In this document: in pieces, positions 1 through 64,000 of the stretch
Numbering within the stretch: position 1 is the first letter of the stretch
How the letters are laid out: each line of letters begins with the position of its first letter
Assembly: GCA_963759115.1 (NCBI GenBank)
Contig: CAVWXT010000002.1
Location: forward strand, 373,557-437,556
DNA: 64,000 nt
Reading direction: 5' to 3'
Source: an uncultured Planctomycetaceae bacterium
Lineage (GTDB): Bacteria > Planctomycetota > Planctomycetia > Pirellulales > Thermoguttaceae
Notes under the pieces: generated by a model
The model's database searches: none
The model's input: only the letters and a program-made list of their open reading frames with translations
Told to the model about the DNA's origin: nothing
Position numbers and translations under genes: made by a program

Positions 1-309
1 GACCAGATCTTCCTGGAGGCGTTTCCTCGCTTCCAGCGAGACGCCGCCAACTTCCATCACGCGCAGTTGATCATCAAAACGGAAGGGATGACGCCCTTCG
101 GTTTGATGCTGATGCAGCCCAACGGGAAGGACTACACGACGTACCAGTTCTACGACATCGTGGTGAACGATCCGTTGCGGCTGTTCAAGGGCGATCCGTT
201 CCGCCCGTTCACGCCCTTGGGCTGGCAGAAGGTGATCGACAACTCGGCGCTGGCGCCGCCCGTCACGCTGCAGCAGGCCCGCCGCCCGACCAACGGCGGT
301 CAGCGATGA
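1..309 (+). CDS. 3' fragment of a secreted hypothetical protein, truncated by the window start; paralog of the next gene
   Basis: The frame is open from nt 1. Its C-terminal 80 aa (LMLMQPNGKDYTTYQFYD...LGWQKVID...PVTLQQARRP) are closely similar to the C-terminus of the 395..1393 product. Confidence 0.5.
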   Translation, partial: DQIFLEAFPRFQRDAANFHHAQLIIKTEGMTPFGLMLMQPNGKDYTTYQFYDIVVNDPLRLFKGDPFRPFTPLGWQKVIDNSALAPPVTLQQARRPTNGGQR

Positions 310-394
310 GTTGAACCTTGCTGCGGGATGCGGACCGTTGCTGCTTAACGCCGACAACCGTCCCGGTAGGAGACTCTTGACAGGGGTCGATCCC

Positions 395-1393
395 ATGCTC
401 CAACGCATCGGTTTGCACACGTGGATTGTGGTGTTCTTGGCGGCTTCAACTGCGTACGCCGGGACGCCTGACCCGTCCGATGGCGCACCGGCAGCATCGC
501 AAACAACGGCGCCGCCACGACCGGCTCCTCCTGATCGCTCCGCCGATCAGCCGCTCCCGCCGCCCTTCCAATTGACCGCCCAAGAACAAGAGGAACTCGA
601 CCGCCTCTTGGACCGCTGGCAACAGTGGAACGCGCATGTGAAGACCTTCGACTGTCGGTTCAAGCGATGGACGTACGACACGGTGTTCGGACCGACCGGT
701 CAGCCCAAGTGGGTCGACTCCGGGATCATCAAGTACGCCGGGCCCGATCACGCGTTGTTTCGCCTCGAACGGGCTATAAAGGATGGCAAGGAGGCTCCGA
801 TCGAAGATTTCCGCGCCGAGCACTGGATGTTCGACGGCAAGTCGGTCTTCGAGTTGAACGCGGTAAAGAAACAATTGATCGAACACAAGCTACCGCCGAA
901 GTATCAAGGGGGCCGACTCGTCGATGGCCCACTTGCGTTTGGTTTTCCCGCTCCGTTGTTCTTCGAGCTGTTCGGGCTGCTTGGCGGCTCGCCGGCAAAG
1001 CTGCAACCCTTTCCCTTTGGCGCCAAAGCCAACGAGCTGAAGCAGCAGTCCTACATCCGCGCCATAGCCCCGCCGAACCAGCGGAACGGAATCTGGCTGG
1101 AAGCATATCCCCGATTCCGCCAAATGACGTGGTACTGCCAGAAGCTTCAATTGGTATTCAACGCCAAAGATGTGTCGCCCTTGGCCCTGATGATTGTCCA
1201 GCCCAACGGGAAGGACTACACGGCGTATCAGTTCTATGACGTTGTGTTGAACGGTCCGTCGTCGCCGGCGAACGACGATGTATTCCATCCGATGGCTCCG
1301 CTGGGCTGGCAGAAGGTCATCGACGAGCCACCCATCACTCCGCCCGTCACGCCGCAGCAGGCCCGCCGCCCGGCCGCCGGCAATCCGCGATGA
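395..1393 (+). CDS. hypothetical secreted protein (tandem paralog of the upstream fragment)
   Basis: ATG at 395 gives MLQRIGLHTWIVVFLAASTAYA, a signal-peptide-like N-terminus. The ORF is long and uninterrupted. The C-terminal motif QPNGKDYTAYQFYD...LGWQKVIDEPP is shared with the 1..309 product. Confidence 0.55.
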   Translation: MLQRIGLHTWIVVFLAASTAYAGTPDPSDGAPAASQTTAPPRPAPPDRSADQPLPPPFQLTAQEQEELDRLLDRWQQWNAHVKTFDCRFKRWTYDTVFGPTGQPKWVDSGIIKYAGPDHALFRLERAIKDGKEAPIEDFRAEHWMFDGKSVFELNAVKKQLIEHKLPPKYQGGRLVDGPLAFGFPAPLFFELFGLLGGSPAKLQPFPFGAKANELKQQSYIRAIAPPNQRNGIWLEAYPRFRQMTWYCQKLQLVFNAKDVSPLALMIVQPNGKDYTAYQFYDVVLNGPSSPANDDVFHPMAPLGWQKVIDEPPITPPVTPQQARRPAAGNPR

Positions 1394-1765
1394 GCGGACA
1401 TTCGCTGTGCCGTGCGGGCCGACGTACTGTCGGCGACTGAACCCACGCCACGGGCCGCGGTCATGGGTGCGGCAAGATTTCTTGGCACTGGTTGTGAGGG
1501 CCAAAGGCCCTTCCGTTCGCCCAGCCCACGGGCAACGCCCTGGGGAACGGAGGCGATCCTGCCGATCGTGCGGCCCAACGGGCCAATCACTCGACGAATG
1601 ATTGGTCCGTTGGGCCGACAACATTGGTTCCATTGGGCCAATTCTCCAGGGCGTTGCCCTGGCCTGGGTGAACTGAGCCCCTTCGGGGCAGGCAGACCGA
1701 CGCCAAGAAATCTTGCCACGCCCGCAGTCATTGCAGTGGCGCCACTTCTGGGCTATTCTGGGATC

Positions 1766-4129
1766 ATGCAAGATCTCGAAGAAGCGGTTGTTCGTCTCGT
1801 CCACGCCCCCGGCTATCGGCCCGTCAAGCCGCGGCTGATCGCCCAACAGTTGAAGCTGTCGAAAGAAGAGACGGTCGAACTGAAACGGGCCGTTAAACGG
1901 CTCGTACACGCCGGGCGGCTCTGCTACGGCTCAAACCATCTGGTCATGCCCGTCACGGCCGCCAAGGGAAAAAGGGGACAGTCCCCGACCAACCTTCGGT
2001 CGGGCACAAAAGGGGACAGTCCCCTTTTTCCCAAGCCGCCGAAGAGCAACCGCCTGATGGGCGTGTTTCAGCGGGCGCAAAAGGGCTTCGGATTCGTCCG
2101 GCTCCGCGGCGAAGGCGTGGCTGCCGACGCCAAAGACATCTACATCCCCGCCGACCGCACCGGTGACGCTGCCACCGGCGACATGGTGTTGGTGGAGATG
2201 AAGAAACGCGGGCGCGGCGATCCCGGCCCGCGCGGCGAGATCGTCGAGGTGATCGAGCGGCAGACGCAGCAGTTCGTGGGCACGTATTTCGAGTCGGAAG
2301 GGGCGGCCTACGTGAAGATCGACGGCCCGCTGTTCGCCCGGCCGATCTACGTCGGCGATCCGGGGGCGAAGAACGCCCGGGCCGACGACAAAGTGGTGAT
2401 CGAGATGATCCGCTTCCCGTCGCCGCTGCACGACGGCGAGGGGGTGATCGCCGAGGTGCTCGGCCCGCGGGGCAAGCCGGGCGTCGACACGCTGTCGATC
2501 ATCCGCGAGTTCAACCTGCCCGACCGCTTCGCCGAAGACGCCCTGGCCGAGGCCCGCGGAGAAGCCGAGAAGTTCGACGAGTCGCTCGGCCCGCGGCAGG
2601 ACTTCACCGGTGAGACGATCGTCACCATCGATCCGGTCGACGCCCGCGACTTCGACGACGCGATCTCGCTGGAGCAGCTCGACAACGGCCACTGGCGGCT
2701 CGGGGTCCACATTGCCGACGTGTCGCATTTCATCCGCCCGAACACCGCACTAGACCGCGAGGCCCTGGAGCGGGCCACGAGCGTGTATCTGCCCGATCGC
2801 GTGCTGCCCATGCTGCCGGAGGTGATCTCCAACGGCCTGGCCAGCCTTCAGCCGGGCAAGGTCCGCTACACGAAGTCGGCCATCATGGAGTTCACCGCCG
2901 ACGGGCTGCGGGTGGCGACCGACCTCTACTCCGCGGCCATCCGCAGCAGCAAACGCCTCACCTACGAACAGGTCGACGGGTTTCTGCAAGACCGGGAGAC
3001 TTGGCGGCGCAAGCTCGGCATCAAGGTGGCCGACCTGTTGGGCCGCATGCACACCCTGGCCATGATCCTCCGCAAGCGGCGGCTGGCCAACGGGGCGCTG
3101 GAGTTGAGCATGCCCGAGGTCAAAGTGGAACTCGATAAGCAGGGGCGCGTGGCGGGGGCCCACGTCGTCGAGAACACCGAGAGCCACCAGATCATCGAGG
3201 AGTTCATGCTGGCCGCCAACGAGGCCGTGGCCGAAGCGCTTCGCGACCGCGGGCTGCACTTCCTCCGCCGCATCCACCAGGCGCCCAGCCCGCAAAAGCT
3301 CGCCGTGCTCACCGAGTTCATGACGGAGTTGGGCTACAAGACGGAGAGCCTGCAAAGCCGCTTCGCCCTGCAAAAGCTGTTGGACGCGGCCACCGGCCGG
3401 CCCGAACAACATGCCGTCCACTTCGCCGTGTTGCGGTCGCTGCAACGGGCGATCTACAGCCCGATGGAAGAAGGCCACTATGCCCTGGCCAGCGACTGCT
3501 ATTGCCATTTCACCTCGCCCATCCGCCGCTATCCCGACCTGACGGTACACCGGTTGGTCGACGCGATTCTGCGCAGAAAAGGGGACAGGCCCCATTTGCC
3601 GGAACGGCCCGAAGGGTGCTTCGCACAAATGGGGCCTGTCCCCTTTTCCGCAAAACTGCGGAACGACTACGAAGAGTTGGTCGTCCTCGGCCGGCACTGC
3701 TCCGACCGCGAGCAACGGGCCGAAGCGGCCGAACGCAACCTCACCAAGCTCAAGCTGCTGGCCTATCTGAGCGACCGCATCGGCGAGGAGATGGAGGCCG
3801 TGGTGACGGGCGTGGAGAGCTACGGCATCTTCGTCCAGGGGATCAAGCTGCCGGCCGAAGGACTCGTCCGCGTGGAGACCCTGCGCGACGATTTCTACCG
3901 TTTCGACCGCGCCTCGCACACGCTTTCCGGCCACCGCGCCGGCAACAGCTACCGGCTGGGCGACTTGCTGCGCGTCGCCGTGGCGCGGGTGGACCTCGAA
4001 CGCCGCGAGTTGGATTTCCGCGTGGTGGAACGGGAGAAGAGGAAAACGACTGTATCGACGAAGGTGGCGAAGAGCGGCGCCAAGGCGAAGAAGGAAGGAG
4101 GCCACAAACGGCCGAAACGCCGATCATGA
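1766..4129 (+). CDS. rnr: ribonuclease R (RNB-family 3'-5' exoribonuclease)
   Basis: Intact 788-aa ORF with an N-terminal HTH region (MQDLEEAVVRLVHAPGYRPVKP), cold-shock domain (KGFGFV), RNB catalytic core (IDPVDARDFDDAISLE) and a C-terminal S1/basic tail. Two in-frame palindromic-element insertions are noted separately. Confidence 0.92.
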   Translation: MQDLEEAVVRLVHAPGYRPVKPRLIAQQLKLSKEETVELKRAVKRLVHAGRLCYGSNHLVMPVTAAKGKRGQSPTNLRSGTKGDSPLFPKPPKSNRLMGVFQRAQKGFGFVRLRGEGVAADAKDIYIPADRTGDAATGDMVLVEMKKRGRGDPGPRGEIVEVIERQTQQFVGTYFESEGAAYVKIDGPLFARPIYVGDPGAKNARADDKVVIEMIRFPSPLHDGEGVIAEVLGPRGKPGVDTLSIIREFNLPDRFAEDALAEARGEAEKFDESLGPRQDFTGETIVTIDPVDARDFDDAISLEQLDNGHWRLGVHIADVSHFIRPNTALDREALERATSVYLPDRVLPMLPEVISNGLASLQPGKVRYTKSAIMEFTADGLRVATDLYSAAIRSSKRLTYEQVDGFLQDRETWRRKLGIKVADLLGRMHTLAMILRKRRLANGALELSMPEVKVELDKQGRVAGAHVVENTESHQIIEEFMLAANEAVAEALRDRGLHFLRRIHQAPSPQKLAVLTEFMTELGYKTESLQSRFALQKLLDAATGRPEQHAVHFAVLRSLQRAIYSPMEEGHYALASDCYCHFTSPIRRYPDLTVHRLVDAILRRKGDRPHLPERPEGCFAQMGPVPFSAKLRNDYEELVVLGRHCSDREQRAEAAERNLTKLKLLAYLSDRIGEEMEAVVTGVESYGIFVQGIKLPAEGLVRVETLRDDFYRFDRASHTLSGHRAGNSYRLGDLLRVAVARVDLERRELDFRVVEREKRKTTVSTKVAKSGAKAKKEGGHKRPKRRS
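1966..2032. repeat. GGGGACAG-family palindromic element (copy 1), in frame inside rnr
   Basis: aaaaaGGGGACaGTCCCC-gaccaaccttcggtc-gggcacAAAAGGGGACaGTCCCCTTTTt; each GGGGAC-a-GTCCCC unit is a perfect palindrome. It encodes the extra peptide KGKRGQSPTNLRSGTKGDSPLFPK between the HTH and cold-shock domains. Confidence 0.65.
3583..3657. repeat. GGGGACAG-family palindromic element (copy 2), in frame inside rnr
   Basis: The 22-bp inverted arms AAAAGGGGACAGGCCCCATTTG / CAAATGGGGCCTGTCCCCTTTT flank a 27-bp core. It encodes RRKGDRPHLPERPEGCFAQMGPVPFSAK in a surface loop after the RNB domain. Confidence 0.65.
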
Positions 4130-4226
4130 GATTTTCGACGGCGGTCTTGCTTGTCCTGGCGGCCAGAAGCTGCCGACTTCCAAAACTCTCTTGACTTTAT
4201 GTCGCATGAACACTATAAGTAGCACG

Positions 4227-5079
4227 ATGCTGCACGACGCTCTGCTTTCGGACAAGATCTGCGATCTCTTGGGCAAACCCTATAGCGCCGGCGAAGGGTA
4301 CGCTATTTATTGTGCTGATTGTCTGCGAGTCCTGCAAAACATGCCCGGCGACATCTTCTCCCTCACGGTTACTAGCCCACCATACAACATTGGAAAAGAA
4401 TACGAGAACCCGCTGCCTCTTGAAAAGTACCTGAGTTGGTGCGAGCAATGGATGCAAGAGGTCTATCGCGTCACGCGACCAGATGGAGCGTTCTGGCTCA
4501 ACGTCGGATACGTTGAAATTTCGGGGAGGGCGAAAGCGATTCCGCTGCCGTATCTGCTGTGGGATAGATCGCCGTTCTATCTGATTCAGGAAGTGGTGTG
4601 GAACTATGGTGCAGGAGTGGCTGCCAGCAAGTCTTTATCGCCCCGGAATGAGAAGCTCCTCTGGTACGTGAAGGACCCAGGGAACTACACATTCAATCTC
4701 GACCTCATTCGGGACCCGGAGGTGAAGTATCCTCTCCAAAAAAAGAACGGCAAACTGAGGTGCAACACAATCGGGAAGAACCCATCGGATGTATGGCAGG
4801 TGGCAAAGGTGACTTCGGGAGAAGACCGCGCCTCACCGGAGAGGACACCCCACCCTGCACAGTTTCCTCTTGATCTTGTGAATCGTGTGGTGCTCGGATT
4901 CTCAAATCCGGGCGAGTTGGTGCTGGACCCCTTTATGGGTTCCGGCACCGTAGCTGTGTCTTGCCTTCAATCCGGGCGGAGGTTTCTCTGGAATCGAGAT
5001 CAAACCCGCCTATTGTGAAATCGCGGCGAAACGAGTTGAGAGGTTTCTGGCAGACAAACGATCACGGCTCTTCGATTAA
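4227..5079 (+). CDS. DNA methyltransferase (beta-class N4-cytosine / N6-adenine family), M subunit of a type II R-M system; 1-bp frameshift near 4990
   Basis: Motif IV SPPY (VTSPPYNIGKEY) precedes motif I (LVLDPFMGSGTVAVSCLQSGRRF), which is the beta-class order. After GRRF the frame breaks; the -1 frame reads the expected GIEIKPAYCEIAAKRVERFLADKRSRLFD*. TTGACT-N17-TATAAG lies immediately upstream, with ATG 4227 at about +7, so the mRNA is probably leaderless. Confidence 0.75.
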
Positions 5080-5850
5080 CGAGGCGGTATTTCCGTGCAT
5101 TCGTCCAAGAACTTCTGATTGTTCGGCTTGATCCTGCGCAAGCGCCGGGAAGTTCTCCCTCAAAGCGAAGGAGGTCCCCAATTGTGTTAATGCCAAGCTG
5201 AGCGAGACGTTCCGACGTAAACGGCCCAACTCCATCCAACAGCAAAACAGGCGCATGTTGTCGATATGGGCCGGGGATCGGAATGAGCTTGTTATCGTAA
5301 ACCGCTTGTTTCAACCCGGCCATCTGGCCGGTGGGCGCTTCTTGAGGATCCCAGTCGGAAGCGTCAATCCAGCCGAATCGGATCAGGGTCATGGTTTGAC
5401 TGAAGAAATTGACCGTGATGTAGAACCCCGATTTCTCCTTCTTGGGGACAACATCGCTTCCTGACTTCTGGCCGTAGCTCCGATTGCCATATACCTTGAA
5501 GCCTGCTTGGCCAGACGTTTTGATTTCGATTGAGAACGTGGATCGGGTACGTAGACAATATCCTTATCCTCTTTCGATTGGTTCCCGCGCCACTGCGTGG
5601 GTGCGCGTTGCTCCAGTTCGCGGGCCAGCAAGACCTCGAAGAAGTAACCGACAATTGTCGCAGGAACCTTGAGGTCCGAGAGTTTCACGGAGATCGAGCC
5701 CGTTCCTACAGTGGATTGCCAGAGCGTAGCCCACGCCGTGGTCGATGCGTCCAGCAACTCGGTTGACTTGAGCGGGTGACTGTTGACAAGCTGCCGGGTA
5801 ATGCTGAGCCAAGACGATTCTGGCTTTCCCGAATAGGGGCTGGTTGTCAT
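5062..5850 (-). CDS. putative type II restriction endonuclease (PD-(D/E)xK candidate), frameshifted; boundaries approximate
   Basis: It lies immediately downstream of and in the same orientation as the C-protein gene, convergent with and overlapping the MTase 3' end. Joining the 5389..5850 and 5000..5392 frames gives ...KDIVYVPDPRS/TFSIEIKTSGQAGFKVYGN..., a VPD-x7-E-x-K motif. No other similarity is recognisable, as is typical for REases. Confidence 0.4.
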
Positions 5851-6071
5851 CTTCCCTCCGGCCCGCCGAACAGATCGCGTGGATGAACGCCGAGGGCTTC
5901 GGCGAGACGGATGATATTTTTGAGGGCAATGTTTCGTTCACCGCGTTCCACGCCACCCATGTACGTGCGGTGTATTCCAGCTTTGGCGGCGAGAGCTTCC
6001 TGGCTCAATCCTGTTTTTTCTCGCAAGGCGTGTACGCGATCACCGAATCGTTTCAATTGGGCGTCTTTCAT
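5847..6071 (-). CDS. controller (C) protein, XRE-family HTH transcriptional regulator of an R-M system
   Basis: 74 aa: MKDAQLKRFGDRVHALREKTGLSQEALAAKAGIHRTYMGGVERGERNIALKNIIRLAEALGV, a classic C-protein HTH. Its stop abuts the start of the REase candidate. Confidence 0.7.
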   Translation of the reverse strand: MKDAQLKRFGDRVHALREKTGLSQEALAAKAGIHRTYMGGVERGERNIALKNIIRLAEALGVHPRDLFGGPEGR

Positions 6072-6227
6072 CGAAGTGCAGTTTGAGTAATTGAACACAA
6101 TGAGTCTACACCCTATGAGTAGCACACGCGTCGGACGTTCGGATGTTCCTCGCCTTGGTCGTTGCCTTGCCCGCGAGCAGAGCGTCTGCTACTATCAGTG
6201 TGGAAGCGGATTGATGGGAGCTGACCG

Positions 6228-6461
6228 ATGAGCTTCGTGATTCAAGCCATCTATGAGAATGGCGTTCTAAGGCCATTGGAAAAGCTGGCCTTACGCGAAC
6301 GCCAGCATGTCCGACTTGAGGTCGAGACGAACGTCGCGTCAAGCGGCGACGGCCCGGCGCAGGATCGTGCCGATCTCCTTGAAGGTGTTCAGGCAGCGAC
6401 GGGCATCCTCGATCTGGCAGAACACTTCGACGACTACCGGTTCGGCCGCCGCAAGCGATGA
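6228..6461 (+). CDS. DUF104-family antitoxin (VapB-like partner of a PIN toxin)
   Basis: MSFVIQAIYENGVLRPLEKLALRERQHVRLEV matches the DUF104 signature (IxAIYENGVLKPLE). Its stop overlaps the next ATG in an ATGA junction. Confidence 0.6.
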   Translation: MSFVIQAIYENGVLRPLEKLALRERQHVRLEVETNVASSGDGPAQDRADLLEGVQAATGILDLAEHFDDYRFGRRKR

Positions 6462-6571
6462 AGCCCGTACCCTCTGATTCCAACAGTTCGTCTCCGTACC
6501 CTCCGCGCCACCGCAGTGCGATTCCCGTGTGTCTGTTCCCCCCCACTAGCCCCCTTTCCGCTGCCTGCTAA
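6458..6571 (+). pseudogene. possible remnant of a vapC (PIN) toxin gene
   Basis: A 37-aa ORF (MKPVPSDSNSS...) starts with ATGA overlap on the antitoxin stop, at the position where a PIN toxin N-terminus (MK..LDTNV) would be expected. It runs into a C-rich non-coding stretch. Confidence 0.2.
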
Positions 6572-6640
6572 AATGGCGTTCTACGCGGCGGACAAATCCG
6601 CCCGGCTTAACGGAACATTCGCAAGCAGGAAAGGTCGGCA

Positions 6641-7816
6641 ATGGACGCGCCGCTCTCGCGGACCCCTCTATATGATTGGCATATTTCCCACGGCGGCCGG
6701 ATGGTGGACTTCGCCGGCTGGGCCATGCCCGTCCAATACAACTCGATCATCGACGAGCACCGCACGATCCGCTCCGCGGTGGGCATGGCCGACATCTCGC
6801 ACATGGGCCGGCTCCGCTTCGAGGGGCCCGGCGCGGCCGTCTTCCTGGCTGAACTACTCACCCGCCGCGTGGCCGACATGGAGTTGGGCCAGATCCGCTA
6901 CTCGCTGGTGACCAACGACGAGGGGGGCATCCTCGACGACGTGCTGGTGGGCTACTACCACAATTCCCACGGCCAGCCGTTCTTCCTCGTGGTGGTCAAC
7001 GCCAGCAATCGCGCCAAGATCGTCGACTGGGTCCACGCCCATCTGCCCAAAGAGCGCGCCGAGCGGCCCGGCCACGAAGTGATTTGGGCCGACGTCAGCC
7101 GGCTCTGGGCCATGTTCGCCATTCAGGGCCCGCGATCCGTGGAACTGTTGCAGCCGCTTATTGACGACGACCTGAAGTCGATGCGTTACTATCGCGGGGC
7201 GCAAGTCGCGCTGCTGCACCCGGCCGCCCAACGCCAGGGCGGCATCATCAGTCGCACCGGCTACACCGGTGAGGACGGCTTCGAGTTGAGCGTCGGGGCC
7301 AGCATCGCGCCGGGCGTTTGGGAAGCGCTGATGGAACTGGGCCGGCCCTTGGGCGTCGTGCCCGCCGGACTCGGCGCCCGCGACACGCTGCGGCTGGAGG
7401 CCGGCATGCCGCTGTATGGCCATGAGTTGTCGGAGCAGATCAACCCGTTTCAGGCGGGCCTGGGTTTCGCCTGCCATTTGGTCGGCTACGACTTCCCCGG
7501 CCGCAACGCCCTGCTGCGGATACAGAACGAGCCGCAGCGATCGGTTCGCATCGGCTTGGAGATGGCGGGCAAGCGGGCCGCCCGCCAAGGCTGCCCGATC
7601 CTCGTCGGCGGCCAGCCCATCGGCGAGGTCACCAGCGGCAGCTATTCGCCCACGCTCGACCGGCCGATTGCGATGGGTTACGTCGCCGCCGAGTTCGCCC
7701 GGCCGGGCACGGAGTTTCAGATTGACATCCGCGGCCGCCTCGAGCCGGCCCGTCTTGTCGAGCTGCCCTTTTATGGCCGCAAGAAGGCCGCGAAGAGTGG
7801 TCATGGCCCAACATAG
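6641..7816 (+). CDS. gcvT: glycine cleavage system T protein (aminomethyltransferase)
   Basis: 391-aa intact ORF: MDAPLSRTPLYDWHISHGGRMVDFAGWAMPVQY... Confidence 0.92.
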   Translation: MDAPLSRTPLYDWHISHGGRMVDFAGWAMPVQYNSIIDEHRTIRSAVGMADISHMGRLRFEGPGAAVFLAELLTRRVADMELGQIRYSLVTNDEGGILDDVLVGYYHNSHGQPFFLVVVNASNRAKIVDWVHAHLPKERAERPGHEVIWADVSRLWAMFAIQGPRSVELLQPLIDDDLKSMRYYRGAQVALLHPAAQRQGGIISRTGYTGEDGFELSVGASIAPGVWEALMELGRPLGVVPAGLGARDTLRLEAGMPLYGHELSEQINPFQAGLGFACHLVGYDFPGRNALLRIQNEPQRSVRIGLEMAGKRAARQGCPILVGGQPIGEVTSGSYSPTLDRPIAMGYVAAEFARPGTEFQIDIRGRLEPARLVELPFYGRKKAAKSGHGPT

Positions 7817-7870
7817 AACCGCGACCGGCGGTCGCGCCCCAACATAAAGCCGCGACCGGCGGTCGCGCCT
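7810..7870. terminator. two tandem GCGACCGGCGGTCGC hairpins (REP/terminator-like) between gcvT and gcvH
   Basis: aacataGAACCGCGACCGGCGGTCGCGCC is repeated twice. The same hairpin recurs at 19454..19483 after groEL. Confidence 0.5.
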
Positions 7871-7896
7871 CTTAGCAAGAAAGGATCACACGACTA

Positions 7897-8295
7897 ATGC
7901 CTCAAAATCTCCTCTACAGCAAGACGCACGAATGGGTCCGCGTGGAAGCCGGCTCGTCCGGCGAGAAGACGGCCACCGTGGGACTGACGGCCTTCGCCCT
8001 GGAGGCCCTCACGGATCTGGTACACGTCGAGTTGCCCGAGGTCGGCCGCCACGTCAGCGCCGGCAAGCCGTTCGGCGAGATCGAATCGGTCAAGGCCGTC
8101 AGCGATCTCTATAGCCCCGTGGATGGCGAGGTGGTGGCCGTCAACGCGGCGCTGGCCGAGAACCTCGAACACCTCGCCGACGATCCCTACGGCGCCGGCT
8201 GGTTCGTCAAGATCAAGATCGGCAACGAGGCGGGCCTGGCCCAGTTGCTCGACGAAGCGGCGTACAAGAAACAGTGTGAAGAGGAACCGCATTGA
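7897..8295 (+). CDS. gcvH: glycine cleavage system H protein
   Basis: 132 aa with a lipoyl-lysine context (GEIESVKAVSDLYSPVDGEV). Confidence 0.92.
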   Translation: MPQNLLYSKTHEWVRVEAGSSGEKTATVGLTAFALEALTDLVHVELPEVGRHVSAGKPFGEIESVKAVSDLYSPVDGEVVAVNAALAENLEHLADDPYGAGWFVKIKIGNEAGLAQLLDEAAYKKQCEEEPH

Positions 8296-8309
8296 AGGAA
8301 TGATGATGT

Positions 8310-8385
8310 ATGAATGATGAATGATGAATGGCGATTTCCCGGCAAGACATTCATCATTCAGCATTCATCATTCATCATTTCCCGG
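8310..8385 (+). promoter_or_regulatory. long AT-rich inverted repeat / stem-loop between gcvH and gcvPA
   Basis: ATGAATGATGAATGATGAATG pairs with CATTCATCATTCATCAT; the loop contains TTTCCCGG and the arm is followed by a second TTTCCCGG. GGAG lies 5 nt upstream of the gcvPA ATG. Confidence 0.4.
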
Positions 8386-8392
8386 AGCCACC

Positions 8393-9724
8393 ATGCCTTA
8401 TTTTCCCAACACCGATGCCGACCGCCGGGCGATGCTCGAAGCGATCGGCGTCCGGTCGATCGACGATCTGCTGGCCATGGTCCCGGCCGAGCTGCGGATG
8501 AAGCGCGAATTGTGCGTGCCGCCGGGCCTGGGCGAGATGGAGCTGACGGCCCACGTCGCCGGGCTGGCGGCGCAGAACACGCCCGCTACGGCCGCCGCCT
8601 GCTTCCTCGGCGGCGGCAGCTACGACCATTTCATCCCCGCCGTGGTCGACGCGGTGGCCGGCCGCAGCGAGTTCTACACCGCCTACACCCCCTATCAGCC
8701 CGAAGCCAGCCAGGGCAGCTTGCAGGCGTTCTTCGAGTACCAGACGCTGATCGCGCAACTGACCGGCATGGACGTCTCGAACGCCAGCCTCTACGACGGC
8801 GGCAGCGCCGTGGCCGAGGCCGTGCTGATGGCCATGCACGCCACGGGCCGCAACCAGGTCGTGACCGCCGCCAGCGTACACCCGGAGTATCGGCAGATTC
8901 TGGCCACGTACCTGGCCAACCTGAACGTTGAGCTCATCACCCTCGGCGCGCCCGAGGGGACAATTTCGCCGGCCGAACTGGCCGCTGCGGTCAACCCGGC
9001 GACGGCCTGCGTGCTGTTGCAGCATCCCAATTTTTTCGGCTGCCTGGAGGAAGTCGAGCAAGCGGCCGAGATCGCCCACAAGGCCGGATCTCTGTTCGTC
9101 GTCTCGGTCGATCCGATCAGCCTGGGGCTCTTGAAGCGGCCGGGCGAATACGGGGCTGACATCGTCGTCGCCGAGGGGCAGTCGCTGGGCAACCCGATGG
9201 CCTTCGGCGGCCCGTACCTGGGAATCATGGCCTGCCGCGAGCAGTTCGTCCGCCGCATGCCCGGCCGGCTGGTCGGCCAGACGGTCGACCGCCGCGGCCG
9301 CCGCTGCTGGGTGCTGACGCTGCAAACCCGCGAGCAGCACATCCGCCGCGAAAAGGCCACGAGCAACATCTGCACCAACCAGGGCCTGTATGCGCTTCGG
9401 GCGACGGTCTACCTGTCGCTGATGGGGCCGGCCGGCATGCGCGACGTGGCCGAGTTGTGTCTGCAAAAGTCTCGCTATGCCGCCGAGCGGCTGGCCGCCG
9501 CGCCGTCGTTCTCGCTCAAGTTCGACCGGCCGACGTTCAAGGAGCTCGTCGTGCGCGTCGAAGGCCGATCCGTGGATGAACTGATTGAGCGCGCCCGGCA
9601 GCGCAACATTTTCGCCGGCGTGCCCTTGGGCCAGTGGTATCCGCACCTGGCCGATTGCCTGTTGGTGGCGGTGACGGAGAAACGAACCAAGGACGAGATC
9701 GATCGGTTGGCGGCCTGTGGTTAG
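8393..9724 (+). CDS. gcvPA: glycine dehydrogenase (decarboxylating) subunit 1, P-protein N-terminal subunit
   Basis: MPYFPNTDADRRAMLEAIGVRSIDDLL... 443 aa, intact. No gcvPB follows. Confidence 0.9.
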   Translation: MPYFPNTDADRRAMLEAIGVRSIDDLLAMVPAELRMKRELCVPPGLGEMELTAHVAGLAAQNTPATAAACFLGGGSYDHFIPAVVDAVAGRSEFYTAYTPYQPEASQGSLQAFFEYQTLIAQLTGMDVSNASLYDGGSAVAEAVLMAMHATGRNQVVTAASVHPEYRQILATYLANLNVELITLGAPEGTISPAELAAAVNPATACVLLQHPNFFGCLEEVEQAAEIAHKAGSLFVVSVDPISLGLLKRPGEYGADIVVAEGQSLGNPMAFGGPYLGIMACREQFVRRMPGRLVGQTVDRRGRRCWVLTLQTREQHIRREKATSNICTNQGLYALRATVYLSLMGPAGMRDVAELCLQKSRYAAERLAAAPSFSLKFDRPTFKELVVRVEGRSVDELIERARQRNIFAGVPLGQWYPHLADCLLVAVTEKRTKDEIDRLAACG

Positions 9725-9864
9725 CCTTCCGTACTCGTCACGCTCCGCGTGACGTTTTCCCTCTCGCGGAGCGAGAGGAGTACGCGGGAAATGCAGAACT
9801 CGTTGATCGATCCTTAGTCGGCAATCGGTTTCGATCAGCGTCGATTAGTGGCAATTAGCGGCGA

Positions 9865-11240
9865 TCAGCGTTCCCTTGACTGCTTCGTAGGTTCTGCATC
9901 GTTCTGCAAGCCGGCCGCGGGCTCGGCAGGCTTTCCCGGATCGGGACTGTGAACATTCGCTGGTCCCGCCGCTGGCGGAGCGTTTTTCGCCTTGAACGGC
10001 TTGGGGGCGAAGGGGTTGTCAGTCTCGCCGCTCGGCTGCCCGGCGGCGGCCTCGCCCACGACCACTTCCGTCCCTTCGTTCACGTCCGGGCCGCTGACCT
10101 CGGTGCGCGTCCCGTCGGTCATACCCACTTGAACCTCGATCGGCCGGACATGCTGCCCGTCCGGTTCCTTCACCCAGAGGCGGCCGAGAATGAGTCGATC
10201 CTTGGCGTCTTTGGCAGCTTCCGGTGTCCCGAGCACTGCCAGCTCCGGCCGCGACGGTTTCCATCGCAGCGCCGCATTGGGCACGCGCAGCACATTGGGC
10301 CGCGTCTCGAAGATGAACTCAAGGTTCGCCGTCATGTAGGGCATCAATTTGCGGCCCGGGTTCTCGCAGGCGACCACCACCGTATACGTGACCACGTTCT
10401 GCGTCATCGCCGCGTTCAGGCGGATCTGCGCCACTTTGCCCTTGAACGTCTCCCTGGGAAACGCATCGACGGTGAACCGCACGTCCATCCCGTTCTTGAT
10501 CCGGGCGATGTCGGCCTCGTTGACCGCAGGCCAGACCTGCAGCTTGCCGAGGTCCGTGGCGATCAGGAAGAGGCTCGGCCCACCGGGCGCCACGTTCTGG
10601 CCCACGTTGACGCGGCGATCAATAATCACGCCTTTCACCGGCGATATGATGGTCGTGAAGTCAAGATTGGTCTCGGCTCGCGTGAGAACGATCTTCGCTT
10701 GTTCGACGGCCGCTTCGCCGCCGGTCACGCCGGCCTTGGTCGTCTTGTAATCGGTCTCGGCCTGGTCATAATCAATGTCGTTGATGGCCTTGGTATTGCG
10801 CAAGACCTGCACCGCTTCCATCCCTTCTCGGCTTGATCGAGTTTGGCCTTGAGTTGCAGCAAATCGGCCTTGGCGCGCAGCAGGGCCGCCGCGGCCTCGT
10901 CGCGCGCCCCCTGATACACAGTTGGGTCGATCCTCGCCAGAATCATGTTCTTCTCGACCGGCGAATTGTAGTCGATTGTCTTGCCCTTGTAGTTCGGATC
11001 GGTCTGGCCGCGGGGATCAAGGCCGAACTGGATGACTCGCCCGGCCACTTGGGCCCCCACGTCAATCACCTCTTCGGGCTCGACCGTTCCCGTAGCGCTG
11101 ATCGTGGCCACGATATCGCCGCGGGTTACGGCGGCCGTGCGGAAGGTGGTTGGTTCTGAAGCTCCCTTACTGGTCGGCGGCGTCAGAGTCGGAGCTTTCT
11201 TGCCAGTCGGCGGAGGCGACGTCGGGCTTGACTCTGGCTC
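9865..11240 (-). CDS. HlyD/MFP-family efflux periplasmic adaptor (MacA-like), copy 2; frameshift near 10800
   Basis: An N-terminal part (TRGDIVATISATGTVEPEEVIDVGAQVAGRV...coiled coil LRAKADLLQLKAKLDQAEK) in the 10725..11897 frame continues into the C-terminal beta-barrel part (NLDFTTIISPVKGVIIDRRVNVGQNV...RFTVDAFP) in the 9865..10821 frame. Confidence 0.6.
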
Positions 11241-12400
11241 CAGTGCGACCGGCTTGACGGTCATCCCCGGCCGCAGGTTCTGGATGCCGGACGTGACAAC
11301 CCAATCATCGGCGGTCAACCCGTCCGTCACGATATGCAGTCTGTCGTCCTGTAGCGGTCCCACCTGCACTTCGTGGTACTCGACGATGTTCTTGTCACTT
11401 ACGACGTACACGAACCTCTGTCGTTGGTCGCGTCCGATCGCTCTCTCTGGCACCAGCAGCGCCTTGTGGGGCGCGCTGGTCACGAGCCGCACGCGGGCGA
11501 ACAGGCCGGGCATGAGAACGCCATCGGGGTTCGGCAGCAACGCCCGCCAATGGGCCGAGCCGGTGTTCGGATCAATTTGATTCGCCGTTGACTCCAACTT
11601 GCCGTGGCGCGGAAAGCCCTTCTCGTCGCCCACCCCGCATTGGACCGATAGTTTCGACTCCGGGCCAGCCTTGTTATCGCCCGCGCGACGGAGTTTCAGA
11701 ATGGTGCGCTCATCGACGGCAAAGGTGACGCACATCGGATCGACCAAGACGATCGTGGCCAATAGCGTCTTCTCCGCCGTCACGAGGTTGCCTGCGTCGA
11801 CCTGGGAGCGGCTGATCCGACCGCCGATCGGCGCAGACACTTTGGTGAAGTCCAAGTTCAGTGCGGCGAGGCTCAACGCGGCCTTCGCCGCTCGCACGGC
11901 CTCCGCGGCCTCTTGCGCTGACTGGCGATCCGATCGACTTCCGGCTGTGCGACGGTGCCGGGCGTTTTCTCGTTCGCCTGCTTTGCCCGCTTCAGGTCGG
12001 CGTCGGCCCGATCCAATCGGAGTTGCGCAACCCGCTCCTCTCCCGTACGTTGGTCGACTTCAAGCAGATACTGTCGCGGGTCGATCTCGAACAACAGTTC
12101 GCCCGGCTTGACCGTCGTCCCGTCCTTGAAGAGGGTCTTGATGAGATGGCCGGTAGCGCGGCGCGGACCTCGACGACTCGGGCCGCTTCGATCCGGCCCG
12201 CGAAATCCTCGTGATCGGTGACTTCGCGGAGCACCGGCCGCGCGACGGTAACCGTGGGCGGCGTTTCGGTGGTTTTGGCCGGCGCGGATTGGCGCGAGGG
12301 GTCTCACTCATTTTCATTTTGGTTACCGGGGGCGGCTCGGTGGACTTCGATTGGCCGGGCAACTTAATGTCGATTCGACCGTCGTCGCCGACGGTCGCAC
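11240..12400 (-). CDS. HlyD/MFP-family efflux periplasmic adaptor, copy 1; several frameshifts near the N-terminus; start uncertain
   Basis: Across three frames it reads PVLREVTDHEDFAGRIEAARVVEVRA, then LFKDGTTVKPGELLFEIDPRQYLLEVDQ...AQLRLDRADADLKRAK, then LNLDFTKVSAPIGGRISRSQVDAGNLV...VKPVALEPE. Confidence 0.5.
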
Positions 12401-12546
12401 TGCTACCGTCGGGGATTTCGACGCTGGATTTCTGCCCGTCTCTCGTGATGGTGATTATGATCCCCAGAGCGAAGCCAAAACCGCCGACGAACAGCAGCAG
12501 CACGATGAGTGTTACAATACGAACGCCAACCGTGCAACGCCGCGAG

Positions 12547-12650
12547 CGGCTGCGGTGAACTTTTGCCCTCACCCCGACCCTCTCCCGGCGGGAGAGGGGA
12601 CCGAGGCGCGCCGCCCTCACCCTGGCCCTCTCCCGGCGGGAGAGGGGACG
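12547..12650. repeat. two tandem copies of the CCCTCACC...CCCTCTCCCGGCGGGAGAGGG palindromic repeat (family E)
   Basis: The same element occurs in the opposite orientation at 19513..19560. Here it lies in the junction or C-terminal tail region of the kinase gene. Confidence 0.55.
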
Positions 12651-12659
12651 ATTCTCTTG

Positions 12660-14033
12660 TTTCGACCGCTTGTCGCAACAGCGCCGGCAAATCCGCGCCG
12701 GCGCAGAACGGAGCCAATGCCTCGGCCACTTCGGCCGGCGTGGCGTATCGCGATTCGGCGCGGGTCTTTGGCCAACATGCGATCCAGCACGGCCGCCAAG
12801 CCCGTCGGGAATCTCCGGGCAAAACTGGCGGATCGGCGGGATCGGCTCCTGGCGATGGGCCAGCATCTTGTCGAACGTGCCCTGGTACTCCGGCCCGCTG
12901 AACGGGGCCCGGCCGGAAAGCAGCTTGTAGAGCGTGGCCCCGAGGCTGTAGATGTCGGCGCGGATATCGACCGCCCGGCTGTCGGAGGCCTGCTCGGGGG
13001 CCATGTAGTCGGCCGTGCCCATCGCCTGGCCCGTGCCGGTCATATCGTCTTCGGGCGGCTCAAAGGCTGAAGGGGACAGTCCCATTTTTGCGGCGGCTCG
13101 GATCCGTTGGAGAAGCAACGTTGCTGGGCCGGCAAATTGGGACAGTCCCCCGTTGCGAATCGGGCCAGCCCCAGGTCGAGCAGCTTCACTTGGCCCTCGG
13201 GCGTGAGCATCAGGTTCGAGGCTTGAGTCGCGGTGGACCAGGCCGTGTTCGTGGGCGGCCTGCAGGCCCAGGGCCGCTTGCCGGGCCAGCTCGCAGGCGT
13301 CGGCCACGGGGATCGGGCCGGAAAGGGGACAGCCTTGTGCGCAGCACCCTCGGGTCGTTCCGGCAAATGGCGCTGTCCCCTTTTCCGGCCCAGCCGGCGG
13401 ACGATTTCCGCCAGGTCGAGCCCCTCGACGAACTCCATGACCAGCACCAGCCGGCCTTCGATTTCGCGGGCGTCGTAGGCGCGGACGATGTGGGGATGAT
13501 CGAGCCGGCCGATGGCCTTCATCTCCCGCTCGAAGCGGACGACCGCCCGCGGGTCGTCGGTCCGGCCGCGCGGCAGGACCTTCAGGGCGACGACCCGATC
13601 GAGCCGGTTGTGCAGGGCCTTGTAGACCGTGCCCATGCCGCCGCTGCCCAGCCGCTCGATCAAGCTGGTACTCGCCGAGTTGCTGGGGCAACGAGGGCTC
13701 GGAAGTGCCCGGCAACGTTTCGTCGCGGGGGGCGGCAGTGCCGCCGCCACTCCAACGCTGCGAATCGGCGGCCGCCTCGACTCCACCCAACGCCGCCTTC
13801 GCCCGGGCAACGGCCTGGCCGCACTCGGGCTCATCCAGAACGGGTCCGGCGCGATCGGCGCCGCGAAGCCGGGCGACCAGCGTGTCGTCGGCGTCGGCCA
13901 GCGTGGCCAACTCGGCCTGGCAATCCGGGCAGGATTCCAGGTGGCCGGCCAAGGAGTCGGAGGCGTCGTCGGGCAGCTTGCCGACGAGATAATCCATCAG
14001 TTGCTCGCGGCTCGGGCAGGTTGCGGTTGGCAT
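12660..14033 (-). CDS. Ser/Thr protein kinase with N-terminal anti-sigma-like zinc-finger domain; at least 5 frame changes plus repeat insertions; possibly a pseudogene
   Basis: The N-terminus MPTATCPSREQLMDYLVGKLPDDASDSLAGHLESCPDCQAEL is anti-sigma-factor-like. The kinase motifs LGSGGMGTVYKA, HEHGLVHRD, NLMLTPEGQVKLLDLGLARF, GTADYMAPEQ and LDRMLAKDP are spread over three frames. GGGGACAG elements sit at 13068..13153 and 13313..13372. Confidence 0.55.
13068..13153. repeat. GGGGACAG-family palindromic element inside the kinase gene
   Basis: GAAGGGGACAGTCCCATTTTTGC ... GCAAATTGGGACAGTCCCCC; the reading frame changes across it. Confidence 0.55.
13313..13372. repeat. GGGGACAG-family palindromic element inside the kinase gene
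   Basis: CCGGAAAGGGGACAGCC ... GGCGCTGTCCCCTTTTCCGG. On the coding strand it translates to GRKRGQRHLPERPEGAAHKAVPFPA, the same peptide family as rnr copy 2. Confidence 0.55.
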
Positions 14034-14241
14034 GGCGCAGTTCCTTGGGAAGAGCGGTATCTGTAGGACAGGTTGCTAACCTGTCGGGACAGGGCTTTGG
14101 GCTTTGGTCTTGGGGCTTCGGTCTTTGGGCTTAGACCCAAGGTCCAAGGCCGAAGTCCGAAGGCCCAAGCTCGAAGACCCCTCTATAAGGACTAACGGAG
14201 TCATTTGACACCATTTTCCCACCACCCCTTCACGGAACCAA

Positions 14242-14874
14242 TCACTCCAGCAGCCCCTGCAACTGCTCGCGGAGCCGCCGCAGCACGCGGGACTTCGCCT
14301 TGTAGACCGCCATGAGGCTGAGGCCCAAGGCGGAGGCAACCTCGTCGGGCGACTGGCCGTCGACCACGATCCGCCAAAAGGCATCCCAGGTGCGGTTCTC
14401 GAACTCGACCCGCACCAGATCCAACATGCGGCGGAGGAAGCCGGCGTCGGTTTCCATGCGCTCGGCCCGACTGCCCGAGACCGATTCGTCGACTGCTTCG
14501 GCCAGGTTCAGGAGTTGCTCGTAGGCGTGCGTGCCCCCTTCGGCATCGGGTTGGCAAAGGCGCTGGCGGTAGAGATCGCAGACCTTGTTGCGGGTGATCG
14601 TCCGCAGCCAGGCCCCGAAACTGTCGTCCGGCCGGTCGCGGCGGAACTGATCGAGATGGGCCGCGACGGCGCCAAAAACCTCTTGGGCGACGTCGGCGGC
14701 GTCGGTGCGATCCACCCCCAGTTGGCGACACCAGCGATAGACGACCGGTCCGTAGAGATCGACCAGCCGCTGCCAGGCCTCGGGCCGCCGGGCGCGAATC
14801 CGCTCCAGCAGCGTCGAGGAGATCGAACTCGGCTGCGATCCGCCGTTCCGGCTGCTGTCGATCCGCGCGTTCAT
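14242..14874 (-). CDS. ECF (sigma-70 family group 4) RNA polymerase sigma factor
   Basis: MNARIDSS...LERIRARRPEAWQRLVDLYGPVVYRWCR (region 2) ... SPDEVASALGLSLMAVYKAKSRVLRRLREQL (region 4 HTH). The longer GTG-initiated extension would include the family-B palindrome at 14917..14941. Confidence 0.8.
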   Translation of the reverse strand: MNARIDSSRNGGSQPSSISSTLLERIRARRPEAWQRLVDLYGPVVYRWCRQLGVDRTDAADVAQEVFGAVAAHLDQFRRDRPDDSFGAWLRTITRNKVCDLYRQRLCQPDAEGGTHAYEQLLNLAEAVDESVSGSRAERMETDAGFLRRMLDLVRVEFENRTWDAFWRIVVDGQSPDEVASALGLSLMAVYKAKSRVLRRLREQLQGLLE

Positions 14875-14996
14875 TGGCCCCCCGTCCGTCCACAATAGAG
14901 CGGATTTCAATCCGCTTGAACGGAACGAATTCCGTTCTACCAGGCTTCTAAGCCTCCTTCGATTGTAATGCGGGGGAAGACGGAGGCCAAGCGCGC

Positions 14997-16427
14997 TCAC
15001 TCGCCCAACTGCGACTTTCGCCGCAAGAGGTGATGATAGTGTTGGGCGAAACGGTGGGCCTCGTCGCGGACGTATTGCAGCAGCCGCAGGGCATAACTGT
15101 GCCGGCTCAGACGCAACGGCTCGTCGGCCTCCGGCGTGAAGACCAGTTCTTCGCGCTTGGCCAAGGAAATCACGATCGTTCGGCCTTCCCGTGTGCCACT
15201 GCCGGCTTGCCCAGCAGTGTTCGTACGAGGACGGAATCCGGCGTCGCTTTCGGCACTGCCGGACAAGCCGGCAGCTGGCACGCCAGCGCCGCCAGCGCCG
15301 CGTTGAGTTGCCCCTGGCCGCCGTCGATCAACAGGATGTCGGGCGGCGTTTCGCCTTCCTGCCGGATGTGCTGGAACCGCCGGGCGACGGCCTCGTGGAT
15401 GCTGGCCACGTCGTCGGGCCCTGCCACGCTGCGAATCTTCATCCGCCTGTAGCCCGGCTTGAACGGCAGGCCGTCGATGAACTGCACCACGCTGGCCACC
15501 GTCTCCGTGCCGGCCAGTGTGGGCGATGTCGATGCCTTCGATCGTCCGCGGCCGCTTCTCCAGGTGCAGCACCTTCTTGCAGCCCGGCCAGCCCGCGCTT
15601 CGGGTCGATCGGGAAAGACCTCGGGCTGGACGTGCGTTTCCAGTTCGCCGCGGTCGTCGAGCGATTCGAGCATGTCGATTTCGTCGCGCAGCCGGCCGGC
15701 CTCCTCGAATCGCAGCTCCTTGGCCGCGGCGGCCATCTCCTCGCGCATCTCGCCGAGCAGCCGGTTCTTGCCGCCTTCGAGAAACCGCTGGAGGCGGTGG
15801 ATGTCTCTTGCGATATTCTTCCTTCGAGATTCGCAAATTGCACGGCGCCGTGCATTGGCCGATCGAGTGCAGCAGGCAGGGGCGGAACCACCGCCAGCGC
15901 TTGTCGCTCTCGTCGATATCCAGCGTGCAGGTGCGGAACTTGAAAATCTTCTGCAACACCTGGATCGCCCCGCGCAGGCCGCGGGGATTGGCGAACGGCC
16001 CGTAGAGCTTCGTGCCCCGCGCCTTCGGCTCGCGGGTGAAACGCACGCGGGGAAAATCCTCGTGCGTGAAAATCTCCAGGTAAGGAAACGTCTTGTCGTC
16101 GCGCAGGTCGCGGTTGAACTTCGGCAGGATGTCCTTGATCAGCCGGGCTTCCATCAGCAGGGCGTCGATTTCGCTCTCGGCGTCGAGATAGTCGATGTCG
16201 CGGATTTCCAGGACGAGCTTGGCGGTCCGCGGGTCTTCGGCGGCCGCCTTCAAGAAGTAGCTGCCCGCCCGGGCGCGGAGGTTCTTCGCCTTGCCCACGT
16301 AGATCACCCGGCCGGCGTCGTCCTTCATCAGGTAGACGCCGGGCGTCTGCGGGAAGGAGCGGACCTTCTCGGCAGCCAAGGAGTTGTCGGCGGGGGGAAG
16401 GGTTTCAGCCATCTCTTTCATTTTCAC
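14997..16427 (-). CDS. uvrC: excinuclease ABC subunit C (UvrC), several 1-bp frameshifts clustered at 15540-15600 plus about 15190 and about 15830
   Basis: GIY-YIG N-terminus (GVYLMKDDAGRVIYVGKAKNLRAR); the middle part (RLRDEIDMLESL..FPIDPKRGLAGLQKVLHLEKRPRTIEGIDIAHLAGTETVASVV) is spread over three frames; the C-terminal HhH (HSYALRLLQYVRDEAHRFAQ) is in the first frame again. Confidence 0.75.
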   Translation of the reverse strand: MKMKEMAETLPPADNSLAAEKVRSFPQTPGVYLMKDDAGRVIYVGKAKNLRARAGSYFLKAAAEDPRTAKLVLEIRDIDYLDAESEIDALLMEARLIKDILPKFNRDLRDDKTFPYLEIFTHEDFPRVRFTREPKARGTKLYGPFANPRGLRGAIQVLQKIFKFRTCTLDIDESDKRWRWFRPCLLHSIGQCTAPCNLRISKEEYRKRHPPPPAVSRRRQEPAARRDARGDGRRGQGAAIRGGRPAARRNRHARIARRPRRTGNARPARGLSRSTRSAGWPGCKKVLHLEKRPRTIEGIDIAHTGRHGDGGQRGAVHRRPAVQAGLQADEDSQRGRARRRGQHPRGRRPAVPAHPAGRRNAARHPVDRRRPGATQRGAGGAGVPAAGLSGSAESDAGFRPRTNTAGQAGSGTREGRTIVISLAKREELVFTPEADEPLRLSRHSYALRLLQYVRDEAHRFAQHYHHLLRRKSQLGE

Positions 16428-16451
16428 TCGAGTCGCGCGTGAAAGAAAGGC

Positions 16452-16486
16452 TTGACGGGAATCTGTTTCGACAGATACAATTACAA
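16452..16486 (+). promoter_or_regulatory. sigma-70-like promoter (TTGACG-N18-TACAAT) for the small gene at 16508
   Basis: cTTGACGggaatctgtttcgacagaTACAATgctatcgacGGAGGcatccc ATG. Confidence 0.45.
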
Positions 16487-16507
16487 TGCTATCGACGGAG
16501 GCATCCC

Positions 16508-16741
16508 ATGCGAGCCGAGGAAATCCGCAATGCCCAACGGGCGCAGCCGTTTCTCCCCTTCACCATGCACTTGGCCGATGGTCGGGAATTCACGGTAGTT
16601 CATCCTGACTTTCTTTGGGTTAGCAGAGGCGGCCGCTTTGCCATTGTCGAGGACTTGGCCGGCAATTCGGAGCATATCGACCCGCTGATGGTCGTCAGTT
16701 TGACCATCCCGACAGGGCGAGCGGAATCGCCGACCACTTGA
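16508..16741 (+). CDS. small hypothetical protein (77 aa)
   Basis: MRAEEIRNAQRAQPFLPFTMHLADGREFTVVHPDFLWVSRGGRFAIVEDL...; GGAGG RBS and a good promoter upstream. Confidence 0.5.
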   Translation: MRAEEIRNAQRAQPFLPFTMHLADGREFTVVHPDFLWVSRGGRFAIVEDLAGNSEHIDPLMVVSLTIPTGRAESPTT

Positions 16742-16799
16742 GCGTCGCACCTCCCGCAAGGCTGCCTGTTCCGCTTCCCTGGTGAAACGCACGGTAAAC

Positions 16800-17063
16800 G
16801 GCTTCGCGCGTCGTCTCCCAGCACTTCTTCCAAGGAGAGCACGTCGCCGCGTTTCACTTGGGCTATCGAACGTTTCATGCCGGCGCGAAGGCCGGGGATC
16901 GAGAGCAATTCGAGCGACTCGATGAGACTCTCGTAGTCTTCCTCGGACATCAGCACCACCGACCCTTTGGGATCGCGGATGCGATAGACCGTGTGCCCCG
17001 CGTGGTGCGCCTAACCAAGGCGAAGAACCTCCTTCGCGCGTCGGTGGCCGATATCGTTGTCAT
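16800..17063 (-). CDS. Phd/YefM-family antitoxin, frameshifted near 16985; no intact toxin downstream
   Basis: MTTISATDARRRF.. then frame +1 gives GHTVYRIRDPKGSVVLMSEEDYESLIESLELLSIPGL; AAGGAG RBS. Confidence 0.45.
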
Positions 17064-17358
17064 GACGGGCTCCTTTAATGTATGCGGACAGCCAATTATT
17101 TTCTGACATGGGGACTACCACGTCAACCTGTCAAATTGGCAGATGCTCAGCCGCCTTCCCGAGGCCTTTTGCCAGCCTTGGCGAGCGACAACGGGCGACA
17201 AACCCGCACAAATCGGTCTAACTCCCATACTCCAAGCGGGTTACGCCAACCGCCGGCGTTTTGGCGCGCCAATTGCTTCGCTTGCTGCGCGGCGTTATCG
17301 TGCGCGCCGCTTTGGCAGACGGAATCCCCTTACCGAGCAGTTTCGGAGACAACCACGC

Positions 17359-17682
17359 ATGGCAAAGAAGAAAGAATCATCGGACCCAGGCAAGATCAAG
17401 CTTCAGCCGTTGGGCGACCGGGTGGTCGTCGAGCGCGACGAGTCGGAGAAGGTCACCGCCGGCGGCATCGTCCTGCCCGACACCGCCAAGGACAAGCCCA
17501 CCCGCGGCAAGGTGGTCAGCGTCGGCGACGGCCGCCTGCTGGACAACGGCCAGCGCAGCCCGCTGCAAGTCAAGGTCGGCGATCACGTATTGTTCACCTC
17601 CTACGCCGGCGACACGTTCAAGCTGGGCACCCGCGAACTGCTGCTGTTGCGCAAAGAGGACATCCTGGCCGTCATCAAGTAA
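17359..17682 (+). CDS. groES: co-chaperonin GroES
   Basis: MAKKKESSDPGKIKLQPLGDRVVVERDESEKVTAGGIVLPDTAKDKPTRGKVVSVGDG... Confidence 0.92.
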   Translation: MAKKKESSDPGKIKLQPLGDRVVVERDESEKVTAGGIVLPDTAKDKPTRGKVVSVGDGRLLDNGQRSPLQVKVGDHVLFTSYAGDTFKLGTRELLLLRKEDILAVIK

Positions 17683-17693
17683 TCCACAACCTG

Positions 17694-19453
<1,760 letters not shown>

Positions 19454-19454
<1 letters not shown>

Positions 19455-19560
19455 CACAAAGCCGCGACCGGTGGTCGCGTCAGAGGGATTAGGGATTAGG
19501 GATTAGGGATTGGCTTCGCTCTCTCCCCTCTCCCTCCGGGAGAGGGGCAGGGGGTGAGGG
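19454..19560. repeat. composite repeat cluster after groEL: GCGACCGGTGGTCGC hairpin, (GGGATTA)x4 heptamer array, and a family-E palindrome
   Basis: aaagccGCGACCGGTGGTCGCgtcaga / gggattagggattagggattagggattgg / cccctctccctccgggagaggggcagggggtgaggg. Confidence 0.6.
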
Positions 19561-20282
19561 TCGGTTGCGGCGGCGAGATGCCGCGACAGTTCGTTGGGGT
19601 GGTAGGTACAATGCCACCCCTCGCGGCCATACACAACATCACCTTGGATTTGCACCTTGAAACGCCCCGGGACTCCGGTCCCTGGGCGTTTTTCGCGCAA
19701 TTGAGTGAATCGGGAGTCGAAGCGGGGACGGGGGGGCGAAAGAGGACGCAGCTAATTTCCTTGTCCAACATCTCGCGTCACGCATCGTTGGTCATTCCTG
19801 AAAGAGCCTCTGGAGTCAAGGGCCTTCCGGTGAGTTGTTGGTGGTTGGATTTTGTTTTTGGGCACGTACATTCCCCGACAAAGCCACAAAGGGGCTTTTC
19901 TTGGTAGTTTGAATTGGTTGGGGGGATCGATGGCAGAGTTCAGTTGTCACGGTCATATGCGAGGTTGTTCGCGCCGTTCTTTTCCGTGCGGCGGCACCCC
20001 TACCCATTCCTTCGTGAATCCGTCTGCCGCTAGCGGCAGCCGTTCAGACCCCAACGGGCCTGACACCGAATATGCTTTGCGACCGTCTCGCAGAACACCA
20101 GCCGTCCCAATCAACAAAACGCTCGACAACAAGGCCGAGTCCATTGACCAACTCGGACTGACCAAGTGTCCGCGAGGGCCTCTCCTCGCTGCGAGGAGGG
20201 CCGATGCAACCGCTACTCTCCCTTCTGGCCTCCCTTGTTTTCTGTAACAGGTTCCCCGCCCACCTCTTCCTTCCTATAATTC

Positions 20283-21650
20283 CGCTGCTTGGTGAAGCGG
20301 AGTCGGGCTCTGCGGGGACGCAACCCGACAAGGAATAGCCAAGTCAAGGTGCGCCAAGAGCGTGCGGGGCCTCTGACGAGGGCTTCTCGCCAGGGGCCGT
20401 TTTCTTACCCCTTGGACACCTTGCCATCCCTCCGAAAATCCGCTGCCGCAAAGCACCATCGGGCGATCCTTTCGTGTTCAGCCGGATACGGCCATTCCCT
20501 CGCGTTGCTCTTGCCGGAGCCCGCCGACGGCATACGCCTCGTGGTACTTGACCATGTGCCAGATGATCGTCGCCAGTCGACGCATCACCGCCACGCGACC
20601 GATTTTCGCTCCCCGACGCTTCTTGATCCTCTGATACCAGGCCCTCATGCGCACATCCCGCCGCAGGACGTGCAGCGTGATCTGGGCCAGGATGAAGCGC
20701 ACTGTGGCACTGCCTTGCTTGGTGATCGAGCCCAGCCGGTCGGTCGCCTCGCCGGAATTCCGGCATCCGGGCGTCAGGCCCCAATAGCTGGCCAGACTCT
20801 TCGATCGCGGGAACCGATCAATGTCGCCGATCCGCGAAGCCAAGGCCAGGCTGCCGTAGGCCCCGGCACCCGGAATGCTGGCGATGACCGCCGCCGCCAC
20901 GTTCTCCGCCTGCCGCCGGCGAATCTCCGCCCCCATCTGCTCGATCTGCTCGTCGCACAGCTTCCACTCCCCCAAGAGTTGATCCATCTCCCGCCGGTCG
21001 ATCGGACTGAAGCACACCTGGGTCAGCCATTTCTTCCCCGCGATGGTGTCAATCCCCTTGGTGGGACACTCCTGCTCCAGATTGTGTTTTCGCAACAAAC
21101 GCTTGACGCGGTTGATGATTCGGGTGCGGGACTGCCCCAGACGCTGACGCCGGGCGGTGAGTTGGCGGTCCTGCGCGTCTTGCTCCGTGGGCGGCACCAC
21201 CCGGCGAATGCCTTGCACCTTCGTGCCCGCCAGCAACCGATGACGATTGACCCAGAGGATCTCGCCCAGGGCATTGGCGTCGCGGCGATCGGTCTTCTTC
21301 TTCGACTGCTTCTCGGGCTGAATGAGGATCGTCTCACGGCAGCCATATCCCGGCAACAGTTTCAACAGCCAGTCGTTAAAGCCGCAGACCTCCAAAATGG
21401 CGATGAAGCCGCCTTCCGGTTGGCTCTTCTGTCGCAACTCGGTGAAGAAGGCATGCACCCGTTTCCACTCCGTGCTCACCTGCCGTTTGTCGATCACGTC
21501 ACCGGTCTCCTGGCGAACATTCACGGTCAACTGCTTGCGGTGCTGGTCGATGGAAAGGTATAACATCTCTCGGTCCTCCTGTTTGTACTTTTGGTGGGTT
21601 CACCACGAACCACACCGTGAATAGTACCGGGAGGACCGCTCTTTCATAGA
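20283..21650 (-). mobile_element. IS110-family insertion sequence, copy 1 (boundaries approximate)
   Basis: Transposase gene plus 5' hairpin (GTGGTTCgtggtGAACCAC) upstream of the ATG. The 52-bp terminal block TGGTGAAGCGGAGTCGGGCTCTGCGGGGACGCAACCCGACAAGGAATAGCCA at 20290..20341 is identical to the block at 23321..23372. Confidence 0.7.
20478..21566 (-). CDS. IS110-family transposase (DEDD recombinase)
   Basis: 362 aa: MLYLSIDQHRKQLTVNVRQETGDVI... RDANALGEIL ... GAGAYGSLALASRIGDIDRFP...YWGLTPGCRNSGE, typical IS110/IS1111 N-terminal RuvC-like plus C-terminal domain. Confidence 0.85.
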   Translation of the reverse strand: MLYLSIDQHRKQLTVNVRQETGDVIDKRQVSTEWKRVHAFFTELRQKSQPEGGFIAILEVCGFNDWLLKLLPGYGCRETILIQPEKQSKKKTDRRDANALGEILWVNRHRLLAGTKVQGIRRVVPPTEQDAQDRQLTARRQRLGQSRTRIINRVKRLLRKHNLEQECPTKGIDTIAGKKWLTQVCFSPIDRREMDQLLGEWKLCDEQIEQMGAEIRRRQAENVAAAVIASIPGAGAYGSLALASRIGDIDRFPRSKSLASYWGLTPGCRNSGEATDRLGSITKQGSATVRFILAQITLHVLRRDVRMRAWYQRIKKRRGAKIGRVAVMRRLATIIWHMVKYHEAYAVGGLRQEQREGMAVSG

Positions 21651-21727
21651 ATCAACAAGAGCCTACTGCGGTAACGAAAACGATCCGCACGGCGGATCCC
21701 ACTTTACTTGCTTCCGTGGGGTGACTC

Positions 21728-22165
21728 GTGCATGGGCAATTTATAGAAATTGCGAAGAGCGCATTGTGGCCTTTCGTCGTTCTTTTTCTAAGTTGGCAGT
21801 ACAAGGATAATATTCGGCGCTCCTTCGAGCGCGTTTCTTCCGCGAAGCTACCGGGGGCGGAGTTCGGTTTTGGAGACCTGCCGCCTACGGCGACAAGCGC
21901 GGTGGCAGACAAAACGCCGGTCACACCATCCAATGCGACGGCAACGGTCGCGAATTGCGCGCCGTCGAAGGACGTCCGGCGATGGAGCTACTACTGGCTC
22001 GGCCACGATCTCATGTGGACCGAGGACGGACTTTACCGGGGTGCCTCGAAAGAGTTCATTGTTCACGGCTTGAGTACATCGCTTTCTCATTTGGGGTCTT
22101 CGGCAAAATCTGTGGGTGAAAAATGGGCCTACGGGGGATTCGTCCTGGCAAGGTGGATTTTCTGA
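21728..22165 (+). CDS. hypothetical protein in a low-GC island between the two IS copies
   Basis: 145-aa ORF; local GC is about 50% versus about 68% for the flanks. Confidence 0.3.
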   Translation: MHGQFIEIAKSALWPFVVLFLSWQYKDNIRRSFERVSSAKLPGAEFGFGDLPPTATSAVADKTPVTPSNATATVANCAPSKDVRRWSYYWLGHDLMWTEDGLYRGASKEFIVHGLSTSLSHLGSSAKSVGEKWAYGGFVLARWIF

Positions 22166-22824
22166 GGGATGGCAGGGCAAATAAATGACGGTGGAAACAG
22201 CCGCAAAACCGGGGTTTTCTTGTTGTGTAACGGCCCTCGTCGGGTCTCCCACATCTGCAACGCACGGACCTTTGCCACGGAAAAACGGGGATGGAATCTA
22301 TGAATCAGATCGTTGAGGCTCCCGAAATCACGAAAACCCCTGAAAATCCAGATTCAAACTGAGTTTCACGGCCCAAATCAACCCACAGATTCTGCCGAGG
22401 AGGCCTCATTTGGAGGCTATCGAGGTGCCGGATACCGATTTTAAGTCTAAGCTATCTACACTTCGCGAACGGGTCTCCGCGATGCTCGAAGTCGATCTCA
22501 ACCAAGGAACCAGAGGTCTCTTGCGCACGATATTGCGGAACTCAAGGTGCGCCTCGGCAAGTATATCAATGAAACCAATCGAGAGTGATTTTCCGGCAGC
22601 CGCCGGGACGGCTAAAGGATTGGGAGTGGAAGTGGGAACGGGGGACCAAGAGATGTCAGGAACCGACTCTCGGGAGATATCAGGTGATTCATTCCGGAAA
22701 TGGTTCCTGACACCTATTTCCGCTCCTGACACGTGTTTCCACTCCAGTTATGCCGCGGCCATAATTTCCCGCGGCACACGCCCCCGCGCGAAAAGGGAGT
22801 CAAGATTACGTGGAGCGCTAGGTT

Positions 22825-23229
22825 TTGTCACATAACGACGGGAGGGATCGAATGAGGCTCATGCGGAATCCACATAAGTGCGCTGCTTGCGGTCGCGAAC
22901 TTGATGGCCACCATAGGCACTGCATATCCTGTCGGTCAAAACTGCGGGCCACCGGTAAGTGTGAGTGGTGTGGCATGCTGCTGCCGTCCATCGGCGACGA
23001 CTACCGGCGCACACAGCCACGTGCGCTGAAGCGGAACGCGCGGAGATCGCGCGGCTTGATTTGGGCGACGAGCATTTCTCCGCGCGGGAGCGCGACGCCA
23101 ATGCGCGGGAGAACATCAGGGAGACCAAATTCGGGAGGGATGGCTGATGGGGTGTCCTCGTTCAGCGGAGTCGAGACAGGGACGGGGCTAGTCTCTAACC
23201 AAGCGGAGGAACAACGGGGTCGCCCATAA
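22825..23229 (+). CDS. hypothetical zinc-ribbon protein (low-GC island)
   Basis: CAACGRELDGHHRHCISCRSKLRATGKCEWCG, a 4-Cys-plus ribbon. Confidence 0.3.
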   Translation: MSHNDGRDRMRLMRNPHKCAACGRELDGHHRHCISCRSKLRATGKCEWCGMLLPSIGDDYRRTQPRALKRNARRSRGLIWATSISPRGSATPMRGRTSGRPNSGGMADGVSSFSGVETGTGLVSNQAEEQRGRP

Positions 23230-23314
23230 CCGCCGGCGTGTCAAGGCCCAGGCCAACGGATTTCTTGGGAAACTGCTAATTCGCTTGTCTCGCTGTTATA
23301 ATGTGTGTGCCTGG

Positions 23315-24800
23315 TGAAGCGGAGTCGGGCTCTGCGGGGACGCAACCCGACAAGGAATAGCCAGGTTAGGGCGGGTGAATGACCCGTGATGCCCTGGCGG
23401 TATCCACTGCCAGGGCAGTTTTGTCTCACCGACTCATTCATTTGCTCTACTATGCCTCCGAAAATCCGACCCTGCCAAACACCAGCACACCCGCCGCAAT
23501 TGGCAACGGCTTGTCACTCGTCGTCGCGCACCTAGTAGTCACCCATTCGTGCCGTCCGAGCCGAAGCCCGTCGCATATTGTATTGTTCACCGGTCACAGT
23601 GCCCAATCAGGAGGACAGTGCAGACTTGCGTCTCACGAGAACCCCTTTGCGGGCCAGCCGCGACCGTACTCGTGCGCGATATCGTGTTGCTCTCTACGCC
23701 GCCTGGTGGGCGTGCTCACGCTGCCAACGACGCAGCCGCTTCCAACATATCTCCGCCAGTTTGCGGGCCACCGCCACCCGTGCAATCTTTGCGCCGGATC
23801 GCTTCCGCACCCGCGTGTAAAAGTTCTTCAAGGCCGCGTCCTCGCGGATCGCCTTGATGGCCGCCTCCACGAGAATCCATCGCAACCACGTCGACCCTTG
23901 CCGTGTAATCGAACCGCGGTAGCAGTGTCCGCCCGACTGATGCACACGGCAGGTCAGCCCGGCGTACGCGCCGACCTGTTTTGCCATGCGGAAACGCTCC
24001 ACTTCGCCGATTTCCGCCACGATCAACAACGCCGAGTACAGGCCGATGCCGTGAATCTCGGTCAAGGCTTCCGCTTGCGGAAAAGCCGCCGACATCCGCG
24101 CGATGTGCCGGTCGATGATCGTCGCTTGCCGTCCGAAATGTTTCAATCGCGCCAGTAGTTCGTCGCGGACCAGATTCTCGATCCAGCCGAAGTCTTGCCC
24201 ACGAAACCAAGCTAAGCCGCGGACGCCGAAAGGAACCCGATAAGGGGCTTGCCGATTTTGCCTGGCCAACAAGGCCCGCAAGTGGATTTTCGCCTCGGCC
24301 AACTCGCGGCCCAGACGTGCCCGGCGGCGTGTCAGCTCGCGGAGTTGCTGGTACGGCTCCGGCGGAATGTAGGCCAGCGGAATCTGGTTGATCCGCAACA
24401 GGTTCGCCAACAATTGGGCGTCCAGCTTGTCCGTTTTGGTGCGTTGTTGTACCATAGCCCGCAGACGAAACGGATGGGCCAATAAGATCGTACCGTACGG
24501 TCGGAGCAGGTCGTACAGCCAGCGATACGTTGCGCTGGCCTCGATGACCGCCCGAAAGGATCCCAACGCCTGGACGACGTTCACGATGCTGGCGGTGTCT
24601 TCACAGCGAACGGTGACGGGCTTGATAACTTCGCCCGTGTCGTTCACGGCGGCAATCACCACGGTCTCACGGTGCAAATCGATACCCACGTGCCACATGA
24701 ATAGGTCTCCTTGTTTGGTGGAGGAAAGATGGATTCGTTACTGCTTCCATCCTACTCCACCAGCAAGGGGCCTATCACGCGGCGGTTATAGTATCAGGAG
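23315..24800 (-). mobile_element. IS110-family insertion sequence, copy 2 (divergent transposase, identical 52-bp end block)
   Basis: TATAAT then 9 nt then the conserved 52-bp block at 23321..23372; a longer 3' non-coding region with the cctccgaaaatccg motif shared with copy 1; hairpins upstream of the transposase ATG. Confidence 0.7.
23694..24698 (-). CDS. IS110-family transposase
   Basis: 334 aa: MWHVGIDLHRETVVIAAVNDTGEVI...KTDKLDAQLLANLL...IHGIGLYSALLIVAEIGEVERF... Confidence 0.85.
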   Translation of the reverse strand: MWHVGIDLHRETVVIAAVNDTGEVIKPVTVRCEDTASIVNVVQALGSFRAVIEASATYRWLYDLLRPYGTILLAHPFRLRAMVQQRTKTDKLDAQLLANLLRINQIPLAYIPPEPYQQLRELTRRRARLGRELAEAKIHLRALLARQNRQAPYRVPFGVRGLAWFRGQDFGWIENLVRDELLARLKHFGRQATIIDRHIARMSAAFPQAEALTEIHGIGLYSALLIVAEIGEVERFRMAKQVGAYAGLTCRVHQSGGHCYRGSITRQGSTWLRWILVEAAIKAIREDAALKNFYTRVRKRSGAKIARVAVARKLAEICWKRLRRWQREHAHQAA

Positions 24801-24825
24801 TCTTTAATTGCTCCCCTCACTCGGC

Positions 24826-24975
24826 GCGGCTCAGCTAACTTAGCTCAGGCACTCGCGTGCCTGACCACTCCCTCACGTGGCGTCCCGGACGGCCGTTCGA
24901 TCCCATTTGGCACAATTTCTGCCCTAGACAACGCCCGGCGACCAGCGCATCATAACGAGCGCGGGACGCTGTAGC
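24826..24975. repeat. about 140-bp repeat (copy A) flanking the ParE-Phd cassette
   Basis: About 88% identical to 25748..25880; contains GGCACTCGCGTGCC and ACGAGCGCGGGACGCTGTA. Confidence 0.6.
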
Positions 24976-24985
24976 CACAGCCACA

Positions 24986-25048
24986 GAAAAGGGGACATCA
25001 CTGATTACGGGACGTGATGTTCAGACATATCAGTGATGTCCCCTTTTG
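24986..25048. repeat. GGGGACA-family palindromic element (intergenic copy)
   Basis: AAAAGGGGACATCACTGAT ... ATCAGTGATGTCCCCTTTT. Confidence 0.6.
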
Positions 25049-25182
25049 TCTCGCCCGACGGGGGGACCGAACTGTTTCCAATTCTTGGGAGAACGCCATT
25101 GCCGCTACAGAGGAGTCGCGGCCCTGTGCTGGCGTGCGCGTCCTTACTGGACTGCCCGCACGGAGTATAATCGTATACAGGA

Positions 25183-25486
25183 GTGAGAGCCGTGCGATTC
25201 CAGGTGACCCTGACGCCCAGCGCGGATGAAGACCTCAAACATTACCGTGCATTCGAGCAACGAGCCATTGTCGACGCGATGAAGATTCACTTGAGGGCCG
25301 ATGCGAACGTCGAGACCAAGCGCCGAAAGAGATTGGCCGGACATCCGGTTGCACCCCTGGGAACTGCGAGTCGGCAACTATCGCGTCTTCTACGAATTGG
25401 AAGCGGAAACTCGCGTCAAGGTCGTTGCCGTTGGACACAAAGAACACAACGACCTGTTCATACGGGGAAAGATGGTGAATTTATGA
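25183..25486 (+). CDS. ParE/RelE-family toxin, frameshifted at about 25350
   Basis: MRAVRFQVTLTPSADEDLKHYRAFEQRAIVDAMKIHL.. in one frame, then WELRVGNYRVFYELEAETRVKVVAVGHKEHNDLF in the next. Confidence 0.5.
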
Positions 25487-25737
25487 CCAAAGTGGACGTG
25501 CGTCAAAGACCCGTCAGCGTCGATGAACTGCTGCAATTGGCCAGCGATGACGCAGTGCTCGTCGTCAGCCGCGACGGCCACGAGTTCGTCGTCGAGGCCG
25601 CGGATGCCTTCGACCGCGAGGTCGCTCGACTGGCCGAGAGCAGGAACTTCATGTCGTTCCTGGCCGAACGTTCCCGAGAATCCGGCAGCGTGCCGCTCGA
25701 AGAGATTGAACAACGCTTTGGCGCCGAGCCGCAATGA
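25483..25737 (+). CDS. Phd/YefM-like antitoxin located downstream of the toxin
   Basis: MTKVDVRQRPVSVDELLQLASDDAVLVVSRDGHEFVVEAADAFDREVARLAESRNFMSFL; ATGA overlap with the toxin stop. Confidence 0.5.
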   Translation: MTKVDVRQRPVSVDELLQLASDDAVLVVSRDGHEFVVEAADAFDREVARLAESRNFMSFLAERSRESGSVPLEEIEQRFGAEPQ

Positions 25738-25747
25738 CAGCCAACGT

Positions 25748-25880
25748 AGATCAGGCACTCCCGTGCCTGACATCTCCCTCACGTGACGTCCCGGACGGTC
25801 GTCCGATCCGCTTTGGCCCAATTTCTGCCCTAGACAACGCCCGCCGCCCGGCGCATCATAACGAGTGCGGGACGCTGTAT
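25748..25880. repeat. about 140-bp repeat (copy B)
   Basis: See 24826..24975. Confidence 0.6.
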
Positions 25881-25960
25881 CGGCAGCTTCTGCGGGGGCC
25901 TGCGGCGACGAACGTGAAATTGGAAATCTATCGCGTTGTTGAACAACGCAAGCGACGGCC

Positions 25961-26578
25961 ATGAACAAGAAACAACTGCTCGCTTCGCTCGAAGGGCAGG
26001 ACTCGTCCACGTTGATCGAGTTCCTGGAAGCGGCCTACGACCAAATGAACACCGACCAGCGGCGGGCGGTCTTCGGCAAAGCGGTGAAGAAGGCCAAGCC
26101 GCCGGCTGTCGACGGCAAGTCCCTGTTGGCAGACGTGAAGCATTTCCAACGCGATTCCCTGGCCCGCGCCTACTACGCCCCATTCGACATCAACTCGAAG
26201 AACTTCAGCCACGTTCCCGAGCAGACGAACGCCTGGTTTGACCGCCTCGGCGATTTGTTGAACGATTGCGCCCGCCTGTCGCAACAGGGCGACCACGCGG
26301 GCGCCGTGGAGTGCTTCCGAATCCTGTACGAGTTGGTCGAGGCGATGGGGCGCGGCGAGGAGATCGTATTCGCCGACGAATATGGCACGTGGATGATCCC
26401 CGTGGATGAAAGGAAGATCATCGCCGCGTATCTGGCGTCTCTGGCGGCGATCTCGACGCCCGAGCAATACGCCGCCGCCGCCCTGCCACTGGTGCGACGG
26501 GACAGCATGGAGTCGTTCAGCAAGAAGACGTACAGCGCGGCATCCGTGCCGCCAACAAGGCCCAGAAGGCGCGATTGA
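25961..26578 (+). CDS. hypothetical protein
   Basis: 205-aa ORF (MNKKQLLASLEGQDSSTLIEFLEAAYDQMNTDQRRAVFGK...); no recognisable domain. Confidence 0.4.
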   Translation: MNKKQLLASLEGQDSSTLIEFLEAAYDQMNTDQRRAVFGKAVKKAKPPAVDGKSLLADVKHFQRDSLARAYYAPFDINSKNFSHVPEQTNAWFDRLGDLLNDCARLSQQGDHAGAVECFRILYELVEAMGRGEEIVFADEYGTWMIPVDERKIIAAYLASLAAISTPEQYAAAALPLVRRDSMESFSKKTYSAASVPPTRPRRRD

Positions 26579-26754
26579 AAGCGGAGGTGCAGCCCGACGA
26601 CATTCCGCCGCGGCGGTGTGGCAATGACGAAGCGAACTGAAACGGCGTGCCGCTGGCTTTGCCAATGCTGTGGGCGTTTCACGGTCCCATCGAGGCTTGA
26701 GCAAGGATGGGAAACCGGCAGGGCAGACAGGAGGCAGAGCGACCGGCAGGGAGG

Positions 26755-26960
26755 AAGAAGTACGGAGTACGGAGTACGGAGTGCCAGGCAAGCAGCGCAG
26801 AGAGGGCAAGTGGTCGCTTCCTACTCCGTACTCCGTACTGGGTACTCGGTACCTGAGTGTTTCTCCCCCTTGTCAAAACGGCCCTCACTTGCTAGCCTGA
26901 CCCTGCACTTTACTTCACCTTGTATCCGCAGCACTCCGTACTTGGTACTCCGTACTCTTT
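26755..26960. repeat. inverted arrays of heptamer AGTACGG / CCGTACT tandem repeats upstream of the four-helix-bundle gene
   Basis: gaAGTACGGAGTACGGAGTACGGAGTgcc (26755-26790), then CTCCGTACTCCGTACTGGGTACTCGGTAC (26815-26850), then CACTCCGTACTTGGTACTCCGTACTC (26930-26960). Confidence 0.6.
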
Positions 26961-26978
26961 CTCGCCAAGGAGCCGCAC

Positions 26979-27461
26979 ATGCCCGCCGCACGGAGCTTTA
27001 CGGAGCTTCTGTTCTGGCAGCGGGCAAGACAATGGTCGAAACGGATCTTTCAGTGTACCGGCCGCGAACCGTTTCATGGCGACCGGCGCCTGACGGTGCA
27101 AATTAACGATTCCTCCGAATCGATCACGGCCAACATCGCCGAAGGGTTCGGCCGCGGCACACAGGGAGAGTTTGTCTTGTTTCTCGGCTATGCGATCGGG
27201 AGCCTCGACGAGACCCAATCGCATCTTTGCACCGCTTACGACCGCGAGTATCTGACAAAGACCGAGTTCGGCGAGCTTTTTCAGGAGGGGACGGAGATTC
27301 GCAAGATGACCGTCGGCTTCATTGGCTCGATGGTCAAGCCAGGGTCGGGCGTCAAGCACTTGCGCAAGATGCCGAGTTGGACCGAACAGGTTTGGGAGTT
27401 GTATGAGCGGACCACCGGCAAGCCTCGTCCGCCGCTATTTCAGCAACCGAAGCAGGAGTGA
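26979..27461 (+). CDS. four-helix-bundle protein (23S rRNA intervening-sequence protein family, TIGR02436-like)
   Basis: FTELLFWQRARQWSKRIFQ...SITANIAEGFGRGTQGEFVLFLGYAIGSLDETQSHLCTAYDREYLTKTEFGELFQEGTEIRKM. Confidence 0.7.
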   Translation: MPAARSFTELLFWQRARQWSKRIFQCTGREPFHGDRRLTVQINDSSESITANIAEGFGRGTQGEFVLFLGYAIGSLDETQSHLCTAYDREYLTKTEFGELFQEGTEIRKMTVGFIGSMVKPGSGVKHLRKMPSWTEQVWELYERTTGKPRPPLFQQPKQE

Positions 27462-27474
27462 GAGGGCGGCGTGG

Positions 27475-27600
27475 CGAGAACGAAGTACGGAATGAAGAGT
27501 ACGAAGTACGGAGTACGGAGCAGAAGAGTACGAAGTATGAAGTACGGCGCAGAGAGGTACGAAGCACGGAGTACAAAGCACGGGCAAAGAGTACGGAGTG
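27475..27600. repeat. degenerate AGTACGG/AGTACGA heptamer array downstream of the four-helix-bundle gene
   Basis: gaAGTACGGAATGAAGAGTACGAAGTACGGAGTACGGAGcagaAGAGTACGAAGTATGAAGTACGG... Confidence 0.55.
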
Positions 27601-27642
27601 CGCAGTACGGATGGTGCAAGTAGTCTCGTATGGGAGGATGCT

Positions 27643-28446
27643 ATGGACAAACTGACTCGAAGATCAATGTTGCGACGGTCGTCCGCTCTGGCGGGAGCGG
27701 CGCTGCTGCCGTCGGCGACGGCCCAGGCGCAAGAGAAACCCGCCGCGGCCGACCGGAAGCTGACGATCGTTGCCGTGGGTGGTCACTTCGACAACCCCCA
27801 GTCCTGTGCCGGCGGAACCTTGACTCTATTCGCGGACCAAGGGCACGAAGTGGTGGGGCTGTCGATCACCGGCGGACCGCCTCCTGCCCCCGGCGCAAAT
27901 CCCGAAGACCGCTCCGTCAAGAACCGTTTGAACGCCATGCGGATGGCGGAAATCCTGAAGATTCGGCTGGAGTGCCTGGACTATGTCGGCTCGAACAGCG
28001 GCCAGTTTTCGCCTTCCGTCGGCTACGCGACCGGTTGTGAAGTCTCGGGACAGCGGTATAAGGAATTCACGGAGATCCTGCTGGACAAGTACAAGCCGGA
28101 CCTAGTCTTCACCCACTGGCCGATTGATTTCCACATGGACCATCGGGCCGCTTCGCTGTTGACTTTTGAGGCCTGGTTGCGGGGCGGGAGGAAGTTCCCG
28201 CTCTATTACATGGAAGCGGAACTGGGGACCCAGACGCAGAACTTCTACGCCACGCATTACGTGGACATCACCTCCGTGGAGGAGCGCACGCACGAGGCGT
28301 GGAAGGCCGACACCTTGTGGTACGACGCCTGCTGGCCTCTCCACGACCGGATGCGGCGGATCCGGGGCGGCGAACACGGCTGCAAGGTGGCCGAGGCCTT
28401 CAACCACCACCCCCAAAGTCCGCGGGCGCCGGCGTTGCCGGCGTGA
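27643..28446 (+). CDS. PIG-L/LmbE-family N-acetylglucosaminyl deacetylase, TAT-secreted
   Basis: MDKLTRRSMLRRSSALAGAALLPSATAQA twin-arginine signal; HWPIDFHMDHRAAS; GGGAGG RBS. Confidence 0.7.
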   Translation: MDKLTRRSMLRRSSALAGAALLPSATAQAQEKPAAADRKLTIVAVGGHFDNPQSCAGGTLTLFADQGHEVVGLSITGGPPPAPGANPEDRSVKNRLNAMRMAEILKIRLECLDYVGSNSGQFSPSVGYATGCEVSGQRYKEFTEILLDKYKPDLVFTHWPIDFHMDHRAASLLTFEAWLRGGRKFPLYYMEAELGTQTQNFYATHYVDITSVEERTHEAWKADTLWYDACWPLHDRMRRIRGGEHGCKVAEAFNHHPQSPRAPALPA

Positions 28447-28486
28447 GCAGATTCGCATGATTTCACATTGCCTGGAGATGCCGAAC

Positions 28487-30700
28487 ATGAGCGTCAAAAC
28501 ACTTTTCGCGTCGGTCTTGGCCGCGTTCGCGTTGGCTTGTTCCCTGGCCGCCGCCGCCGACAAAGACGACGGCTTCACGCCGCTGTTCGACGGCAAAACG
28601 CTGCAAGGATGGAAGCAACTGGGCGGAAACGCCAAGTTCACCGTGGAAGACGGCCAGATCGTCGGGGCCTCAGTGCCCAACTCGAAGAACAGCTTCCTCT
28701 GCACCGAGAAGACCTACCGCGACTTCATCCTCGAATTGGAGTTCAAGGTCGACGACGAGTTGAACTCGGGCGTCCAAATCCGCAGCGAGAGCACGCCGGA
28801 ATACCAGAAGGGGCGGGTCCACGGCTACCAGGTCGAGATCGATCCCGAGTCGCGGGCGTGGAGCGGCGGCATCTACGACGAAGGCCGCCGCGGCTGGCTC
28901 TGCGACCTCAAGAACAACGAGCCGGCCCGAAAGGCCTTCCGCCACAACCAGTGGAACAAGTTCCACATCGAGTGCGTGGGCGACTCGATCAAGACGTGGA
29001 TCAACGGCGTGCCGGCCGCCGAACTGAAAGACGGCATGACCAAGGAGGGCTTCATCGGCCTCCAGGTCCACGCCGTCGGCAAGCTTGAGAAGCCGCTCTA
29101 CATCCGCTTCCGCGAGATCCGGCTGAAAGAGCTGCACCCGCAGGCGAACACACCAGCGAAACCGCACGTCCTGGTGACGATCTCCAAGGAGACGACCTAT
29201 ATCACCGAGCCGCTGCGGGCCGACGGCTATCCGGATTACGTGGCGGCCTTGAACCAGCGGGCCAGCGAGGGCGTGACGCCCGAGAACAACGCGGCTGTGC
29301 TTTTCTGGAAGGCGATCGGGTGGCCAGAGTGGGTCGCTGCCCAGGATCGCGACCAGTTCTTCAAGATGCTCGGCATCCAGACGCTGCCGGAAAAGGGAGA
29401 CTATTACGTCGCGTTCTATGAGTACGCCGGTCCGCCGAGTGACACGAAAAAGCTTGTGGACGAACAGGCGGCGAGCAACAAGGCAATGGGAACCTTGGAC
29501 GACCAGATGGATCAGGCGGCCAAGCGGCCCTGGTCCAGACGCGAGTTCCCCGCGTTTGCCGGTTGGCTTGAGGCCAATGAGAAACCGCTGGCACTGTTGG
29601 TCGAGGCCTTCAAGCGACCGCGGCGGTATGATCCGGAGATTGGCGAGAAGAACGGCTTGGCGTTTCCGCTCGTCCCGCCGGCCCTCCCGCCGGAGCGCGA
29701 GGCGTGCCGCGCGTTACTCCCCCGGGCGATGCTCCGCGCACACGACGGGCAGGTTGACCAGGCGTGGGCGGACCTGCTGAGTTGCCATCGGCACGCGCGG
29801 CTGGTCGCTCAGGGCCCCTGGTTCATCGAAACCTTGGTGGCTTATGCAATCAACGCGCAAGCCGATGCGGGGAATCAAGGTATGCTGCAACATGCGAAAC
29901 TCAGCGCAGCGCGGCTCATGAGGATGCGCGACGAACTCGACAAACTGCCGCCCATGCCCAGGATGGCCGACAAGATCGACGTGGGCGAGCGGTTTACGTA
30001 TCTTTCCATCGCGTCGTACGGAGCAAGGTCCGGAATCGCGTCAATGATGGAGTCCCTCGGTAGCGAAGCGCCCAAGTACAAGGACGGAATCTTCAAGAAA
30101 ATGGCCGATTCGCTGGCCGAAGGGGCGATCGACTGGGACGTGGTGCTCCGCACGGGCAACTCCTGGTACGACCGGCTGGTCGAGGCGTTTCGCAAGCGCA
30201 CCCGCGGCGAACGGAAGGCGGCTCTGGACAAGATCGCCGACGGTCTTCGCAAGGCAGGAAAGGAAGCCGAGGACTGGAAATCATTGCCCCTGTCGGTTTT
30301 CGGCGAGCCCCGACGGGACATCTCGGAGCGGGTCGGCAAAGCCCTTGTGTCGTTGTGCTGTTCGGGCATCCCACGATGCGTCGATTCGGAGGATCGCGCG
30401 GCGATGCAGTTCGAGTTGACCAAACTGGCCTTCACCCTGGCGGCATACCGTGCCGATCATGGCTCGTATCCGGCGAAGCTGGCCGGCTTAGCGCCGAAGT
30501 ACGTCGCCGAAGTCCCTAAAGACATCTTCATTGATGCAGAGTTGCGCTACAAACAGGAAGGCGACGGCTACTTGCTTTATAGCGTCGGCCCCAACGGCAA
30601 AGATGATGGGGCAAGAGGCTTCGACGACCGCAAGGAGGACGAAGACTGGGACGACCTGGTTGTCCGCATGCCGGCAGCCGTAGAGCAGAAACAGAAGTAG
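28487..30700 (+). CDS. secreted DUF1080 (laminin-G-like 3-keto-disaccharide hydrolase fold) domain protein with a long C-terminal extension
   Basis: Signal peptide MSVKTLFASVLAAFALACSLAAA, then DGFTPLFDGKTLQGWKQLGGNAKFTVEDGQIVG...NSGVQIRSE...GYQVEIDP...WNKFHIECVGDSIKTWINGV. Confidence 0.7.
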   Translation: MSVKTLFASVLAAFALACSLAAAADKDDGFTPLFDGKTLQGWKQLGGNAKFTVEDGQIVGASVPNSKNSFLCTEKTYRDFILELEFKVDDELNSGVQIRSESTPEYQKGRVHGYQVEIDPESRAWSGGIYDEGRRGWLCDLKNNEPARKAFRHNQWNKFHIECVGDSIKTWINGVPAAELKDGMTKEGFIGLQVHAVGKLEKPLYIRFREIRLKELHPQANTPAKPHVLVTISKETTYITEPLRADGYPDYVAALNQRASEGVTPENNAAVLFWKAIGWPEWVAAQDRDQFFKMLGIQTLPEKGDYYVAFYEYAGPPSDTKKLVDEQAASNKAMGTLDDQMDQAAKRPWSRREFPAFAGWLEANEKPLALLVEAFKRPRRYDPEIGEKNGLAFPLVPPALPPEREACRALLPRAMLRAHDGQVDQAWADLLSCHRHARLVAQGPWFIETLVAYAINAQADAGNQGMLQHAKLSAARLMRMRDELDKLPPMPRMADKIDVGERFTYLSIASYGARSGIASMMESLGSEAPKYKDGIFKKMADSLAEGAIDWDVVLRTGNSWYDRLVEAFRKRTRGERKAALDKIADGLRKAGKEAEDWKSLPLSVFGEPRRDISERVGKALVSLCCSGIPRCVDSEDRAAMQFELTKLAFTLAAYRADHGSYPAKLAGLAPKYVAEVPKDIFIDAELRYKQEGDGYLLYSVGPNGKDDGARGFDDRKEDEDWDDLVVRMPAAVEQKQK

Positions 30701-30749
30701 ATCGCGGCTGGTCGAAGTTCACCACCGGCAACGATTGGCGTTTTTCGTT

Positions 30750-30788
30750 CCCAATTCCCAATCTCAAATCCCTAATCCCCAATCCCTC
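30750..30788. repeat. CCCAAT/CCCTAAT heptamer array after the DUF1080 gene
   Basis: cccaattcccaatctcaaatccctaatccccaatccctc. Confidence 0.5.
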
Positions 30789-31004
30789 TTCGTCGCACAC
30801 GGAACCTCCGCCCCATTGTAGGCAATTAGCCCCCCCATCATAATGGAGGAGCAGGCCGGACATCGTAGAACGGAAGTCATTCCGTTCGTTTTTCGGGTGG
30901 GTCCGTTCTTCTTTGCAGGACCAAATAGGTTTCGTCCTATACTTTCCAAGATGGAGCGAATTACCTACTAGTGTCCAGGCGTTCCGCGTTGAGGAGGTGC
31001 GATC

Positions 31005-32996
31005 ATGGCGTTCCTGACGTTCTTGGCGACGCATTGGCTTCTGACGGCCGTGGTGGCCATCATCGCGGTGCTGGTGATTCCCTCGATCCGCATCATCGGC
31101 CCGACCGAAGTGGGCCTGGTCACGAAACGATTCTCGAAGGAGAAGCTGCCCGAGGACAACCCGATCGCCTTCCTCGGCGAGGCGGGCTACCAGGCCGACC
31201 TCCTGATGCCCGGCTGGCGTTTCAAGTTTTGGGTGCTCTACGCGGTGGAAAAGCATCCCTGGGTGCAAGTCCGGGCCGGCGAGATCGGCGTGGTGGTGGC
31301 CCAGACGGGCAAGCCGTTGCCCGTGGGCGCCAAGTCGGCCGAATCCGTCAGCGAATTGAACCTCATCACGGACCTCCGCGCGTGGCTCAAGGCCGGCGGA
31401 CAGAAGGGCGTGCAGCGCCCCGTGCTGCCGCCCGGCAGCCTCATGCCGGTTCATCCGGTGGGCTTTCTGATCATTACCCGGGAACGCGTGTACGGCGTGC
31501 CGGTGGCCCAGGAGTTCCAGCGCTTGCAGGCCCACGGCAAGTTCACCTTCCAATCGTTCGGGCTGACGGAGGAGCAACTCAAGGTTACGGTGATCACGCC
31601 GCGCACGGCGGGCAGCGGCGGCGTGTTGGATACGTGCGGCATCGTCACGGTGCTCGACGGCCAGCCGCTGCCGGGCGGCGCCATCGCCAGCCGCCTCGGC
31701 GAGTTCGACGACATCAAGCGGCTCGAATCGGAGGATGCCACCGATCAGGCGCGCATCGAGGCCCTGATCGGGTCGAAGTCGGTCGAACACAACAACTACC
31801 AGGACTTCGACGCGTTTCTGAAGGCCGGCGGCCGCATCGGGCTCCAGCACGACCCGCTGCTCTACGGGGCCTACCTGCTCAATCCGTTCCTGGTGCGGGT
31901 CGAAGAAGTCCCCATGCTGGTCGTCAAGCAGGGCGAAGTGGCGGTCATCAAGGCCTACGTGGGGCTGCCCACCCAAGACACTTCCGGAGCGGCCTTCAAG
32001 TTCGGCTCGATCGTGCGGCCGGGCCACCGCGGCATCTGGCAGGAACCGCTGCGGACCGGCAAATACGCCATCAACCCCCGCTGCTACGAAGCCGAACACG
32101 TGCCTACCGCCATCCTCAGCCTGAACTGGTCGGAGGCGGTCAGCGAGGCCCATAAACTCGACGAGCGACTGTCGAAGATCGTCGCCAAGAGCCGGGAAGG
32201 CTTCGTCTTCAGCATCGAACTGGTCGTGCAGATCCACGTGCCCGATACGACGGCTCCGCGAGTCATCAGCATGGTGGGCACGATTGCCAACCTGGTCAAC
32301 GAGGTGTTGCAGGCGGCCGTGGGAAACCACTTCCGCGACACGCTCCAGAGCATGCCGGCGGTCCAGTTCATCGAGACCCGCCGAGAGGTGCAGCAGAGCG
32401 CGCTGGACCACATCCGCGAGCAACTGAACCAGTACGAGGTGGAAACCCGCGGCGTGTTCATCCAGGACGTGATCCTGCCGCAAGAACTGGTCCAGGTGCT
32501 CACGCAGCGCGAAATCGCCAACCAGGAGAAGGCCACCTACCGGATGCAGCAGGAGGCCCAACAACTGCGAATCGACATGGAGAAGGCCAAGGGCACGGCC
32601 GACATGCAGGCCAAGTTGGCCCAGGCCCAGGTGGGTGTGGCCATCGCCACGCAGACCGCCGAAGCCCGCAAGAAGCAAGCCGACGGCGAGGCGACCTACA
32701 TCGCCGAAACGGGACGCGCCAAAGGGGCCGAGGTCGAGGCGGTGGGACTCGCCCGCGCCAAGGGCTTTGAGGCCCAGGTCCGTGCGTTGGGCCAGGGGCC
32801 CACGGCGGTCATCAACGTGGCCACCGCGCTGGCCGAGCGGGGCATCAAGATCATGCCGGAGATTCTGGCCCTCGGCGGTGGATCGACGCTGGAAGGAGTC
32901 GGCGCGACCCTGATGAAGTTCCTGGCAGAGCGGACGGGGGCGTCGGCCAGCCCCAGCGCCGCACCGCCTGTTGCCGAAACTCCTGCACAAACGTGA
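31005..32996 (+). CDS. flotillin-like SPFH/Band-7 domain membrane protein
   Basis: N-terminal TM (LLTAVVAIIAVLVIPSI), SPFH domain, long coiled-coil region (QQEAQQLRIDMEKAKGTADMQAKLAQAQ...), 663 aa. Confidence 0.8.
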   Translation: MAFLTFLATHWLLTAVVAIIAVLVIPSIRIIGPTEVGLVTKRFSKEKLPEDNPIAFLGEAGYQADLLMPGWRFKFWVLYAVEKHPWVQVRAGEIGVVVAQTGKPLPVGAKSAESVSELNLITDLRAWLKAGGQKGVQRPVLPPGSLMPVHPVGFLIITRERVYGVPVAQEFQRLQAHGKFTFQSFGLTEEQLKVTVITPRTAGSGGVLDTCGIVTVLDGQPLPGGAIASRLGEFDDIKRLESEDATDQARIEALIGSKSVEHNNYQDFDAFLKAGGRIGLQHDPLLYGAYLLNPFLVRVEEVPMLVVKQGEVAVIKAYVGLPTQDTSGAAFKFGSIVRPGHRGIWQEPLRTGKYAINPRCYEAEHVPTAILSLNWSEAVSEAHKLDERLSKIVAKSREGFVFSIELVVQIHVPDTTAPRVISMVGTIANLVNEVLQAAVGNHFRDTLQSMPAVQFIETRREVQQSALDHIREQLNQYEVETRGVFIQDVILPQELVQVLTQREIANQEKATYRMQQEAQQLRIDMEKAKGTADMQAKLAQAQVGVAIATQTAEARKKQADGEATYIAETGRAKGAEVEAVGLARAKGFEAQVRALGQGPTAVINVATALAERGIKIMPEILALGGGSTLEGVGATLMKFLAERTGASASPSAAPPVAETPAQT

Positions 32997-33006
32997 GAGA
33001 AGCCCA

Positions 33007-33270
33007 ATGACATCCTCCGATCCTTCCCAGCCGCCGCCCAGCCCGCAAGAACTCAAAGCGGCGCTCAAGGCCTTCAAGAAACGCCTGAAACTGACCTGCC
33101 TCGACGACCAATCGCGGATTGGCGTGGGGCCGATGAGCAGCGGCCGCGCCTCGGGCATTGTGGCCATCACGCCGCCCGACCAGTATCCGCCGGCCGTTTG
33201 GGAGGAGTTGGCGCGGCAGGGAAAGCTCAAGCGGGCCGGCAGCGGCCTTTACGAACTGGGGCAGCCGTAG
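33007..33270 (+). CDS. small hypothetical protein downstream of flotillin
   Basis: MTSSDPSQPPPSPQELKAALKAFKKRLKLTCLDDQSRIGVGPMSSGRASGIVAITPPDQYPPAVWEELARQGKLKRAGSGLYELGQP. Confidence 0.4.
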   Translation: MTSSDPSQPPPSPQELKAALKAFKKRLKLTCLDDQSRIGVGPMSSGRASGIVAITPPDQYPPAVWEELARQGKLKRAGSGLYELGQP

Positions 33271-33327
33271 CAGCCCCCGCTTGACAAGCAGCCACGTGGC
33301 GGCTATTTTCTCGTGCATTGTGTCGTC

Positions 33328-33451
33328 GTAGAACGGAATTCATTCCGTTCCAGCGGATTGATACTACCAGCGTTCGAGCCCAACACTAACCCGAAGCGCA
33401 AACGAGGGATCGTAACGCACTGCCTCGCTTGCGCTTCGGGTTAGTGTGGGC
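33328..33451. repeat. family-B palindrome (GTAGAACGGAATTCATTCCGTTC) plus a 28-bp-stem hairpin (CCCAACACTAACCCGAAGCGCAAACGAGG / CCTCGCTTGCGCTTCGGGTTAGTGTGGG)
   Basis: Family B also occurs at 14917..14941 and 30865..30887. Confidence 0.55.
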
Positions 33452-33524
33452 CAGTGAGCAAATGTGCCATCCTTAGCCGCTCGCAGTAAAAATCCGCTCT
33501 ACGACGCAAACGTGAGGATCAAAG

Positions 33525-34004
33525 ATGAACCGAGAAGACTTCGTCAAGTTGGTCGGGACGGCAGCCGACGAATCGCAGTACCTGCCTGTCGCCTTTCTGT
33601 TGTGCAACGGCTATGCCTGCGCGGGATACTACCACGCGGCGGTCAATGAAGGCATGGCGAGCACGTGCGTCCTGCTGAACGCGCGGCTGATCGAGATGCA
33701 GGGCGAAGGCAAGCTCAGCGGCCGGCCGAGCATCAACGACTTCAACGATTTCCTGGAAGAAGTGGTGGTCGACTTCTGCGAACCCAGCGGCGAGAACGGG
33801 GCGTCGCACCACAGCGACACCTACGGCAAAAGCATTCCCCTGACGGCCATTCCATACGACCAGATTGCGGTCGTCTATCCCGTGGCGCATATCGGCGCGT
33901 TGATGCGCCGGGCCGGCGAGCAACAAGAGCAGCGCCGATCGCCAAGCTTCTTGGATCTCAACAAGAGCGAGATTCTCAACTTGATTCGGACGAAGCTGTG
34001 GTAA
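33525..34004 (+). CDS. hypothetical protein
   Basis: 159-aa ORF: MNREDFVKLVGTAADESQYLPVAFLLCNGYACAGYYHAAVNEG... Confidence 0.4.
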   Translation: MNREDFVKLVGTAADESQYLPVAFLLCNGYACAGYYHAAVNEGMASTCVLLNARLIEMQGEGKLSGRPSINDFNDFLEEVVVDFCEPSGENGASHHSDTYGKSIPLTAIPYDQIAVVYPVAHIGALMRRAGEQQEQRRSPSFLDLNKSEILNLIRTKLW

Positions 34005-34010
34005 TCCGTC

Positions 34011-34090
34011 GTAGAAGCGGCATCCTGCCGCTTCATGCGTCTTCCGCGACCGACGATTCCCGATCCGGCGCGGCAAGATGCCGCGTCTAC
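34011..34090. repeat. family-C MITE-like element with terminal inverted repeats GTAGA(A/C)GCGGCATC(C/T)TGCCGC
   Basis: A second copy at 51597..51684 has the same ends (GTAGACGCGGCATCTTGCCGCG ... GCGGCAAGATGCCGCGTCTAC). Confidence 0.55.
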
Positions 34091-35784
34091 TGTGTCCGTT
34101 TCCCGAAGCCCGGCGGGAATAGCGGCTCCCGCCATTTCGCTTGCATGGCCAGCAGCCGCTCGTAAGACGGCTTCGGCGAGCAGTCGGCACGCAGGAAACC
34201 GCCGTTTGGGATGAAGCCCGGATCGGTGAAGTCCCACCAGGTGACGGCGTCGACGTAGGGCTTGCTAAAGGCGATCGTGTAGAGCCACTCGACCCACTGG
34301 GCCTGATTCTCTTCGGTGAATCGCTCGTGCCAGACCATCTTGGCCCCGCCCACGCCGCCGCCCCACCACTCGCTGGGCCGGGCAATTTCCGGCGACGACG
34401 AGATGCCCAACTCGGTAATGTGGATCGGCTTGCCGAATCCCTTGAACGACTCCAGGTTGCGCTCGAACTCCAGCAGGTCGCGGCCGGAGTGGTAATACTG
34501 CAAGCCCACGGCGTCGTACTCGGCCCCGGCGTCTTTCAGCCGCTCGAGATAGTCGTAGACGCTCTGTTGCCAGGGCTGCGGCTTGCGGCCCATGTAATAG
34601 TCGCACCAGGTGCCGGTTGAGTTGACCACGCGGAAGCAAGTGGGATCGGCCAACCGGGCCTCCTTGAGCGCGGCCAACGTGAGGTCAACGTTCTCGTCCT
34701 TGCCGAACCACTTCATCTCGTTTCCCGGCTCGTTATCCGGCTGCACGTGGGCTTCGTTGATGACGTCCCAAATGTGGATTCGGCTGCGAAACTTCAGGAT
34801 CGACCGGCGGATATGCTCCATGCAGTGCTTCTTGGTCTCCTCATACGACAGGTTGCGGAGCCATTTGGGCGTCGAGGCCGGCACCAGGAAAATAAGCGGA
34901 TGGCCCTTGACCATGATGTCGGTGCGGGCGAGGGCTTCCAGGACGCCCTCGGCGCCCGAGTAATCCGGCTTGCCCAATTCGCGCTCGGTCTGCCCGCGAT
35001 AGAAGGGCAGCGTGGCGAAGTTGAAGGCGGCGTCAAATCGTTCGATGTACTTCTTGCGTCGGTCGGCCGATTTGTCCGTGTCTTCTGCCGCCTGGCCGCG
35101 GCGCTGGCGGCTCCGCCCGTAACCGAAGGCCTGGCAGCCGAAGAGGAAGCCGGGCCGGGGGCCGTTTCGCGAGATCGCCAGATTGGCCCGCTCGACGACC
35201 AACATCTCACCGGCCCACAGCGATTCGCACAACGAGGACATGAGCGTGGCGACGTACGCCGGGCGGTCCTGCTCCTCCGCCTTCTTCAGCAAGGCGTCGG
35301 CCTTCTCGGCGCGCCCGACGGCGGCCGTCGAGACGGCGATGCCAGAACGTCGACATTCTTCCAACAGCTTGCGGACCGTCGCCAGGCGGTCGGCCGCGAA
35401 TTCATAATTCAGCAACATCGGCTTCTCGGAGAAGGATTGCGCGGTGTAGCCGCGGCCCCGGTTGTCGGCATAGACGAAGACCTCACCGAAGCCCGGAACG
35501 GTCATCGGCAAGGAAATGCGAAACGGCCGTTCGGGGGCCTGGAAGGCGGCGGTGCCCGGCTCGAACTTCGGGTCGATCGTAAACGGCCGCATCTGCAGGT
35601 CGCAGGTGTGGAAGCGGGCGAACTGCTCGACGGGCAGGGGCTCGCCGCGCGAGTTCAGCACGGTACACCGGGCCGTCGCCGGGGCAACGGCGGCCTTCGC
35701 GGTCGCCGCCAAAAGCTCGCTCCCGGCAATGACCCCCAACGAAAGCGACTGCAACATCTCTCGGCGGTTCCAATGGCGACTCAT
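34087..35784 (-). CDS. glycoside hydrolase family 10 (endo-beta-1,4-xylanase-like), TAT signal
   Basis: MSRHWNRREMLQSLSLGVIAGSELLAATAKA; WDVINEA (acid/base) and ITELG (nucleophile) motifs. Confidence 0.75.
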   Translation of the reverse strand: MSRHWNRREMLQSLSLGVIAGSELLAATAKAAVAPATARCTVLNSRGEPLPVEQFARFHTCDLQMRPFTIDPKFEPGTAAFQAPERPFRISLPMTVPGFGEVFVYADNRGRGYTAQSFSEKPMLLNYEFAADRLATVRKLLEECRRSGIAVSTAAVGRAEKADALLKKAEEQDRPAYVATLMSSLCESLWAGEMLVVERANLAISRNGPRPGFLFGCQAFGYGRSRQRRGQAAEDTDKSADRRKKYIERFDAAFNFATLPFYRGQTERELGKPDYSGAEGVLEALARTDIMVKGHPLIFLVPASTPKWLRNLSYEETKKHCMEHIRRSILKFRSRIHIWDVINEAHVQPDNEPGNEMKWFGKDENVDLTLAALKEARLADPTCFRVVNSTGTWCDYYMGRKPQPWQQSVYDYLERLKDAGAEYDAVGLQYYHSGRDLLEFERNLESFKGFGKPIHITELGISSSPEIARPSEWWGGGVGGAKMVWHERFTEENQAQWVEWLYTIAFSKPYVDAVTWWDFTDPGFIPNGGFLRADCSPKPSYERLLAMQAKWREPLFPPGFGKRTQ

Positions 35785-35993
35785 CGTGGGTGTTCCTTTC
35801 TGAGCGGCCGCGCTGCGGCCCACCTGCGGCAATCATGGCCCATGCCCGGATACGCTCCGAGCGGCAACTTGGCACCATGTTACCGGAGACCGGCGGGTTT
35901 CGCAAACGGGGCACCCAGAAAAAAAGGCCGCGCCGACACGTCGGCGCGGCCCTCTTCGGGAGCCGCAGCGGGGGACTGCGGACATTCCCTCGT

Positions 35994-37003
35994 CTACTTT
36001 TCCCCGTGCTCCTCGGGGGCCTTGGAGCGGGAACGGCCCGTCCGCACGTCTTCGATCGTTTGCATCAGCTTATCCATGCGGCGCTCCATCGCCTCCAGCC
36101 GCTTCTCCAACCGGTTCTCCAGCGTGCTGACCGCCCCCTGCGGTGCGCCGGCAGACTCCGCGGTCGGCGCTTGGGCGCGGCCTCGGGCGGTGCGCCCGGC
36201 GGCGGCGGAGCCGGCATGTCATGCAGCACCGTGCCGAACAAATTGCGGCCGAGCATGTGCTCGACGTGCGGCCGAACGTCGGCCGGCAGCTTGTCCAACT
36301 CCTTTTCCGTCACTTCCCACTTCTCGTCGCCGCGTTTGACCACGATCTTTGCCGGCTGGTTGCCTTCCTTGCTGATGACCACGCTCATGTTCGGCGGCAA
36401 CGGCGATTCGACGCCGGCGTCAACGAAGACGCCGGGCGGCACGATCGCCCCGGGACGGACGAACCGGAAATGCATCGGCGGCATGTGACCTTCGCCCTCC
36501 GGCATGTGCTCCAACCACTTGCGCATCGTCTCCCAATCGCCCGGCGCAGGCATGACGCTGATTTGATGTCGGGCCTCTTCGGGCCGCTTGACCGGCGTCG
36601 CCTCGATCGTCTTGCGCTGGCCGCCGTGGATCACTTCGATGGCCAGCTTCTCGCCCTTGGCCGCGTCGACGGCCTGAACCAGGTCGCGCAGTTCCGTCAA
36701 CGGCTTGTCGCCGGCACGCAGCAAAACGTCGTATTGCACGATGCCGGCCTTCGCCGCCGGACTCTCGGGCATGACGCTCTCGACGAAGATCCCCTCGTTC
36801 TCGGGCAAGTTCAACTGCGCCCGCACCGCCGGCGGCACGGGGACACATTGAATCCCCAGCCAGTAGTCGCGGGCTTCCGTGGCCGGATCAGCGATCAAAT
36901 AGCTGCGCCACGTCCGGGGTCGCTCGGAATTGGGTTGTGCCATTGCCAAGGCTGCGCCCAACAGCACCAGCGACACGCCACCTATCCACGATGCTCTTGA
37001 CAT
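35994..37003 (-). CDS. secreted PDZ-domain protein, frameshift near 36170
   Basis: MSRASWIGGVSLVLLGAALAMA signal; PDZ (GIFVESVMPESPAAKAGIVQYDVLLRAGDKPL); the C-terminal coiled coil is in another frame (STLENRLEKRLEAMERRMDKLMQTIEDV). Confidence 0.6.
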
Positions 37004-37058
37004 ACCACGCGCTCCTTTCCGGAAAAAGGCGGAGAAGATCGGCCTCTCCAATTCTCGT

Positions 37059-37781
37059 TCAATAGCTTGTATCCGGGACGTATTTCACGTCGACCTGATC
37101 GACGGGCACCACCAATCGCCGCCCGTCCTTCAATGGAATATGCACCAATTCGCGCCGCTGCTGGACGCGGTGGCCGGTGCGGCTGAGGGCCTGCACAACG
37201 TTGTCGGGGATGGGCGACGGCAGGCTTTGCAGCCACTGCGGATCGACCTTCTCGCGTTCCACGGCGGGCACGTCAAACGATACTCCCGCGTCTTGCGTCC
37301 CCGGCGGCCCGGAGACTGTGACGATTCGCCACGGATTGGCGTCCGGATGAATCGGCAAGGCGCCACGCGGCTGATCGACCGCGCGGTCGGCGAGGTCGGC
37401 AACGCTCGTTGCCCCCGGCCCGTCTACAGGCGCGGTCGGAGTTTCGATACGAGTCGGCTGAAACAGCGTTCCCAACCACAGCGCCAAGAGGAAACTGGCC
37501 GCTACGGCCAACGGCGTCCATAAGCGACCGAGCCAAACCGTGCGACGCGAGCCAGTCGTCCTGGAGGCGATTGCCGCGGGCTCGCTTGCCTCTACGATCG
37601 GGGCGAGTTCTTTTCTCCAGCACTGGGCCTCAAGGAACGCCAGGGCGCAGCGCCGCCAGCCGCCCGGCTCCTTGTCGAGACTGGCCAGCAACTCCCGCCG
37701 CTCCTCTTCGCTCAATTCGCCGTCGACCAGCCGGTCACAGCGGGAATCATCCACCGGCATCTTTCCAGCGTTCGTGTTCAT
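37059..37781 (-). CDS. anti-sigma factor (membrane-anchored, cognate of the upstream ECF sigma)
   Basis: MNTNAGKMPVDDSRCDRLVDGELSEEERRELLASL... TM WTPLAVAASFLLALWLGTLF. Confidence 0.65.
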   Translation of the reverse strand: MNTNAGKMPVDDSRCDRLVDGELSEEERRELLASLDKEPGGWRRCALAFLEAQCWRKELAPIVEASEPAAIASRTTGSRRTVWLGRLWTPLAVAASFLLALWLGTLFQPTRIETPTAPVDGPGATSVADLADRAVDQPRGALPIHPDANPWRIVTVSGPPGTQDAGVSFDVPAVEREKVDPQWLQSLPSPIPDNVVQALSRTGHRVQQRRELVHIPLKDGRRLVVPVDQVDVKYVPDTSY

Positions 37782-37797
37782 GACCGTCTGCTTCCCG

Positions 37798-38376
37798 TTA
37801 GACTTCGGCCGGCGTTACGTCGAGCGCCGCCAATTCCGCCCGCAATCGCTGCCGCGCACGGTGCAGCCGTGCCTCCACGGCGCTGTGGCTGACGCCCAAG
37901 TGCTCGGCCAACGCTTGATAGTTCCAGTCCTCGGTGTACTTCAACAACAGGATTTCCCTGTCGCGTTTGGGCAAGCGGCTCATGGCCGCCCGCACCCGGG
38001 CGCGACGCTCCTCGGCCAGCAACCAGCCCAAGGGGTCAGCCTGGCGCTGATCGGCCACGCTGGGCCGGTTTCGCTCAGCGTAGCGGTCGATGAGTTTTCG
38101 CCGCCGTCCCTGCTTCCGGCGATACAACAGCGACTGCCGCACCGCCAGCCGGTAGAGCCACGCCCCGACTTTCGCCGGATCAGTCAACGGCGCCTGTTGC
38201 CGCACGGCCGCCAGCGAAATGTCCTGCATCACCTCGTCGATCGCCTGCGGCTCGCCCAGCCGGGCGCAGACCACCGTCCGCAGCCAACGGCCGTGCTCGG
38301 CCAAGACGCTAGGCCAGTCGATACTGGCCGCGCCCGCTCCGGCATCGGGCTGTCGGCGAGGGTGAGGCATAGTCAT
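37798..38376 (-). CDS. ECF RNA polymerase sigma factor
   Basis: MTMPHPRR...WLYRLAVRQSLLYRRKQ...DREILLLKYTEDWNYQALAEHLGVSHSAVEARLHRARQRLR. Confidence 0.8.
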   Translation of the reverse strand: MTMPHPRRQPDAGAGAASIDWPSVLAEHGRWLRTVVCARLGEPQAIDEVMQDISLAAVRQQAPLTDPAKVGAWLYRLAVRQSLLYRRKQGRRRKLIDRYAERNRPSVADQRQADPLGWLLAEERRARVRAAMSRLPKRDREILLLKYTEDWNYQALAEHLGVSHSAVEARLHRARQRLRAELAALDVTPAEV

Positions 38377-38493
38377 GGCCAAAAGAATAGTTTCCACGGC
38401 CGGCCGAATCTTGCACGAGCCGCTGCATGTGGCTATTCTAACATTAGTTACGATACGCGAGTTGTCTACCCCCAACAAAGGGACGCGATAGCG

Positions 38494-39057
38494 ATGGAAC
38501 CGTGGGTCTGGGCCGTATTGCTGCTGGTGCTGGGAACCGGCTTGGCGCTGCTGGAGGTCTTCTTTCCGTCGGCCGGCATCTTGGGCTTCCTTTCGGCCGT
38601 GGCGTTGTTGTCGGCCGTGGTGATGGGCTTCAACCAAGGCCCGATCACCGGAATTCTGATCCTCTTGGGGGCATTCGTGGGCCTGCCGACTACGGTCGTG
38701 CTGGGCTTCAAGTACTGGCCGAAAACCGCGATGGGCAGACGAGTCCTGTTGATGGCCCCCCAAAGCGAGGACGTCTTGCCCGACGACCCCGAGAGGAAGA
38801 TGCTGAAGGGCCTGATCGGCCGGACGGGCCGGGCGAAGAGCAAGATGCTGTTGAGCGGCGTCATCACAATCGACGGCCGCACCGTCGACGCCGTCAGCGA
38901 AAGCATGCCCATCGAGGTAGGGCAGGCGGTCCAGGTGGTGCAGGTTCGCGGCCGCGAGGTCGTGGTCCGGCCGGTGGAAGCGGAGCCGGCGGCGGAACGC
39001 CCCATTGACCCCCTACAGCGGGCTTACGACGAGCCCTTCGATGTTCCCCCGGCTTGA
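38494..39057 (+). CDS. NfeD-family membrane protein (SPFH partner)
   Basis: MEPWVWAVLLLVLGTGLALLEVFFPSAGILGFLSAVALLSAVV...; C-terminal OB/beta domain (VITIDGRTVDAVSESMPIEVGQAVQVVQVRGREVVVRPV). Confidence 0.65.
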   Translation: MEPWVWAVLLLVLGTGLALLEVFFPSAGILGFLSAVALLSAVVMGFNQGPITGILILLGAFVGLPTTVVLGFKYWPKTAMGRRVLLMAPQSEDVLPDDPERKMLKGLIGRTGRAKSKMLLSGVITIDGRTVDAVSESMPIEVGQAVQVVQVRGREVVVRPVEAEPAAERPIDPLQRAYDEPFDVPPA

Positions 39058-39273
39058 CACTTGCCCCCACCAGGCCGAAGATAGGCTGGGAGCGAAGACC
39101 GAGGAACTAGAGACAATAGTAGAAGCCCGGTGGTTGATCGCTCCTAGCTTTCGTCCCTGGTTTTCCTTTCGGAGCCGCCCATGTATCGCCTCGCTTTGGT
39201 TCCTATAGGCCAAGCCATCCAACGTCTAAGCCTTTTCGGTGCGGCCGCGGAGGCGCCGGATGCCGCCGGGCGG

Positions 39274-40326
39274 ATGAGCGGCCAAGCGATCTCGATGCTG
39301 ATCATCATCGGCAGCGTGATCGGTCTTGTGTTGGCGTTGATCGTGGCAGCCGTCTTCGCCAGGTACTTTCGCCTGTGGATCCAGTCGGTCACCACGGGGG
39401 CGGGCATCGGCATCTTCGATCTGCTGGGCATGACTTTTCGCAAGGTCAACCCGACGGTGATCGTCCGCAGCAAGATCATGGCGGTGCAGGCGGGAATCGG
39501 CGAGGAGCAGGGCGTCACCTCGAAGGCCCTGGAGGCCCATTATCTAGCCGGCGGCAATGTCCCGCTGGTGATCCGTGCCCTGATCGCCGCCGCCAAGGCC
39601 AAGCTCGTGGACCTCAACTTCAAGCTGGCCACGGCCATCGATCTGGCCGGCCGCAACGTCCTGGAAGCCGTGCAAACGAGCGTCAATCCCAAGGTAATCG
39701 ACTGCCCCGCCCGCGGCAGCGGCAGCAAGGAATCGTTGGACGGCGTGGCCCAGAACGGCATACAATTGAAGGTGAAGGCGCGGGTGACCGTGCGGGCGAA
39801 CCTGCGGCAGTTGATCGGCGGCGCTACGGAGGAAACGATCATCGCCCGGGTGGGCGAGGGGATCGTCAGCGCCATCGGCTCGGCCAAGTCGCACCTGGAA
39901 GTGCTGGCGAACCCCGATCGCATCTCCAAAACCGTGCTCGCCCGCCGGCTCGACTCCCAAACGGCCTTCGAGATCGTCTCGATCGACATCGCCGACGTCG
40001 ACGTGGGCGAGAACATCGGGGCCCGGTTGCAAGCCGATCAGGCCGAGGCCGACGTGCGCGTCGCCCGGGCGAACGCCGAGGGCCGCCGGGCCATGGCGGT
40101 GGCGGAGGAACAGGAAATGATCGCCCAGATCGAGGAGAACCGGGCGAAGGTGGTCGAGGCCGAGGCCGAGGTGCCCAAGGCCATCGCCCACGCCTTCCAT
40201 TCGGGCAAGCTCGGACTGATGGACTACTACCGGCTCCGCAACATTCAGGCCGACACCGACATGCGGTCGTCGATCGCCAAGGCCGGCATGACCTCGGCCG
40301 GCCGAAAAACGAGTGCCACGGCATGA
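39274..40326 (+). CDS. floA: flotillin-like protein FloA (UPF0365/YqfA SPFH family)
   Basis: Collinear with B. subtilis FloA: ...[23 protein letters not shown]...[22 protein letters not shown]...[32 protein letters not shown]...[25 protein letters not shown]. Alternative start at 39181. Confidence 0.75.
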
Positions 40327-40994
40327 ACCCCTTTGCTCCGCTACTGGCCGCCGGCGATTTCGAGATGTGGATGCGGGTGGCGTTGCCCCTGCTTATCTTC
40401 ATTGCCCTCGGGATTCGGCAACTGCTGGCCAATGTGCGGCAGGTTCGGCCGCCGGGCGGCGCGCCGCCTCAGCCGGTCCAGCCGCGGCCCGTGCCCCGCG
40501 ACGTGGCCGACGAGATTGGCGAGTTCCTGCGTCGCGCCGCAGAGCGCCGCCGCGCCTTGAACGCGCCGCCAGCCGCCGCACAGCCGCCGCAGTTGCCGCC
40601 GCTTCCGTCCGCCGAAGCGCCGGTTCAGGCCGAGGTGGTCGCCACGGCGCCCGTCGGTGGACTGGTCGCCCAGCACGTCGACAAGTATCTCGACGAGCAA
40701 GAATTCGGCCGGCGGGAGGTCGAGCTGGGCAAGGAGGTCGCCCAGGCCGATAAGGAGATCGACCAGCATCTGCGTCAGGTGTTCGAGCACCGCGTGAGCA
40801 AGTTGGAAGCGGTGCCAGGCGAAGCCGCAGCGCCGCCCGTGGCCTATGAGCCCCCGGACCTCGTCGGCACGGGGGCCGAGATCCCCGCCACGTTCGCCAC
40901 CGGCTTGCTCGACCTCGTGAGCAGCCCTGACTCGCTCCGCCAGGCGATCGTGCTCAACGAGATCCTCCATCGGCCCGAAGAGCGATGGGGATAA
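40323..40994 (+). CDS. hypothetical membrane protein (ATGA-coupled to floA)
   Basis: [35 protein letters not shown]...; Pro/Ala-rich middle, conserved C-terminal tail. Confidence 0.5.
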
Positions 40995-41342
40995 AGTCGC
41001 GGGGGCGAGAGTGCAACCCACGTTGGGGTGGCAGTTCTCAATCGGCTCCATTGCGACGTAACGGTACGTTCGATTGGCCGGAGATCGTTGTCGTACCCAA
41101 AGGACGTGTGCGATTGCCTTGTGTCCCATCTCCACCAGCCCACATGAAAGCTCTATTCAGGCCGCGCATCGATGGGGCCGAAGCGCCGCTCCGCTGTCCA
41201 CGGCACCTCCACTGGATACCCTCGCCAAACGTACATTCCTAATACAGCGGCCCGGCAACGGCGGCAATCGGATGCAGCCATTGCGAGCACTGCCGGCCCT
41301 GGGCGTCCCGGATAGTCGCCTTCAACACGTAGTCGCGCGGCT

Positions 41343-44107
41343 TTAGCTCCGGCAAAGCCAACGCGATCCGATTCGCCGTGAGCACGTCCTGTTGAGCCTC
41401 GGCACAGGCCGTCCCTTCGGCCGTCTCCAGCGTGGCGGTGATTGTGTGACTTCCCTGGGAGATCGACTTGTGCCCGCCACGTCAAACGTGAAGCTCAGGG
41501 TGTGCCGAGGCAACAGCACGAGGCCAGGGGCTTCCAGTCCGACGAGCGTCGGCTCCCGCAATCGCTGGACCATCGCCTCGCCTACGTCGAAGGTCAGTTG
41601 CGTGCCGTGCGGATAGTCTCCCTCGGAGACAAAGAGCTGCACGAGGCTGATCGACTTCCACGGCTCCAGGCCGCCGCCGGCCGCCTCGATCATTTCCGGC
41701 ACGGAGAACCGCAGGGGGACCCAAGTGTGCTGCCGGCGGCCCAAGTCGATGGTCTTCTCGTACAGCGGCCTTTTCAGGGCGTGCGACCGAATGACCACGC
41801 CGATGGGCGTCCGGCTGATGCCCGCCTCATCGCGGCTGGAGTCCACCCGTATCCAGAACACGAGCGACTCGTACCGGCTCAGGTCGAGTTCTCCGGCTTT
41901 GAAGCTCCGGCTGATTCTCGGCCAGCCGATCGGATACTTGCCGCCTTCCCCACCATCGTGCTCCCAGTCGACGGCAACTGTCCAGCGAAGTCCCGTCCTT
42001 CCCTCGTGCCGCGCCTTTTCGGTGGTCTCGATCTTGCCCTCGGCGGTGCCGTTGACCCAGGAAGTGAAGCCGCCGCCAAGGTCGAGGGTTTCGAGTTTCC
42101 CGGAGTTGGCGGGCTGCTCAAACGGCGAAGGAGCCTCCGTCTTGGCCGGCGGCGTAATCGTCGAGTCGATCAAGACCGACGGAGCGATTGCCTTGTTCGT
42201 GGCGGGGTACTTCAGCAACTCTTGCGTCGCGGTCGCCAGGCGCCAACGGATGGCGTGAAACTCCTCGGAAGGCCACATGCCGCCGGCTAGGTACTTGGGT
42301 TGAACGTGGATGGCGTCCCACGTCTCTTGCAGGGTCTTCCGCCCCGCGCGAACGGCTGCCTGGCAGGCCGCCGGATCGCCGGAGTCTTGGCGCTCGACGA
42401 TCGCTTGCTCCAGCGTGTAGATATAGCGGGCGTCATCGTAGCCCTCGCGGAAGCAGGACCAATACACGGCGGGAATAACCTCGCCCTCGTCGTCCATCCG
42501 CTGTCCGCAACCCGATTGCCTCCCGCCCAGATAGTCGAACGGGTCCGGCGCGGCCGTCCAGTTCCAGTTCCAGGGTATCAAGGTGGTGTAACCGCTTCGC
42601 CAGAAGCCGAAGCCATAGGTCATCCGCCCCCCTTTGCACATCGTCAAGCGATCTTTGATTTCGCCCGCGTTGTGGTTCGGGTAGCACCAGTATTCGTACC
42701 TTTTCTGGGCCGGGATTCGCTCGAAGGGGACGGAGTACGGCTGCGAGCACCAGATGTCCAGGTAGGGGGCGTAGGCAGCCGCATCCGGGGCCGCGGGGTC
42801 TTTGGTCGCATACGTTCTCACTCCGGCGGCCTTCACCGCGGCATAGACCTTTACGCCGAAGTCCCGGCACGAGGCATCGACCTCATCCATGGGACAGTAG
42901 ATGAACTCCGGCCAGCCCTTGGCCTTGCGTTGGACCTCGAACTCCCGAAACATGCTGGTGATGCGGTCGTAGAACTCTGGCGGCGGCATGGGGTCGATCT
43001 GCCAATGATTGCCGCGCTTTCCGTGAGGCGTGGTGTCGCGATAGACCCGATCGATGACCCCGTCCGCGGTCACCGGTGCCGGCCCTCGCAATCCGGCCGC
43101 CAGCATTCGCTGGATTTCGTCGGCGTGACGCACCACGATCGCGCGGCCGTCTTCGCAGCCCAGATAAAGCGTCGGCAGCATGTCCAGGCCGAAGTCCACC
43201 ATGGCTCGATAGTCGTTGTCGGCAGCCCGGCGGACGAAGGCCTCGCTCCGCCCTTGGTAGAAAGACTTATTCCTCACGTAGAAATAGGTCGAGTAGTGCT
43301 TGGCGGGGTCTTTGGTCAAACGGAAGCCCAAGACCCGGAGGGCAATCGGGATGCTGAGCGCGCGGTCGAACCCCTCGTCCCATAGCATCACGGTTCCCTG
43401 GTAGAGGCCCGGCTTAGCGTCTTCGGGGACGTGGATGGTCAGCCAGTATCGTTGGCACTCGCCGGCCGGGGAGGAGTTGACCGTCACGCGCTCGAGGAGT
43501 TCCGGCGTACGTCGATACGTCTTGACGGTCGTGTAGGACGGGTAGCCGACGTTCCAATAGGTGGCCAATCGCACGTCAACCCGCTCGGCGGGAATCTCCC
43601 CCGCGGGGCACTTGAGCGACGATGCCCGGATCTTCAGGTTCACCAAAGGACGCACCGGATAGAGGGCCAGGTTGACCGACTCAAATTGGCCCGGTGCGGC
43701 GAATGCGACCAGCGCCTCCAGCCGTTCGTCCGCCGACGGACGGGTGCTGGGATAGACGGGTTCCACGGCGGAACGAGTAAACAGCAGGTATCCCCGTTGC
43801 TTCTCGGCGGCCGTCAGCACGGGCTCGGGCGCCGTCTCCACGTAGGGAAGCTCCGTAGCGCCCGCCGGCACCGTGGGCTGAGCGTGTGGCGCCGCTCCGG
43901 GACGCCATCGACCGGCTTCACAGTGAGCTTGGGTGGCGGCAATTCCGCGGGCGATGCCCCACGCTCAACCTCGTCTACGGACTTCCCATCCATCGCTCGC
44001 GGCAGCGGTCCTCGCGGCGCCGGCTGACTGCCCTTAGCCGCCGTTGCCGTGCCGACCAGCACGAGAGAAACGATGATGGCACTTGTGAGTGGCCCGTGAC
44101 GGTGCAT
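41343..44107 (-). CDS. large secreted glycoside-hydrolase-like protein (DUF4091-type), frameshift at about 43880 between the signal peptide and the body
   Basis: Signal peptide MHRHGPLTSAIIVSLVLVGTATA in the 43814..44107 frame; body 41343..43871 (842 aa). Confidence 0.5.
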
Positions 44108-44566
44108 GGTATCAACTCCTTACGCAGGGTTGGTTACTCGGCTCCTGTTTTTCCGCCAACACGAGACGACTGTTCGCCGGCGGGGCGATGCGGCCAGCGA
44201 GACTGTCTCCGCGCCCAGATCTCGGAAAGGTCCCAGCCAGCGGAGGAAGATGGGCCGTGCCGCCTCGTCGCCTTGCAGGTAGATGCCGCGGAACTTGTCC
44301 GCCCTCAATGTAGTGGGTTGCCGCCACATGTCAAGAATCGTTCCATTCTACCTCCACGGTCAGGCCCAGCAGGACCTCGCCGCGGGCGAGTACGATCTCA
44401 CACGGCTGTTGAGCACCGTGGACATCCGCGGCGAGCAAGGCCAAGCCCGCTACCTCCGCGATTTTCTTACGGCCGTCTTCAGCCATCCGGCCGCCGATGC
44501 CATCGTGCCGAGGCCCTCGACTTTCGGTAGAATGGATGGCGAAAATTGACCCCAAGGAGGTGAGCT

Positions 44567-45527
44567 ATGCGGACCCATAAGTCTCACGCCACCGTTGCGG
44601 GAACCCTGTCGGGACTTGACCCCGCCTATCTCATGGCAAAGGAGAAGCTGGCGGCGGGCAAGGCCGCTCGACGGCCCATCGCCCGGCGGCCGTACGGGCG
44701 GACCAAGGAACGGCTTTCGATCATCGGCTTCGGCGGCATGGTGGTGAAGGACGTGACGCCCAAGGAGGCGGCCAATTACGTGGCCGAGGCCGTGGATCGG
44801 GGGGTGAACTATTTCGACGTGGCCCCCTTCTACGGCAACGCCCAGCGGCGACTCGGCCCGGCGCTCAAACCCTATCGCGCCAACAGCTTCCTGGCCTGCA
44901 AGACCCTGGAACGGGATGCCGCCGGTTTCGGCGAAGGAACTTCGAGAGTCGCTCAAATTGCTGCGAACCGACTACTTCGACCTGTACCAGCTTCACGCGC
45001 TTTGCGACGTGGAAGAGGTCGAACAGGCCTTCGGCCCCGGCGGAGCGATGGAGACGCTCGTGAAGGCCAAGCAGGAGGGCACGGTGCGGTATCTCGGTTT
45101 CTCGGCGCACAGCGAGGAGGCGGCCCACGCGGCTCTCGCTCGCTTCGACTTCGATTCGATCCTGTTCCCCTTGAGTTTTCCCATCTGGTTCAAGACAGAC
45201 TTCGGTCCGTCCGTCTACAAACGGGCGAAGAAAGCGGGCATGGGCATTATGGCCCTCAAGGCGATGGCCCATCGGCAGTGGCCCAAAGGCAAGCCGCACC
45301 GCTGGAAGAAGACGTTCTATGAGCCTTTCGACGAGATCGACCGGGCCGCCTTGGGGCTGCGCTTCACGCTTCACCTGCCCGTCAACGCCATGTTTCCGCC
45401 GGGTCATTGGGAGCTGTTCCAGATGGCCCTGGGATTGGCCCAGGCAGGCGCACTTACGCCGTTGAGCGCGAAGGAGCGGACGCTCATCAAGCAGATCGCC
45501 GAGGATTCCGACCCGATCTTCCCGTAA
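44567..45527 (+). CDS. aldo/keto reductase, frameshift near 44925
   Basis: ERLSIIGFGGMVV...GVNYFDVAPFYGNAQRRLG in frame 1; LRTDYFDLYQLHAL...VRYLGFSAHSEE in frame 2; AAGGAGG RBS. Confidence 0.7.
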
Positions 45528-45546
45528 CCGTGTAACGCAGCGAAAT

Positions 45547-45655
45547 TGTTGGGTGGCACGGGCAGCTTGGCTGCCCGTGTCGGGTGGTGCAGGCACTTTG
45601 TCCCTCCTCTCGCCTCACGGGCAGACAAGCTGCCCGTGCCACCCAACCCAACAAT
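45547..45655. repeat. family-I nested palindrome (TTGGGTGG-CACGGGCAGC..GCTGCCCGTG ... CACGGGCAG..CTGCCCGTG-CCACCCAA)
   Basis: 22-bp perfect inverted arms, each arm itself a hairpin. Confidence 0.55.
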
Positions 45656-45796
45656 GCGTGTCAGAATACTGTCCGGCGAGGCATCGCGTGCGGAAGAGGC
45701 GACGGCCGGGCGACTGGACGCGGCGGGCGCACCGCGGTACGATGGCTGCTTTCAGCAACCCGTGTTCGTTGGCTCACTGTTCGAAGGAGGATTCTA

Positions 45797-46767
45797 TCGT
45801 GCGCACACTCGACTGGGTCCTGGCGGCGATTGTCGCGGGCGTGGTTTTTGGCGGCGAACTGAGCCGGGTCGGACAGTCGGCGGCCAGCGGCGCCGAGGCA
45901 ACGCCGACCGTTGTCGCGGCCAAACGCCCCGACGACGGCAAACTGCGGGTCATCGTCTTCGGGGCCCACCCGGACGACTGCGAGATCCGCGCCGGCGGCG
46001 CCGCCGCGATGTGGGCCGCCCAAGGGCACCACGTGAAACTCGTCTCCGTCACCAACGGCGACGTGGGCCATTATCGCATGTCGGGCGTGGCGTTGGCCCA
46101 GCGCCGCAATGCCGAAGTCCAGGCGGCCGCCAAAATCCTCGGCACCACCACCCAGGTGCTCGACATCCACGACGGCGAACTCATGCCGACGCTGGAGAAC
46201 CGCCGTACGATCACGCGGTTGATCCGCGACTGGAAGGCCGACGTTGTCATCGCCCACCGGCCCAACGACTATCATCCCGACCACCGCTACGTGGGCGTGC
46301 TCATGCAGGATTCGGCTTACATGGTGACGGTGCCCTTCTTCTGCCCCGACACGCCTTACCTCCGCGATAATCCCGTGTTCCTCTACTCGGCGGACAATTT
46401 CCAGCGGCCGAATCCCTTCCGCCCCGACATCGTCGTGGCGATCGACAGCGTGATCGACAAGAAGGTTGACGCCCTGGTGGGCCTGGAGTCGCAGTTCGTC
46501 GAGGGCGGGGCCAACGGGTATGCGATCTCGTTGCCCGACAACGATCCCGCCGCACGGGACGCCCGGCGCAAGCAGGTGCGAGAGAATTTTCAAGCCCGCT
46601 TCGCGGAGACGGCCGACCGCTACCGCGCCAAGCTCGTCGAACTATACGGAGAGGAGCAGGGGAAGAAGGTTCGCTACGCCGAGGCGTTCGAGATCTGCGA
46701 ATACGGGCGTCGCCCCAACGCCGACGAGGTGCGACGACTCTTCCCATTCTTCCCCAAGAGCAATTGA
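45797..46767 (+). CDS. PIG-L/LmbE-family deacetylase (second copy), GTG start
   Basis: GAHPDDCEIRAGG...HRPNDYHPDHRY; AAGGAGG 8 nt upstream of the GTG; signal-like N-terminus VRTLDWVLAAIVAGVVFG. Confidence 0.7.
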
Positions 46768-46896
46768 ACGACGCACCGCTTTCAAGAAGTGTGCCACTGC
46801 TCCGCAGGAGCAGTGCCCGGCGGGATCTGGCCCTGGGTCTTGGGTCTTGGTGCGAAGGCCAAAGACCCAAGACCCAAGGCCGAAGAGCTAAAATCC

Positions 46897-49800
46897 TCAC
46901 TTCCGCTGCTCGCCGGCGACGCCCTTGGTGTACTCGCGGAACTGCTCGGCGAAATCCGGCGGCGGGGGCGACTGGCCGCCATCGTGGAGATTCTGAAGCT
47001 TGTCGCGTTGCACTTCGCCCAGGGCCAGTCCCGTGCCGCGGGGGCGGAGGCCGAGGCTCTTCAGCGCGTCGTTGAACTGCCTTCTCGCGGCGTCGCCTAC
47101 GGGCCCCTTCTGCGCCGCGGATTGCCTCATCTTCTCCCAGTGTTCGAGGAACTTTCGCGCGTCTTCCTTGGTCCATCCGAGTCGTTCCAACAGCGCGGGC
47201 TTCTCCTTGGCCAGTTGATCGCGGAGGTGCTCCAGGGCCAACTCGGTCTGCTGGCGGCTGTACTCGCCATTTGCGTCATCGGCCGCGTCGTCGACGGGCT
47301 CCGGCGGCGGTGACGCCTGGGGGCGTTCGCGGGCCTTGCTGCCAGGCGTCGGATTGCCCGTGCCGCGGGCGGCCGGGCCCTCGGAGGTCTGCTGGCCCGG
47401 CGTGCCGCCATTGGCCGGCTTCTCTTGCGGCGCCGCCCTCCGCGGAGTCGTCTTGCGACGACGGTTTCTCGGCGGCTTCTTTGCCGTCGGCCTGTTTCTT
47501 CTCGCCGGTTCCGCCGCCCTTCCCGGCGGGCGTTTTCGCCGTGCTGCCGGTGGGCTGTTTCGAAGCGGCTTTGTCGCCGGCCTTGCTGCCGATTTCGCCT
47601 TGGCCCGGTTCATCGGCCTTTGAGCCGCCTTGGTCGGCAGGGGTCTGCGTGCCGGGGCCGCCGATGCCCTTCTGATTGGTCTGTTGACCGCCGCCCTCCT
47701 GGCCCCCGCCGGAGCGGTCGCCGGCGGTGTCGCCCCGCGAATCCGACTGATTCTTGCTCGTGCTGGGCGACTGAGGTTGCTCGCCTTTCCGCTCGCCCGG
47801 CGCCGAGCCCGACTCGCCGGGCTTCTTCTCACGCGGCTGGTTGTCTCCCTGCGGCATTGGAGCGGCGGCATTATCGCCGGTCTTCTGGCCGGCGCCGGGC
47901 GATTGCTTGGCGATGGGCTGTTGTTCGCCCGGCTTCTTATCGCTGGGTGCCTGATTGTCGGCGGGCTGCTCTTGCTTCTGCCCATCCGCCTTCGAGCCTG
48001 AGTTCTCCGCACCAGCCTTTTCCGCGCCAGCCTTCTCAGCACCGGCCTTCTCAGCACTCGCCTTCTGATCGCCGCCAGCCTTTTGATCGCCGCCGGCCTT
48101 CTGATCGCCGCCAGACTTCTGATCGCCGCCGGCCTTCTGATCGCCGCCAGACTTCTGATCGCCGCCGGCCTTCTGATCGCCACCAGACTTCTGATCGCCA
48201 CCAGACTTCTGATCGCCACCAGACTTCTGATCGCCACCAGACTTCTGATCGCCGCCAGACTTCTGATCGCCGCCAGACTTCTGATCGCCACCAGACTTCT
48301 GATCGCCGCCAGACTTCTGATCGCCACCCGCCTTCTGATCGCCACCCGCCTTCTGATCGCCACCCGCCTTCTGATCGCCACCCGCCTTCTGATCGCCACC
48401 GGCCTTCTGATCGCCGCCAGCCTTCTGATCGCCGCCGGACTTCTGATCGCCACCAGCCTTTTGATCTCCGGACTTCTGATCCCCCGCCTTCTGATCGCCA
48501 GACTTATCGGCACCCGACGGCGGTTGGTTGCCCTGCTGGTTGTCGGAGGTGGATTGCTCGGTCTTCGACTGCTTTTGCTGTTCCTGTTGGCGATCCTTGA
48601 TGATTTCCTGCATGGCGTCGCCGTCGTTGACGCCCGGCTCGATGCGCTCGTTGGGCTTCTCCGACGGTTCATTGCCCTGTTGTCCGCCGGACGTTTGTTC
48701 GGGACCTTGTTGCTTGCCCTTGTCTTGGCCCGATTTGCCAGACTCCGACTTGCCGCCGTCCTGGCCGGACTTGGCGGAATCCGATTGGCCGCCATTCTTC
48801 CCGGCGTTTTGGCCGCCCTGGGAGGAATCGGACTGTCCCTTGGTCCCACCCTTGCCAGGTTCCTCTTGGCGCTGCTGGTCCGGTTGGCCCTCTTTGGGCG
48901 GTTGCTCCTCGGGGGGCTGCTGCCTGTTCGCTAAAATGTCTTTCGGCCGTTCCTGCGATGGTCGCTCCGGGCTAGCCTGTTCGTTCGGCGGTTGTCCCTT
49001 GTTGGGCTGTGCCTGATCGCCCTGCGCTCCCTCGGGCGTCTTCTTTGGTTGCCGAGGGCCATCGGAAACAACCACGGTGATCCACTGCCTTTCGGTGGCG
49101 GAATGGCCCGCCGTTGGCTCCTTGTTGTCATCCGCCTCGGCCCAATACGGCACGCGGTCGCCGGCCTTCAGCCCCAACTTGGCAGGTTCCAACGTGTACG
49201 CCGCTGCGAATTCACCGGGCCACGCCTTCTCCGGTTTCTTCTTGTCCAACAGCGGGGTATTGAGCACGCTCCGGCCGTCGCGTTCGGCCCGCAAGGTCAC
49301 GCGCCGCAACGCAAAATCCGGGTCCTCTGCCCGCACGCCGATGGTGAGCTTGCCATTTTCCGGCACCTGCACCTCTGCCTTCTGCGGCTCGGTCAGTCGC
49401 ACGTCCGGCGGCAAGTCGCGGATCACGTCGATGTGGTAGCGGATCGGGTGGGTATTGTCGCGGCCGTGGGTGTCGGTGAAGCGAAGCTGGTACGAATCGT
49501 AGGCGGCGCCGGCGGCGTCCTTGGCACTCGCCCGCAAAGTGATGCGGCCGATGGCCGTGGCGCCGTCAACGGTCATTCCCAGGCCGCGGCGGCCGGTGCA
49601 ACCGACGTCGATCTCCGCCGTGCCGGGTTTGATGTTGGTGTTGGCGGTCGCATAAAGCGTGACTTCGGTCCCTTCGATCGCCCGCAAATCGCCCTGCCGT
49701 TGGACCGTTTGGTCGGCGATGCCCGTGTAAGCCGGGTAGCGGTACGAAACCTTGTCGACCACGATGGCGGGCGCGATCTGCGCATCGATGCGGTAACGGC

Positions 49801-50698
49801 GGGTGCGATAGTCGCCGGCGGTCAGATAGTATTCGCAGTCCTGCTGCAAGCCCAGGTTGCCCGGCGGAAAACGGCATTGATAGCGATACTCGCCAGGGGA
49901 CCGCGTCAGAGGAATCATCTGATCGATGGTCTGGCCATCGGCCGTGCTGTAGATCAACAGGGGCGACTCGCCCTCGCGCAGGCCGGTCACCTCGGCCGAG
50001 ACGGGAATCGAATCGCCGAGGAAGGCGGGGGCATCGCCCGGCTGCACGTCGCGGATCGTGACTCGGGTGGGCGCTTCGACCGACGACCACGGGAAAAGCA
50101 CCCGGATGGCCGAGCGGATCGGGTTCTTGGGCGAGATCGCCAGGTACAGAATGGACACGGCCAGCAATCCCAACAGGATGCAGCCCAGCCGGACTACATG
50201 CGCTCGGTCTACCGCTGTGTCGATGGGCACTCGGGAGATGTCGGCAGCGGCGCGGTACTCCACCGCCCGATACACGGGCGGCGCGATTTCCTGGCGTCGC
50301 CCCCGGAGCAGCAGGAAATTGACGAGGCTGTTCTTCAGCGTGGGCTGGCTCTTTTCGATGGTGGCCGCGGCGAAGATTGGATTGATCCGACGGACCAACG
50401 GCCGCCACAGGTGCGCGGCGAAGTAGGTTCCGGCCGTGACCACGAGCACCAGCCACAGCACCAACCGCCCCCAGAACCCCAGCCCGCCCGTGATGAGCCA
50501 GTGGTCGATCGTCGCAGCCGCCAGCAAATAGGCCAGCACTCCGATCGCAAGCGTGATGAACCCCCCGACGATGTCCACCGATTTGACATGGTGACGAGTC
50601 TTCTCGAGCCGCCGATCAATGACAACCTCGTACTCGGTCCGCGGCGCGGCCACGTCTTCTGGCGGCAATGATGGAGGGGGTCCAATTCCACTCGACAT
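46897..50698 (-). CDS. large membrane protein (about 1270 aa) with N-terminal TM helices, beta-rich ectodomain, about 30 tandem GGDQK(A/S) repeats and a conserved C-terminal domain; one frameshift near 47350
   Basis: MSSGIGPP..., TM segments, then (GGDQKA/GGDQKS) x about 30 encoded by 15-bp repeats; C-terminus ...EYSRQQTELALEHLRDQLAKEKPALLERLGWTKEDARKFLEHWEKMRQS in the 46897..48849 frame. Confidence 0.6.
48008..48505. repeat. 15-bp tandem repeat array (GCCTTCTGATCGCC[AG]CC[AG]), about 30 units, coding
   Basis: Perfect or near-perfect 15-mers; Ala/Ser alternation comes from a single-nucleotide variation. Confidence 0.85.
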
Positions 50699-50785
50699 AG
50701 GGGGTGCTCCGGGCACTTTCACGGCTCTCTCTGTATTATAGACGCGATTGGGCCTGCGAGGTTCCCCTCGCCGCGCATTTCCGCG

Positions 50786-51511
50786 TCAGCTTGCCCTCGC
50801 GGGCCGGCACATCTCGGCGAACCGCCCGAAAATCTGCCTCGCCAGTGCCTGTAGCGGCGGCAATTCTTGCGGCGTTTGCCGGCGAATCCTGTCCGGGTCG
50901 ATGTAGTCCAGGTGGGCCATTTCGCCGCCGTTCTCAGAATCGGCCAACCAGGTATCGATCATGGCGGCTGTCATCTCGACGTGGAATTGCAGCCCGTACG
51001 CACTCGGGCCGTAGCGAAACGCCTGGTTCTCACACAGCGGGCTGCGGGCCAGGTGGACCGCCCCATGCGGCAGGTCGAACGTGTCGCCGTGCCACTGAAA
51101 GACCGTTCTCGTGCCGGTCTGGGCCAGCAGCGGATCGTCGGCCGCTGCCGGCGTCATTTCAATCGAATACCAGCCGATCTCCTTGAAATCGGCCGGGTAC
51201 ACCCGCGATCCCAGCGCCTTTGCCAACAATTGCGCCCCCAGGCAGATCCCCAGCGTGGGCACTCGGTTTTCGACCGCCTGTCGAATCCAAGACACTTCGG
51301 GGCCGAGGAATGGATATCGGTCGACCTCGTCGACGTTCATCGGCCCGCCGAGGATCACCAGTCCCGCGGCCCGATCAAGCGGCAGTCGAGCGGGGATCTC
51401 CTGGTACAGGTCGACGTAGCGATAGGCCAGTCCCGCGGCGTCGATCACGGTTTCGAGTGTTCCCCCCGATTCATGAGCGGCCTGGCGAAGGATGACGATG
51501 GTGTTTTTCAT
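50786..51511 (-). CDS. class I glutamine amidotransferase-like protein
   Basis: MKNTIVILRQAAHESGGTLE...GLVILGGPMNVDE...PTLGICLGAQLLAKALG (Cys nucleophile context). Confidence 0.7.
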   Translation of the reverse strand: MKNTIVILRQAAHESGGTLETVIDAAGLAYRYVDLYQEIPARLPLDRAAGLVILGGPMNVDEVDRYPFLGPEVSWIRQAVENRVPTLGICLGAQLLAKALGSRVYPADFKEIGWYSIEMTPAAADDPLLAQTGTRTVFQWHGDTFDLPHGAVHLARSPLCENQAFRYGPSAYGLQFHVEMTAAMIDTWLADSENGGEMAHLDYIDPDRIRRQTPQELPPLQALARQIFGRFAEMCRPARAS

Positions 51512-51596
51512 AGGCGCTCCCGTCCCGTGCGGTGTATCATATCCGTCAAGCAAAGCGGCGGCAGTCCCCTTTTCCCGGTTATCCCGGTTTGCTAGG

Positions 51597-51684
51597 CTGT
51601 AGACGCGGCATCTTGCCGCGTCATGCCTATTTTAGGAACAACGAACCGTTTCGAGATAATGCGGCAAGATGCCGCGTCTACTTA
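51597..51684. repeat. family-C MITE-like element (copy 2)
   Basis: GTAGACGCGGCATCTTGCCGCG ... GCGGCAAGATGCCGCGTCTAC. Confidence 0.55.
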
Positions 51685-52193
51685 GGCTATGCATGGTGAT
51701 GGAAGCGGAAATACTGCCTGGAGCAAATCTCATGCCCGAAGCTGCCCTGCCGACCATCTCACACCCCGCCGGCCGGTGCAAGCCGCGCCGCCAGGACCTT
51801 CGGCCGGGCGAAAGACTCTGCGACCACTGCACGGCTAAGTGCTGCCGCTACTTTGCCTTGCCCATCGACGAGCCCAAGGATTGGCAGGACTTCGATTATA
51901 TCCGCTGGTACCTGTTGCACGAGCAGGCGGCCGTGTTCGTCGAAGAGGATTGCTGGTACCTCTTGGTGCAGAACGGCTGCAAGCATCTCCGCGACGACCA
52001 CCTCTGCGACATCTATGAGACCCGGCCGCAAATTTGCCGCGACTACACCACCCGCAACTGCGAATACGAAGACGACTGGGTCTACGACAAGCTTTGGGAG
52101 ACCCCGGAACAGGTCGAGGAATATGCCGAGGCCGTGCTCGGCCCGCGCGAAGGAGAGAACGCACGTAGCGCGAAACCGCCAGCGGCTCTCTAA
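51669..52193 (+). CDS. YkgJ/UPF0153-family Fe-S/zinc cluster protein (CxxCxxCC); start uncertain
   Basis: CDHCTAKCCRYF ... CKHLRDDHLCDIYETRPQICRDY. Confidence 0.55.
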   Translation: MPRLLRLCMVMEAEILPGANLMPEAALPTISHPAGRCKPRRQDLRPGERLCDHCTAKCCRYFALPIDEPKDWQDFDYIRWYLLHEQAAVFVEEDCWYLLVQNGCKHLRDDHLCDIYETRPQICRDYTTRNCEYEDDWVYDKLWETPEQVEEYAEAVLGPREGENARSAKPPAAL

Positions 52194-52234
52194 TCCCTAA
52201 CCCCCAATCTCTAATCCCAAATCCCCAATCCCCC
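52191..52234. repeat. CCCTAAT/CCCAAT heptamer array between ykgJ and hisS
   Basis: taatccctaacccccaatctctaatcccaaatccccaatccccc. Confidence 0.5.
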
Positions 52235-52241
52235 GTCACCC

Positions 52242-53675
52242 GTGACTGAAGCGAAACGCATTACTCCCCGCACGCTGAAGGGTTTCCGCGATTATCTGCC
52301 GGAAGCGATGATACCGCGCGAGCGGCTGATCGACACGGCCCGGCGGGTCTACCGTTCGTACGGCTTCAGCCCCATCGACACGCCGGCGCTGGAGTACCTG
52401 GAAATCCTGGCCGGCAAAGGGAGCGAGGAGACCGACAAGCAACTCTACAAGTTTCAGGACCACGGCGGGCGGTGGGTCGGTTTGCGGTTCGACCTGACGG
52501 TGCCGCTGGCCCGCTTTGCGGCAGAGCACGTCAACGAGTTGGGCACGCCGTTTAAGCGCTACCACATTGCCACGGTCTGGCGCGGCGAGAACACGCAGCG
52601 CGGCCGCTACCGCGAGTTCATGCAGTGCGACTTCGATACCATCGGCACCCGCAGCGTGGCCGCCGACATTGAAACAATATTGGTCGTCGACGACCTTATG
52701 CGCGCATTAGGGTTTACGAGATCCAAGATCGAGGAAAAACCGCGCTTTCAGATACAGTTGAACAACCGGATGCTTTTGAGTGGCCTACTGGAAACGATCG
52801 GTTTAGCGGATCAAGCCATGGCGGTACTCCGCGTGCTCGATAAAGCGAACAAGATTGACCGTGCAACCTTTTTGGGCGAGTTAGGGTCAGTTCACGGCGT
52901 AACGGATAAGCAACTTGACGTAATCGACAAGTTCGCACTGATACAACAAGGGCCGTACGACAACGAGGACGCGCTAATGGAAGCGGAGAAGCTTGTCCGC
53001 AATAGCGAGTTGGGGCGGCAAGGAATAGAGTGCCTCCGCGAGGTGCTTCGGGGCGTAAGCGCGGCTGGTGTCCCCGTCGCCGGCAAGGGTGAAGAGCCAG
53101 TCGTGCGTGTAAAGCTGTCAATCGCGCGCGGCTTGGACTACTACACCGGCACAGTTTTCGAGACAGAGCTAGTCCATCATCGCCTGCCTGGCGGCATCGG
53201 CAGCGTCTGCTCCGGCGGACGGTACGACAACCTGGCCGAGTTGTTCACGTCGCAGGGATTGCCGGGCATCGGGGCCTCGTTGGGTCTGGATCGGCTGCTG
53301 GCGGCGATGGAAGAGTTGGGCATGATCGAGAAGATCGCCACGCCTGCCCCGGTCTTCATTCCTTTCTTCGACAAGGACCGCTTGCACGACTATCTGCGGC
53401 TGGCCGCGTCGCTGCGCGCGGCGGGCATTGGGGTCGAGGTATTTTGCGATCCGAAGAAACTCGGCCAACAACTGAAATATGCCGACCGCCGCGGCTTCCG
53501 CGTCGCCCTGATCGCCGGCCAAAGCGAGTTCGAGTCGGGCGTGTGCCAAGTGAAGGATCTGCAAACCGGCACGAAGCAGGACGTCCCCCTGGAGGCCGAC
53601 GCGGCCAGCGTCATTGCGGCGGTGAAGGTAATCCTGGATGGCCAACCGCGACAACCACTACGAAGCGGCCTTTGA
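52242..53675 (+). CDS. hisS: histidine--tRNA ligase (GTG start)
   Basis: Class II aaRS motifs (GFRDYLP, RFDLTVPLARF, YHIATVWRGENTQRGRYREFMQCDFD, GGRYDNL). The insertion-domain segment 52680-53000 is markedly lower in GC. Confidence 0.9.
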   Translation: MTEAKRITPRTLKGFRDYLPEAMIPRERLIDTARRVYRSYGFSPIDTPALEYLEILAGKGSEETDKQLYKFQDHGGRWVGLRFDLTVPLARFAAEHVNELGTPFKRYHIATVWRGENTQRGRYREFMQCDFDTIGTRSVAADIETILVVDDLMRALGFTRSKIEEKPRFQIQLNNRMLLSGLLETIGLADQAMAVLRVLDKANKIDRATFLGELGSVHGVTDKQLDVIDKFALIQQGPYDNEDALMEAEKLVRNSELGRQGIECLREVLRGVSAAGVPVAGKGEEPVVRVKLSIARGLDYYTGTVFETELVHHRLPGGIGSVCSGGRYDNLAELFTSQGLPGIGASLGLDRLLAAMEELGMIEKIATPAPVFIPFFDKDRLHDYLRLAASLRAAGIGVEVFCDPKKLGQQLKYADRRGFRVALIAGQSEFESGVCQVKDLQTGTKQDVPLEADAASVIAAVKVILDGQPRQPLRSGL

Positions 53676-54162
53676 GCAGTTCCTTCGCAGCCGCGGCGTT
53701 CCCTACGTGGCGGTGGACGAGGCGAAGCGGAGCCTGATGAGCGACGGCGCCTCGATCAAGAGCCTCGACTTCATCGTGTCCTCGCCTGGCCCTACGACGT
53801 GGCTGGTCGACGTGAAGGGGCGTCGCTTTCCCTCCGGGGACGTGCAGAAGCAATATTGGAAAAACTGGTCGACGCGCGACAACCTGCAAAGCCTGGCGCA
53901 GTGGCAGGAGCTGTTTGGGGCCACTTTCCGCGGGCTGTTCGTTTTCGCCTATGACGTGTTGGGCGACCGCGCTCCCTTGCCGGCCGAAGAACTGTTCGAG
54001 CACCGCGGTAGCCTGTACGGTTTTGTTGCGGTGCCGCTCTCGGACTATGCGGCCCACGCCCACCCCATCTCGCCGCGTTGGGGCACCTGGGCGATGTCGG
54101 CGGGCGATTTTCGCCGGCTGGCGCGACCGTTGGCGGAGTTGTTGGGATTGTCCGCCGGGTAG
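53638..54162 (+). CDS. HYExAFE-motif hypothetical protein
   Basis: MANRDNHYEAAFEQFLRSRGVPYVAVDEAKR...; overlaps the hisS 3' end. Confidence 0.45.
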   Translation: MANRDNHYEAAFEQFLRSRGVPYVAVDEAKRSLMSDGASIKSLDFIVSSPGPTTWLVDVKGRRFPSGDVQKQYWKNWSTRDNLQSLAQWQELFGATFRGLFVFAYDVLGDRAPLPAEELFEHRGSLYGFVAVPLSDYAAHAHPISPRWGTWAMSAGDFRRLARPLAELLGLSAG

Positions 54163-54296
54163 GATACTGCTTGTGGTGCAGCGAGTACCATCCCGATAAC
54201 TGCCCAACGAACGAAGAAAGGGGCGGCAGCACAACTGCCGTCCCTTGTTCGTGACAATGTCCCGGCGTTGGCTGCCGGCGCCTCGCCGCCTGCCCG

Positions 54297-55439
54297 CTAG
54301 AACCGGCACTCGATGCCCAGACCGCCGCCGTAGTAGAACACGCCGCCGTTGGTGATGACCGAGGTCGTGCCGGCCGTGAAATCGTTCGCGCCGATCTGCT
54401 CGGGCGCCAGGGCCACGCCCTCCAACCAGGCCATGTCGACCGAGGCCCGGAAGGCCACGTGGCGGGTCAAGGCGTAGACGGCCACAACGCCCGCCTCGCC
54501 CAAAAACGCCGCACGCTGGCCCTTCGCCGCCAGCGTCTGGTCCGTGAAGTTGTCGGGGTCGGTATTGACCTGATGACTATTCTGGCTGGCGACGTTGCCG
54601 TAGATGCCGGCCCGGCACAGGGCGCTGATCTGCAACGGGCCGCCGAAGTCGATCACCCGCACGTCGGCCCCAAGCTGGAAGCCGTAGAGGTGGTTGAACG
54701 CGTTGGCGTCGAAGGCGATCTGCGTGTCCGGCACGTTGGCACCCGGGCCCGCCACCGAATAGTGCTCGTTCAGTTGGACCATGCGGAAGCCGGCCAGCAG
54801 CGTCAGCCAGTCGGTGTATTCGTGCCGCACGTTCACCTCGCCGCTATAGAGGGCCGAGGCGTAGCGGGCCGCCGCGTCGTCGATGGCGAAGTTCGCCCCG
54901 TTGACGTCGGTCACCAGGAACGACGTGCCGGGCACGGCGAAGTGGGCGGCAAAGCCATTGACCTGGAAGTAGGCGACCTCCAAATCCCAATCGCACCCGC
55001 CGCGAAAGATGCCGCTGAGCTTGGGGCCATAACCGACGGGAAAGTCGACGAACTTTGAGTCGACCAACACGTTGGAATCCAGACCGAAGTTATCGCGGAA
55101 CAAGGCTTGGGTTCGCGTGGTCGAGCGTTGCAGGGCCACGGCCTCGGCAGTGAAGACCCAACGGGGGCCGCCGTCGCCGGGGTCGCAGAGCCCGGCCAGG
55201 ATGTTGTCGAAGACACCCGGCTCCTCGCCCTGTTCCTGGCCTGCTTGGCCTTGGTCTGCGCCCTGGCCCTGGCCCACGTTCTGGCCTTGGCCCCCATAGG
55301 CCAAGTTGCCCGCATAGGCCAAGTTATTGGAATATGGGTACCCAGCCGGGGCTTGGGCCTTGACCGGAAGGGCCGACCCGCCGAACCATGTCACGGCGGC
55401 GGCAAGCGACAGGATTACGGTTGGCAGGGAAGCACGCAT
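54297..55439 (-). CDS. outer-membrane beta-barrel protein (BBP7-like), C-terminal Phe
   Basis: Signal peptide MRASLPTVILSLAAAVTWFGGSALPVKAQA; Gly/Gln-rich linker; alternating beta strands; ends ...GGGLGIECRF. Confidence 0.55.
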   Translation of the reverse strand: MRASLPTVILSLAAAVTWFGGSALPVKAQAPAGYPYSNNLAYAGNLAYGGQGQNVGQGQGADQGQAGQEQGEEPGVFDNILAGLCDPGDGGPRWVFTAEAVALQRSTTRTQALFRDNFGLDSNVLVDSKFVDFPVGYGPKLSGIFRGGCDWDLEVAYFQVNGFAAHFAVPGTSFLVTDVNGANFAIDDAAARYASALYSGEVNVRHEYTDWLTLLAGFRMVQLNEHYSVAGPGANVPDTQIAFDANAFNHLYGFQLGADVRVIDFGGPLQISALCRAGIYGNVASQNSHQVNTDPDNFTDQTLAAKGQRAAFLGEAGVVAVYALTRHVAFRASVDMAWLEGVALAPEQIGANDFTAGTTSVITNGGVFYYGGGLGIECRF

Positions 55440-55777
55440 GTCCGAATCTCCTTGCTAGGACGATCGTACGCAATGGGCAAAGAACGAGGGCGCTTTTTTT
55501 CCCTATCGACCCCTGTAGACGGCAGGATTGGCACAAGTGGAAAGCGCGGAAAGACCATCGCCATTCCCCGCAGCCTTCCTAATATTCGCACATTACCTCG
55601 GTAAGGGGAGTCGACCGGCCGACTGAAGGCCGGAAGAGCCGACCGGGGCGTCAGGGGATAGGTCTGCGGGCTCCTTTCGGGTGTTACGTTTGCACGAAGG
55701 TGGGCAAACGCGAAGTTGACCGTGGACGGCCAGCCAACCGTCATTCGGCCCGCACAAGTCCCTGCCGAGAGCGCCGG

Positions 55778-57069
<1,292 letters not shown>

Positions 57070-57073
<4 letters not shown>

Positions 57074-57519
57074 GAAGCTTCCTCTGCCGACGGCGCCGGC
57101 GTGCCGGCTGCGCCGTTGCCTGCCGCGGGCGAATAGATGGCCGCCTGCAACACCCGCCACGACAGCAGACAGCACTTCTGCCGGTTGGGCGTCAGCCGCA
57201 CGCCGAACAGATCGAGCATGTCCTTGGCGGTGAACTTCTTGACGTCGTCGACGCGGCTGGCCGTCGAACTTCTCGACCAGCATCGACGCCGCCGCCTGGC
57301 TGATGCAGCAGCCGTCGCCGTTGAAGTACACCTCCTTGAGCGTCCCCTGGTCGTCGATTTGCAGTTCCAGGCGGATCACGTCGCCGCACAGCGGGTTGGT
57401 GTCCTCATGCGCGTGCGTGCAGTGCGGACACCGCCCGCGATGGTACGGGTCTTCGTAGTGGTCCTGGATCCGCTCCTGGTAGATATTCTTCTTCGTCGGG
57501 GGCCATAGCGTCGCCCAAC
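57070..57519 (-). CDS. sufU: SufU/NifU-like Fe-S scaffold protein, two 1-bp frameshifts (CCCCC homopolymer at about 57505; about 57270)
   Basis: (MAP)TKKNIYQERIQDHYEDPYHRGRCP..NPLCGDVIRLELQIDDQGTLKEVYFNGDGCCISQAAASMLVEKFDG, then in frame +1 VDDVKKFTAKDMLDLFGVRLTPNRQKCCLLSWRVLQAAIY. The stop TGA overlaps the sufS ATG (ATGA). Confidence 0.7.
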
Positions 57520-57638
57520 TGTCAATGGGAATCTCCCTACTAGAGTTTACGGCGGGAGGCCACCCCCGGCAAGGGGAGGAATCGACTGGGGGACGAGGCG
57601 ATATTGGCCAGTCGAGCACGGGTGCCCCTCAACCGTGA

Positions 57639-58199
57639 TTAGTCGCGTACAATGTTGCAAGGAATTCCGGCTCCGGAAAATCCCACATCCAGTCGCTGGA
57701 GAAACGATGCGTCATCAGGCGCGCCCTTATCAACGATTTTGACCGAAGTCTGCCGTGAGAAGAGGCTGCACGGCCGAGAGCAAATGATCTCCACATCAAT
57801 GCGTTTGTCGTATTGAAGCTTGAAAGGAATCTGAGAGAAGTCTGTCTCAGCCGAGAGATGCGGTTGTGATAGGCACACCCTCCATGAGTGATCTGATCCA
57901 AAGTAGTCTCCTGCCTGAGCCTCACTGGAACCTTGGTTGCCAACGAAAGCTTCTGGATATAAGAGTTCCTTGGGAATCGTCGAAAAGGTCGGGTTGCTCT
58001 TCGCTACATCCATCCAGCGAGTGAAAAGCTCTCGCCTAAGTTCCGGAACCGCTTGATTTATCAGTGACCGCGCTACTGCCGTTTTCGATAAGAAATCAAA
58101 TTGCGCGTTCATCTCCAGCTTCATCAGAGCAAACGCCACTGCGAAGCCTGCGAGAAAGGCCAGAACCGTCGCGGTACTGAACAGTGACCGAAGCTTCAT
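57639..58199 (-). CDS. hypothetical membrane protein in a low-GC islet
   Basis: MKLRSLFSTATVLAFLAGFAVAFALMKLEMN...; local GC is about 50%. Confidence 0.35.
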   Translation of the reverse strand: MKLRSLFSTATVLAFLAGFAVAFALMKLEMNAQFDFLSKTAVARSLINQAVPELRRELFTRWMDVAKSNPTFSTIPKELLYPEAFVGNQGSSEAQAGDYFGSDHSWRVCLSQPHLSAETDFSQIPFKLQYDKRIDVEIICSRPCSLFSRQTSVKIVDKGAPDDASFLQRLDVGFSGAGIPCNIVRD

Positions 58200-58253
58200 G
58201 ATAAGTATTCCCACGTAATGCGGTTCTAATTGTACCACACCTTCCACGGGGGC

Positions 58254-58743
58254 TCAACATCCCAGCACTTTTGCCGTCACCAGCCATTGCAGTTCGCCGA
58301 CGCCGAGGATGGGCAAACCATCGAAACGGATGGCGGCGATGGCCCCCTTGGCAAAACGGATCATGCCATCCGGCTGGCCAATCAGTGTGGCAGCCATGCG
58401 GTCCACGTCCGGGGCGTGGCCTACCCACGCCACCTGCTGATGCTTGTGGTTTTGCCGCGCCGTCCAGGTCAGCAGTCCCTCCAGGTCGCTGCCCGGCCGC
58501 AGCTCGTCGAGTTCAATCACCTTCGGCTCGTCCTGAGCGCCCGCGGCCAAGAGCTGCGCGGTTTGCAGGCAGCGGACCAACGGGCTGGTGCCCACCACCT
58601 GCGGCGTCATGCCGCGCCCGGCCAGCTTCGCCACCACTTGAGCAAACCGCCGCTGGCCTTCTTCGGTGAGCGGCCGCAGGTCGTCGTTGGGCCATTCCGG
58701 GCCGCGCTCGGCGGCCCACGCGTGACGAACAATGTAGAGGTCC
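58254..58743 (-). CDS. phosphohistidine phosphatase SixA-like (histidine phosphatase superfamily)
   Basis: MDLYIVRHAWAAERG...RPLTEEGQRRF (RHG motif context). Confidence 0.65.
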
Positions 58744-58985
58744 ATGAGAGTCACCAGGGGGCAGGGGGCAGAGATCAGGGAACTGGAAAAACGCATAGCC
58801 GCATCCAATATGGCTCACTTTGAACATGAGGAAACGGAGAAAACGGAGGATTGGCCTGTCTCAGTTGCCTCTGTTATCTCCTGTTCAAACCCATCCCAGA
58901 AACTTCTTTGAGGATATTTTCTCAATCCCGAAGGCTAATGGCATAACGAATCCGCCAACCAGGGTGCGTCATGCTGAAGCATGGC

Positions 58986-59956
58986 CTACTTCATTCGCCA
59001 AAGAACTCGGTCGTCAATGTGCAGCCTGGCTTGGGTCTCCGCGATGTCGGCGCGGAACCGCTTGGCGTCTTGCGGGTAGCCCGCCGTGGGCGCCAGGTTG
59101 GGCACGCGGCGGCGCCAGTAGTCGTTCAGCGCCCGCATCGCCAGCTCGCGGAGATACTTGGAGGCCATCGAAGCCAGCGCGGCCGGCAGGCACGATTCGG
59201 CCTTCGTGCGGAAACAGACCTCCACGCGCCGCTCCGCCGGCCCGAAGCGGTAGGTGCTTCTCTGCGCCCTTCGCCGCGGATTTCGACGAGCCACTCCGGA
59301 AAATGCTCGGCCAGCAGCGGCGCGTAGCGATTTCGCCCGCCGTGCTTGTCGCAAACGAGCGAGATCGGCGCCCGCGGCAGCGTTTCGACCATTTGGGCTG
59401 CCAAGGCGAGCGTTTGCTGCGAGAGCGCGGTTCCTTTCGACCCGTAGCGATCGATCAACGCATTGAATCGGTCGGCGAAGATCGCCCGGCTCCGCACGGC
59501 CACCAACCGAACTCCGGCCGCAGCCAGGCCCATCTGCAAAGCCTCGACGAACGATTCGATTTCCTCCGCGTCGCAGTCCAAGGGCGCCGGTGCGTCATAA
59601 TTGACGTACCAGGGAATCGACGGCATGTCGTCCAGCGCATCCGGTGCGAGGCAGTGCCAGACGTTACGCCAGGTGCGCGGGCGGAATTCCAACAATCCCA
59701 AGGCGGCCCACAGCCCGCGTTCCAGGTTCCGCAGGCTGCCGCCCGATTGGTAGAGCACTTTCGAGTCGGCCATCGCGATGCGCGGGCCGCCGTCGGCTGA
59801 AACGCGACTGAGTTCCCGCGCGATGACGTGTCCGACCTGATCGAACAGGTCTTCGCCGCTCACGCCGTCGGGCGCCTCCCAAACCGTAGCCGAAATCACC
59901 AGCGGCCCCAAGTTGGGCCCGTAGCCGGCCTCGTCGGTTCCGATCAGGTATCCCAT
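58986..59956 (-). CDS. hypothetical protein with a GxDEAGxGP N-terminus (RNase-H-like fold?), frameshift near 59300
   Basis: MGYLIGTDEAGYGPNLGPLVISATVW...; C-terminus in the 58986..59354 frame (..YLRELAMRALNDYWRRRVPN..). Confidence 0.35.
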
Positions 59957-59963
59957 GCGCAGC

Positions 59964-61037
59964 CTATTCGCGCGGTTTGTCGCTCGCCGACGCGCGGATC
60001 ATCTCGCCTGCCTTGTGCAACGTCTTCACGTCAACCTCGCGCAACCGGCCGGCGCGATCGGGAGCCACGTCGAGCGTGAAGATGTTGCCAACCTTCACCG
60101 CGCCTTGATAGAGCTGAACGATGTCCTCCGCGGGCATGGCCTGATCGTCGTATTCAGGGCCGGCGTAGAACCAGCGGCCCGCCTTCCGCCCGCCCAGAAT
60201 GGGAACGCAAAACTCGGCCGCCAGGAATCCCGTGTAGTTGCGAATCTCCGGCTGCTTCGCGCCGACGCCGGCCCCGCGCGGATCGTCCAATGGCGTGGGA
60301 CTGCCCATTTCGCCGAGGCGCAAGTCGCCGGCCGGCGGGCCGTGGTTGAAGCCCACGAAGCAGCCTGGCTGGAGACTCTTCACGAAGGCCGCGGTGGCCG
60401 GCTGGTCCAATCCGCCGTCGCCCAACGCGTGCTCGAACCAGATGAACTCCACCGGGCCATACTGGGTGAGCAGCTCTTTGAGTTGGGCCTTCTTGACTTC
60501 GGGATTGCTGCCGCCGCCCTGATCTACGCCGCTGGTCATGCCGCCGGGGTACTTCTTGCCCTTGGTGGCGCCGGGCCAATTGGCGCCGCCATCGATGGCG
60601 TCCGGCCAGGTCCAATCGCCCTGACCGTAGTAAAGGGCCAGCTTCAGGCCGTGCTTGTCGCATGACCTCCGCACCTCGGCCAATACGTCCTTTCCCAGAG
60701 GGCTGTTGGTCACTTTGCGGTCGGTCGTTTTGGTGTCCCAGAGGCACATGCCATCGGCGTGCTTGGTGACGAACAGCAGGTAGCCCATGCCGGCCTCTAT
60801 GGCTACGCTGGCCCATTGGTCGGTGTCGCACCCGCCGGGGTTGAAGAGCGATATCTTGGTGCTGCCCAACGCGATGTCGCTGCCGGTGAACGTGGCCAGC
60901 GACCAATGGATGAACATGCCGAACTTCAGGGCCTTGAGTTCCTCGGCCCGTTTCGTCATTTCAACCTCCGCCGATCGGGCCGTCGGGGCGGCTATAACAG
61001 CAGCGCACAACGCAACCGCAACACAAACTCGTAACAT
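59964..61037 (-). CDS. alpha-L-fucosidase (GH29), secreted
   Basis: MLRVCVAVALCAAVIAAPTARS signal; ...GMGYLLFVTKHADGMCLWDTKTTDRKVTNSPLGKDVLAE... Confidence 0.7.
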   Translation of the reverse strand: MLRVCVAVALCAAVIAAPTARSAEVEMTKRAEELKALKFGMFIHWSLATFTGSDIALGSTKISLFNPGGCDTDQWASVAIEAGMGYLLFVTKHADGMCLWDTKTTDRKVTNSPLGKDVLAEVRRSCDKHGLKLALYYGQGDWTWPDAIDGGANWPGATKGKKYPGGMTSGVDQGGGSNPEVKKAQLKELLTQYGPVEFIWFEHALGDGGLDQPATAAFVKSLQPGCFVGFNHGPPAGDLRLGEMGSPTPLDDPRGAGVGAKQPEIRNYTGFLAAEFCVPILGGRKAGRWFYAGPEYDDQAMPAEDIVQLYQGAVKVGNIFTLDVAPDRAGRLREVDVKTLHKAGEMIRASASDKPRE

Positions 61038-61054
61038 GCAGCACCTCCCTCCGG

Positions 61055-62112
61055 TTATTTCTCTGAAGGCAGCTCTCGAATCAGTCGCCCGACCTCGCGG
61101 AGCGTCTTGACGTCGATCTCGCGCAGCGCCTGGCGATTGGGGGCCACGCTGAGCGAGAAGATGTTGCCGTACTTCACCGCGCCTTGGTAGAGTTCGAGAA
61201 TATCGGCCGCCGACATGGCCCTGTCTTCGTTCTCCGGGGTATAGAACCAACGGGCCGGCTGCTTGGGGAGATTCTGGATCGGCTTGACGAACTCCGCCAC
61301 CAAATACCCTTTATAGTCGGCAATCCCCTTCTGTTTGAAGTTGACGCCGGCGCCCTTGGGGTCATCGAGCGCGGAGGGGCGGCCGCCTTCGCCCAGCCGC
61401 AGGTCGCCGCCCGGCTCGCCCGAGTTGTAGCCGACGAAACAGCGGGGCTGGAGACTCTTGACGAAGGCCGTGGTCGCGGCGTGATCCAAGCCGCCGTTTC
61501 CCAACGCATGATCGAACCAGATGAACTCCACCGGTCCGTATTGAGTCAACAGCTCACGAAGTTGCGCTTTCTTGACTTCGGGATTGCGGCCGCCGGCCTG
61601 CGGGATGCCGGCGATCATGCCACTGGGATATTTCTGCCCCTTGGTCGCACCCGGCCAGTCGGCCCCGCCCTCGATGGCCTCGGGCCAGGTCCAGTCGCCC
61701 TCCTCATAGTAGAGGGCGAACTTCACGCCGTACTTTTCGCACGACTTCCGCGCCGCGGCCAGGATGTCCTTGCCCCACGGGCTGTTGGTCACCTTCCGGT
61801 CGGTCGTCTTGGTGTCCCACTCGCAGAAGCCGTCGCAGTGTTTTGCGCAAAAGACACAGTAGCCCATCCCTGCTTCTTTCGCCACGCTGGCCCATTGGTC
61901 GATCTCGCAGCCCGTGGGGTTGAAAAGGGACAAGTCCTTGGCCCCGATGGTCTCGTCCTTGCCGGAGAAGGTGCTCAATCCCCAGGGGATGAACATGCCG
62001 AACTTGAGGTTCTTCAGTTCCTCCGCCCGTTTGACTGCATCGGCATCGGCCGATCGGGCGGCAGGCACGGCAGTGAGACTCGCACACACGGCGAGAACAA
62101 GGGTTCGGAACA
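61055..62112 (-). CDS. alpha-L-fucosidase (GH29), tandem paralog
   Basis: MFRTLVLAVCASLTAVPAARS signal; about 65% identical to the downstream copy. Confidence 0.7.
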
Positions 62113-62215
62113 TGTGACGCCTCCGTTTCGCGTGGTTCGCCCGTATCTTGGGCGATCCGACTGCGAATGTCAACATGCGGGGTTCTCGCCGCAGGGCCAA
62201 TGAGTTCTTCGATGT

Positions 62216-62278
62216 GGGAGGCGACTCCAGTCGCCGATTGTCCGAAATCAGCCGCAAATCGGCGACTGGAGCCGCCTC
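62216..62278. repeat. family-G palindromic repeat, copy 2 (GGAGGCGACTCCAGTCGCCGA ... CGGCGACTGGAGCCGCCTCC)
   Basis: The hairpin ends 3 nt before the group II intron 5' end. Confidence 0.6.
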
Positions 62279-62281
62279 CTA

Positions 62282-63067
62282 GTGCGCTTGTGAGTGTATC
62301 GAATCAGCAAGGTGCAAGTCCTTGTCGAAATTGGGTTTGAACTTCGTAACCGAAAGTAACTGCGTCCTCGTGAGAGGGGGTGGAGAGCAACTGAAGGTGA
62401 ACGGCTGGTCCGCAGGATGACGAACTCGATTCGGCCGGTTGTCGTGGCGAGCCTGCTAGGAAAAGGCGAAGCCCAAGTGACGCTGTGGTCCTCGCAAGGG
62501 ATGCGGTCGGCAGACCGCGCGGTAAGCTCCGGGGGGAAACCAAACCAAGCCCCAGAGGCGGCAACAGGTGGTTGGAGGCGGAACGGTCGGAAGGTTTGAT
62601 ACATGAAGCAAGGAGACCTGGGCGGGTACAAGGACGAAGTTCATTGTCCCTGATAAGGATACGAAGAATCGACCGCCCAGGAGTCAGAGCGTCCATACGA
62701 GCGAGGAAGCGGGGCAATGCCCGTCGAGCAAAGGGACGCAGGAAAGTGGATGAAACATGACGCACGGCCAAAACCACACCGTACCGCGAGTGTCGGCAAC
62801 GACTAGCCACGACGGACTGCGTCAGGCACACGTAACTTGGCTCAGATTGGCCGCACCGTCGATGTTGCATGTTGGTGGCCTTCCCGTGAAGGTCAGGGCC
62901 TTTCGCTTCTGCCGATCCCGAGAAGGAACCTTGTTTCCTTCCCGCGCTCGGTTCACCAATCCTCTACGAGGTAACACCACTAACCGGAGAGCCGGATGCG
63001 GGAAATCCGCCAGTCCGGTTCGGAGGGAGGGGAGGCCGGGAACTTAACCGGCCTTCCCTACCCTTAT
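62282..63067 (+). ncRNA. ORF-less group II intron (about 786 nt)
   Basis: 5' GUGCG; canonical domain V GAGCCGGAUGCGGGAAAUCCGCCAGUCCGGUUC at 62969..63001 (AGC triad, 9-bp lower helix, CA bulge, GAAA loop); domain VI with a bulged A at 63060, 7 nt before the ..UUAU 3' end. No RT-like ORF; the only ORFs inside are short and Arg-rich. Confidence 0.7.
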
Positions 63068-63353
63068 CAAGTCCCGGTTGGGAAGGACTGATCGGCCCTC
63101 GTTCTCGCCGCACGCCGAACCTGGGCGCCTCAACATAACGCGCCAACACGCCCATTTTGCCAAATCAACCGTGTTTCGCGCGTTTGCGCATGCATGAAAA
63201 GCTATTCAGCCGTAAGGGTTTGCTCAAGCCGCAGCGTCAATTCGACGAAGTAGGAGGGAGAAGGCCCCGTCCGAACCGCGCGGGCGGTCTGGACGTAGGT
63301 TCCAACTGCCTGGCGCCGCGCCGACGCGCCACCCCAACGCAAGCGCAATGGTA

Positions 63354-64000
63354 TGGCTCAACGAAGCAGCCCCATTCCGAATCCCGACTGGTCCGACCTG
63401 GGCCCGCAGCCCGGGGGACTGCTGCTGGCGGTGGCCGACTGGATCGCCGACTTCGGCGGCGTGGTGATGGATTGGATCGTCGGCCTGGGCAACATCTCCA
63501 CGTTCTCCCTGCGGACCTTCGGCTGGATGCTGACGCGGCTGCCGCGCAGGGAGACGATCCTGCCGAACTTCTACCAGATCGGCGTCTTGAGCCTGCCGGT
63601 GGTGGCCCTGACGGGCACCTTCATCGGCATGGTGCTGGTGGTGCAGAGCTACGTGCAGTTCCGCAATCTGCACCTGGAGGCGAAGCTGGGGGCGGTCATC
63701 AACATGTCGCTGGTCCGCGAGCTGGGGCCGGTGCTGGCGGCCACGATGCTGGCCGGCCGGGTGGGCAGCGCCATGGCCGCCGAACTGGGCACCATGCGCG
63801 TCACCGAGCAGATCGACGCCCTGGTCACGCATGGGCGCCAATCCGATCCATTACCTGGTCGTGCCGCGGTTCCTCGGCTGCCTGCTGCTGATCCCGGCGC
63901 TGACGATCATGGCCGACTTCATGGGCGTGGTCGGGGCGCTTGTTCTACGCCGTGCAGCTGCTGGGCATCGACTCCCATCATTACCTGGAGAACTCGCAGC
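63354..64000 (+). CDS. mlaE: MlaE-family ABC transporter permease (partial, runs off the window), two or more 1-bp frameshifts near 63840 and 63945
   Basis: [13 protein letters not shown]...[22 protein letters not shown]...[37 protein letters not shown], then in other frames [35 protein letters not shown]. Confidence 0.65.

Follow-up and report, generated by a model that had tools for sequence, protein, structure and literature searches.

The 64-kb stretch of DNA analysed here (the window) contains five copies of a palindromic element, with a pair each in rnr and in a Ser/Thr kinase gene and the fifth copy intergenic. The copies probably belong to a mobile palindromic DNA element, non-autonomous and widespread in Planctomycetota, which inserts at new sites and is often read through in frame. 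The element is a hairpin-forming palindrome of approximately 65-85 bp without coding capacity of its own, and no published description of the family was found in the literature. The features of the window are as follows.

1766..4129, plus strand: rnr (RNase R), intact ORF of 787 codons, host of copies A and B
1966..2032, no strand assigned: copy A, two GGGGACAGTCCCC mini-palindromes around a CCGACC...GGTCGG hairpin
3573..3651, minus strand: copy B, main subfamily, 26-nt arms around the conserved core, minus-strand reading TGCGAAGCACCCTTCGGGCCGTTCCGG
12060..14033, minus strand: Ser/Thr protein kinase pseudogene, host of copies C and D, its listed ORF of 657 codons being a mixture of frames
13068..13153, no strand assigned: copy D, degenerate, arms GGGGACTGTCCCAATTTGC and GCAAAAATGGGACTGTCCCC similar, core different
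13315..13391, plus strand: copy C, main subfamily, with small deletions (decay); orientation relative to the coding strand as in copy B
24981..25053, no strand assigned: copy E, intergenic, termini AAAAGGGGACA...TGTCCCCTTTT shared, interior unrelated
51558..51578, no strand assigned: solo terminus remnant GGCAGTCCCCTTTTCCCGG, partner arm absent

The termini of the element are AAAAGGGGACAG...CTGTCCCCTTTT. Allowing up to one mismatch, the window has 10 matches to the AAAAGGGGACAG core where shuffled sequence leads one to expect 0.21, and a count of 10 was reached in none of 100 shuffles. Inverted repeats were located for copy A (1966-1986/2012-2032; 21 nt, 95%), copy B (3573-3598/3626-3651; 26 nt, 96%), copy C (13310-13333/13372-13395) and copy E (24980-25005/25029-25054; 26 nt, 88%). 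A covariance model was trained on 26 copies from other genomes and then run on the window; it scored 98.5 bits for copy B (3571-3653, minus strand), 54.4 bits for copy C (13315-13391, plus strand), 36.3 bits for copy A (1964-2034), 27 bits for copy E (24981-25053) and only 12.8 bits for the degenerate copy D (13072-13150). All five copies fold much better than their shuffles (z = -4.6 to -8.6), with copy D (-4.6) and copy E (-5.4) towards the upper end of this range and copy B at the lower end (-59 kcal/mol as RNA; z = -8.6). Core counts, inverted repeats and covariance model together confirm the short palindromic family that an initial annotation, made from the sequence alone, had placed at five sites in the window; the positions given there for copies B and C were off by a few bases, and those of the other copies stand.

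In the main subfamily the outer box (G/A)(G/A)AAAAGGGG-N-CAG is conserved, and the ends of the element are AAAAGGGG and CCCCTTTT. In core-anchored copies the arms comprise 19-40 bp, differ among copies and are nearly always Watson-Crick complementary. The conserved centre of 29 nt consists of three mini-hairpins with stems of 3-4 bp and three-base loops (GTGC-GAA-GCAC, CCC-NNN-GGG and CCG-TTC-CGG), and its central loop is found both ways round (TTC 46 and GAA 28; TCC 41 and GGA 8). Arms can be sub-palindromic (e.g. GGGGAC-A-GTCCCC), and the GGGGACAG arm variants are stop-free in all six frames. The GGGGACAG box had initially been described as the unit; it is present but is not the whole unit, which in the main subfamily is the conserved 29-nt core plus variable, self-complementary arms.

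Pairing in the element is close to complete. In the structural alignment 95.7% of the cells are paired and both sides have changed in 16 of the 28 main-stem pairs; the observed covariation score was reached in none of 500 shuffles. G-U pairs are very rare, pairing is symmetric and of the Watson-Crick type, and even the outermost three to four positions vary yet stay complementary. Next to the copy in an orthologous kinase gene of another genome (locus L080), the hexamer on the left (GGCGTC) and the hexamer on the right (GACGCC) are exact reverse complements of each other, whereas the left flank at that position of the window kinase reads GTGGCC. Rfam searches, covering the entire window and, at permissive settings, copy B, returned no family, with sub-threshold matches to generic hairpins (miRNA precursors) only.

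The product of rnr is an exact match to protein P0001, with the Pfam domains OB_RNB, CSD2, RNB and S1, and its best PDB match is RNase R of B. subtilis (8CDU; E = 1e-133). Insert A has a net extent of 69 nt (1967-2035; codons 68-90), encodes the peptide GKRGQSPTNLRSGTKGDSPLFPK and is flanked by a possible 4-bp duplication, CAAG; insert B comprises 72 nt (3578-3649; codons 605-628) and encodes KGDRPHLPERPEGCFAQMGPVPFS. The initial annotation had reported an intact ORF of 788 aa in which two inserts, both multiples of three, add 22-24 aa. The ORF is indeed intact and its frame is kept through both inserts; its translation gives 787 aa, and the inserts measure 23 and 24 codons.

Comparison with orthologues indicates that both rnr inserts are lineage-specific. 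The closest RNase R orthologues (81-84% identical; nearest relatives P0002-P0004) carry neither of the two segments, inserts A and B are likewise absent from the orthologues in L002 and L123, and blastn alignment of rnr with two orthologues is interrupted at the site B insertion. Site B is present in a short form of constant length, without any insert, in 116 of 120 homologues; the B. subtilis enzyme differs at this position in both sequence and length. Site A lies in the linker that joins the N-terminal domain to the first cold-shock domain; this linker is hypervariable, and its length varies in all homologues. The spacer upstream of rnr could not be aligned with that of relatives when this was attempted. 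In the AlphaFold model, residues 65-92 around insert A and residues 607-628 have pLDDT values below 50, the latter as coil between helices 593-605 and 635-669. Insert B is thus predicted to lie in a variable, disordered loop that connects two RNB-domain helices, and both inserts are modelled at structurally permissive positions, as coil between ordered elements. The proposed location at domain boundaries or loops agrees with these low-confidence, unstructured segments, and the proposal that the segments are in-frame palindromic insertions resembling the palindromic elements (RPEs) of Rickettsia is supported by the orthologue comparison and by the dispersal of the family.

The kinase gene of the window is broken. 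When searched by tblastn with the intact orthologue from L080, it matches in frames 2, 3, 2, 3 and 2 along its length, with 1-nt indels away from the copies, e.g. at GEYQL/IERLG and HRD-LKPSN. Read in the frame of the kinase sequence upstream of it, copy C encodes RKRGQRHLPERPEGAAHKAVPFPA, as had been predicted together with its orientation relative to the coding strand, which is that of copy B; the downstream kinase sequence lies in another frame. The net insertion at copy C is 71 nt including a GGCC duplication, and the frame is shifted. The suggestion that the kinase copies may be pseudogenising therefore holds for copy C, but several 1-nt indels unrelated to the copies also break the gene. 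In L080 the kinase is intact (read as an open frame of 1634 codons) and contains in-frame copies at nearly the same places. Its own copy, of 75 nt, is in frame five codons downstream of the copy C site. Copy D lies in the kinase activation loop, directly after DLGLARF. The corresponding position of L080 contains GGGGGACTGTC, which is read in frame, and copy D therefore probably dates from before the two genomes separated. As the intact L080 orthologue shows, insertion into the kinase gene is tolerated in itself, although copy C does shift the frame.

Whether the element is a dispersed family or occurs at these loci only had been left as a check, and the family is dispersed. Among the matches listed, 39 of 120 genome loci are from Planctomycetota, Ca. 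Kuenenia and Rhodopirellula sp. SM50 (an isolate) being among the carriers, and the core pattern was found in at least 120 metagenome contigs. An exhaustive HMM search with the frame-3 peptide of the element retrieved 620 protein-cluster representatives at E <= 1e-3; a word-indexed protein search with a concatenated peptide query retrieved 18 short ORFs only. Terminal-box matches were also obtained in other phyla, some of which are ordinary terminators, and a cross-phylum 'superfamily' based on the terminal box is not established.

Many copies lie within genes. An ORF spans the copy with at least 100 codons on each side in 30 of 79 well-flanked metagenomic copies, and all ten of the host ORFs tested against Pfam contain conserved domains, which flank the insert in most cases. 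At least 10 of the 79 well-flanked copies are therefore in frame within conserved genes. The host ORFs, by Pfam, are pyruvate kinase, Ser/Thr kinases, SNF2 helicase, AccA, aminotransferase/CobQ, DnaE, FAD oxidase, ManC and WD40, and further host ORFs in Planctomycetota are MnmA, hydantoinase A/B, LamG/FG-GAP and Orn/DAP decarboxylase. Intragenic copies occur in both orientations and in all six frames. Several other copies are situated directly upstream of start codons (L022, L051), and many form N-terminal extensions. As judged from the open frames, many copies appear to be read through as 23-29 additional residues in otherwise conserved genes.

Comparison of distant genomes suggests that the element inserts into new sites and is mobile. 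In the rnr gene of L001 (protein P0006) the element is present in the opposite orientation, three codons from site B; this copy consists of a 77-bp element plus a perfect 10-bp direct repeat, CGAAGCCGCG, which together make 87 nt or 29 codons. In L124 (P0114) a third, different subfamily occupies the same rnr loop as copy B. Separate lineages thus seem to have acquired copies in this one loop independently, in either orientation. Between copy B and its L001 counterpart, 69 of 71 positions agree, as against a nucleotide identity of about 80% for the two rnr genes; in this pair the element is more strongly conserved than its host gene.

Target duplications differ from copy to copy, with 10 bp in L001, possible duplications of 4-5 bp at copies A and C and in L124, and none in L080; for copy B no duplication could be defined that fits its net length of 72 nt. 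Two statistical searches for a duplication of fixed length, one anchored at the termini of 123 copies and one at the core of 108, gave no consistent enrichment over shuffled flanks, and the best signal among the 108 copies was 4-bp repeats in seven. A search of approximately 1.7 Mb of sequence revealed neither a transposase nor an autonomous partner, and approximately 1 Mb of loci contained no longer element or insertion sequence with the same ends (unpaired or distant termini). The only long-range pair of termini, in a Salipaludibacillus locus, was considered as an autonomous element and rejected; it flanks an SDR gene and resembles ordinary terminators.

Several other explanations were weighed against a mobile palindrome of its own kind. 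That the rnr segments are ancestral protein, chance low-complexity sequence or assembly artefacts was tested and rejected, and is scarcely credible; the linker at site A does vary in length in all homologues, but the nearest relatives lack both segments, the length of site B is constant in nearly all homologues, the DNA forms a 26-nt perfect palindrome with a 97% match to copies in unrelated genes and genomes, and the family is present in many independent assemblies as well as in one isolate genome. A functional RNA signal (bidirectional terminator, mRNA-stability hairpin or RNase III site) under selection, with mobility as a secondary property, is quite improbable. The very stable hairpin between an A-run and a U-run, the strongly conserved core and the copies directly 5' of start codons would suit such a role. 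Against it, the rarity of G-U pairs and the equal perfection of both strands indicate a constraint at the DNA level, intragenic copies are found in both orientations and all six frames, an Rfam family is absent, and terminators inside dnaE, accA or pyk would do harm. Copy E lies between a minus-strand ORF (23694-24698) and a plus-strand ORF (25183-25737) that are apparently divergent, which is not a terminator position. In a terminator scan of rnr the mini-hairpin of copy A was the only flag. A 23-28 bp hairpin in mRNA might nevertheless affect expression, and a function for the element is possible.

Two known classes of mobile repeats come closer. Bacterial MITEs (Correia/NEMIS, ERIC/RU-1..3, Nezha, RUP) are, like the element, non-coding, dispersed in many copies of 70-300 bp and bounded by terminal inverted repeats. 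MITEs have target duplications of fixed length and conserved ends that match a parent insertion sequence; neither was found for the element in the loci examined. A classical MITE, i.e. an insertion sequence shortened by deletion and mobilised by the DDE transposase of its parent, which recognises the terminal inverted repeats, is unlikely here; the clean 10-bp duplication in L001 and the possible shorter ones would fit, as would the short length and the lack of coding capacity, but duplications were inconsistent in length and position in both sets of copies, the interior is conserved and most of each arm variable (the reverse of a typical MITE), the outermost positions vary while staying complementary, and the loci contained no longer element with the same ends. 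Some bacterial MITEs are known inside genes, with open frames (PMC2759123, PMC2229807). Somewhat less doubtful, though still improbable, is a REPIN, a doublet of repetitive extragenic palindromes that depends for its maintenance and movement on a single-copy RAYT (Y1/HUH) transposase. REPs and REPINs share with the element a hairpin architecture (often as inverted doublets) with sub-palindromic arms, high copy number, no obvious general target duplication and in-frame copies of 20-30 residues, intragenic copies having been reported in Opitutus terrae and others (PMC3733652); independent hits near the same site of one gene are seen in recB of Xanthomonas and here in rnr and the kinase gene. Y1 transposase genes are present in related genomes, but the two that were seen (L002, an IS200-like gene adjoining rnr, and L089) have hairpins or repeats of unrelated sequence on their flanks, and no associated RAYT was found in the loci examined. 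The stems of the element, at 19-40 bp, are far longer and more perfect than the 6-13 bp of REPs (PMC3733652), its three-hairpin centre is conserved, and the GTAG/CGTC tag is absent from copies A-C and not evident in the alignment consensus, and copy E has nothing beyond an internal GACG. Other identities were rejected: the element is not an integron attC site (R''/R' RYYYAAC...GTTRRRY between cassettes), given its AAAAGGGG/CCCCTTTT ends and intragenic copies; it shares GGGG alone with what we take to be the Tn3 repeat sequences, and its flanks are inverted rather than 5-bp direct repeats, which speaks against a Tn3-derived miniature element; and features supporting an intein or intron are absent.

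For the mobile palindrome that we favour, the following course of events is proposed. Insertions would land more or less anywhere; those that break a frame or a fold would be purged or would mark pseudogenes, as with copy C, and those that persist and are translated would have a net length that is a multiple of three and lie in permissive surface loops. Mobilisation would occur in trans by some enzyme. A mechanism that recognises single-stranded hairpins (HUH/Y1-like) would fit better than a DDE transposase, because there is no target duplication of fixed length and the core forms stable DNA mini-hairpins. The arms could be kept perfect at the DNA level by intrastrand template switching (quasipalindrome correction) or by a need for a perfect hairpin in mobility; maintenance of the palindrome at this level is suggested by the complementary flanks in L080 and by the two orientations of the central loop, and selection at the RNA level is an unlikely cause. 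A bolder proposal, to which we give a low probability, is a previously unrecognised prokaryotic hairpin transposon. Its cloverleaf-like centre of three very stable DNA mini-hairpins (including GCGAAGC) would be recognised by a single-strand-specific, HUH-like enzyme and its long arms remade as perfect complements in each round through hairpin-templated synthesis. This would explain why target duplications are missing, why the central loop flips and flops and why the palindrome can reach into the flanks of its host; as the element is stop-free in all frames, it would act phylum-wide as a generator of disordered loops in essential proteins.

A structural analogy is offered by the inverted terminal repeats of parvoviruses (AAV), in which small palindromes with three-base loops likewise lie within a long stem, and one of the internal arms occurs in 'flip' and 'flop' orientations, as does the central loop here. 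AAV repeats are processed by an HUH endonuclease. They are replication origins at genome ends, whereas the element forms dispersed chromosomal insertions; the likeness is purely structural, implies no relationship and may serve as a lead to mechanism, not as a classification.

In its behaviour within genes the family matches the RPEs, which are short dispersed palindromes, often in frame in conserved genes, that add 20-50 residues at permissive positions and keep the ORF (PMC3733652). RPE-1 to RPE-8 thus resemble the element as seen in rnr, dnaE, pyk, accA, mnmA, kinases and others. The hosts of the element differ, belonging to another phylum and being free-living with large, GC-rich genomes. 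RPE-4 and RPE-6 have a terminal CGTC tag (PMC3733652), and neither CGTC nor GACG is present in copies A-C; the element is set apart by this tag and by its architecture of a conserved core with variable, perfectly complementary arms. In-frame palindromic insertion is in itself already known. The initial annotation had cited it for Rickettsia alone, which is too narrow: intragenic, in-frame REPs have been reported in Xanthomonas, Stenotrophomonas and the PVC relative Opitutus terrae (PMC3733652), and intragenic MITEs in enterobacteria (PMC2759123).

For genome annotation, gene callers run ORFs through the element because it is open in all frames, and spurious N-terminal extensions and short 'hypothetical proteins' result; the element may also inflate the apparent divergence among orthologues. 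Its architecture (conserved core, variable perfect arms, no fixed duplication, flip/flop loop) lies outside the defining features of both MITEs and REPs, and identification of the mobilising enzyme could for this reason reveal a different mechanism of mobilisation. If our reading holds, Planctomycetota would represent a much larger natural experiment than Rickettsia on the making of protein segments by selfish DNA, in which conserved and probably essential enzymes have received in-frame insertions on hundreds of independent occasions, either way round and in all six frames, with the RNase R loop and the loops of Ser/Thr kinases, the activation loop included, as repeated targets.

The window holds ten matches to the AAAAGGGGACAG core with at most one mismatch, where 0.21 would be expected, and no shuffle reaches ten. 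The matches form inverted-repeat pairs; the palindromic element is a real feature of the window. Copy B folds at -59 kcal/mol (z = -8.6 against shuffled sequence), and copies A, C, D and E reach z-values of -4.6 to -6.6. The net insertions were obtained by comparison with orthologue DNA.

Element copies, host genes and other hairpin repeats in the window
1766-4129, rnr, 787 residues, intact
1966-2032, copy A, inverted repeat in rnr
1967-2035, net insertion A, 69 nt, codons 68-90
3573-3651, copy B, inverted repeat in rnr
3578-3649, net insertion B, 72 nt, codons 605-628
12060-14033, Ser/Thr kinase ORF, 657 codons, mosaic of frames
about 13068-13153, copy D, degenerate, in the kinase gene
13310-13395, copy C, inverted repeat in the kinase gene
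24980-25054, copy E, inverted repeat
8298-8379, 14040-14180, 26752-26852, 33382-33448, 45548-45647, 46825-46885, 51598-51682, 62213-62283, other hairpin repeats

The window is unusually rich in such other long hairpin repeats, which are unrelated in sequence and appear mostly intergenic; in one of them, CACGGGCAGC...GCTGCCCGTG palindromes are nested within arms of 32 nt. A group II intron catalytic domain is matched at 62987-63067 (Rfam RF00029; 56.5 bits, gathering score 40). Directly upstream of rnr lies a large composite palindrome of a different repeat family (1460-1730, GGCAAGATTTCTTGGC...GCCAAGAAATCTTGCC; inner inverted repeats 1530-1547/1642-1659, plus 1571-1617), in a spacer that is not alignable with relatives. 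Two adjacent ORFs further upstream (1-300 and 1150-1390) share near-identical ends (…MQPNGKDYT.YQFYD…GWQKVID…QQARRP) and are therefore tandem paralogues. A DNA methyltransferase-like ORF (SPPYNIGKEYE motif; region 4191-5018 and roughly 5000-6500) follows rnr; since the orthologue locus L002 has a DUF3806 gene between rnr and gcvT, this region looks like a small inserted island.

The protein collection contains the exact rnr product, which has the complete OB/CSD/RNB/S1 architecture. In an alignment of 120 RNase R homologues, the site of copy B lies directly after the RYPDLTVHR motif; 116 have a short form there (...AILTKxKPRNDY...), extra sequence is confined to the window protein, P0005, P0006 and P0114, and blastn alignments of the window rnr with the orthologue loci L002 and L123 are interrupted at this insertion. 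Segment A is absent from P0002-P0004, the closest relatives of the window RNase R (81-84% identical); its site falls within a linker of variable length in all RNase R homologues, and the insertion is flanked by a possible CAAG duplication. On these grounds both peptide segments are insertions, as the initial annotation had proposed, and not ancestral sequence carried by orthologues, and neither disrupts the reading frame. The annotation had also placed them in loops or at domain boundaries, and in an AlphaFold2 model (111 homologues, mean pLDDT 79.5) residues 65-92 and 607-628, the latter between helices 593-605 and 635-669, are coil with pLDDT below 50; pLDDT also drops below 50 over a short third internal segment (581-586). 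At the position of insert B, the sequence of B. subtilis RNase R (8CDU) is different and so is its length; both inserts therefore occupy permissive positions.

The same RNase R loop was entered repeatedly. The rnr gene of locus L001, encoding P0006, carries the element of copy B three codons downstream and in opposite orientation, as 77 bp (TGGAAAAGGGGTCAGGCCCCATTTG-core-CAAATGGGGCCTGACCCCTTTTCCA) between perfect direct repeats of 10 bp, CGAAGCCGCG; element plus repeat make 87 nt, or 29 codons, seen in P0006 as a KPR...KPR duplication. The two copies agree at 69 of 71 positions, and a compensatory A/T pair accounts for both differences. The two rnr genes share only ~80% nucleotide identity, so the element is more strongly conserved than the genes hosting it. 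In L124 (encoding P0114) this loop holds a third element, which belongs to a different subfamily, so that there have been at least three entries.

Several defects make the kinase gene a pseudogene. With the intact orthologue of locus L080 (a 1634-codon open frame; 82-83% nucleotide identity) as tblastn query, frames switch 2, 3, 2, 3, 2 along the window gene. Copy C (71 nt net) shifts the frame, and 1-nt indels lie away from the copies (e.g. at GEYQL/IERLG, and two within HRD-LKPSN); sequencing error could also account for these indels, but neighbouring large ORFs, rnr among them, are undamaged. The kinase sequence downstream of copy D continues in the frame of that copy, which has two additional nt at its left edge when compared with L080. 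In the L080 kinase itself there is a copy of 75 nt, in frame, at a distance of five codons from the copy C site; it also has the left terminus of copy D, at the same position and in frame, and a further remnant near the N-terminus. These loops thus tolerate insertion. The suggestion that the copies pseudogenise the kinase thus holds for the frameshift at copy C, but not for the indels elsewhere or for the in-frame copies of L080.

Another element family also lies inside this gene: two tandem CCCTCTCCCGGCGGGAGAGGG units (12578-12646) in the C-terminal part of the window pseudogene, and one in-frame copy at the same place in L080, read as SPLPPGEGQGEG. After DLGLARF, L080 further carries an unrelated, perfect 14-bp in-frame hairpin (GTTGGGATGGCAGT-TCA-ACTGCCATCCCAAC) adjoining the copy D remnant. 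Palindromic insertions seem to accumulate in the kinase activation loop.

Beyond the window, the pattern AAAAGGGGNCAG-N30-60-CTGNCCCCTTTT matched at least 120 genome loci; 39 of the 120 matches listed are from Planctomycetota, comprising Pirellulaceae, Thermoguttaceae, Planctomycetaceae, Phycisphaerae, Ca. Kuenenia and the isolate Rhodopirellula sp. SM50. A core-only scan found at least 120 metagenome loci and seven viral-collection contigs. The element is thus a dispersed family, as first supposed, and is not confined to the window loci; Rfam holds no family that matches it. The 26 aligned copies share a 29-nt centre, GTGCGAAGCACCC-NNN-GGGCCGTTCCGGC. For a structure of a 28-bp main stem with three mini-hairpins, 95.7% of cells are paired (slid controls, only ~40-53%), both sides have changed in 16 of the 28 main-stem pairs, G-U pairs are very rare, and none of 500 shuffles reached the covariation score; 3-4 positions beyond the AAAA run are variable and still paired. 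Most of 112 core-anchored copies have stems of 19-40 bp with highly diverse arms. What is conserved is the centre together with the AAAAGGGG box; arm sequence varies, yet complementarity is maintained on both strands, a property of the DNA and not of RNA. Both orientations of the three-base loop at the centre are found (TTC 46/GAA 28, TCC 41/GGA 8, TGC 9/GCA 6).

Four IMG/VR contigs (L128-L131) share an identical copy with identical flanks. Among the non-Planctomycetota loci of the range L003-L122 (e.g. L005, L027, L052, L064, L084, L088, L098 and L111), AAAAGGGGACAGGCTACTTTTT is found again as a 22-nt arm around differing interiors, in MAGs assigned to Nitrospirota, Clostridia, Myxococcota, Pseudomonadota and Phycisphaerae; this may represent a true cross-phylum superfamily, convergence on terminator-like hairpins, or mis-binning. 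A related element lies in frame in a Pseudomonas DinG-like helicase (L096), and the L057 matches resemble plain terminators.

The GGGGACAG variants are stop-free in all six frames, and coding copies use all six frames and both orientations. Of the metagenome copies, 79 have 450 nt or more in both flanks; an ORF with at least 100 codons either side spans 30 of these. All ten spanning ORFs tested have strong Pfam domains, in most cases flanking the insert on both sides (pyruvate kinase, two Ser/Thr kinases, SNF2 helicase, AccA, an aminotransferase/CobQ fusion, DnaE, FAD-linked oxidase, ManC and a WD40 protein); in-frame copies from the genome scan lie in MnmA, hydantoinase A/B, a LamG/FG-GAP protein and Orn/DAP decarboxylase. 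An exhaustive HMM search with the peptide encoded in one type of frame, KGDSPHL[PERPEGCFAQ/CEAPSGPFRQ]MGTVPF, gave 620 cluster representatives at E <= 1e-3 (141 at E <= 1e-10), in settings such as kinase activation loops, a response-regulator receiver domain, a NadC-like enzyme and BlaR1-type peptidases, and also in many short or N-terminally extended ORFs resembling annotation artefacts.

As to mobilisation, target duplications vary: L001 has 10 bp, A, C and L124 have 4-5 bp, and L080 has none. Compared with shuffled flanks, no single length or position of duplication is consistently in excess, and neither a longer element with the same ends nor an associated Y1 gene was found, the Y1 genes of L002 and L089 having unrelated flanking hairpins or repeats. 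The L089 gene (4770-5480; IS200-like/RAYT-like), from a Pirellulales MAG, lies between ~110-nt inverted repeats containing CTCTAGCCC...GGGCTAGAG palindromes, a separate repeat/transposase system within the same order. The perfect arms, the flip/flop loop, the core rich in GAA/TTC tri-loop mini-hairpins and the flank extension at L080 together suggest that the element is recognised as a DNA hairpin and that its arms are homogenised by intrastrand templating; d(GCGAAGC) is a stable DNA mini-hairpin. A DDE-type MITE or a RAYT-driven REPIN is a less likely alternative. At L080, the 6 nt GGCGTC that border the copy on the left are exactly complementary to the 6 nt on its right, GACGCC; the left-hand bases in the window orthologue are GTGGCC. 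This suggests that the palindrome may extend into host sequence via templated copying.

In-frame palindromic insertions are known from Rickettsia RPEs, and GTAG/CGTC-tagged REPs sit in frame within genes of Opitutus terrae, Xanthomonas and others, including insertions at the same site in recB of different species (PMC3733652); they are also established for enterobacterial MITEs (PMC2759123). The planctomycete family behaves alike, but is without the defining GTAG/CGTC tag of REPs and the defining fixed duplication of MITEs. No prior description of the element, its peptides, or MITEs or palindromic repeats of Planctomycetes was found in the full-text literature searched, coverage of which was incomplete, so that priority is not guaranteed; the proposed novelty may stand for the phylum, but not for the concept, which extends beyond Rickettsia. 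There is strong evidence for a phylum-wide family that is often inserted in frame within conserved genes.

Follow-up and report, generated by a model that had tools for sequence, protein, structure and literature searches.

A segment of 1.9 kb at about positions 4190–6124 of the 64,000 nt stretch of DNA studied here (the window) is best read, with a probability of roughly 85%, as a horizontally acquired type II restriction-modification (R-M) cassette of the ScaI family, controlled by a C.AhdI-like protein through a putative two-promoter circuit of the Esp1396I type, in which single-nucleotide indels are likely sequence errors. The cassette belongs to a well-known kind, comprised of a methylase (MTase, gene M), a ScaI-type nuclease (gene R) and a small controller (gene C) with its DNA operators. 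Features are listed in Table 1.

Table 1. Genes, promoter hexamers and candidate operators of the R-M locus and its downstream border; positions refer to the window.
Feature	Position	Strand	Details
-35 hexamer TTGACT, MTase promoter	4191–4196	+	17 nt from TATAAG
C-box OM (single), MTase promoter	4207–4224	-	reads TGCTACTTATAGTGTTCA, core GCTACTTATAGTGT at 4210–4223
-10 hexamer TATAAG, MTase promoter	4214–4219	+	followed by 7 nt to ATG 4227
MTase gene (M)	4227–5081	+	283 aa after repair; beta-class, SPPY motif IV
Restriction endonuclease gene (R), ScaI family	5078–5850	-	258 aa after repair
Controller gene (C)	5847–6071	-	74 aa, intact; HTH_3 E=2.6e-15
Weak -10-like hexamer CAAACT, C/R promoter	6080–6085	-	17 nt downstream of TAGACT, 8 nt upstream of C ATG
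C-box of C/R promoter	6092–6123	-	OL GCTACTCATAGGGT (6123–6110), TGT spacer, OR AGACTCATTGTGTTCA (6107–6092)
Direct repeats	6108–6120; 6095–6105	-	ACTCATAGGGTGT; ACTCATTGTGT; within OL/OR C-box
Third C-box region	6166–6208	+	GCTACTATCAGTGT at 6188–6201, inside inverted degenerate copy of M promoter
AF2212-like (DUF104) gene	6228–6461	+	PF01954 E=2.1e-12, residues 1–35; outside minimal cassette

The minimal cassette is of low GC content and lies between rnr and a DUF104 gene. In the GC profile of the window, values drop from ~ 0.65 to ~ 0.54 across roughly 4150–6400, and in locus L072 homology is confined to 4190–6124, with different flanks. Judged by this base composition and by homology that ends at the cassette borders, the cassette is horizontally acquired. 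Gene M is convergent with R, while C precedes R in the same orientation, the two reading frames overlapping in ATGA (5850–5847), which comprises both the R start codon and the TGA stop of C. After repair of the reading frames, the stop codons of R (5078–5080) and M (5079–5081) overlap in the tetranucleotide TTAA (5078–5081), as they also do in the intact homologue L001. Convergence of the two genes had been recognized in the first-pass annotation, together with an overlap of about 80 bp that did not hold: the 82 bp overlap is an artefact of the raw ORF 5000–5392, caused by the second frameshift in R.

The same order, with C and R co-oriented and M convergent, was found in ~ 50 homologous loci of Planctomycetota and Proteobacteria, and pairing of R with an adjacent MTase recurs in ~ 50 loci and in an E. 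coli plasmid. The latter (NZ_CP104531.1, 4.5 kb) carries a module annotated as HTH / ScaI family REase / MTase. The three-gene layout, together with both promoter architectures described below, reappears in dozens of loci. The initial proposal of a C-controlled type II R-M locus is thus sustained by the homology and fold of R, by the similarity of C to C.AhdI, and by the recurrence of layout and promoters.

The minus-strand gene R matches the PF09569 (RE_ScaI) profile over its full length (E=1.1e-56). In a structural model of an intact homologue 88% identical to R, the predicted fold is that of PD-(D/E)XK restriction enzymes, and the model resembles blunt cutters; the PD-(D/E)xK-like character attributed earlier to this ORF is therefore confirmed at the level of family and modelled fold. 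The best match to R in a scan of species-representative genomes was 79%. Residues E72, D97, E109 and K111 are intact in R, as are the SPPY and FMGSG motifs in the MTase. The C-terminal ~ 60 aa of R form a helix-hairpin-helix-like domain which is an extra of the planctomycete clade, and this domain is missing from the 199 aa homologue on the E. coli plasmid.

The MTase is a beta-class N6_N4 enzyme (PF01555, E=1.7e-54) with TSPPY (motif IV) located N-terminally to DPFMGSGT (motif I), exactly the class and motif order noticed at first reading. Its homologues are mostly 283 aa long and up to 89% identical, and its solved relatives are M.RsrI and M.PvuII. The MTase is predicted to be an N4-cytosine enzyme: it carries the SPPY motif typical of such enzymes, in line with the ScaI system, whose methylase M.ScaI appears among the N4-cytosine MTases in PMC8557920. 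ScaI of Streptomyces caespitosus cuts AGT^ACT, and the likeness of R to it, although it extends over the whole PF09569 profile, is a family-level one. Family membership, the SPPY motif and the likeness of the model to blunt cutters suggest that R and the MTase probably act on a blunt-cut palindrome similar to that of ScaI, with m4C protection. AGTACT occurs once in the window against about 7.5 expected, a depletion that is not specific, many other TA-containing palindromes being equally rare; the R-M locus itself contains no AGTACT. A search of the literature library used here returned no description of a controller gene for ScaI.

The 74 aa product of the gene directly upstream of R was identified beforehand as an XRE-HTH protein co-oriented with the nuclease ORF, and this assignment was borne out by the HTH_3 match and by its solved relatives, the best of which are C.AhdI (1y7y, E=1.5e-18), C.BclI (1.6e-12) and C.Esp1396I (1e-6). 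A homologous C gene is located just upstream of R, in the same orientation, in ~ 45 related loci. One could regard the HTH gene as encoding an XRE repressor of antitoxin-like or prophage type whose position beside an R-M pair is fortuitous, the repeats being merely its own operator without any role in timing R and M. Its best NCBIfam matches are indeed generic XRE/antitoxin subfamilies (HipB/Y4mF-type), all under the cut-off, and homologues of C proteins do occur outside R-M systems (PMC2632904). Such a reading is nevertheless very improbable, because the three closest solved proteins are bona fide controllers, and because the gene is fixed directly before R, with the ATGA overlap, in ~ 45 loci that differ in taxonomy and in flanking DNA. 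In addition, its operator is a double box of the PvuII/AhdI type at the canonical distance from ATG, and a matching, co-varying box is present on the promoter of the partner MTase.

Upstream of C, the double C-box also contains a -35-like TAGACT (6108–6103). The pattern TACT.AT....TGT.GAC...T......CA is invariant in an alignment of 18 distinct loci with mutually unrelated sequence further upstream. The tandem repeats proposed at first as C-box operators do coincide with OL and OR, but their position, given as about 6078–6105, was about 15 nt off, the actual one being 6095–6120. The distance from C-box to C ATG is 17–18 nt in most loci, in agreement with the value described for C genes with leaderless mRNAs (PMC2632904). 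At the -10 position of the C/R promoter, an nAnnnT-type hexamer is found in most of the aligned loci. The geometry of this promoter parallels that of the AhdI CR promoter, TGGACT-18-TGTAAT, which is leaderless (PMC2275141).

The second promoter, TTGACT-N17-TATAAG in front of the MTase ATG at 4227, was found at the positions given in the first-pass annotation. Alignment of 13 distinct M promoters from homologous loci shows TTGAC to be invariant and the next 12 nt to be unconserved; the -35 hexamer, the spacing, the box and the ATG are all kept across these loci. The ATG is located 7 nt past the -10 hexamer in most of the 13 loci, and 5–8 nt in three. A consensus promoter scan did not call the M promoter because the final base of TATAAG, a position that is usually conserved in -10 hexamers, is G and not T, so that assignment of this promoter rests on comparative conservation. 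The leaderless MTase start proposed in the first-pass annotation is a candidate whose geometry fits these comparative data.

An in-frame ATG at 4206 offers another start (MNTISST-MLHD...), from which the MTase would be made on a leadered mRNA, with TTGACT/TATAAG not being its promoter. This upstream ATG is found in the five closest loci, and 290 aa products are reported by some gene callers. In more distant loci (L021, L040, L028, L024), however, the upstream start is a GTG or is missing, whereas an ATG following the -10 hexamer at 5–8 nt is retained in 13/13 loci, and most database homologues are 283 aa long. Moreover, the palindromic C-box, together with the -10 hexamer, accounts at the DNA level for the conserved letters of the MNTISS stretch, and TTGAC is invariant at its fixed 17 nt distance while the spacer between TTGAC and the box varies. 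We therefore consider translation from 4206 quite unlikely and prefer the start at 4227.

The single C-box of the M promoter, OM, was overlooked at first reading. It covers the -10 hexamer, ends 3 nt short of the M ATG, and shares 14/16 positions with OL upstream of C. Its ACTAT.AGTA is invariant across 13 loci, and the half-site co-varies between C and M boxes, as illustrated by GCTACG/GCTACG in L008, AATACT/AATACT in L024 and GTTACT/GTTACT in L031. The window contains three copies of GCTACTNNNAGKGT, where 0.02 would be expected by chance, and all of them fall in the R-M locus. The relative on the E. coli plasmid has the C-box, and a box at its M promoter is not evident, so dual control does not extend to every member of the family.

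Among characterized systems, the overall arrangement corresponds best to Esp1396I, in which the C-R operon is likewise convergent with M (PMC2691842). Its CR promoter carries a double OL/OR C-box, and its core M promoter is covered by a single C-box that is more symmetric than either OL or OR. C.Esp1396I represses the convergent M promoter via this single site (PMC2691842), so that a single protein acts on CR as activator and repressor and on M as repressor, as would be the case here by analogy. In contrast, the endonuclease of Esp1396I is unrelated in family and specificity to R, and its transcripts are leadered (27 nt for CR and 20 nt for M), whereas in the present locus both start codons are found 7–8 nt past the -10 hexamer. 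The C protein itself resembles C.AhdI (E=1.5e-18) more closely than C.Esp1396I (E=1e-6).

AhdI, the source of the closest solved C relative (PDB 1y7y; PMC2275141), also has convergent CR and M units, and has its -35 hexamer within the C-box (TGGACT, compared to TAGACT here) with a weak -10 located 17–18 nt downstream. The AhdI C mRNA is leaderless, and the C promoter of the present locus has a matching geometry. The two systems differ in that M and S subunits are present in AhdI, whose M promoter responds to methylation of an AhdI site rather than to C, whereas here a C-box is present on the M promoter and AGTACT is absent from the locus. PvuII, with C.PvuII, serves as prototype for the double C-box motif class; its C mRNA is leaderless and its C and R frames overlap (PMC2175313, PMC2997769). 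The M gene of PvuII is divergent, is affected by promoter overlap and lacks a separate C-box, while M in the present locus is convergent and has its own box. The C-box on the M promoter thus makes the locus Esp1396I-like rather than PvuII-like.

The gene identities and DNA motifs are given by the locus itself, and from motif conservation, AhdI and Esp1396I we infer the regulatory steps (binding and its effects) as follows. The MTase would be transcribed from the near-consensus sigma-70-type TTGACT-17-TATAAG, with a start on or next to the ATG yielding a leaderless mRNA, so that methylation could begin once the cassette enters a cell. The C-R operon would be driven by the weak TAGACT-17-CAAACT, likewise positioned for a leaderless transcript, and because of this weakness C protein would build up slowly. 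C dimers may then bind the most symmetric box (ACT-TAT-AGT) over the M -10 hexamer and start point, lowering MTase synthesis, while binding to OL of the C/R promoter would activate C and R. Translation of R is presumably coupled to that of C through the ATGA overlap. At a high level of C, OR, which covers the -35 hexamer, would also be filled and the operon shut off. The convergent genes M and R overlap in their stop codons, and no terminator separates them.

Both M and R are interrupted by indels, which were located against four intact loci in the case of the MTase (a 1 nt insertion at ~ 4988, TTTCT[C]TGGAATC). In R, a 1 nt deletion is found at ~ 5540 (GATCC-ACG), between the catalytic D97 and E109-x-K111, and a second one at ~ 5145 (CCCGG-CGC). 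The first-pass annotation had recorded one frameshift in each gene, at about 4990 and about 5540; both are confirmed here, and the count for R has to be raised to two. It had also left open whether the system is inactive or the sequence erroneous. The same assembly shows frame breaks in sufS, sufU, uvrC, an aldo-keto reductase and other genes when examined with a frame-HMM, and Pfam domains run unbroken over the junctions of the four named genes once spliced; in sufS, with three junctions, Aminotran_5 is complete (1–371/371, E=1.8e-140). The assembly is therefore unreliable at the level of single-nucleotide indels. Compared to relative L071, dN/dS is 0.17 for M, 0.24 for R and 0.18 for C, next to 0.18 for rnr. 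The housekeeping frameshifts and these dN/dS values make it most likely that the three indels arose as consensus errors in a noisy assembly, probably of long reads, and did not truly inactivate M and R, so that the second option is the better supported one. On the same grounds, the frameshifts are no proof of decay, and long intact ORFs do not speak against sequencing error.

A genuinely decaying system would leave M and R as real pseudogenes and C as the sole survivor, perhaps retained as a regulator of the DUF104 gene via a third C-box, which does sit over a promoter-like site before that gene. M and R are hit by three independent 1 nt indels while C is intact, at a density of three in 1.6 kb compared to a window average of roughly one per 4–5 kb. 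Only one of the three is a clear homopolymer change (CCC to CC); the M insertion (TCT to TCTCT context) and the R deletion CCCGG-CGC are not simple homopolymer errors. This density and the single clear homopolymer change leave some room for a real and recent inactivation. R is also broken in L071, by two frameshifts, but at positions other than those in the window and with M intact. The dN/dS values of 0.17–0.24 denote purifying selection on M and R since divergence from L071, and the catalytic residues, as well as SPPY and FMGSG, are all preserved. Furthermore, because loss of M with an active R would be lethal, stepwise decay should break R first, an order that is indistinguishable here. Together with the same type of frameshift in housekeeping genes (three in sufS, others in sufU, uvrC and elsewhere), this renders decay unlikely, although it deserves to be weighed, and assembly error remains our preferred explanation. 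In general, frameshifts in the present assembly are not readable as pseudogenes without the reads.

To our knowledge, regulation of R-M systems has hardly been studied in Planctomycetota. The practical gain of this analysis is correct annotation of a ScaI-family R-M cassette with controller and operators in this phylum. More broadly, it points to conservation of the Esp1396I solution, one controller for CR and convergent M promoters, across a large and widespread enzyme family, combined here with apparently leaderless M and C messages. With their naturally varied operators, the loci also lend themselves to studies of C-protein specificity.

Downstream of the cassette, presence of the DUF104 gene was noted correctly, and the decayed PIN partner ascribed to it was not recovered: the 37 aa ORF at 6458–6571 and an overlapping 131 aa ORF gave no Pfam match at E up to 10. 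The gap between DUF104 and gcvT is only 179 nt, and a PIN gene is likewise absent from L071. A DUF104-PIN (VapBC-like) toxin-antitoxin pair was therefore rejected, as no PIN toxin gene was found next to DUF104. Collinearity with L071, the closest relative, stops inside DUF104 at 6378, with only the first ~ 50 codons common to both. The PIN remnant and the suggested defence-islet character of the region are both unsupported. A glycine riboswitch or other RNA ahead of gcvT (6462–6640) was also considered and discarded, having no Rfam match and folding no better than shuffled sequences (z=0.11).

Between the C/R promoter and DUF104, the inverted relic of the M promoter includes M codons 4–10, without 11 nt containing the ATG. 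The third C-box within it overlaps a promoter-like TTGCCC-17-TACTAT, 27 nt upstream of the DUF104 ATG, and was found in L071, the only relative sharing this context, being absent from the other 70 loci. It is conceivable, if doubtful, that this box is functional, with the C protein regulating the antitoxin-like DUF104 gene via TTGCCC-17-TACTAT or with the distal site modulating the C/R promoter. If so, the regulon of an R-M controller would be extended to a host gene or to another mobile gene, and the M-promoter relic with its C-box would be a trace of the way in which cassettes of this type insert into or displace each other.

A low-GC stretch (~0.54, both flanks 0.63-0.70) lies between the RNase R gene and gcvT, and we annotate the locus within it with confidence as a ScaI-family type II restriction-modification system under C control, wired in the manner of Esp1396I and a new member of an already known kind of system. 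A C-controlled type II locus had been proposed in the first-pass annotation, and this interpretation was correct in substance.

Features of the restriction-modification cassette (methyltransferase M, endonuclease R, controller C), its neighbours and other frameshift-bearing regions
Feature	Position	Strand	Details
RNase R gene (rnr)	ORF 1412-4129		
M	starts ATG 4227	+	PF01555 N6_N4_Mtase, E=1.7e-54
M frameshift	about 4988		1-nt insertion, TTTCT[C]TGGAATC
R frameshift 2	about 5145		1-nt deletion, CCCGG-CGC
R frameshift 1	about 5540		1-nt deletion, GATCC-ACG
R	starts ATG 5850	minus	PF09569 positions 1-191 of 192, E=1.1e-56, after repair
C, 74 aa, HTH_3, intact	6071-5847	minus	directly upstream of R, co-oriented
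AF2212-like/DUF104 gene	6228-6461		
gcvT	6641-7816		
Frameshift-bearing regions	55788-57494, 15270-16425, ~44933, ~10821, ~11910, 13160-13662		frameshifts clustered

The motif order of M, with TSPPY N-terminal to DPFMGSGT, is that of the beta class. Its homologues are mostly 283 aa long and up to 89% identical, and solved relatives include the m6A enzyme M.RsrI and the m4C enzyme M.PvuII. SPPY is a motif characteristic of N4-cytosine methyltransferases. M.ScaI is listed as a cytosine-N4 methyltransferase (PMC8557920).

The minus-strand ORF suggested to encode a PD-(D/E)xK-like nuclease is related to restriction endonucleases through its PF09569 match. It is matched by 595 database proteins at E <= 0.001 (best 88% identical); several, from MAGs of Gemmataceae, Pirellulales and Planctomycetaceae, bear the name ScaI family restriction endonuclease. 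No sequence relatives of R were found among solved structures; the AlphaFold model of P0001, the intact 88% identical homologue, has a mean pLDDT of 87.9 and a pTM of 0.85 and shows the PD-(D/E)XK fold of restriction enzymes, so that the ORF has both the nuclease fold and the REase homology whose absence would have spoken against the proposal. Residues E72, D97 and E109 are invariant in the homologues and K111 is kept in 90% or more of sequences; R of the window has all four, the frameshift at 5540 being located between D97 and E109. The C-terminal ~60 residues match helix-hairpin-helix regions of Y-family polymerase, Rev1 and RAD51C, and this tail is absent from the 199-aa homologue of an E. 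coli plasmid.

C finds its best solved relatives in C.AhdI (E=1.5e-18), C.BclI and C.Esp1396I, all of them controller proteins, and its TGA stop overlaps the R start as ATGA (5850-5847). The two direct repeats reported upstream of C do exist, although their minus-strand positions had to be corrected to 6108-6120 and 6095-6105. They represent the halves, OL and OR, of one conserved element, TGCTACTCATAGGG-TGT-AGACTCATTGTGTTCA (6123-6092), in which TACT.AT....TGT.GAC...T......CA is invariant in 18 distinct homologous loci with unrelated upstream flanks. More distant loci carry the classical C-box, e.g. ACTCAAAGTCTGTAGACGAATAGTC, or ACTCATAGTCTGTAGACCCAAAGTCT on the E. coli plasmid. In most loci 17-18 nt separate the C-box end from the ATG, a spacing also found in leaderless C genes by Sorokin et al. 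(PMC2632904). The C/R promoter geometry (TAGACT, 17 nt, CAAACT, 8 nt, ATG) mirrors that of AhdI, whose mapped promoter, TGGACT-18-TGTAAT, is leaderless (PMC2275141).

At M, the TTGACT-17-TATAAG-7-ATG arrangement is present as described; a consensus promoter scan gave no call there because the -10 ends in G. Alignment of 13 distinct M promoters shows invariant TTGAC, 12 variable nt and invariant ACTAT.AGTA, with the ATG 7 nt past the -10 in most and 5-8 nt in three. Because this spacing is conserved, the in-frame upstream ATG 4206 is conserved in the closest loci only, and most database homologues begin at the MLHD-equivalent, the comparison supports the proposed leaderless M message. The conserved block over the -10 had been overlooked as a single C-box, GTGCTACTTATAGTGT (4225-4210, minus strand), matching the OL box in 14 of 16 positions. 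Half-sites of the M box and the C-promoter box co-vary among loci: both contain GCTACG in L008, AATACT in L024 and GTTACT in L031. The same arrangement is known in Esp1396I, where a single controller site on the convergent M promoter was shown experimentally to repress M (PMC2691842).

Gene families, conserved operators, promoter geometry and conserved gene order are observed here; the regulatory steps are proposed by homology with AhdI and Esp1396I. M would be expressed first, from a strong promoter, while a weak, leaderless C-R transcript would let C build up gradually. C would then lower M expression by binding the symmetric M-promoter box and activate C-R from OL, until at high level it would also occupy OR, over the -35, and repress C-R.

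Three copies of the motif GCTACTNNNAGKGT are present in 64 kb (0.02 expected), all of them within this locus. The third copy (6188-6201, plus strand), 64 nt beyond the C-box, overlaps a promoter-like TTGCCC-17-TACTAT located 27 nt before the DUF104 ATG. Segment 6166-6208, just outside the cassette, aligns as a degenerate copy with the reverse complement of 4203-4256 (M promoter box and M codons 4-10) but lacks 11 nt containing the ATG. It is present in the homologous locus L071 and absent from all others compared; it could represent what is left of an earlier cassette in the opposite orientation, or else a functioning operator. The DUF104 match is restricted to residues 1-35, and collinearity with L071 stops within this gene, at 6378. 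A decayed PIN partner had been postulated, but no PIN match was found downstream of DUF104; spacer 6462-6640 matched no known RNA and its folding is not unusually structured.

Homology to locus L072 is restricted to 4190-6124, and flanks differ there as in other homologous loci. The module is also found on small E. coli plasmids: the 4.5-kb ColE1-type NZ_CP104531.1 carries HTH, ScaI-family endonuclease and convergent methyltransferase genes with a classical C-box (1029-2834), and the region upstream of its M holds a small additional ORF (2667-2834) and lacks an obvious C-box. At ~87% nucleotide identity, L071 has the rnr-M-R-C-DUF104 context in common with the window; in the window lineage, the cassette was next to rnr already before the L071 split.

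To place the indels, the module was aligned with its homologues from four intact loci. Both 1-bp frameshifts noticed previously, in M and R, were recovered, together with an overlooked second R deletion. R homologues are 258 aa long and end in ...FLDECTExPxR, which the window encodes in a different frame. The reported ~80-bp M/R overlap, 82 bp between ORF 5000-5392 and M, is a frameshift artefact, since the repaired stops of R (5078-5080) and M (5079-5081) share TTAA, as in intact locus L001.

For the three indels, errors in the assembly are more probable than decay. A codon-usage frame HMM disclosed many same-strand frame switches in the window, and housekeeping and other genes carry clustered frameshifts (sufS 3, sufU 1, uvrC 2-3, aldo-keto reductase 1), pointing to an assembly consensus that is noisy and unreliable at the single-base level. 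Once spliced, the SufS-like aminotransferase matches Aminotran_5 1-371/371 across three junctions (Pfam, E=1.8e-140), and single Pfam domains continue over the junctions in SufU/NifU_N, the UvrC RNase H domain and the aldo-keto reductase. By eye, two HlyD-type adaptor genes also look broken (1 frameshift each), as does a Ser/Thr kinase gene (at least 2). Long intact ORFs elsewhere, considered as an argument against generic error, were dropped in view of these switches and junction-spanning domains. The closest relatives are on contigs named contig_1534 and contig_110593_np1212, names that seem typical of long-read assemblies. L071 has an intact M and two R frameshifts at positions unlike those in the window. 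Between L071 and the window, Nei-Gojobori dN/dS amounts to 0.17 (M), 0.24 (R) and 0.18 (C), with 0.18 for the flanking rnr; M, R and C have therefore all been under purifying selection. Three indels in 1.6 kb are rather dense, however, and real recent inactivation, though unlikely, retains some probability.

A palindromic repeat family, AAAAGGGGACAG[G/T]CCCC..., resembling a small MITE/REP-like element, occurs at 3573-3651 (inside rnr; 26-nt arms at 3573/3626, 96% complementary), 2004-2040, 13064-13100, 13347-13393 (inside the kinase gene) and 24980-25054, some copies lying in frame within coding regions as KRGQ...PF-type peptide inserts. Two 75-nt copies (20275-20349 and 23297-23371, 88% identical), in regions without coding signal, start with TATAAT, contain the GC-rich hairpin GAGTCGGGCTCTGCGGGGACGCAACCCGAC and may represent a small RNA or a promoter element that was duplicated. 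A group II intron match (62987-63067, plus strand; Rfam RF00029, 56.5 bits, E=2e-08, above gathering score) sits in 62034-63392, a stretch without clear coding signal. At 47972-48547, ~30 tandem 18-nt units encode GDQK(S/A)G hexapeptide repeats in a 1169-aa minus-strand ORF, and short runs of a 7-nt unit (GGGATTA/CCCTAAT-like) are found in intergenic positions after genes (19482-19513, 30750-30791 and 52175-52237).

Follow-up and report, generated by a model that had tools for sequence, protein, structure and literature searches.

The 52-nt block TGGTGAAGCGGAGTCGGGCTCTGCGGGGACGCAACCCGACAAGGAATAGCCA, present in two different IS110-family insertion sequences, is the core of a structured RNA module of ~160 nt that is also found in insertion sequences with unrelated transposases. 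The module is distinct from the guide RNA by which the elements recognise their targets. The best explanation for the whole, and one we consider reasonably probable, is that the module is self-contained, travels as a passenger in both elements, has its own promoter, and regulates transposase expression. On the usual view, an insertion sequence carries nothing beyond what movement needs, and RNA components are known in few families: IS110 and IS200/605 have guide RNAs, and single elements have antisense RNAs. The RNA of the present module is supported by covariation, has no match in Rfam 15, and is common to elements with unrelated transposase types (DEDD and several DDE) in a fixed orientation. 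The sharing of such an RNA among unrelated transposases, with its orientation fixed and its loop unvarying in the copies found, therefore points to a common requirement or control point that does not depend on the transposase and may be connected with the circular copy-out pathway.

The window is the whole stretch of 64,000 nucleotides that was analysed. Its two transposases had been read in an initial annotation, made from the sequence alone, as different IS110-family proteins. Both indeed have the domain pair of that family, DEDD_Tnp_IS110 and Transposase_20 (PF01548 and PF02371, above the Pfam cut-offs), and they are 32 per cent identical to each other. An exact-protein look-up gave no recorded match for either transposase. 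Elements of the IS1111 group have subterminal inverted repeats (7–17 bp), and in them a long non-coding stretch follows the transposase gene (PMC11187229, PMC11208160). The two elements, here called IS_A and IS_B, have such repeats as well as ~680 and ~470 nt of downstream non-coding DNA, respectively, and on these two features both are of IS1111 type. Coordinates of all features are given in Table 1. We also considered whether CTCTTTCATAGAATCA could be an ISL3-type terminal repeat, with the IS110-type elements inserted into an ISL3 end; this was ruled out by the multi-copy boundaries, the subterminal repeats, and the matches between guide and flank.

Table 1. Features of the two elements, their RNA modules, and the DNA between them (positions counted from the first letter of the window).
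Feature	Position	Strand	Remarks
IS_A, IS1111-type, ~1860 bp	19795..21654	-	Ends TTCCTGAAAGAGCC ... GCTCTTTCATAGAATCA; boundaries set by comparison with multi-copy relatives (MFD01112, MFD04492)
IS_A subterminal inverted repeats	19799-19807 and 21638-21646		TGAAAGAGC/GCTCTTTCA
Guide patches, inferred seek/bridge RNA of IS_A	20108..20152	-	Change with target in three lineages
-10-like box of module A, TATAAT	20275..20280	+	9 nt before block
52-mer copy A, core of RNA module in IS_A	20290..20341	+	Exact match; covariance-model match 20283-20348, 80.5 bits
P4 of module A	20346..20422	+	Long-range helix AAGGTGCGCCAAGAG / CCCTTGGACACCTT around GC hairpin, then T-run
Conserved 3' tail of module A	20425..20441	+	CATCCCTCCGAAAATCC
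Transposase A, 362 aa	20478..21566	-	
ISL3-derived miniature element, 311 bp	22095..22405	-	Terminal repeats; 8-bp target duplication TCATTTGG
IS_B, IS1111-type, ~1575 bp	23222..24796	-	Ends +/-3 nt, placed by analogy with IS_A from the one copy available
IS_B subterminal inverted repeats	23226-23235 / 24780-24789		ATAACCGCCG / CGGCGGTTAT
-10-like box of module B, TATAAT	23297..23302	+	9 nt before block; TGT before it (extended -10-like)
52-mer copy B, core of RNA module in IS_B	23312..23363	+	Exact match; covariance-model match 23305-23370, 80.1 bits
P4 of module B	23367..23449	+	TAGGGCGGGTGAATGA / TCATTCATTTGCTCTA around hairpin 23390-23417, then T-run
Conserved 3' tail of module B	23451..23467	+	TATGCCTCCGAAAATCC
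Candidate guide patch of IS_B	23604..23614	-	CAATCAGGAGG; matches right junction GTATCA/GGAG (slash, junction); 8-nt match, single element only
Transposase B, 334 aa	23694..24698	-	

An exact match search found exactly two copies of the 52-mer in the window, both on the + strand, and none in 100 shuffles of the sequence. A covariance-model scan of the window found no module copy beyond these two. The complete identity of the copies is thus as initially annotated, apart from the position of the second, which had been given as 23321-23372, 9 nt off the correct 23312-23363. The TATAAT described 9 nt before each block is there in both copies, and so is the second conserved motif, CCTCCGAAAATCC, at 20429-20441 and 23455-23467. 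Both blocks lie in the downstream non-coding region of their element, as proposed. The proposed location at the end of the element does not hold for copy A, which lies ~495 nt inside the boundary of IS_A (~90 nt for copy B in IS_B). In genomes with 8–13 copies, the repeated unit extends ~455–490 nt on one side of the block and ~1.3 kb on the other, and the flanks of these multi-copy relatives diverge only past those limits. Because the multi-copy relatives place the block inside the elements, it is internal to them and is neither target nor flank.

This mapping bears directly on the suggestion that both insertion sequences had moved into a host repeat, or into the end of another element, of which the block is part. 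IS1111-type elements do target repeats, the copies in MFD04492 sit in a REP-like repeat, and a nearby ISL3-type end carries part of the module. However, the flanks of multi-copy relatives diverge 455–490 nt past the block in one direction and past the transposase gene in the other; the repeat units run far past the block both ways, and the true target motifs are different sequences. No IS boundary abuts the block, which is 90–495 nt inside. Copies that lack a transposase turned out to be truncated IS remnants or to lie on short contigs, and none of the module copies found is clearly outside an insertion sequence or IS remnant. The boundary mapping refutes the target-repeat reading, and we give it practically no credence.

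Judging from matches to their flanks, both window elements appear to encode a seek or bridge guide. In IS_A, the patch CAATCA+ACAAA (20108-20118) reads as the IS end joined to the right flank, and the left flank GTTGGTCA has its reverse complement in TTGACCAAC (20144-20152). Both patches co-vary with the target across three lineages (targets GGTAGCACC, GTGTCCCC, and GTTGGTCA), and the 52-mer core is identical in all three, with the matching patches 137–180 nt away. The IS_A lineage therefore behaves as expected of RNA-guided, site-specific insertion; IS_B contributes one 8-nt match. Another 8-nt match, AAGCGGAG, between the IS_B left flank and the core, is within chance expectation.

The main idea of the initial annotation was that the block is part of the bridge or seek RNA of both elements. 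In IS1111-type elements, the seekRNA is encoded in the downstream non-coding region (PMC11187229, PMC11208160) and is produced from the transposase-sense transcript (PMC11187229). The block is structured and does lie in that region, between transposase stop and IS end in both elements. Its description as a functional RNA is also upheld insofar as it is selected, non-coding, and preceded by a promoter-like box. It is nevertheless identical in elements with different targets, has no target- or donor-complementary loops that change with the target, and leaves the target- and donor-matching patches outside. Moreover, the block and the guide patches are on opposite sides of each other in IS_A and IS_B, the favoured strand of the block is antisense to the transposase, and the block is not confined to DEDD (IS110-family) elements, being found in ISL3, IS3, and IS21 elements with DDE transposases. 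We know of no guide RNA in elements of these three families. The bridge/seek reading is thus largely refuted, and we consider it very improbable. For the mining of bridge and seek RNAs, this means that the guide should not be assumed to be the most conserved block of a non-coding end in the IS110 family; in elements of the IS_A and IS_B type, the guide adjoins a passenger RNA.

From 5' to 3', the module consists of the promoter-like box, a closing stem P1, a large conserved internal loop, P2 and P3, the long hairpin P4, and the conserved tail, which is present in 108 of 161 copies. The helices co-vary. Across 68 distinct cores, 96.2 per cent of cells are paired and double changes occur in thirteen of the sixteen pairs; none of 500 shuffles did as well, and slid controls reached at most 50 per cent paired. 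The sequence of the P4 helix is fully replaced between module A, module B, and other lineages with pairing kept, and P4 is backed by RNAalifold with compensatory changes. Twenty-three loop nucleotides show no variation in the copies found, although the metagenome search pattern held these nucleotides fixed, which makes variation there invisible. Part of this loop resembles a kink-turn, in sequence pattern only: a canonical helix (P2), a 3-nt bulge (AAG), tandem G.A/A.G, and then more purine–purine pairs. To our knowledge, these bacteria have no L7Ae-type partner.

A covariance-model search gave no relevant Rfam 15 match, either at the gathering score or at E up to 10 (window, seventeen metagenome loci, and one isolated module). 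A description of the module was not found in the literature, searched by topic and by sequence string, nor was the module found by blastn against plasmids. Several other candidates were set aside. Protein coding through the core would use different frames in the two window copies; core length also ranges from 48 to 51 nt, and at the protein level the compensatory changes are non-conservative. A pseudoknot of the tail with the core loops or with the P3 loop lacks consistent covariation. CRISPR-repeat mimicry, a tRNA-like fold, and rRNA mimicry, weighed in general terms, gave nothing convincing.

Beyond the IS110 family, the module is present in ISL3, IS3, IS21, and other rve-type elements of Planctomycete genomes and on over 120 metagenome contigs, and it is common to at least five unrelated IS families. 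Carrier loci include fifty-four of IS3 (domains rve, HTH_21, and rve_3), twenty-eight IS110-like, fifteen from an rve/IS481-like group, fourteen of ISL3 (PF01610), and eleven of IS21 (IstA/IstB). The module is probably conserved across phyla. Among the scored transposase ORFs, which represent six lineages, all but about three are on the strand opposite to the module. The ISL3 copies have the block enclosed by terminal repeats and 8-bp duplications; here the module is upstream of the transposase gene and divergent from it, and is antisense to the transposase 3' end only in the circularised element. In IS3-type carriers, the transposase stop codon falls inside the conserved tail.

An A/T-rich, -10-like hexamer is found at the same distance in all carrier families, and with this fixed spacing transcripts would begin at the foot of P1 in each of them. 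The TATAAT boxes lack a good -35 and were for this reason missed by a consensus promoter scan. Two comparisons favour the + strand, both made on related sequences that are not independent samples: G.U outnumbers A.C by 51 to 15, and the + strand folds better in sixty-seven of eighty-one modules (Wilcoxon p = 5e-10). Terminator-like hairpins after the tail show no + strand excess (18/90 against 21/90 on the - strand), leaving a + strand terminator there without statistical support.

The strand comparison matters for an alternative in which the functional strand is the transposase-sense (-) strand and the module is a cis element of the transposase transcript, in the 3' UTR in IS3, IS21, and IS110 and in the 5' UTR in ISL3. 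It could then be a processing, stability, or termination signal, for instance one that splits the mRNA from the seekRNA. The constant orientation relative to the transposase gene, the IS3-type stop codon within the conserved tail, and the equal frequency of terminator-like hairpins on the - strand all fit such an element, and both strands can fold because Watson–Crick pairs dominate. However, folding energies and the G.U bias both point to the + strand, and on the other strand the conserved -10-like box would serve no purpose. We regard a cis element as unlikely.

In our preferred reading, a regulatory RNA with its own promoter, the module would be a passenger of each of the two IS1111-type elements, placed in its downstream non-coding region with the transposase gene on the other strand. 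Transcription from the module's putative promoter would run towards the 3' end of the transposase gene, which would make the RNA antisense to that part of the transposase transcript that is not translated. The RNA may then regulate transposase expression, probably negatively, with the invariant internal loop binding a conserved cellular partner, either protein or ligand. As far as sequence can suggest, the most likely role would be that of a regulatory RNA with transcription of its own, convergent with that of the transposase gene. Antisense action alone would leave the twenty-three invariant loop nucleotides, which the search pattern fixed, unaccounted for.

Invariant internal loops amid co-varying helices suggest a conserved partner or catalysis, and these would also suit a selfish or host-directed RNA that rides on insertion sequences and has an activity unrelated to transposase control (e.g. 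a protein sponge, given three to four GGA motifs, an aptamer, a ribozyme, or an anti-defence decoy). The module behaves as an exchangeable cassette, differs in its position relative to the guide RNA between IS_A and IS_B, and has spread across IS families. There is also a precedent in ssr9 on ISPpu9 (PMC12288879). Against such independence, its fixed orientation and position beside the transposase 3' end in six lineages point to a link in cis, as does the lack, among the copies found, of any that is clearly outside an insertion sequence or IS remnant. A purely selfish or host-directed role is therefore improbable.

IS3, IS21, and ISL3 elements move through circular copy-out-paste-in intermediates. 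The same has been described for IS110 (preprint 10.1101/2025.10.25.684509). With such circles in all carrier families, the module might prime DNA replication at the copy-out or circle stage, either as a single-strand initiation site or as an RNA primer. Folded single-stranded DNA also tolerates G.T pairs, and a related IS1111-like element has a DnaG-type zinc-ribbon ORF of 104 aa in the slot of the module; an ORF of this kind is common after IS110-family transposase genes. The argument is circumstantial throughout, though, since known priming signals have no sequence similarity to the module and a DNA signal leaves the promoter-like box unexplained, and we think a priming role highly doubtful. 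Somewhat more broadly, and tentatively, it is possible that the module is a kind of structured RNA not described before, which has its own function and was recruited repeatedly by circular copy-out insertion sequences to act on a shared pathway step. Such an RNA may be a ligand- or protein-binding switch, a ribozyme, or a priming element, and it may control or assist a step common to the IS3, IS21, ISL3, and IS110/IS1111 pathway rather than one transposase.

Like seekRNA and bridge RNA (PMC11187229, PMC11208160), the module is a structured RNA from the non-coding region of an IS110-family element. Unlike them, it lacks target- or donor-matching loops, is invariant across targets, probably lies on the opposite strand, has its own promoter-like box, and occurs in DDE families. 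Ssr9/Asr9 of ISPpu9 (PMC12288879) is similar in being an exchangeable small RNA gene, with its own promoter (putative for the module), downstream of an IS110-family transposase gene. Ssr9 is, in contrast, restricted to relatives of ISPpu9, flanked by copies of the IS end box, and mobilised by the ISPpu9 transposase (PMC12288879). In the module, IS end boxes are absent and the internal loop is invariant, and its carriers span five or more IS families. IS10 RNA-OUT and IS200 art200 are antisense control RNAs that overlap the translation start of one specific insertion sequence and are not known to be conserved between families. The module resembles them as a short structured RNA, predicted to be transcribed, within an insertion sequence and on the strand opposite the transposase. 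It differs in being conserved across families and in lying at the 3' side of the gene rather than over the translation start; in ISL3, it is upstream but divergent.

The DNA between IS_A and IS_B had been described as a low-GC segment and as possible cargo mobilised by the pair. Its GC content is indeed lower, but only modestly so (0.52–0.57 against ~0.60–0.66). There is no sign that the two elements mobilise it: they differ in their ends and guides, and an unrelated miniature element of 311 bp lies inside the segment. This miniature element has kept the P4-3'/tail part of the module and lost the core.

The block shared by the two minus-strand IS1111-type elements, IS_A and IS_B, is the core of a module of about 160 nt, a structured element under selection that lies inside insertion sequences of several families and is separate from the guide RNA. 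Only two exact copies of the 52-bp core occur in the 64-kb window, and none was seen in 100 shuffled windows. The initial annotation was right about the identity of the block, the TATAAT box ahead of each copy, the second motif (CCTCCGAAAATCC, found with both copies) and the clear difference between the transposases (32 per cent identity), but its coordinates for the second copy (23321-23372) were 9 nt off. The single bases flanking the core on each side differ between copies in a compensatory manner (T...A versus C...G), which lengthens the closing stem beyond the 52-mer.

Features of the two elements and their surroundings in the window
Feature	Position	Strand	Remarks
GroEL (Cpn60) gene	17751-19454		immediately left of IS_A
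IS_A	about 19795-21654		boundaries transferred from multi-copy relatives
IS_A guide patches	20108-20118; 20144-20152		outside module; match flanks/IS end
TATAAT, -10-like	20275-20280; 23297-23302	+	each 9 nt ahead of its 52-mer
52-mer	20290-20341; 23312-23363	+
Transposase A ORF	20478-21566	-	362 aa; DEDD_Tnp_IS110, Transposase_20
Segment between elements	21655-23221		GC slightly lower, 0.52-0.57
ISL3-derived miniature element	22095-22405		311 bp; terminal repeats GGTCTTCGGCAAAATCTGTGGGT / ACCCACAGATTCTGCCGAGGAGGCC
8-bp duplication TCATTTGG	22087-22094; 22406-22413		flanks miniature element
IS_B	about 23222-24796		placed by 10-bp subterminal repeats
IS_B candidate patch CAATCAGGAGG	23604-23614		matches junction GTATCA|GGAG
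Transposase B ORF	23694-24698	-	334 aa; DEDD_Tnp_IS110, Transposase_20
Direct repeat, ~145 bp	24830-24978; 25738-25885		85-88% identity
ParE toxin-like fragment	25301-25486		flanked by direct repeat
Group II intron match (Rfam RF00029)	62987-63067		56.5 bits; near window end

Element boundaries were mapped by walking outward from the core in multi-copy genomes until the repeat unit ended. In two lineages akin to transposase A (69-71 per cent identity), the unit extends ~455-490 nt to the left and ~1.3 kb to the right of the core, and its ends, TCCCTGAAAGAGCC ... GCTCTTTCATAGAATCA, are IS1111-type subterminal inverted repeats (PMC11187229, PMC11208160). IS_A-type copies are flanked by conserved target motifs, one genome having GTGTCC and another the REP-like repeat GGGTAGCACC^GGTTCTTGAACC. 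With these boundaries, the block lies ~495 nt inside IS_A and ~90 nt inside IS_B. It is therefore internal to both elements, and the earlier suggestions of a common target or an element end were dropped. In bin MFD04492 (loci L002, L004, L007, L018, L030), IS_A-type copies sit in the REP-like repeat GGGTAGCACC^GGTTCTTGAACCGGTG(C/G)GGCG, with empty repeat copies close to occupied ones. At ~1820-1850 of locus L003, two different IS1111-like elements abut in head-to-tail order (...AGAGAATCA followed directly by TCCCTGAAAGAGC), resembling a circle junction or insertion of one element at the other's end; L018 likewise holds several element copies within a few kb.

About 80 core variants came from metagenome copies. 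The structure test aligned 68 distinct 66-nt cores as stem P1, a 9+9-nt internal loop, P2, a small loop and P3. Across these cores 96.2 per cent of cells were paired, with both-side changes in thirteen of the sixteen pairs; none of 500 shuffles equalled the observed value on any measure, and slid controls were at most 50 per cent paired. P1 is followed by P4, a long imperfect hairpin that RNAalifold supports with compensatory changes and whose sequence is wholly replaced between Planctomycete lineages while pairing is retained. After P4, 108 of 161 copies have a conserved tail, (C/T)AT(G/C)CC(T/C) N1-5 AAAA. Neither loop strand, GGUGAAGCGGAG or AAGGAAUAGCC, varies in the copies found, both having been fixed by the search pattern itself; Planctomycete cores from a genome scan that left the hairpin free are identical save for two single substitutions. 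The loop could be written as a kink-turn, and it holds several GGA motifs, to which any significance would be conjectural. In the window, the only hits of a covariance model are these two copies (~80 bits). The module has no match in Rfam 15 or the plasmid collection, and no description of it was found in the literature searched. A protein-coding reading of the core was ruled out.

That core-pattern scan, of species-representative genomes, gave thirty-five loci, with about 8-13 copies each in the Planctomycete bins MFD01231, MFD04492 and MFD01112. Others were in Thermoguttaceae bins, and a Desulfuromonadales-labelled bin supplied one (L031). Going by the genomes that have its elements in common, the window itself probably comes from a Planctomycete. 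An ISL3-family element with a PF01610 transposase encloses the core, the box and the 160 nt that follow in MFD01231 and three more bins; it has GGCCTCTTCAGCAGAATTCGTGGGTGAA as terminal repeats and 8-bp target duplications in 9/11 copies, and the enclosed region is 83.5 per cent identical to IS_B over 164 nt. A metagenome scan fixing only two loop strands (GGTGAAGCGGAG N24-36 AAGGAATAGCC) matched at least 120 contigs, most of them of soil or peat origin; the loop pattern also occurs in two viral-collection contigs. Carriers were typed by clustering neighbouring ORFs and by Pfam. Among the matches listed, fifty-four loci had an IS3-family OrfB (rve, HTH_21, rve_3), twenty-eight were IS110-like, fifteen belonged to an rve/IS481-like group, fourteen to ISL3, eleven to IS21 (IstA/IstB) and three to a further rve group; thirty-eight could not be assigned, mostly on contigs that were too short. 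Terminal repeats TGAGACAACCAGTTAAGAG stand ~85 nt before and ~1.4 kb after the core in IS3-type carriers, placing the module inside that element too. The initial idea of a functional RNA-like element was borne out.

The reading of the block as a bridge RNA was not. We aligned the distal non-coding region across five IS_A-type elements and found a conserved scaffold interrupted by two variable patches. In every lineage compared, the patch following GAGTCCA matches the left flank as its reverse complement (GGTAGCACC against flank GGGTAGCACC, GTGTCCCCG against flanks GGTGTCCC(C/G)); in the window, GTTGGTCAA matches the IS_A flank GTTGGTCA. The other, CAATCA+N5, reproduces the IS end AATCA together with the first five bases of the flank (GGTTC and GAATT in relatives; in the window ACAAA against ACAAG, one base off). 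Such matches to target and donor are expected of a seek or bridge RNA (PMC11187229), and in IS_A they lie outside the module. The single comparable match in IS_B falls on the module's other side. In IS_A, therefore, the module separates the transposase gene from the guide region, and in IS_B it lies past that region, the picture that an inserted cassette would give. That it is a hitchhiker with an activity of its own seems unlikely to us.

The same guide scaffold recurs in a second IS1111-like element in L003 (transposase 51 per cent identical to A), whose module slot holds instead a 104-aa DnaG-type CHC2 zinc-ribbon ORF (PF01807; about 2330-2643, minus strand), directly after the IS110-family transposase gene on the same strand. 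In L158-L163 such an ORF overlaps that gene, again on the same strand. The protein has about 200 homologues, mostly on short contigs, and its gene looks like an accessory gene of an IS110-family subgroup. A replication-priming role for the module would fit this primase-type ORF in its slot, common after IS110-family transposase genes, and the circular copy-out intermediates that all carrier families use (claimed for IS110 in preprint 10.1101/2025.10.25.684509); we consider that role very improbable.

Module orientation is fixed relative to the transposase gene. All but ~3 of the scored transposase ORFs occupy the strand opposite the module, their 3' ends adjoining its tail. Linear ISL3 is the exception, its module being upstream of and divergent from the gene, and circularisation gives it the arrangement of the other carriers. 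In IS3-type carriers (L040, L046, L050, L089 and others), the OrfB stop TGA falls within the tail (GAAAAC-TCA-T), and its final 10-12 codons (..KEAAARQLSL) fall in a GC hairpin whose loop is GNA, so the end of the ORF appears shaped by the RNA/DNA element. We doubt that the module is a cis element borne by the transposase-sense strand; the strand opposite the transposase (+) has fifty-one G.U pairs versus fifteen A.C and gives the more stable fold in 67 of the 81 distinct modules (mean difference -6.5 kcal/mol, Wilcoxon p = 5e-10). Every carrier family has an A/T-rich -10-like hexamer 11-16 nt before GGTG, often with TTGACC, TCGACC or TTTACA as a -35-like element 17-18 nt further upstream; this position would put a transcript start at the foot of P1. 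Two results speak against this strand: a strict promoter scan did not call the TATAAT boxes in the window, and terminator-like hairpins beyond the tail occur as often on one strand as on the other. The Planctomycete-type module has a GC hairpin and T-run within P4.

We favour, as the probable explanation, an independent passenger RNA whose regulatory role is linked in cis, and hold any specific molecular step with much less confidence. The module would be transcribed independently into a small RNA that converges on the transposase gene and is hence antisense to the transposase transcript in its untranslated part. This RNA may be a regulator whose invariant loop would bind a conserved partner. 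Its closest known counterparts are the IS-borne small RNAs Ssr9/Asr9 and RNA-OUT, from which its cross-family distribution and invariant loop set it apart; it may even form an RNA class of its own.

The DNA between the elements had been proposed as cargo of the pair, and nothing indicates mobilisation by IS_A or IS_B. One weak zinc-ribbon match was the only recognisable gene there. The miniature element retains the P4-3'/tail part of the module and has lost the core, which accounts for a third, inverted copy of the tail motif. The first copy of the direct repeat begins ~35 nt from the end of IS_B.

Follow-up and report, generated by a model that had tools for sequence, protein, structure and literature searches.

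The two direct repeats that bracket a small toxin–antitoxin (TA) pair in the 64,000-nt stretch of planctomycete DNA analysed here (the window) are, on balance, probably members of a lineage-restricted, non-coding intergenic element of the Planctomycetota, which we call E, and not the boundaries of a gene cassette. E is a previously undescribed family within a known kind of sequence, the dispersed, promoter-like intergenic elements. The novelty lies in the repeat and not in the TA pair or the neighbouring IS110 element. Its 47-nt core is up to 98% identical between Planctomycetota genomes. A 'module flanked by direct repeats' of the type seen here can arise simply, when two dispersed copies of a regulatory element meet in a variable hotspot. 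The features in and around the bracketed segment are these, blocks 1 and 2 being the two conserved parts of E:

24832–24981, plus strand: rep1, a truncated intergenic element E that lacks block 2
24980–25054, no strand assigned: GGGGACA palindrome, a member of a REP-like family, (G)AAAAGGGGACA...TGTCCCCTTTT
25166–25171, plus strand: TATAAT −10 hexamer of the TA pair's own predicted promoter, as read from the sequence
25192–25486, plus strand: ParE/RelE-fold toxin gene with a GTG start, matching Pfam ParE_toxin after frame repair
25483–25737, plus strand: antitoxin of 84 aa with a putative Phd/YefM-like fold (AlphaFold2 and Foldseek) and an ATGA overlap with the toxin stop
25738–25947, plus strand: rep2 with its continuation, a complete element E
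25961–26578, plus strand: the gene directly downstream of E, belonging to no Pfam family

Architecture and distribution of element E

The census of E comprises 12 copies from about seven independent lineages; one degenerate pattern was used. Seven of the copies come from the window and from ENA metagenome contigs and five from Planctomycetota MAGs, three relatives of the locus (L008, L009 and L010) being among the carriers. A profile built from four close copies gave two weak matches in L010, and these proved to be the two copies of a 249-bp direct repeat, 92% identical, which brackets 987 bp. The pair enclosed there is an unrelated one, UPF0175/DUF3368, with its own predicted promoter (TACAAT). 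The scan with the degenerate pattern, drawn from the shared columns, added six further copies in three Planctomycetota MAGs, with four in one MAG. The initial annotation had suggested searching for more copies of the repeat and asking whether they flank other small cassettes; the outcome is this family of 12, found in the window, in metagenome contigs and in MAGs, with a single other bracketed pair, that of L010. Searches of viral contigs, phages and plasmids did not find E, the sole plasmid match being a 39-nt chance similarity, and cmscan against Rfam, run with gathering as well as E-value thresholds, gave nothing beyond spurious matches of miRNA type. A 19-mer taken from the repeat, tried as a probe, had no match in genome contigs and seven in metagenome contigs, which were chance hits to unrelated sequence.

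In the 12-copy alignment, E consists of block 1, an unalignable spacer and block 2. Block 1, with the sequence TGGCCCAATTCTTGATCTGGACAACGCCCGCCGC..AGCGCATCAT, is 47 nt long and 70–98% identical over all pairs of copies (85–96% among the four copies of one MAG). Every copy carries in it the motif T[AGC]GACA-N17-CATCAT, the gap being 18 nt in L009 alone. Block 2 is situated about 60–110 nt downstream of block 1 and is made up of a G-run followed by TTGGAAA..(6–12 nt)..TG.TGA.CAAC; in the L017 copy it is duplicated. The spacer is only 16–54% identical across lineages and contains an extra hairpin of about 90 nt in L016.

The genes beside E are varied. RuvB-PIN and HRDC genes lie upstream of it in other genomes, and DUF1559 and PALP genes follow it. 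The initial annotation took the repeats as cassette boundaries, the alternative being that the sequence is a common intergenic repeat unrelated to such boundaries; it is the alternative that largely describes what we found, because E flanks DUF1559, PALP, RuvB-PIN and HRDC genes elsewhere.

Geometry of the repeat in the window

A repeat search within the window gave rep1 (24832–24981) and rep2 (25738–25887) as a direct repeat of 150 nt with 87% identity in the ungapped comparison; the mean column identity of the aligned copies is 88%. The initial annotation had described two repeats of about 140 bp, 88% identical, around a segment of about 770 bp. Its coordinates were a few bases off, and the description otherwise holds: the interval measures 756 bp and contains the palindrome, the TATAAT hexamer and the two overlapping small genes. 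The surrounding low-GC island is likewise real, with a GC fraction of 0.54–0.62 over 21–28 kb against about 0.63–0.69 around it. Each of three sub-patterns of the repeat matches solely rep1 and rep2 in the 64 kb, with none expected in shuffled sequence, and an nhmmer profile search of the window revealed no third copy. A degenerate candidate picked out by eye at about 20100–20165 (CCCAAT...CTCGACAAC...TGACCAACTCGGA) had no nhmmer support and was discarded.

The two copies differ in extent. The complete element at rep2 has block 1 at 25814–25859 (TAGACA-N17-CATCAT at 25831–25859) and block 2 at 25920–25947; it starts at the stop codon of the antitoxin gene, and 13 nt separate its end from the ATG of the gene that follows. 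In rep1 the lineage-specific 5′ part and block 1 (24908–24953, with TAGACA-N17-CATCAT at 24925–24953) are retained, and the copy ends after block 1, where it passes directly into the palindrome.

This palindrome, the single GGGGACA palindrome that had been reported inside the bracketed segment, was found at 24980–25054. Its arms of 26 nt are 88% complementary, with 18 nt perfect, and it exactly fills the gap between the end of rep1 and position 25056, from which the window is again homologous to L008 and L009. The sequence AAAGGGGACA occurs eight times in the window against 0.06 expected, and imperfect palindromes of about 70 nt are formed at four sites. The palindrome beside rep1 thus resembles REP/REPIN sequences in being dispersed, imperfect, about 70 nt long and present at least four times in the window. 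The likeness is limited to the palindrome, however; E itself lacks an inverted-repeat architecture.

The toxin–antitoxin pair between the repeats

The pair enclosed by the repeats is an ordinary chromosomal type II module, located in a variable hotspot downstream of groES-groEL, and its toxin-first order is unusual yet conserved. The first gene had been annotated as a frameshifted ParE/RelE-fold toxin, which our analysis bears out: once a single C is removed, the product matches Pfam ParE_toxin (PF05016) with an E-value of 1e-9 and 39.3 bits (cutoff 23); with NCBIfam RelE_StbE it scores 24.2 bits, under the cutoff of 27.9. What breaks the frame in the window is a surplus C at 25354–25357 (CCCC), where L008, L009 and L010 have CCC or CCT and encode an intact 97-aa protein. 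Split genes are frequent in related assemblies, XFP lying in five pieces in L011 and groEL being truncated in L009 and L019, so that the extra C may represent a homopolymer sequencing error instead of the mark of a pseudogene. The toxin of the window is either inactivated or mis-sequenced by one homopolymer base.

The second gene shows the expected ATGA overlap with the toxin gene. Its 84-aa product has no match in Pfam (including PF02604) or NCBIfam, and a profile search against PDB sequences gave no meaningful match. The structure predicted by AlphaFold2 from 26 homologues (pLDDT 83, pTM 0.49) suggests a Phd/YefM-like fold, in line with the Phd/YefM-like antitoxin that had been proposed, as the first 25 Foldseek matches in the PDB are all YefM, Phd or RelB2 antitoxins; their probabilities reach 0.97, but the E-values are 0.03 or weaker and the TM-scores about 0.4. 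Upstream of the pair, L008 and L010 share the predicted TATAAT; between it and the GTG start of the toxin gene comes a short palindrome, GTATAC. The toxin precedes the antitoxin in nine of nine fetched relative loci in which a toxin was called upstream of the antitoxin (L008–L010, L020–L024); at a tenth, L019, the region upstream of the antitoxin gene holds merely a 55-aa ORF without a family match.

The module shares with YefM–YoeB, Phd–Doc and ParDE the ParE_toxin match, an antitoxin model resembling YefM and Phd, small overlapping genes, and an upstream TATAAT with a palindrome. Unlike these systems, it has its toxin gene first and an antitoxin without a Pfam or NCBIfam model, and its toxin gene is frameshifted.

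Origin of the bracketed arrangement

The nearest relatives of the locus are L008 and L009, whose antitoxins are 96% identical to that of the window. In both, groES-groEL is followed by small ORFs over 3.7 kb and then by the intact TA pair, one copy of E, a 282-aa gene and a 23S_rRNA_IVP gene. Their single E copy is orthologous to rep2, being 94% identical to it and 86–87% identical to rep1; neither rep1 nor the IS was found in these two loci. The gene downstream of rep2 codes for 205 aa in the window and 282 aa in L009, and is split in L008. In the more distant L010 and L019, groEL is followed directly by the TA pair, with no E adjoining. Homology between the window and L008/L009 extends over 17.1–19.45 kb and starts again from 25056. 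What lies between is a distinct segment:

19696–25055, no strand assigned: strain-specific segment, from the groEL terminator to the TA promoter region

This segment carries rep1 and the palindrome as well as small ORFs and two IS110 elements that are not related to each other, and has no match in L008, L009 or L010 apart from the similarity of rep1 to E. Since both the homology to L008/L009 and the synteny with L010/L019 skip this span, it represents a strain-specific insertion of 5.4 kb. Its right breakpoint coincides with the outer edge of the palindrome (25055/25056) and lies outside the repeat.

The comparison shows that rep2 is ancestral at the locus and that rep1 is a truncated copy, confined to this strain, at the inner edge of the 5.4-kb insertion. 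The initial annotation had also considered a module duplicated together with its flanks; the pair is not such a unit, however rep1 arose. Divergence between the two repeats is 13%, compared with 6% for the rep2 orthologues of the window and L008. Of the site patterns, 12 are specific to rep1, four are specific to rep2 and five are common to both. They are compatible with an old, imported paralogue as well as with a copy made locally that has decayed fast, so rep1 may have arrived with the inserted DNA or have been duplicated in place. Nothing at the window locus marks E as a crossover site.

A proposed promoter role for E

We consider a promoter-like element to be the most likely identity of E, with moderate confidence, judging from sequence features. 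According to this proposal, E would act as a portable promoter with a leader, in which T[AGC]GACA-N17-CATCAT of block 1 would start transcription towards a co-oriented gene, usually 13–100 nt past E. At the window locus, rep2 would drive or insulate the 282-aa gene downstream of the TA operon, and rep1 would be a leftover promoter stub, closed by the REP-like hairpin. The motif, a 9/12 match to a sigma-70-like promoter consensus, is the one that a promoter consensus scan picks in rep1, rep2, L014 and L017, where 0.2–0.3 sites would be expected. The distance from block 2 to the start of a co-oriented gene is 13 nt for the 282-aa gene (window, L008 and L009), 96 nt for DUF1559 (L014) and 35 nt for PALP (L016). 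In L016, E has a divergent MmeI-like gene on its left, which speaks against a 3′-UTR role and against a mere 3′ trailer.

The confidence stays moderate for three reasons. Conservation covers the whole 47-nt block 1, including the spacer between the hexamers, which a promoter alone does not require; block 1 also fits a sigma-54-like reading (TGGC[CA]C-N5-[CT]TG[AC]); and in L013, L017 and L018 it is hairpins or a convergent ORF, and not a nearby co-oriented gene, that come after E. As a separate observation, the occurrence of two E-bracketed, unrelated TA pairs, in the window and in L010, exceeds what a pure promoter model predicts.

Putative mobile promoters have been described as non-coding sequences with at least 80% identity over 50–100 nt, located upstream of non-homologous genes, present in several copies per genome and common to several genera (Matus-Garcia, Nijveen & van Passel 2012, PMC3488235). 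The identity of rep1 and rep2 (87% over 150 nt) falls within this description, while the universally conserved core, at 47 nt, is of borderline length. Like these promoters, E precedes unrelated genes (the 282-aa gene, DUF1559, PALP and UPF0175) and carries a predicted sigma-70-like motif. It differs from them in that its core comprises 47 nt plus a block 2 located across an unalignable spacer, and in that some copies are without a nearby downstream gene. If E is indeed a portable promoter, it would provide an entry point to the transcription signals of a phylum whose promoters are poorly defined, as well as a case in which one promoter serves genes that are not related.

The main functional rival to the promoter reading, which we regard as rather unlikely, is that E may be a small-RNA gene or a conserved 5′ leader whose function resides in the primary sequence of block 1, block 2 or both. 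Such a function could be that of a base-pairing seed or of a protein-binding site (GGA-rich or GTTG...CAAC), the hexamers being incidental or only part of it. Identities of 70–98% across MAGs over all 47 nt are beyond the need of a promoter and would find an explanation here; so would the position of block 2, which at some 60–110 nt downstream would be included in a transcript, and its duplication in L017. A short transcript could be terminated by the strong hairpins that come after rep1 and after E in L013 and L017. However, neither strand shows a conserved secondary structure or covariation, Rfam has no matching family, and the three regions scanned after E (window, L014 and L017) contain no intrinsic-terminator-like site.

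A less likely reading: E as a capture site or cassette boundary

A further alternative holds that E is a site of recombination or capture, comparable with attC or pdif: small self-promoted modules would each carry one E and insert at a resident E to give E–module–E, either through some recombinase or by homologous recombination between dispersed copies. We consider this unlikely. It would account for the two independent cases in which unrelated TA pairs are bracketed (ParE/Phd-like in the window, UPF0175/DUF3368 in L010), for the divergence of 8–13% between the flanking copies, which separate sources would explain, and for the PIN toxin gene directly upstream of E in L013. The left edge of E is also the point, just past the antitoxin stop, at which synteny between the window and L010 breaks. 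Yet neither TA family has E in its other genomes (L019–L027), and the sister loci consist of the pair and one E, with no empty/filled polymorphism bounded by E. On its right, the strain-specific segment breaks off at the palindrome and not within E; rep1 has no block 2; attC cores and an attC hairpin are absent, and IS110 transposases are the only recombinases nearby. Moreover, E precedes ordinary genes such as DUF1559 and PALP, and in the unbiased genome matches a TA neighbour was confirmed in only one of about five lineages.

For the integron-like cassette that the initial annotation had in mind, we searched 24781–26000 on both strands for an inverse core RYYYAAC and a core GTTRRRY 50–140 nt apart. 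No such pair occurs there, the plus strand having no RYYYAAC and the minus strand no GTTRRRY. The conservation of E is the opposite of the attC pattern, since primary sequence is kept (70–98% in block 1) and RNAalifold gives no consensus hairpin. The initial annotation had advised looking for an integrase beyond the window; inside it, Pfam searches of the long ORFs over about 9.9–37 kb detected, within about 15 kb, no integrase or recombinase besides the two IS110 transposases, the families found being UvrC, kinase, HlyD, IS110 transposases, PIG-L, glycosidases and PDZ domains. The module would not be promoterless either, as a predicted TATAAT (25166–25171) lies upstream of the toxin gene. An integron-like cassette is thus not supported, given the missing attC cores, hairpin and nearby integrase, the TA pair's own predicted promoter and the sister loci, which have one downstream copy each. 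In comparison with integron attC cassettes such as the TA cassettes of Vibrio chromosomal integrons (PMC4889954, PMC13108822), the shared traits are a TA module within direct repeats of about 130–250 nt and an IS110-family element nearby. The differences are that E has no R″/R′ core sites, that intI and attI are absent from the scanned region, that the window module is, by prediction, self-promoted, and that there are two repeats only, one of them truncated, with single copies in the sister loci.

The more specific proposal of a Planctomycetota-specific cassette system, in which E copies of about 150–250 nt would serve as boundaries or recombination sites between which self-promoted TA modules, and perhaps further small modules, are captured, seems to us improbable. 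E would then be a sequence-defined analogue of attC or pdif, with the window and L010 as two instances of the process. Both bracketed cases lie in TA-rich islands and were reached via a TA query. It is for this reason, together with the absence of E from both TA families elsewhere and the single TA neighbour among about five unbiased lineages, that we keep the cassette-boundary idea low. If it were true that E marks cassette boundaries, this would amount to a new gene-capture system.

Other identities considered for E

Several other identities were examined and rejected. As a protein-coding sequence, E fails because the frame between the blocks varies among copies and those of L014 and L017 have no start codon. 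The plus strand of E contains a 76-aa ORF with ATGA overlaps at both ends, and the peptide GPILDLDNARR.AHH is common to the copies; the minus strand has a shared peptide, MMRFAAGVVQIKNWA, followed by unconserved tails of 26–78 aa. Neither was accepted as a gene. Codon changes in E between the window and L008 amount to 11 non-synonymous against two synonymous ones. A structured RNA was rejected because there is no Rfam match and hardly any covariation, RNAalifold giving energies of −4.9 and −10.5 kcal/mol. A MITE was rejected because the ends of E are not linked by an inverted repeat and the L010 copies have nothing in common in their flanks, where a target-site duplication would lie. Block 1, inspected by eye, contains only a partial XerC-arm-like GCGCAT and no second arm, which makes a dif site unlikely. 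Finally, carrying E is not a built-in trait of the two TA families, neither of which has it in the other genomes (L019–L027).

The IS110 neighbour and the left flank

The region to the left of rep1 contains two further features:

22825–23229, plus strand: zinc-ribbon ORF (candidate gene), its 3′ end interrupted by IS110 copy 2
23216–24805, minus strand: IS110-family element copy 2, its ends set within about 2 nt from related IS copies

The transposase of copy 2 is encoded at 23694–24698 on the minus strand. A second IS110-family transposase ORF, at 20478–21566 on the same strand, is 32% identical to it. The ends of copy 2 were fixed by comparison with two 99.5%-identical copies of a related IS (transposase 91% identical), which are found in L011 and L012 in unrelated contexts with different flanks. 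The element does adjoin the repeat, as had been noted: it lies directly to the left and ends at 24805, 26 nt outside rep1. IS110-family elements are RNA-guided, and repeated sequences are often their insertion sites (PMC11208160; NCBIfam name).

This proximity, together with the habit of RNA-guided IS110 elements of inserting into repeated sequences (PMC11208160), might suggest that the repeat is part of IS110 (a non-coding end or the bridge-RNA region) or a preferred target of it, but this is highly improbable and already contradicted: the related copies in L011 and L012, whose ends are known, show no trace of E or the repeat beside them, rep2 and every other copy of E have no adjacent IS, and a search for a guide-like match between the insertion site and the IS110 non-coding regions yielded nothing convincing, only scattered 6–7-mers. 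Given the end of the IS at 24805 and the L011 and L012 copies without the repeat, the repeat is neither an IS end nor a bridge-RNA region.

The candidate zinc-ribbon gene was compared with the DZR gene of L008 as a possible homologue, and the two were found not to be homologous. When the IS is removed in silico from the interrupted ORF, two of the three ways of joining the frame predict a stop at 24836–24843, within the opening bases of rep1. This predicted stop at the start of rep1 recalls the stop codon of the antitoxin gene at the start of rep2.

Palindromes, hairpins and element E

Imperfect palindromes of about 65-75 nt, with conserved ends of the form (G)AAAAGGGGACA...TGTCCCCTTTT(C), constitute a dispersed family with these members in the window:

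1966-2030, palindrome
3576-3650, palindrome
13320-13386, palindrome
24985-25050, palindrome beside rep1, a window copy of the non-coding intergenic element E

The sequence AAAGGGGACA occurs 8 times in the window, against 0.06 occurrences expected. Two of the palindrome copies are contained in long predicted ORFs (1412-4129 and 12060-14033); the predictions are over-long, or else the palindromes are intragenic. The GGGGYGGCAGTTGYACTGCCGCCCC hairpins represent another REP-like family, found 3' of E in L013 and L017, two other loci carrying the element. In L017, the conserved block 2 of E is itself duplicated, with the second copy (4366-4404) located about 89 nt past the first.

Broken and shuffled genes in the window and its relatives

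The gene that follows E was found in the window and in L008 and L009, the sister-strain loci with the same toxin-antitoxin pair:

Window 25961-26810, shortened to 205 aa
L008 10479-11159, split into 93 + 98 aa
L009 8224-9072, 282 aa

Taken with the frameshifted toxin gene and with XFP and groEL, which are split in related contigs, the state of this gene suggests either that the assemblies are indel-prone or that pseudogenes are widespread. Further downstream, the 23S_rRNA_IVP (four-helix-bundle) gene, 26979-27461, is flanked on both sides by short GTACGGAG-type repeat blocks in inverted orientation, an arrangement also seen in L008 and L009:

26748-26960, GTACGGAG-type repeat block
27473-27614, GTACGGAG-type repeat block

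In the sister strains, the variable stretch that separates groEL from the toxin-antitoxin pair is made up of small paralogous genes (65-78 aa; 67-93% DNA identity), repeated two or three times:

L008 7761-9327, small-gene paralogues
L008 13282-13882, small-gene paralogues
L009, equivalents of these

One such gene is located downstream of the toxin-antitoxin pair in the more distant relative, L010, and the set is shuffled from strain to strain. In L026, a Pirellulales MAG locus, a perfect 33-bp inverted repeat (4571-4603 and 5523-5555) surrounds a UPF0175/DUF3368 toxin-antitoxin pair; it is a further small repeat pair enclosing such a module and is unrelated to E.

IS110 elements

Both IS110-family elements of the window, whose transposases share only 32% identity, contain in their 3' non-coding parts a common 75-nt stretch (20275-20349 and 23297-23371; 88% identical), which has TATAAT at its start (+ strand) and a GTCGGG...CCCGAC hairpin inside. 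This stretch is absent from the related IS of L011 and L012, where window 23272-23523 has no counterpart. It may reflect an exchange of modules between bridge-RNA regions or the insertion of a small element. L012 also carries a solo IS right end (82 nt, 5604-5685), 245 nt beyond the complete IS, and in L011 a second, different IS110 transposase gene (1954-3252) lies immediately upstream of the IS; IS110 elements are clustered in these genomes, as in the window.

Other features of the window

47972-48547, about 32 tandem 18-nt units, within a 1148-aa ORF (47276-50722, minus strand)
59964-62257, tandem paralogues, neighbouring minus-strand ORFs of 428 and 400 aa (DNA identity 74-78%, spacing 1079 nt)
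62987-63067, group II intron domain hit in Rfam (RF00029, 56.5 bits), adjoining ORF 63157-63891
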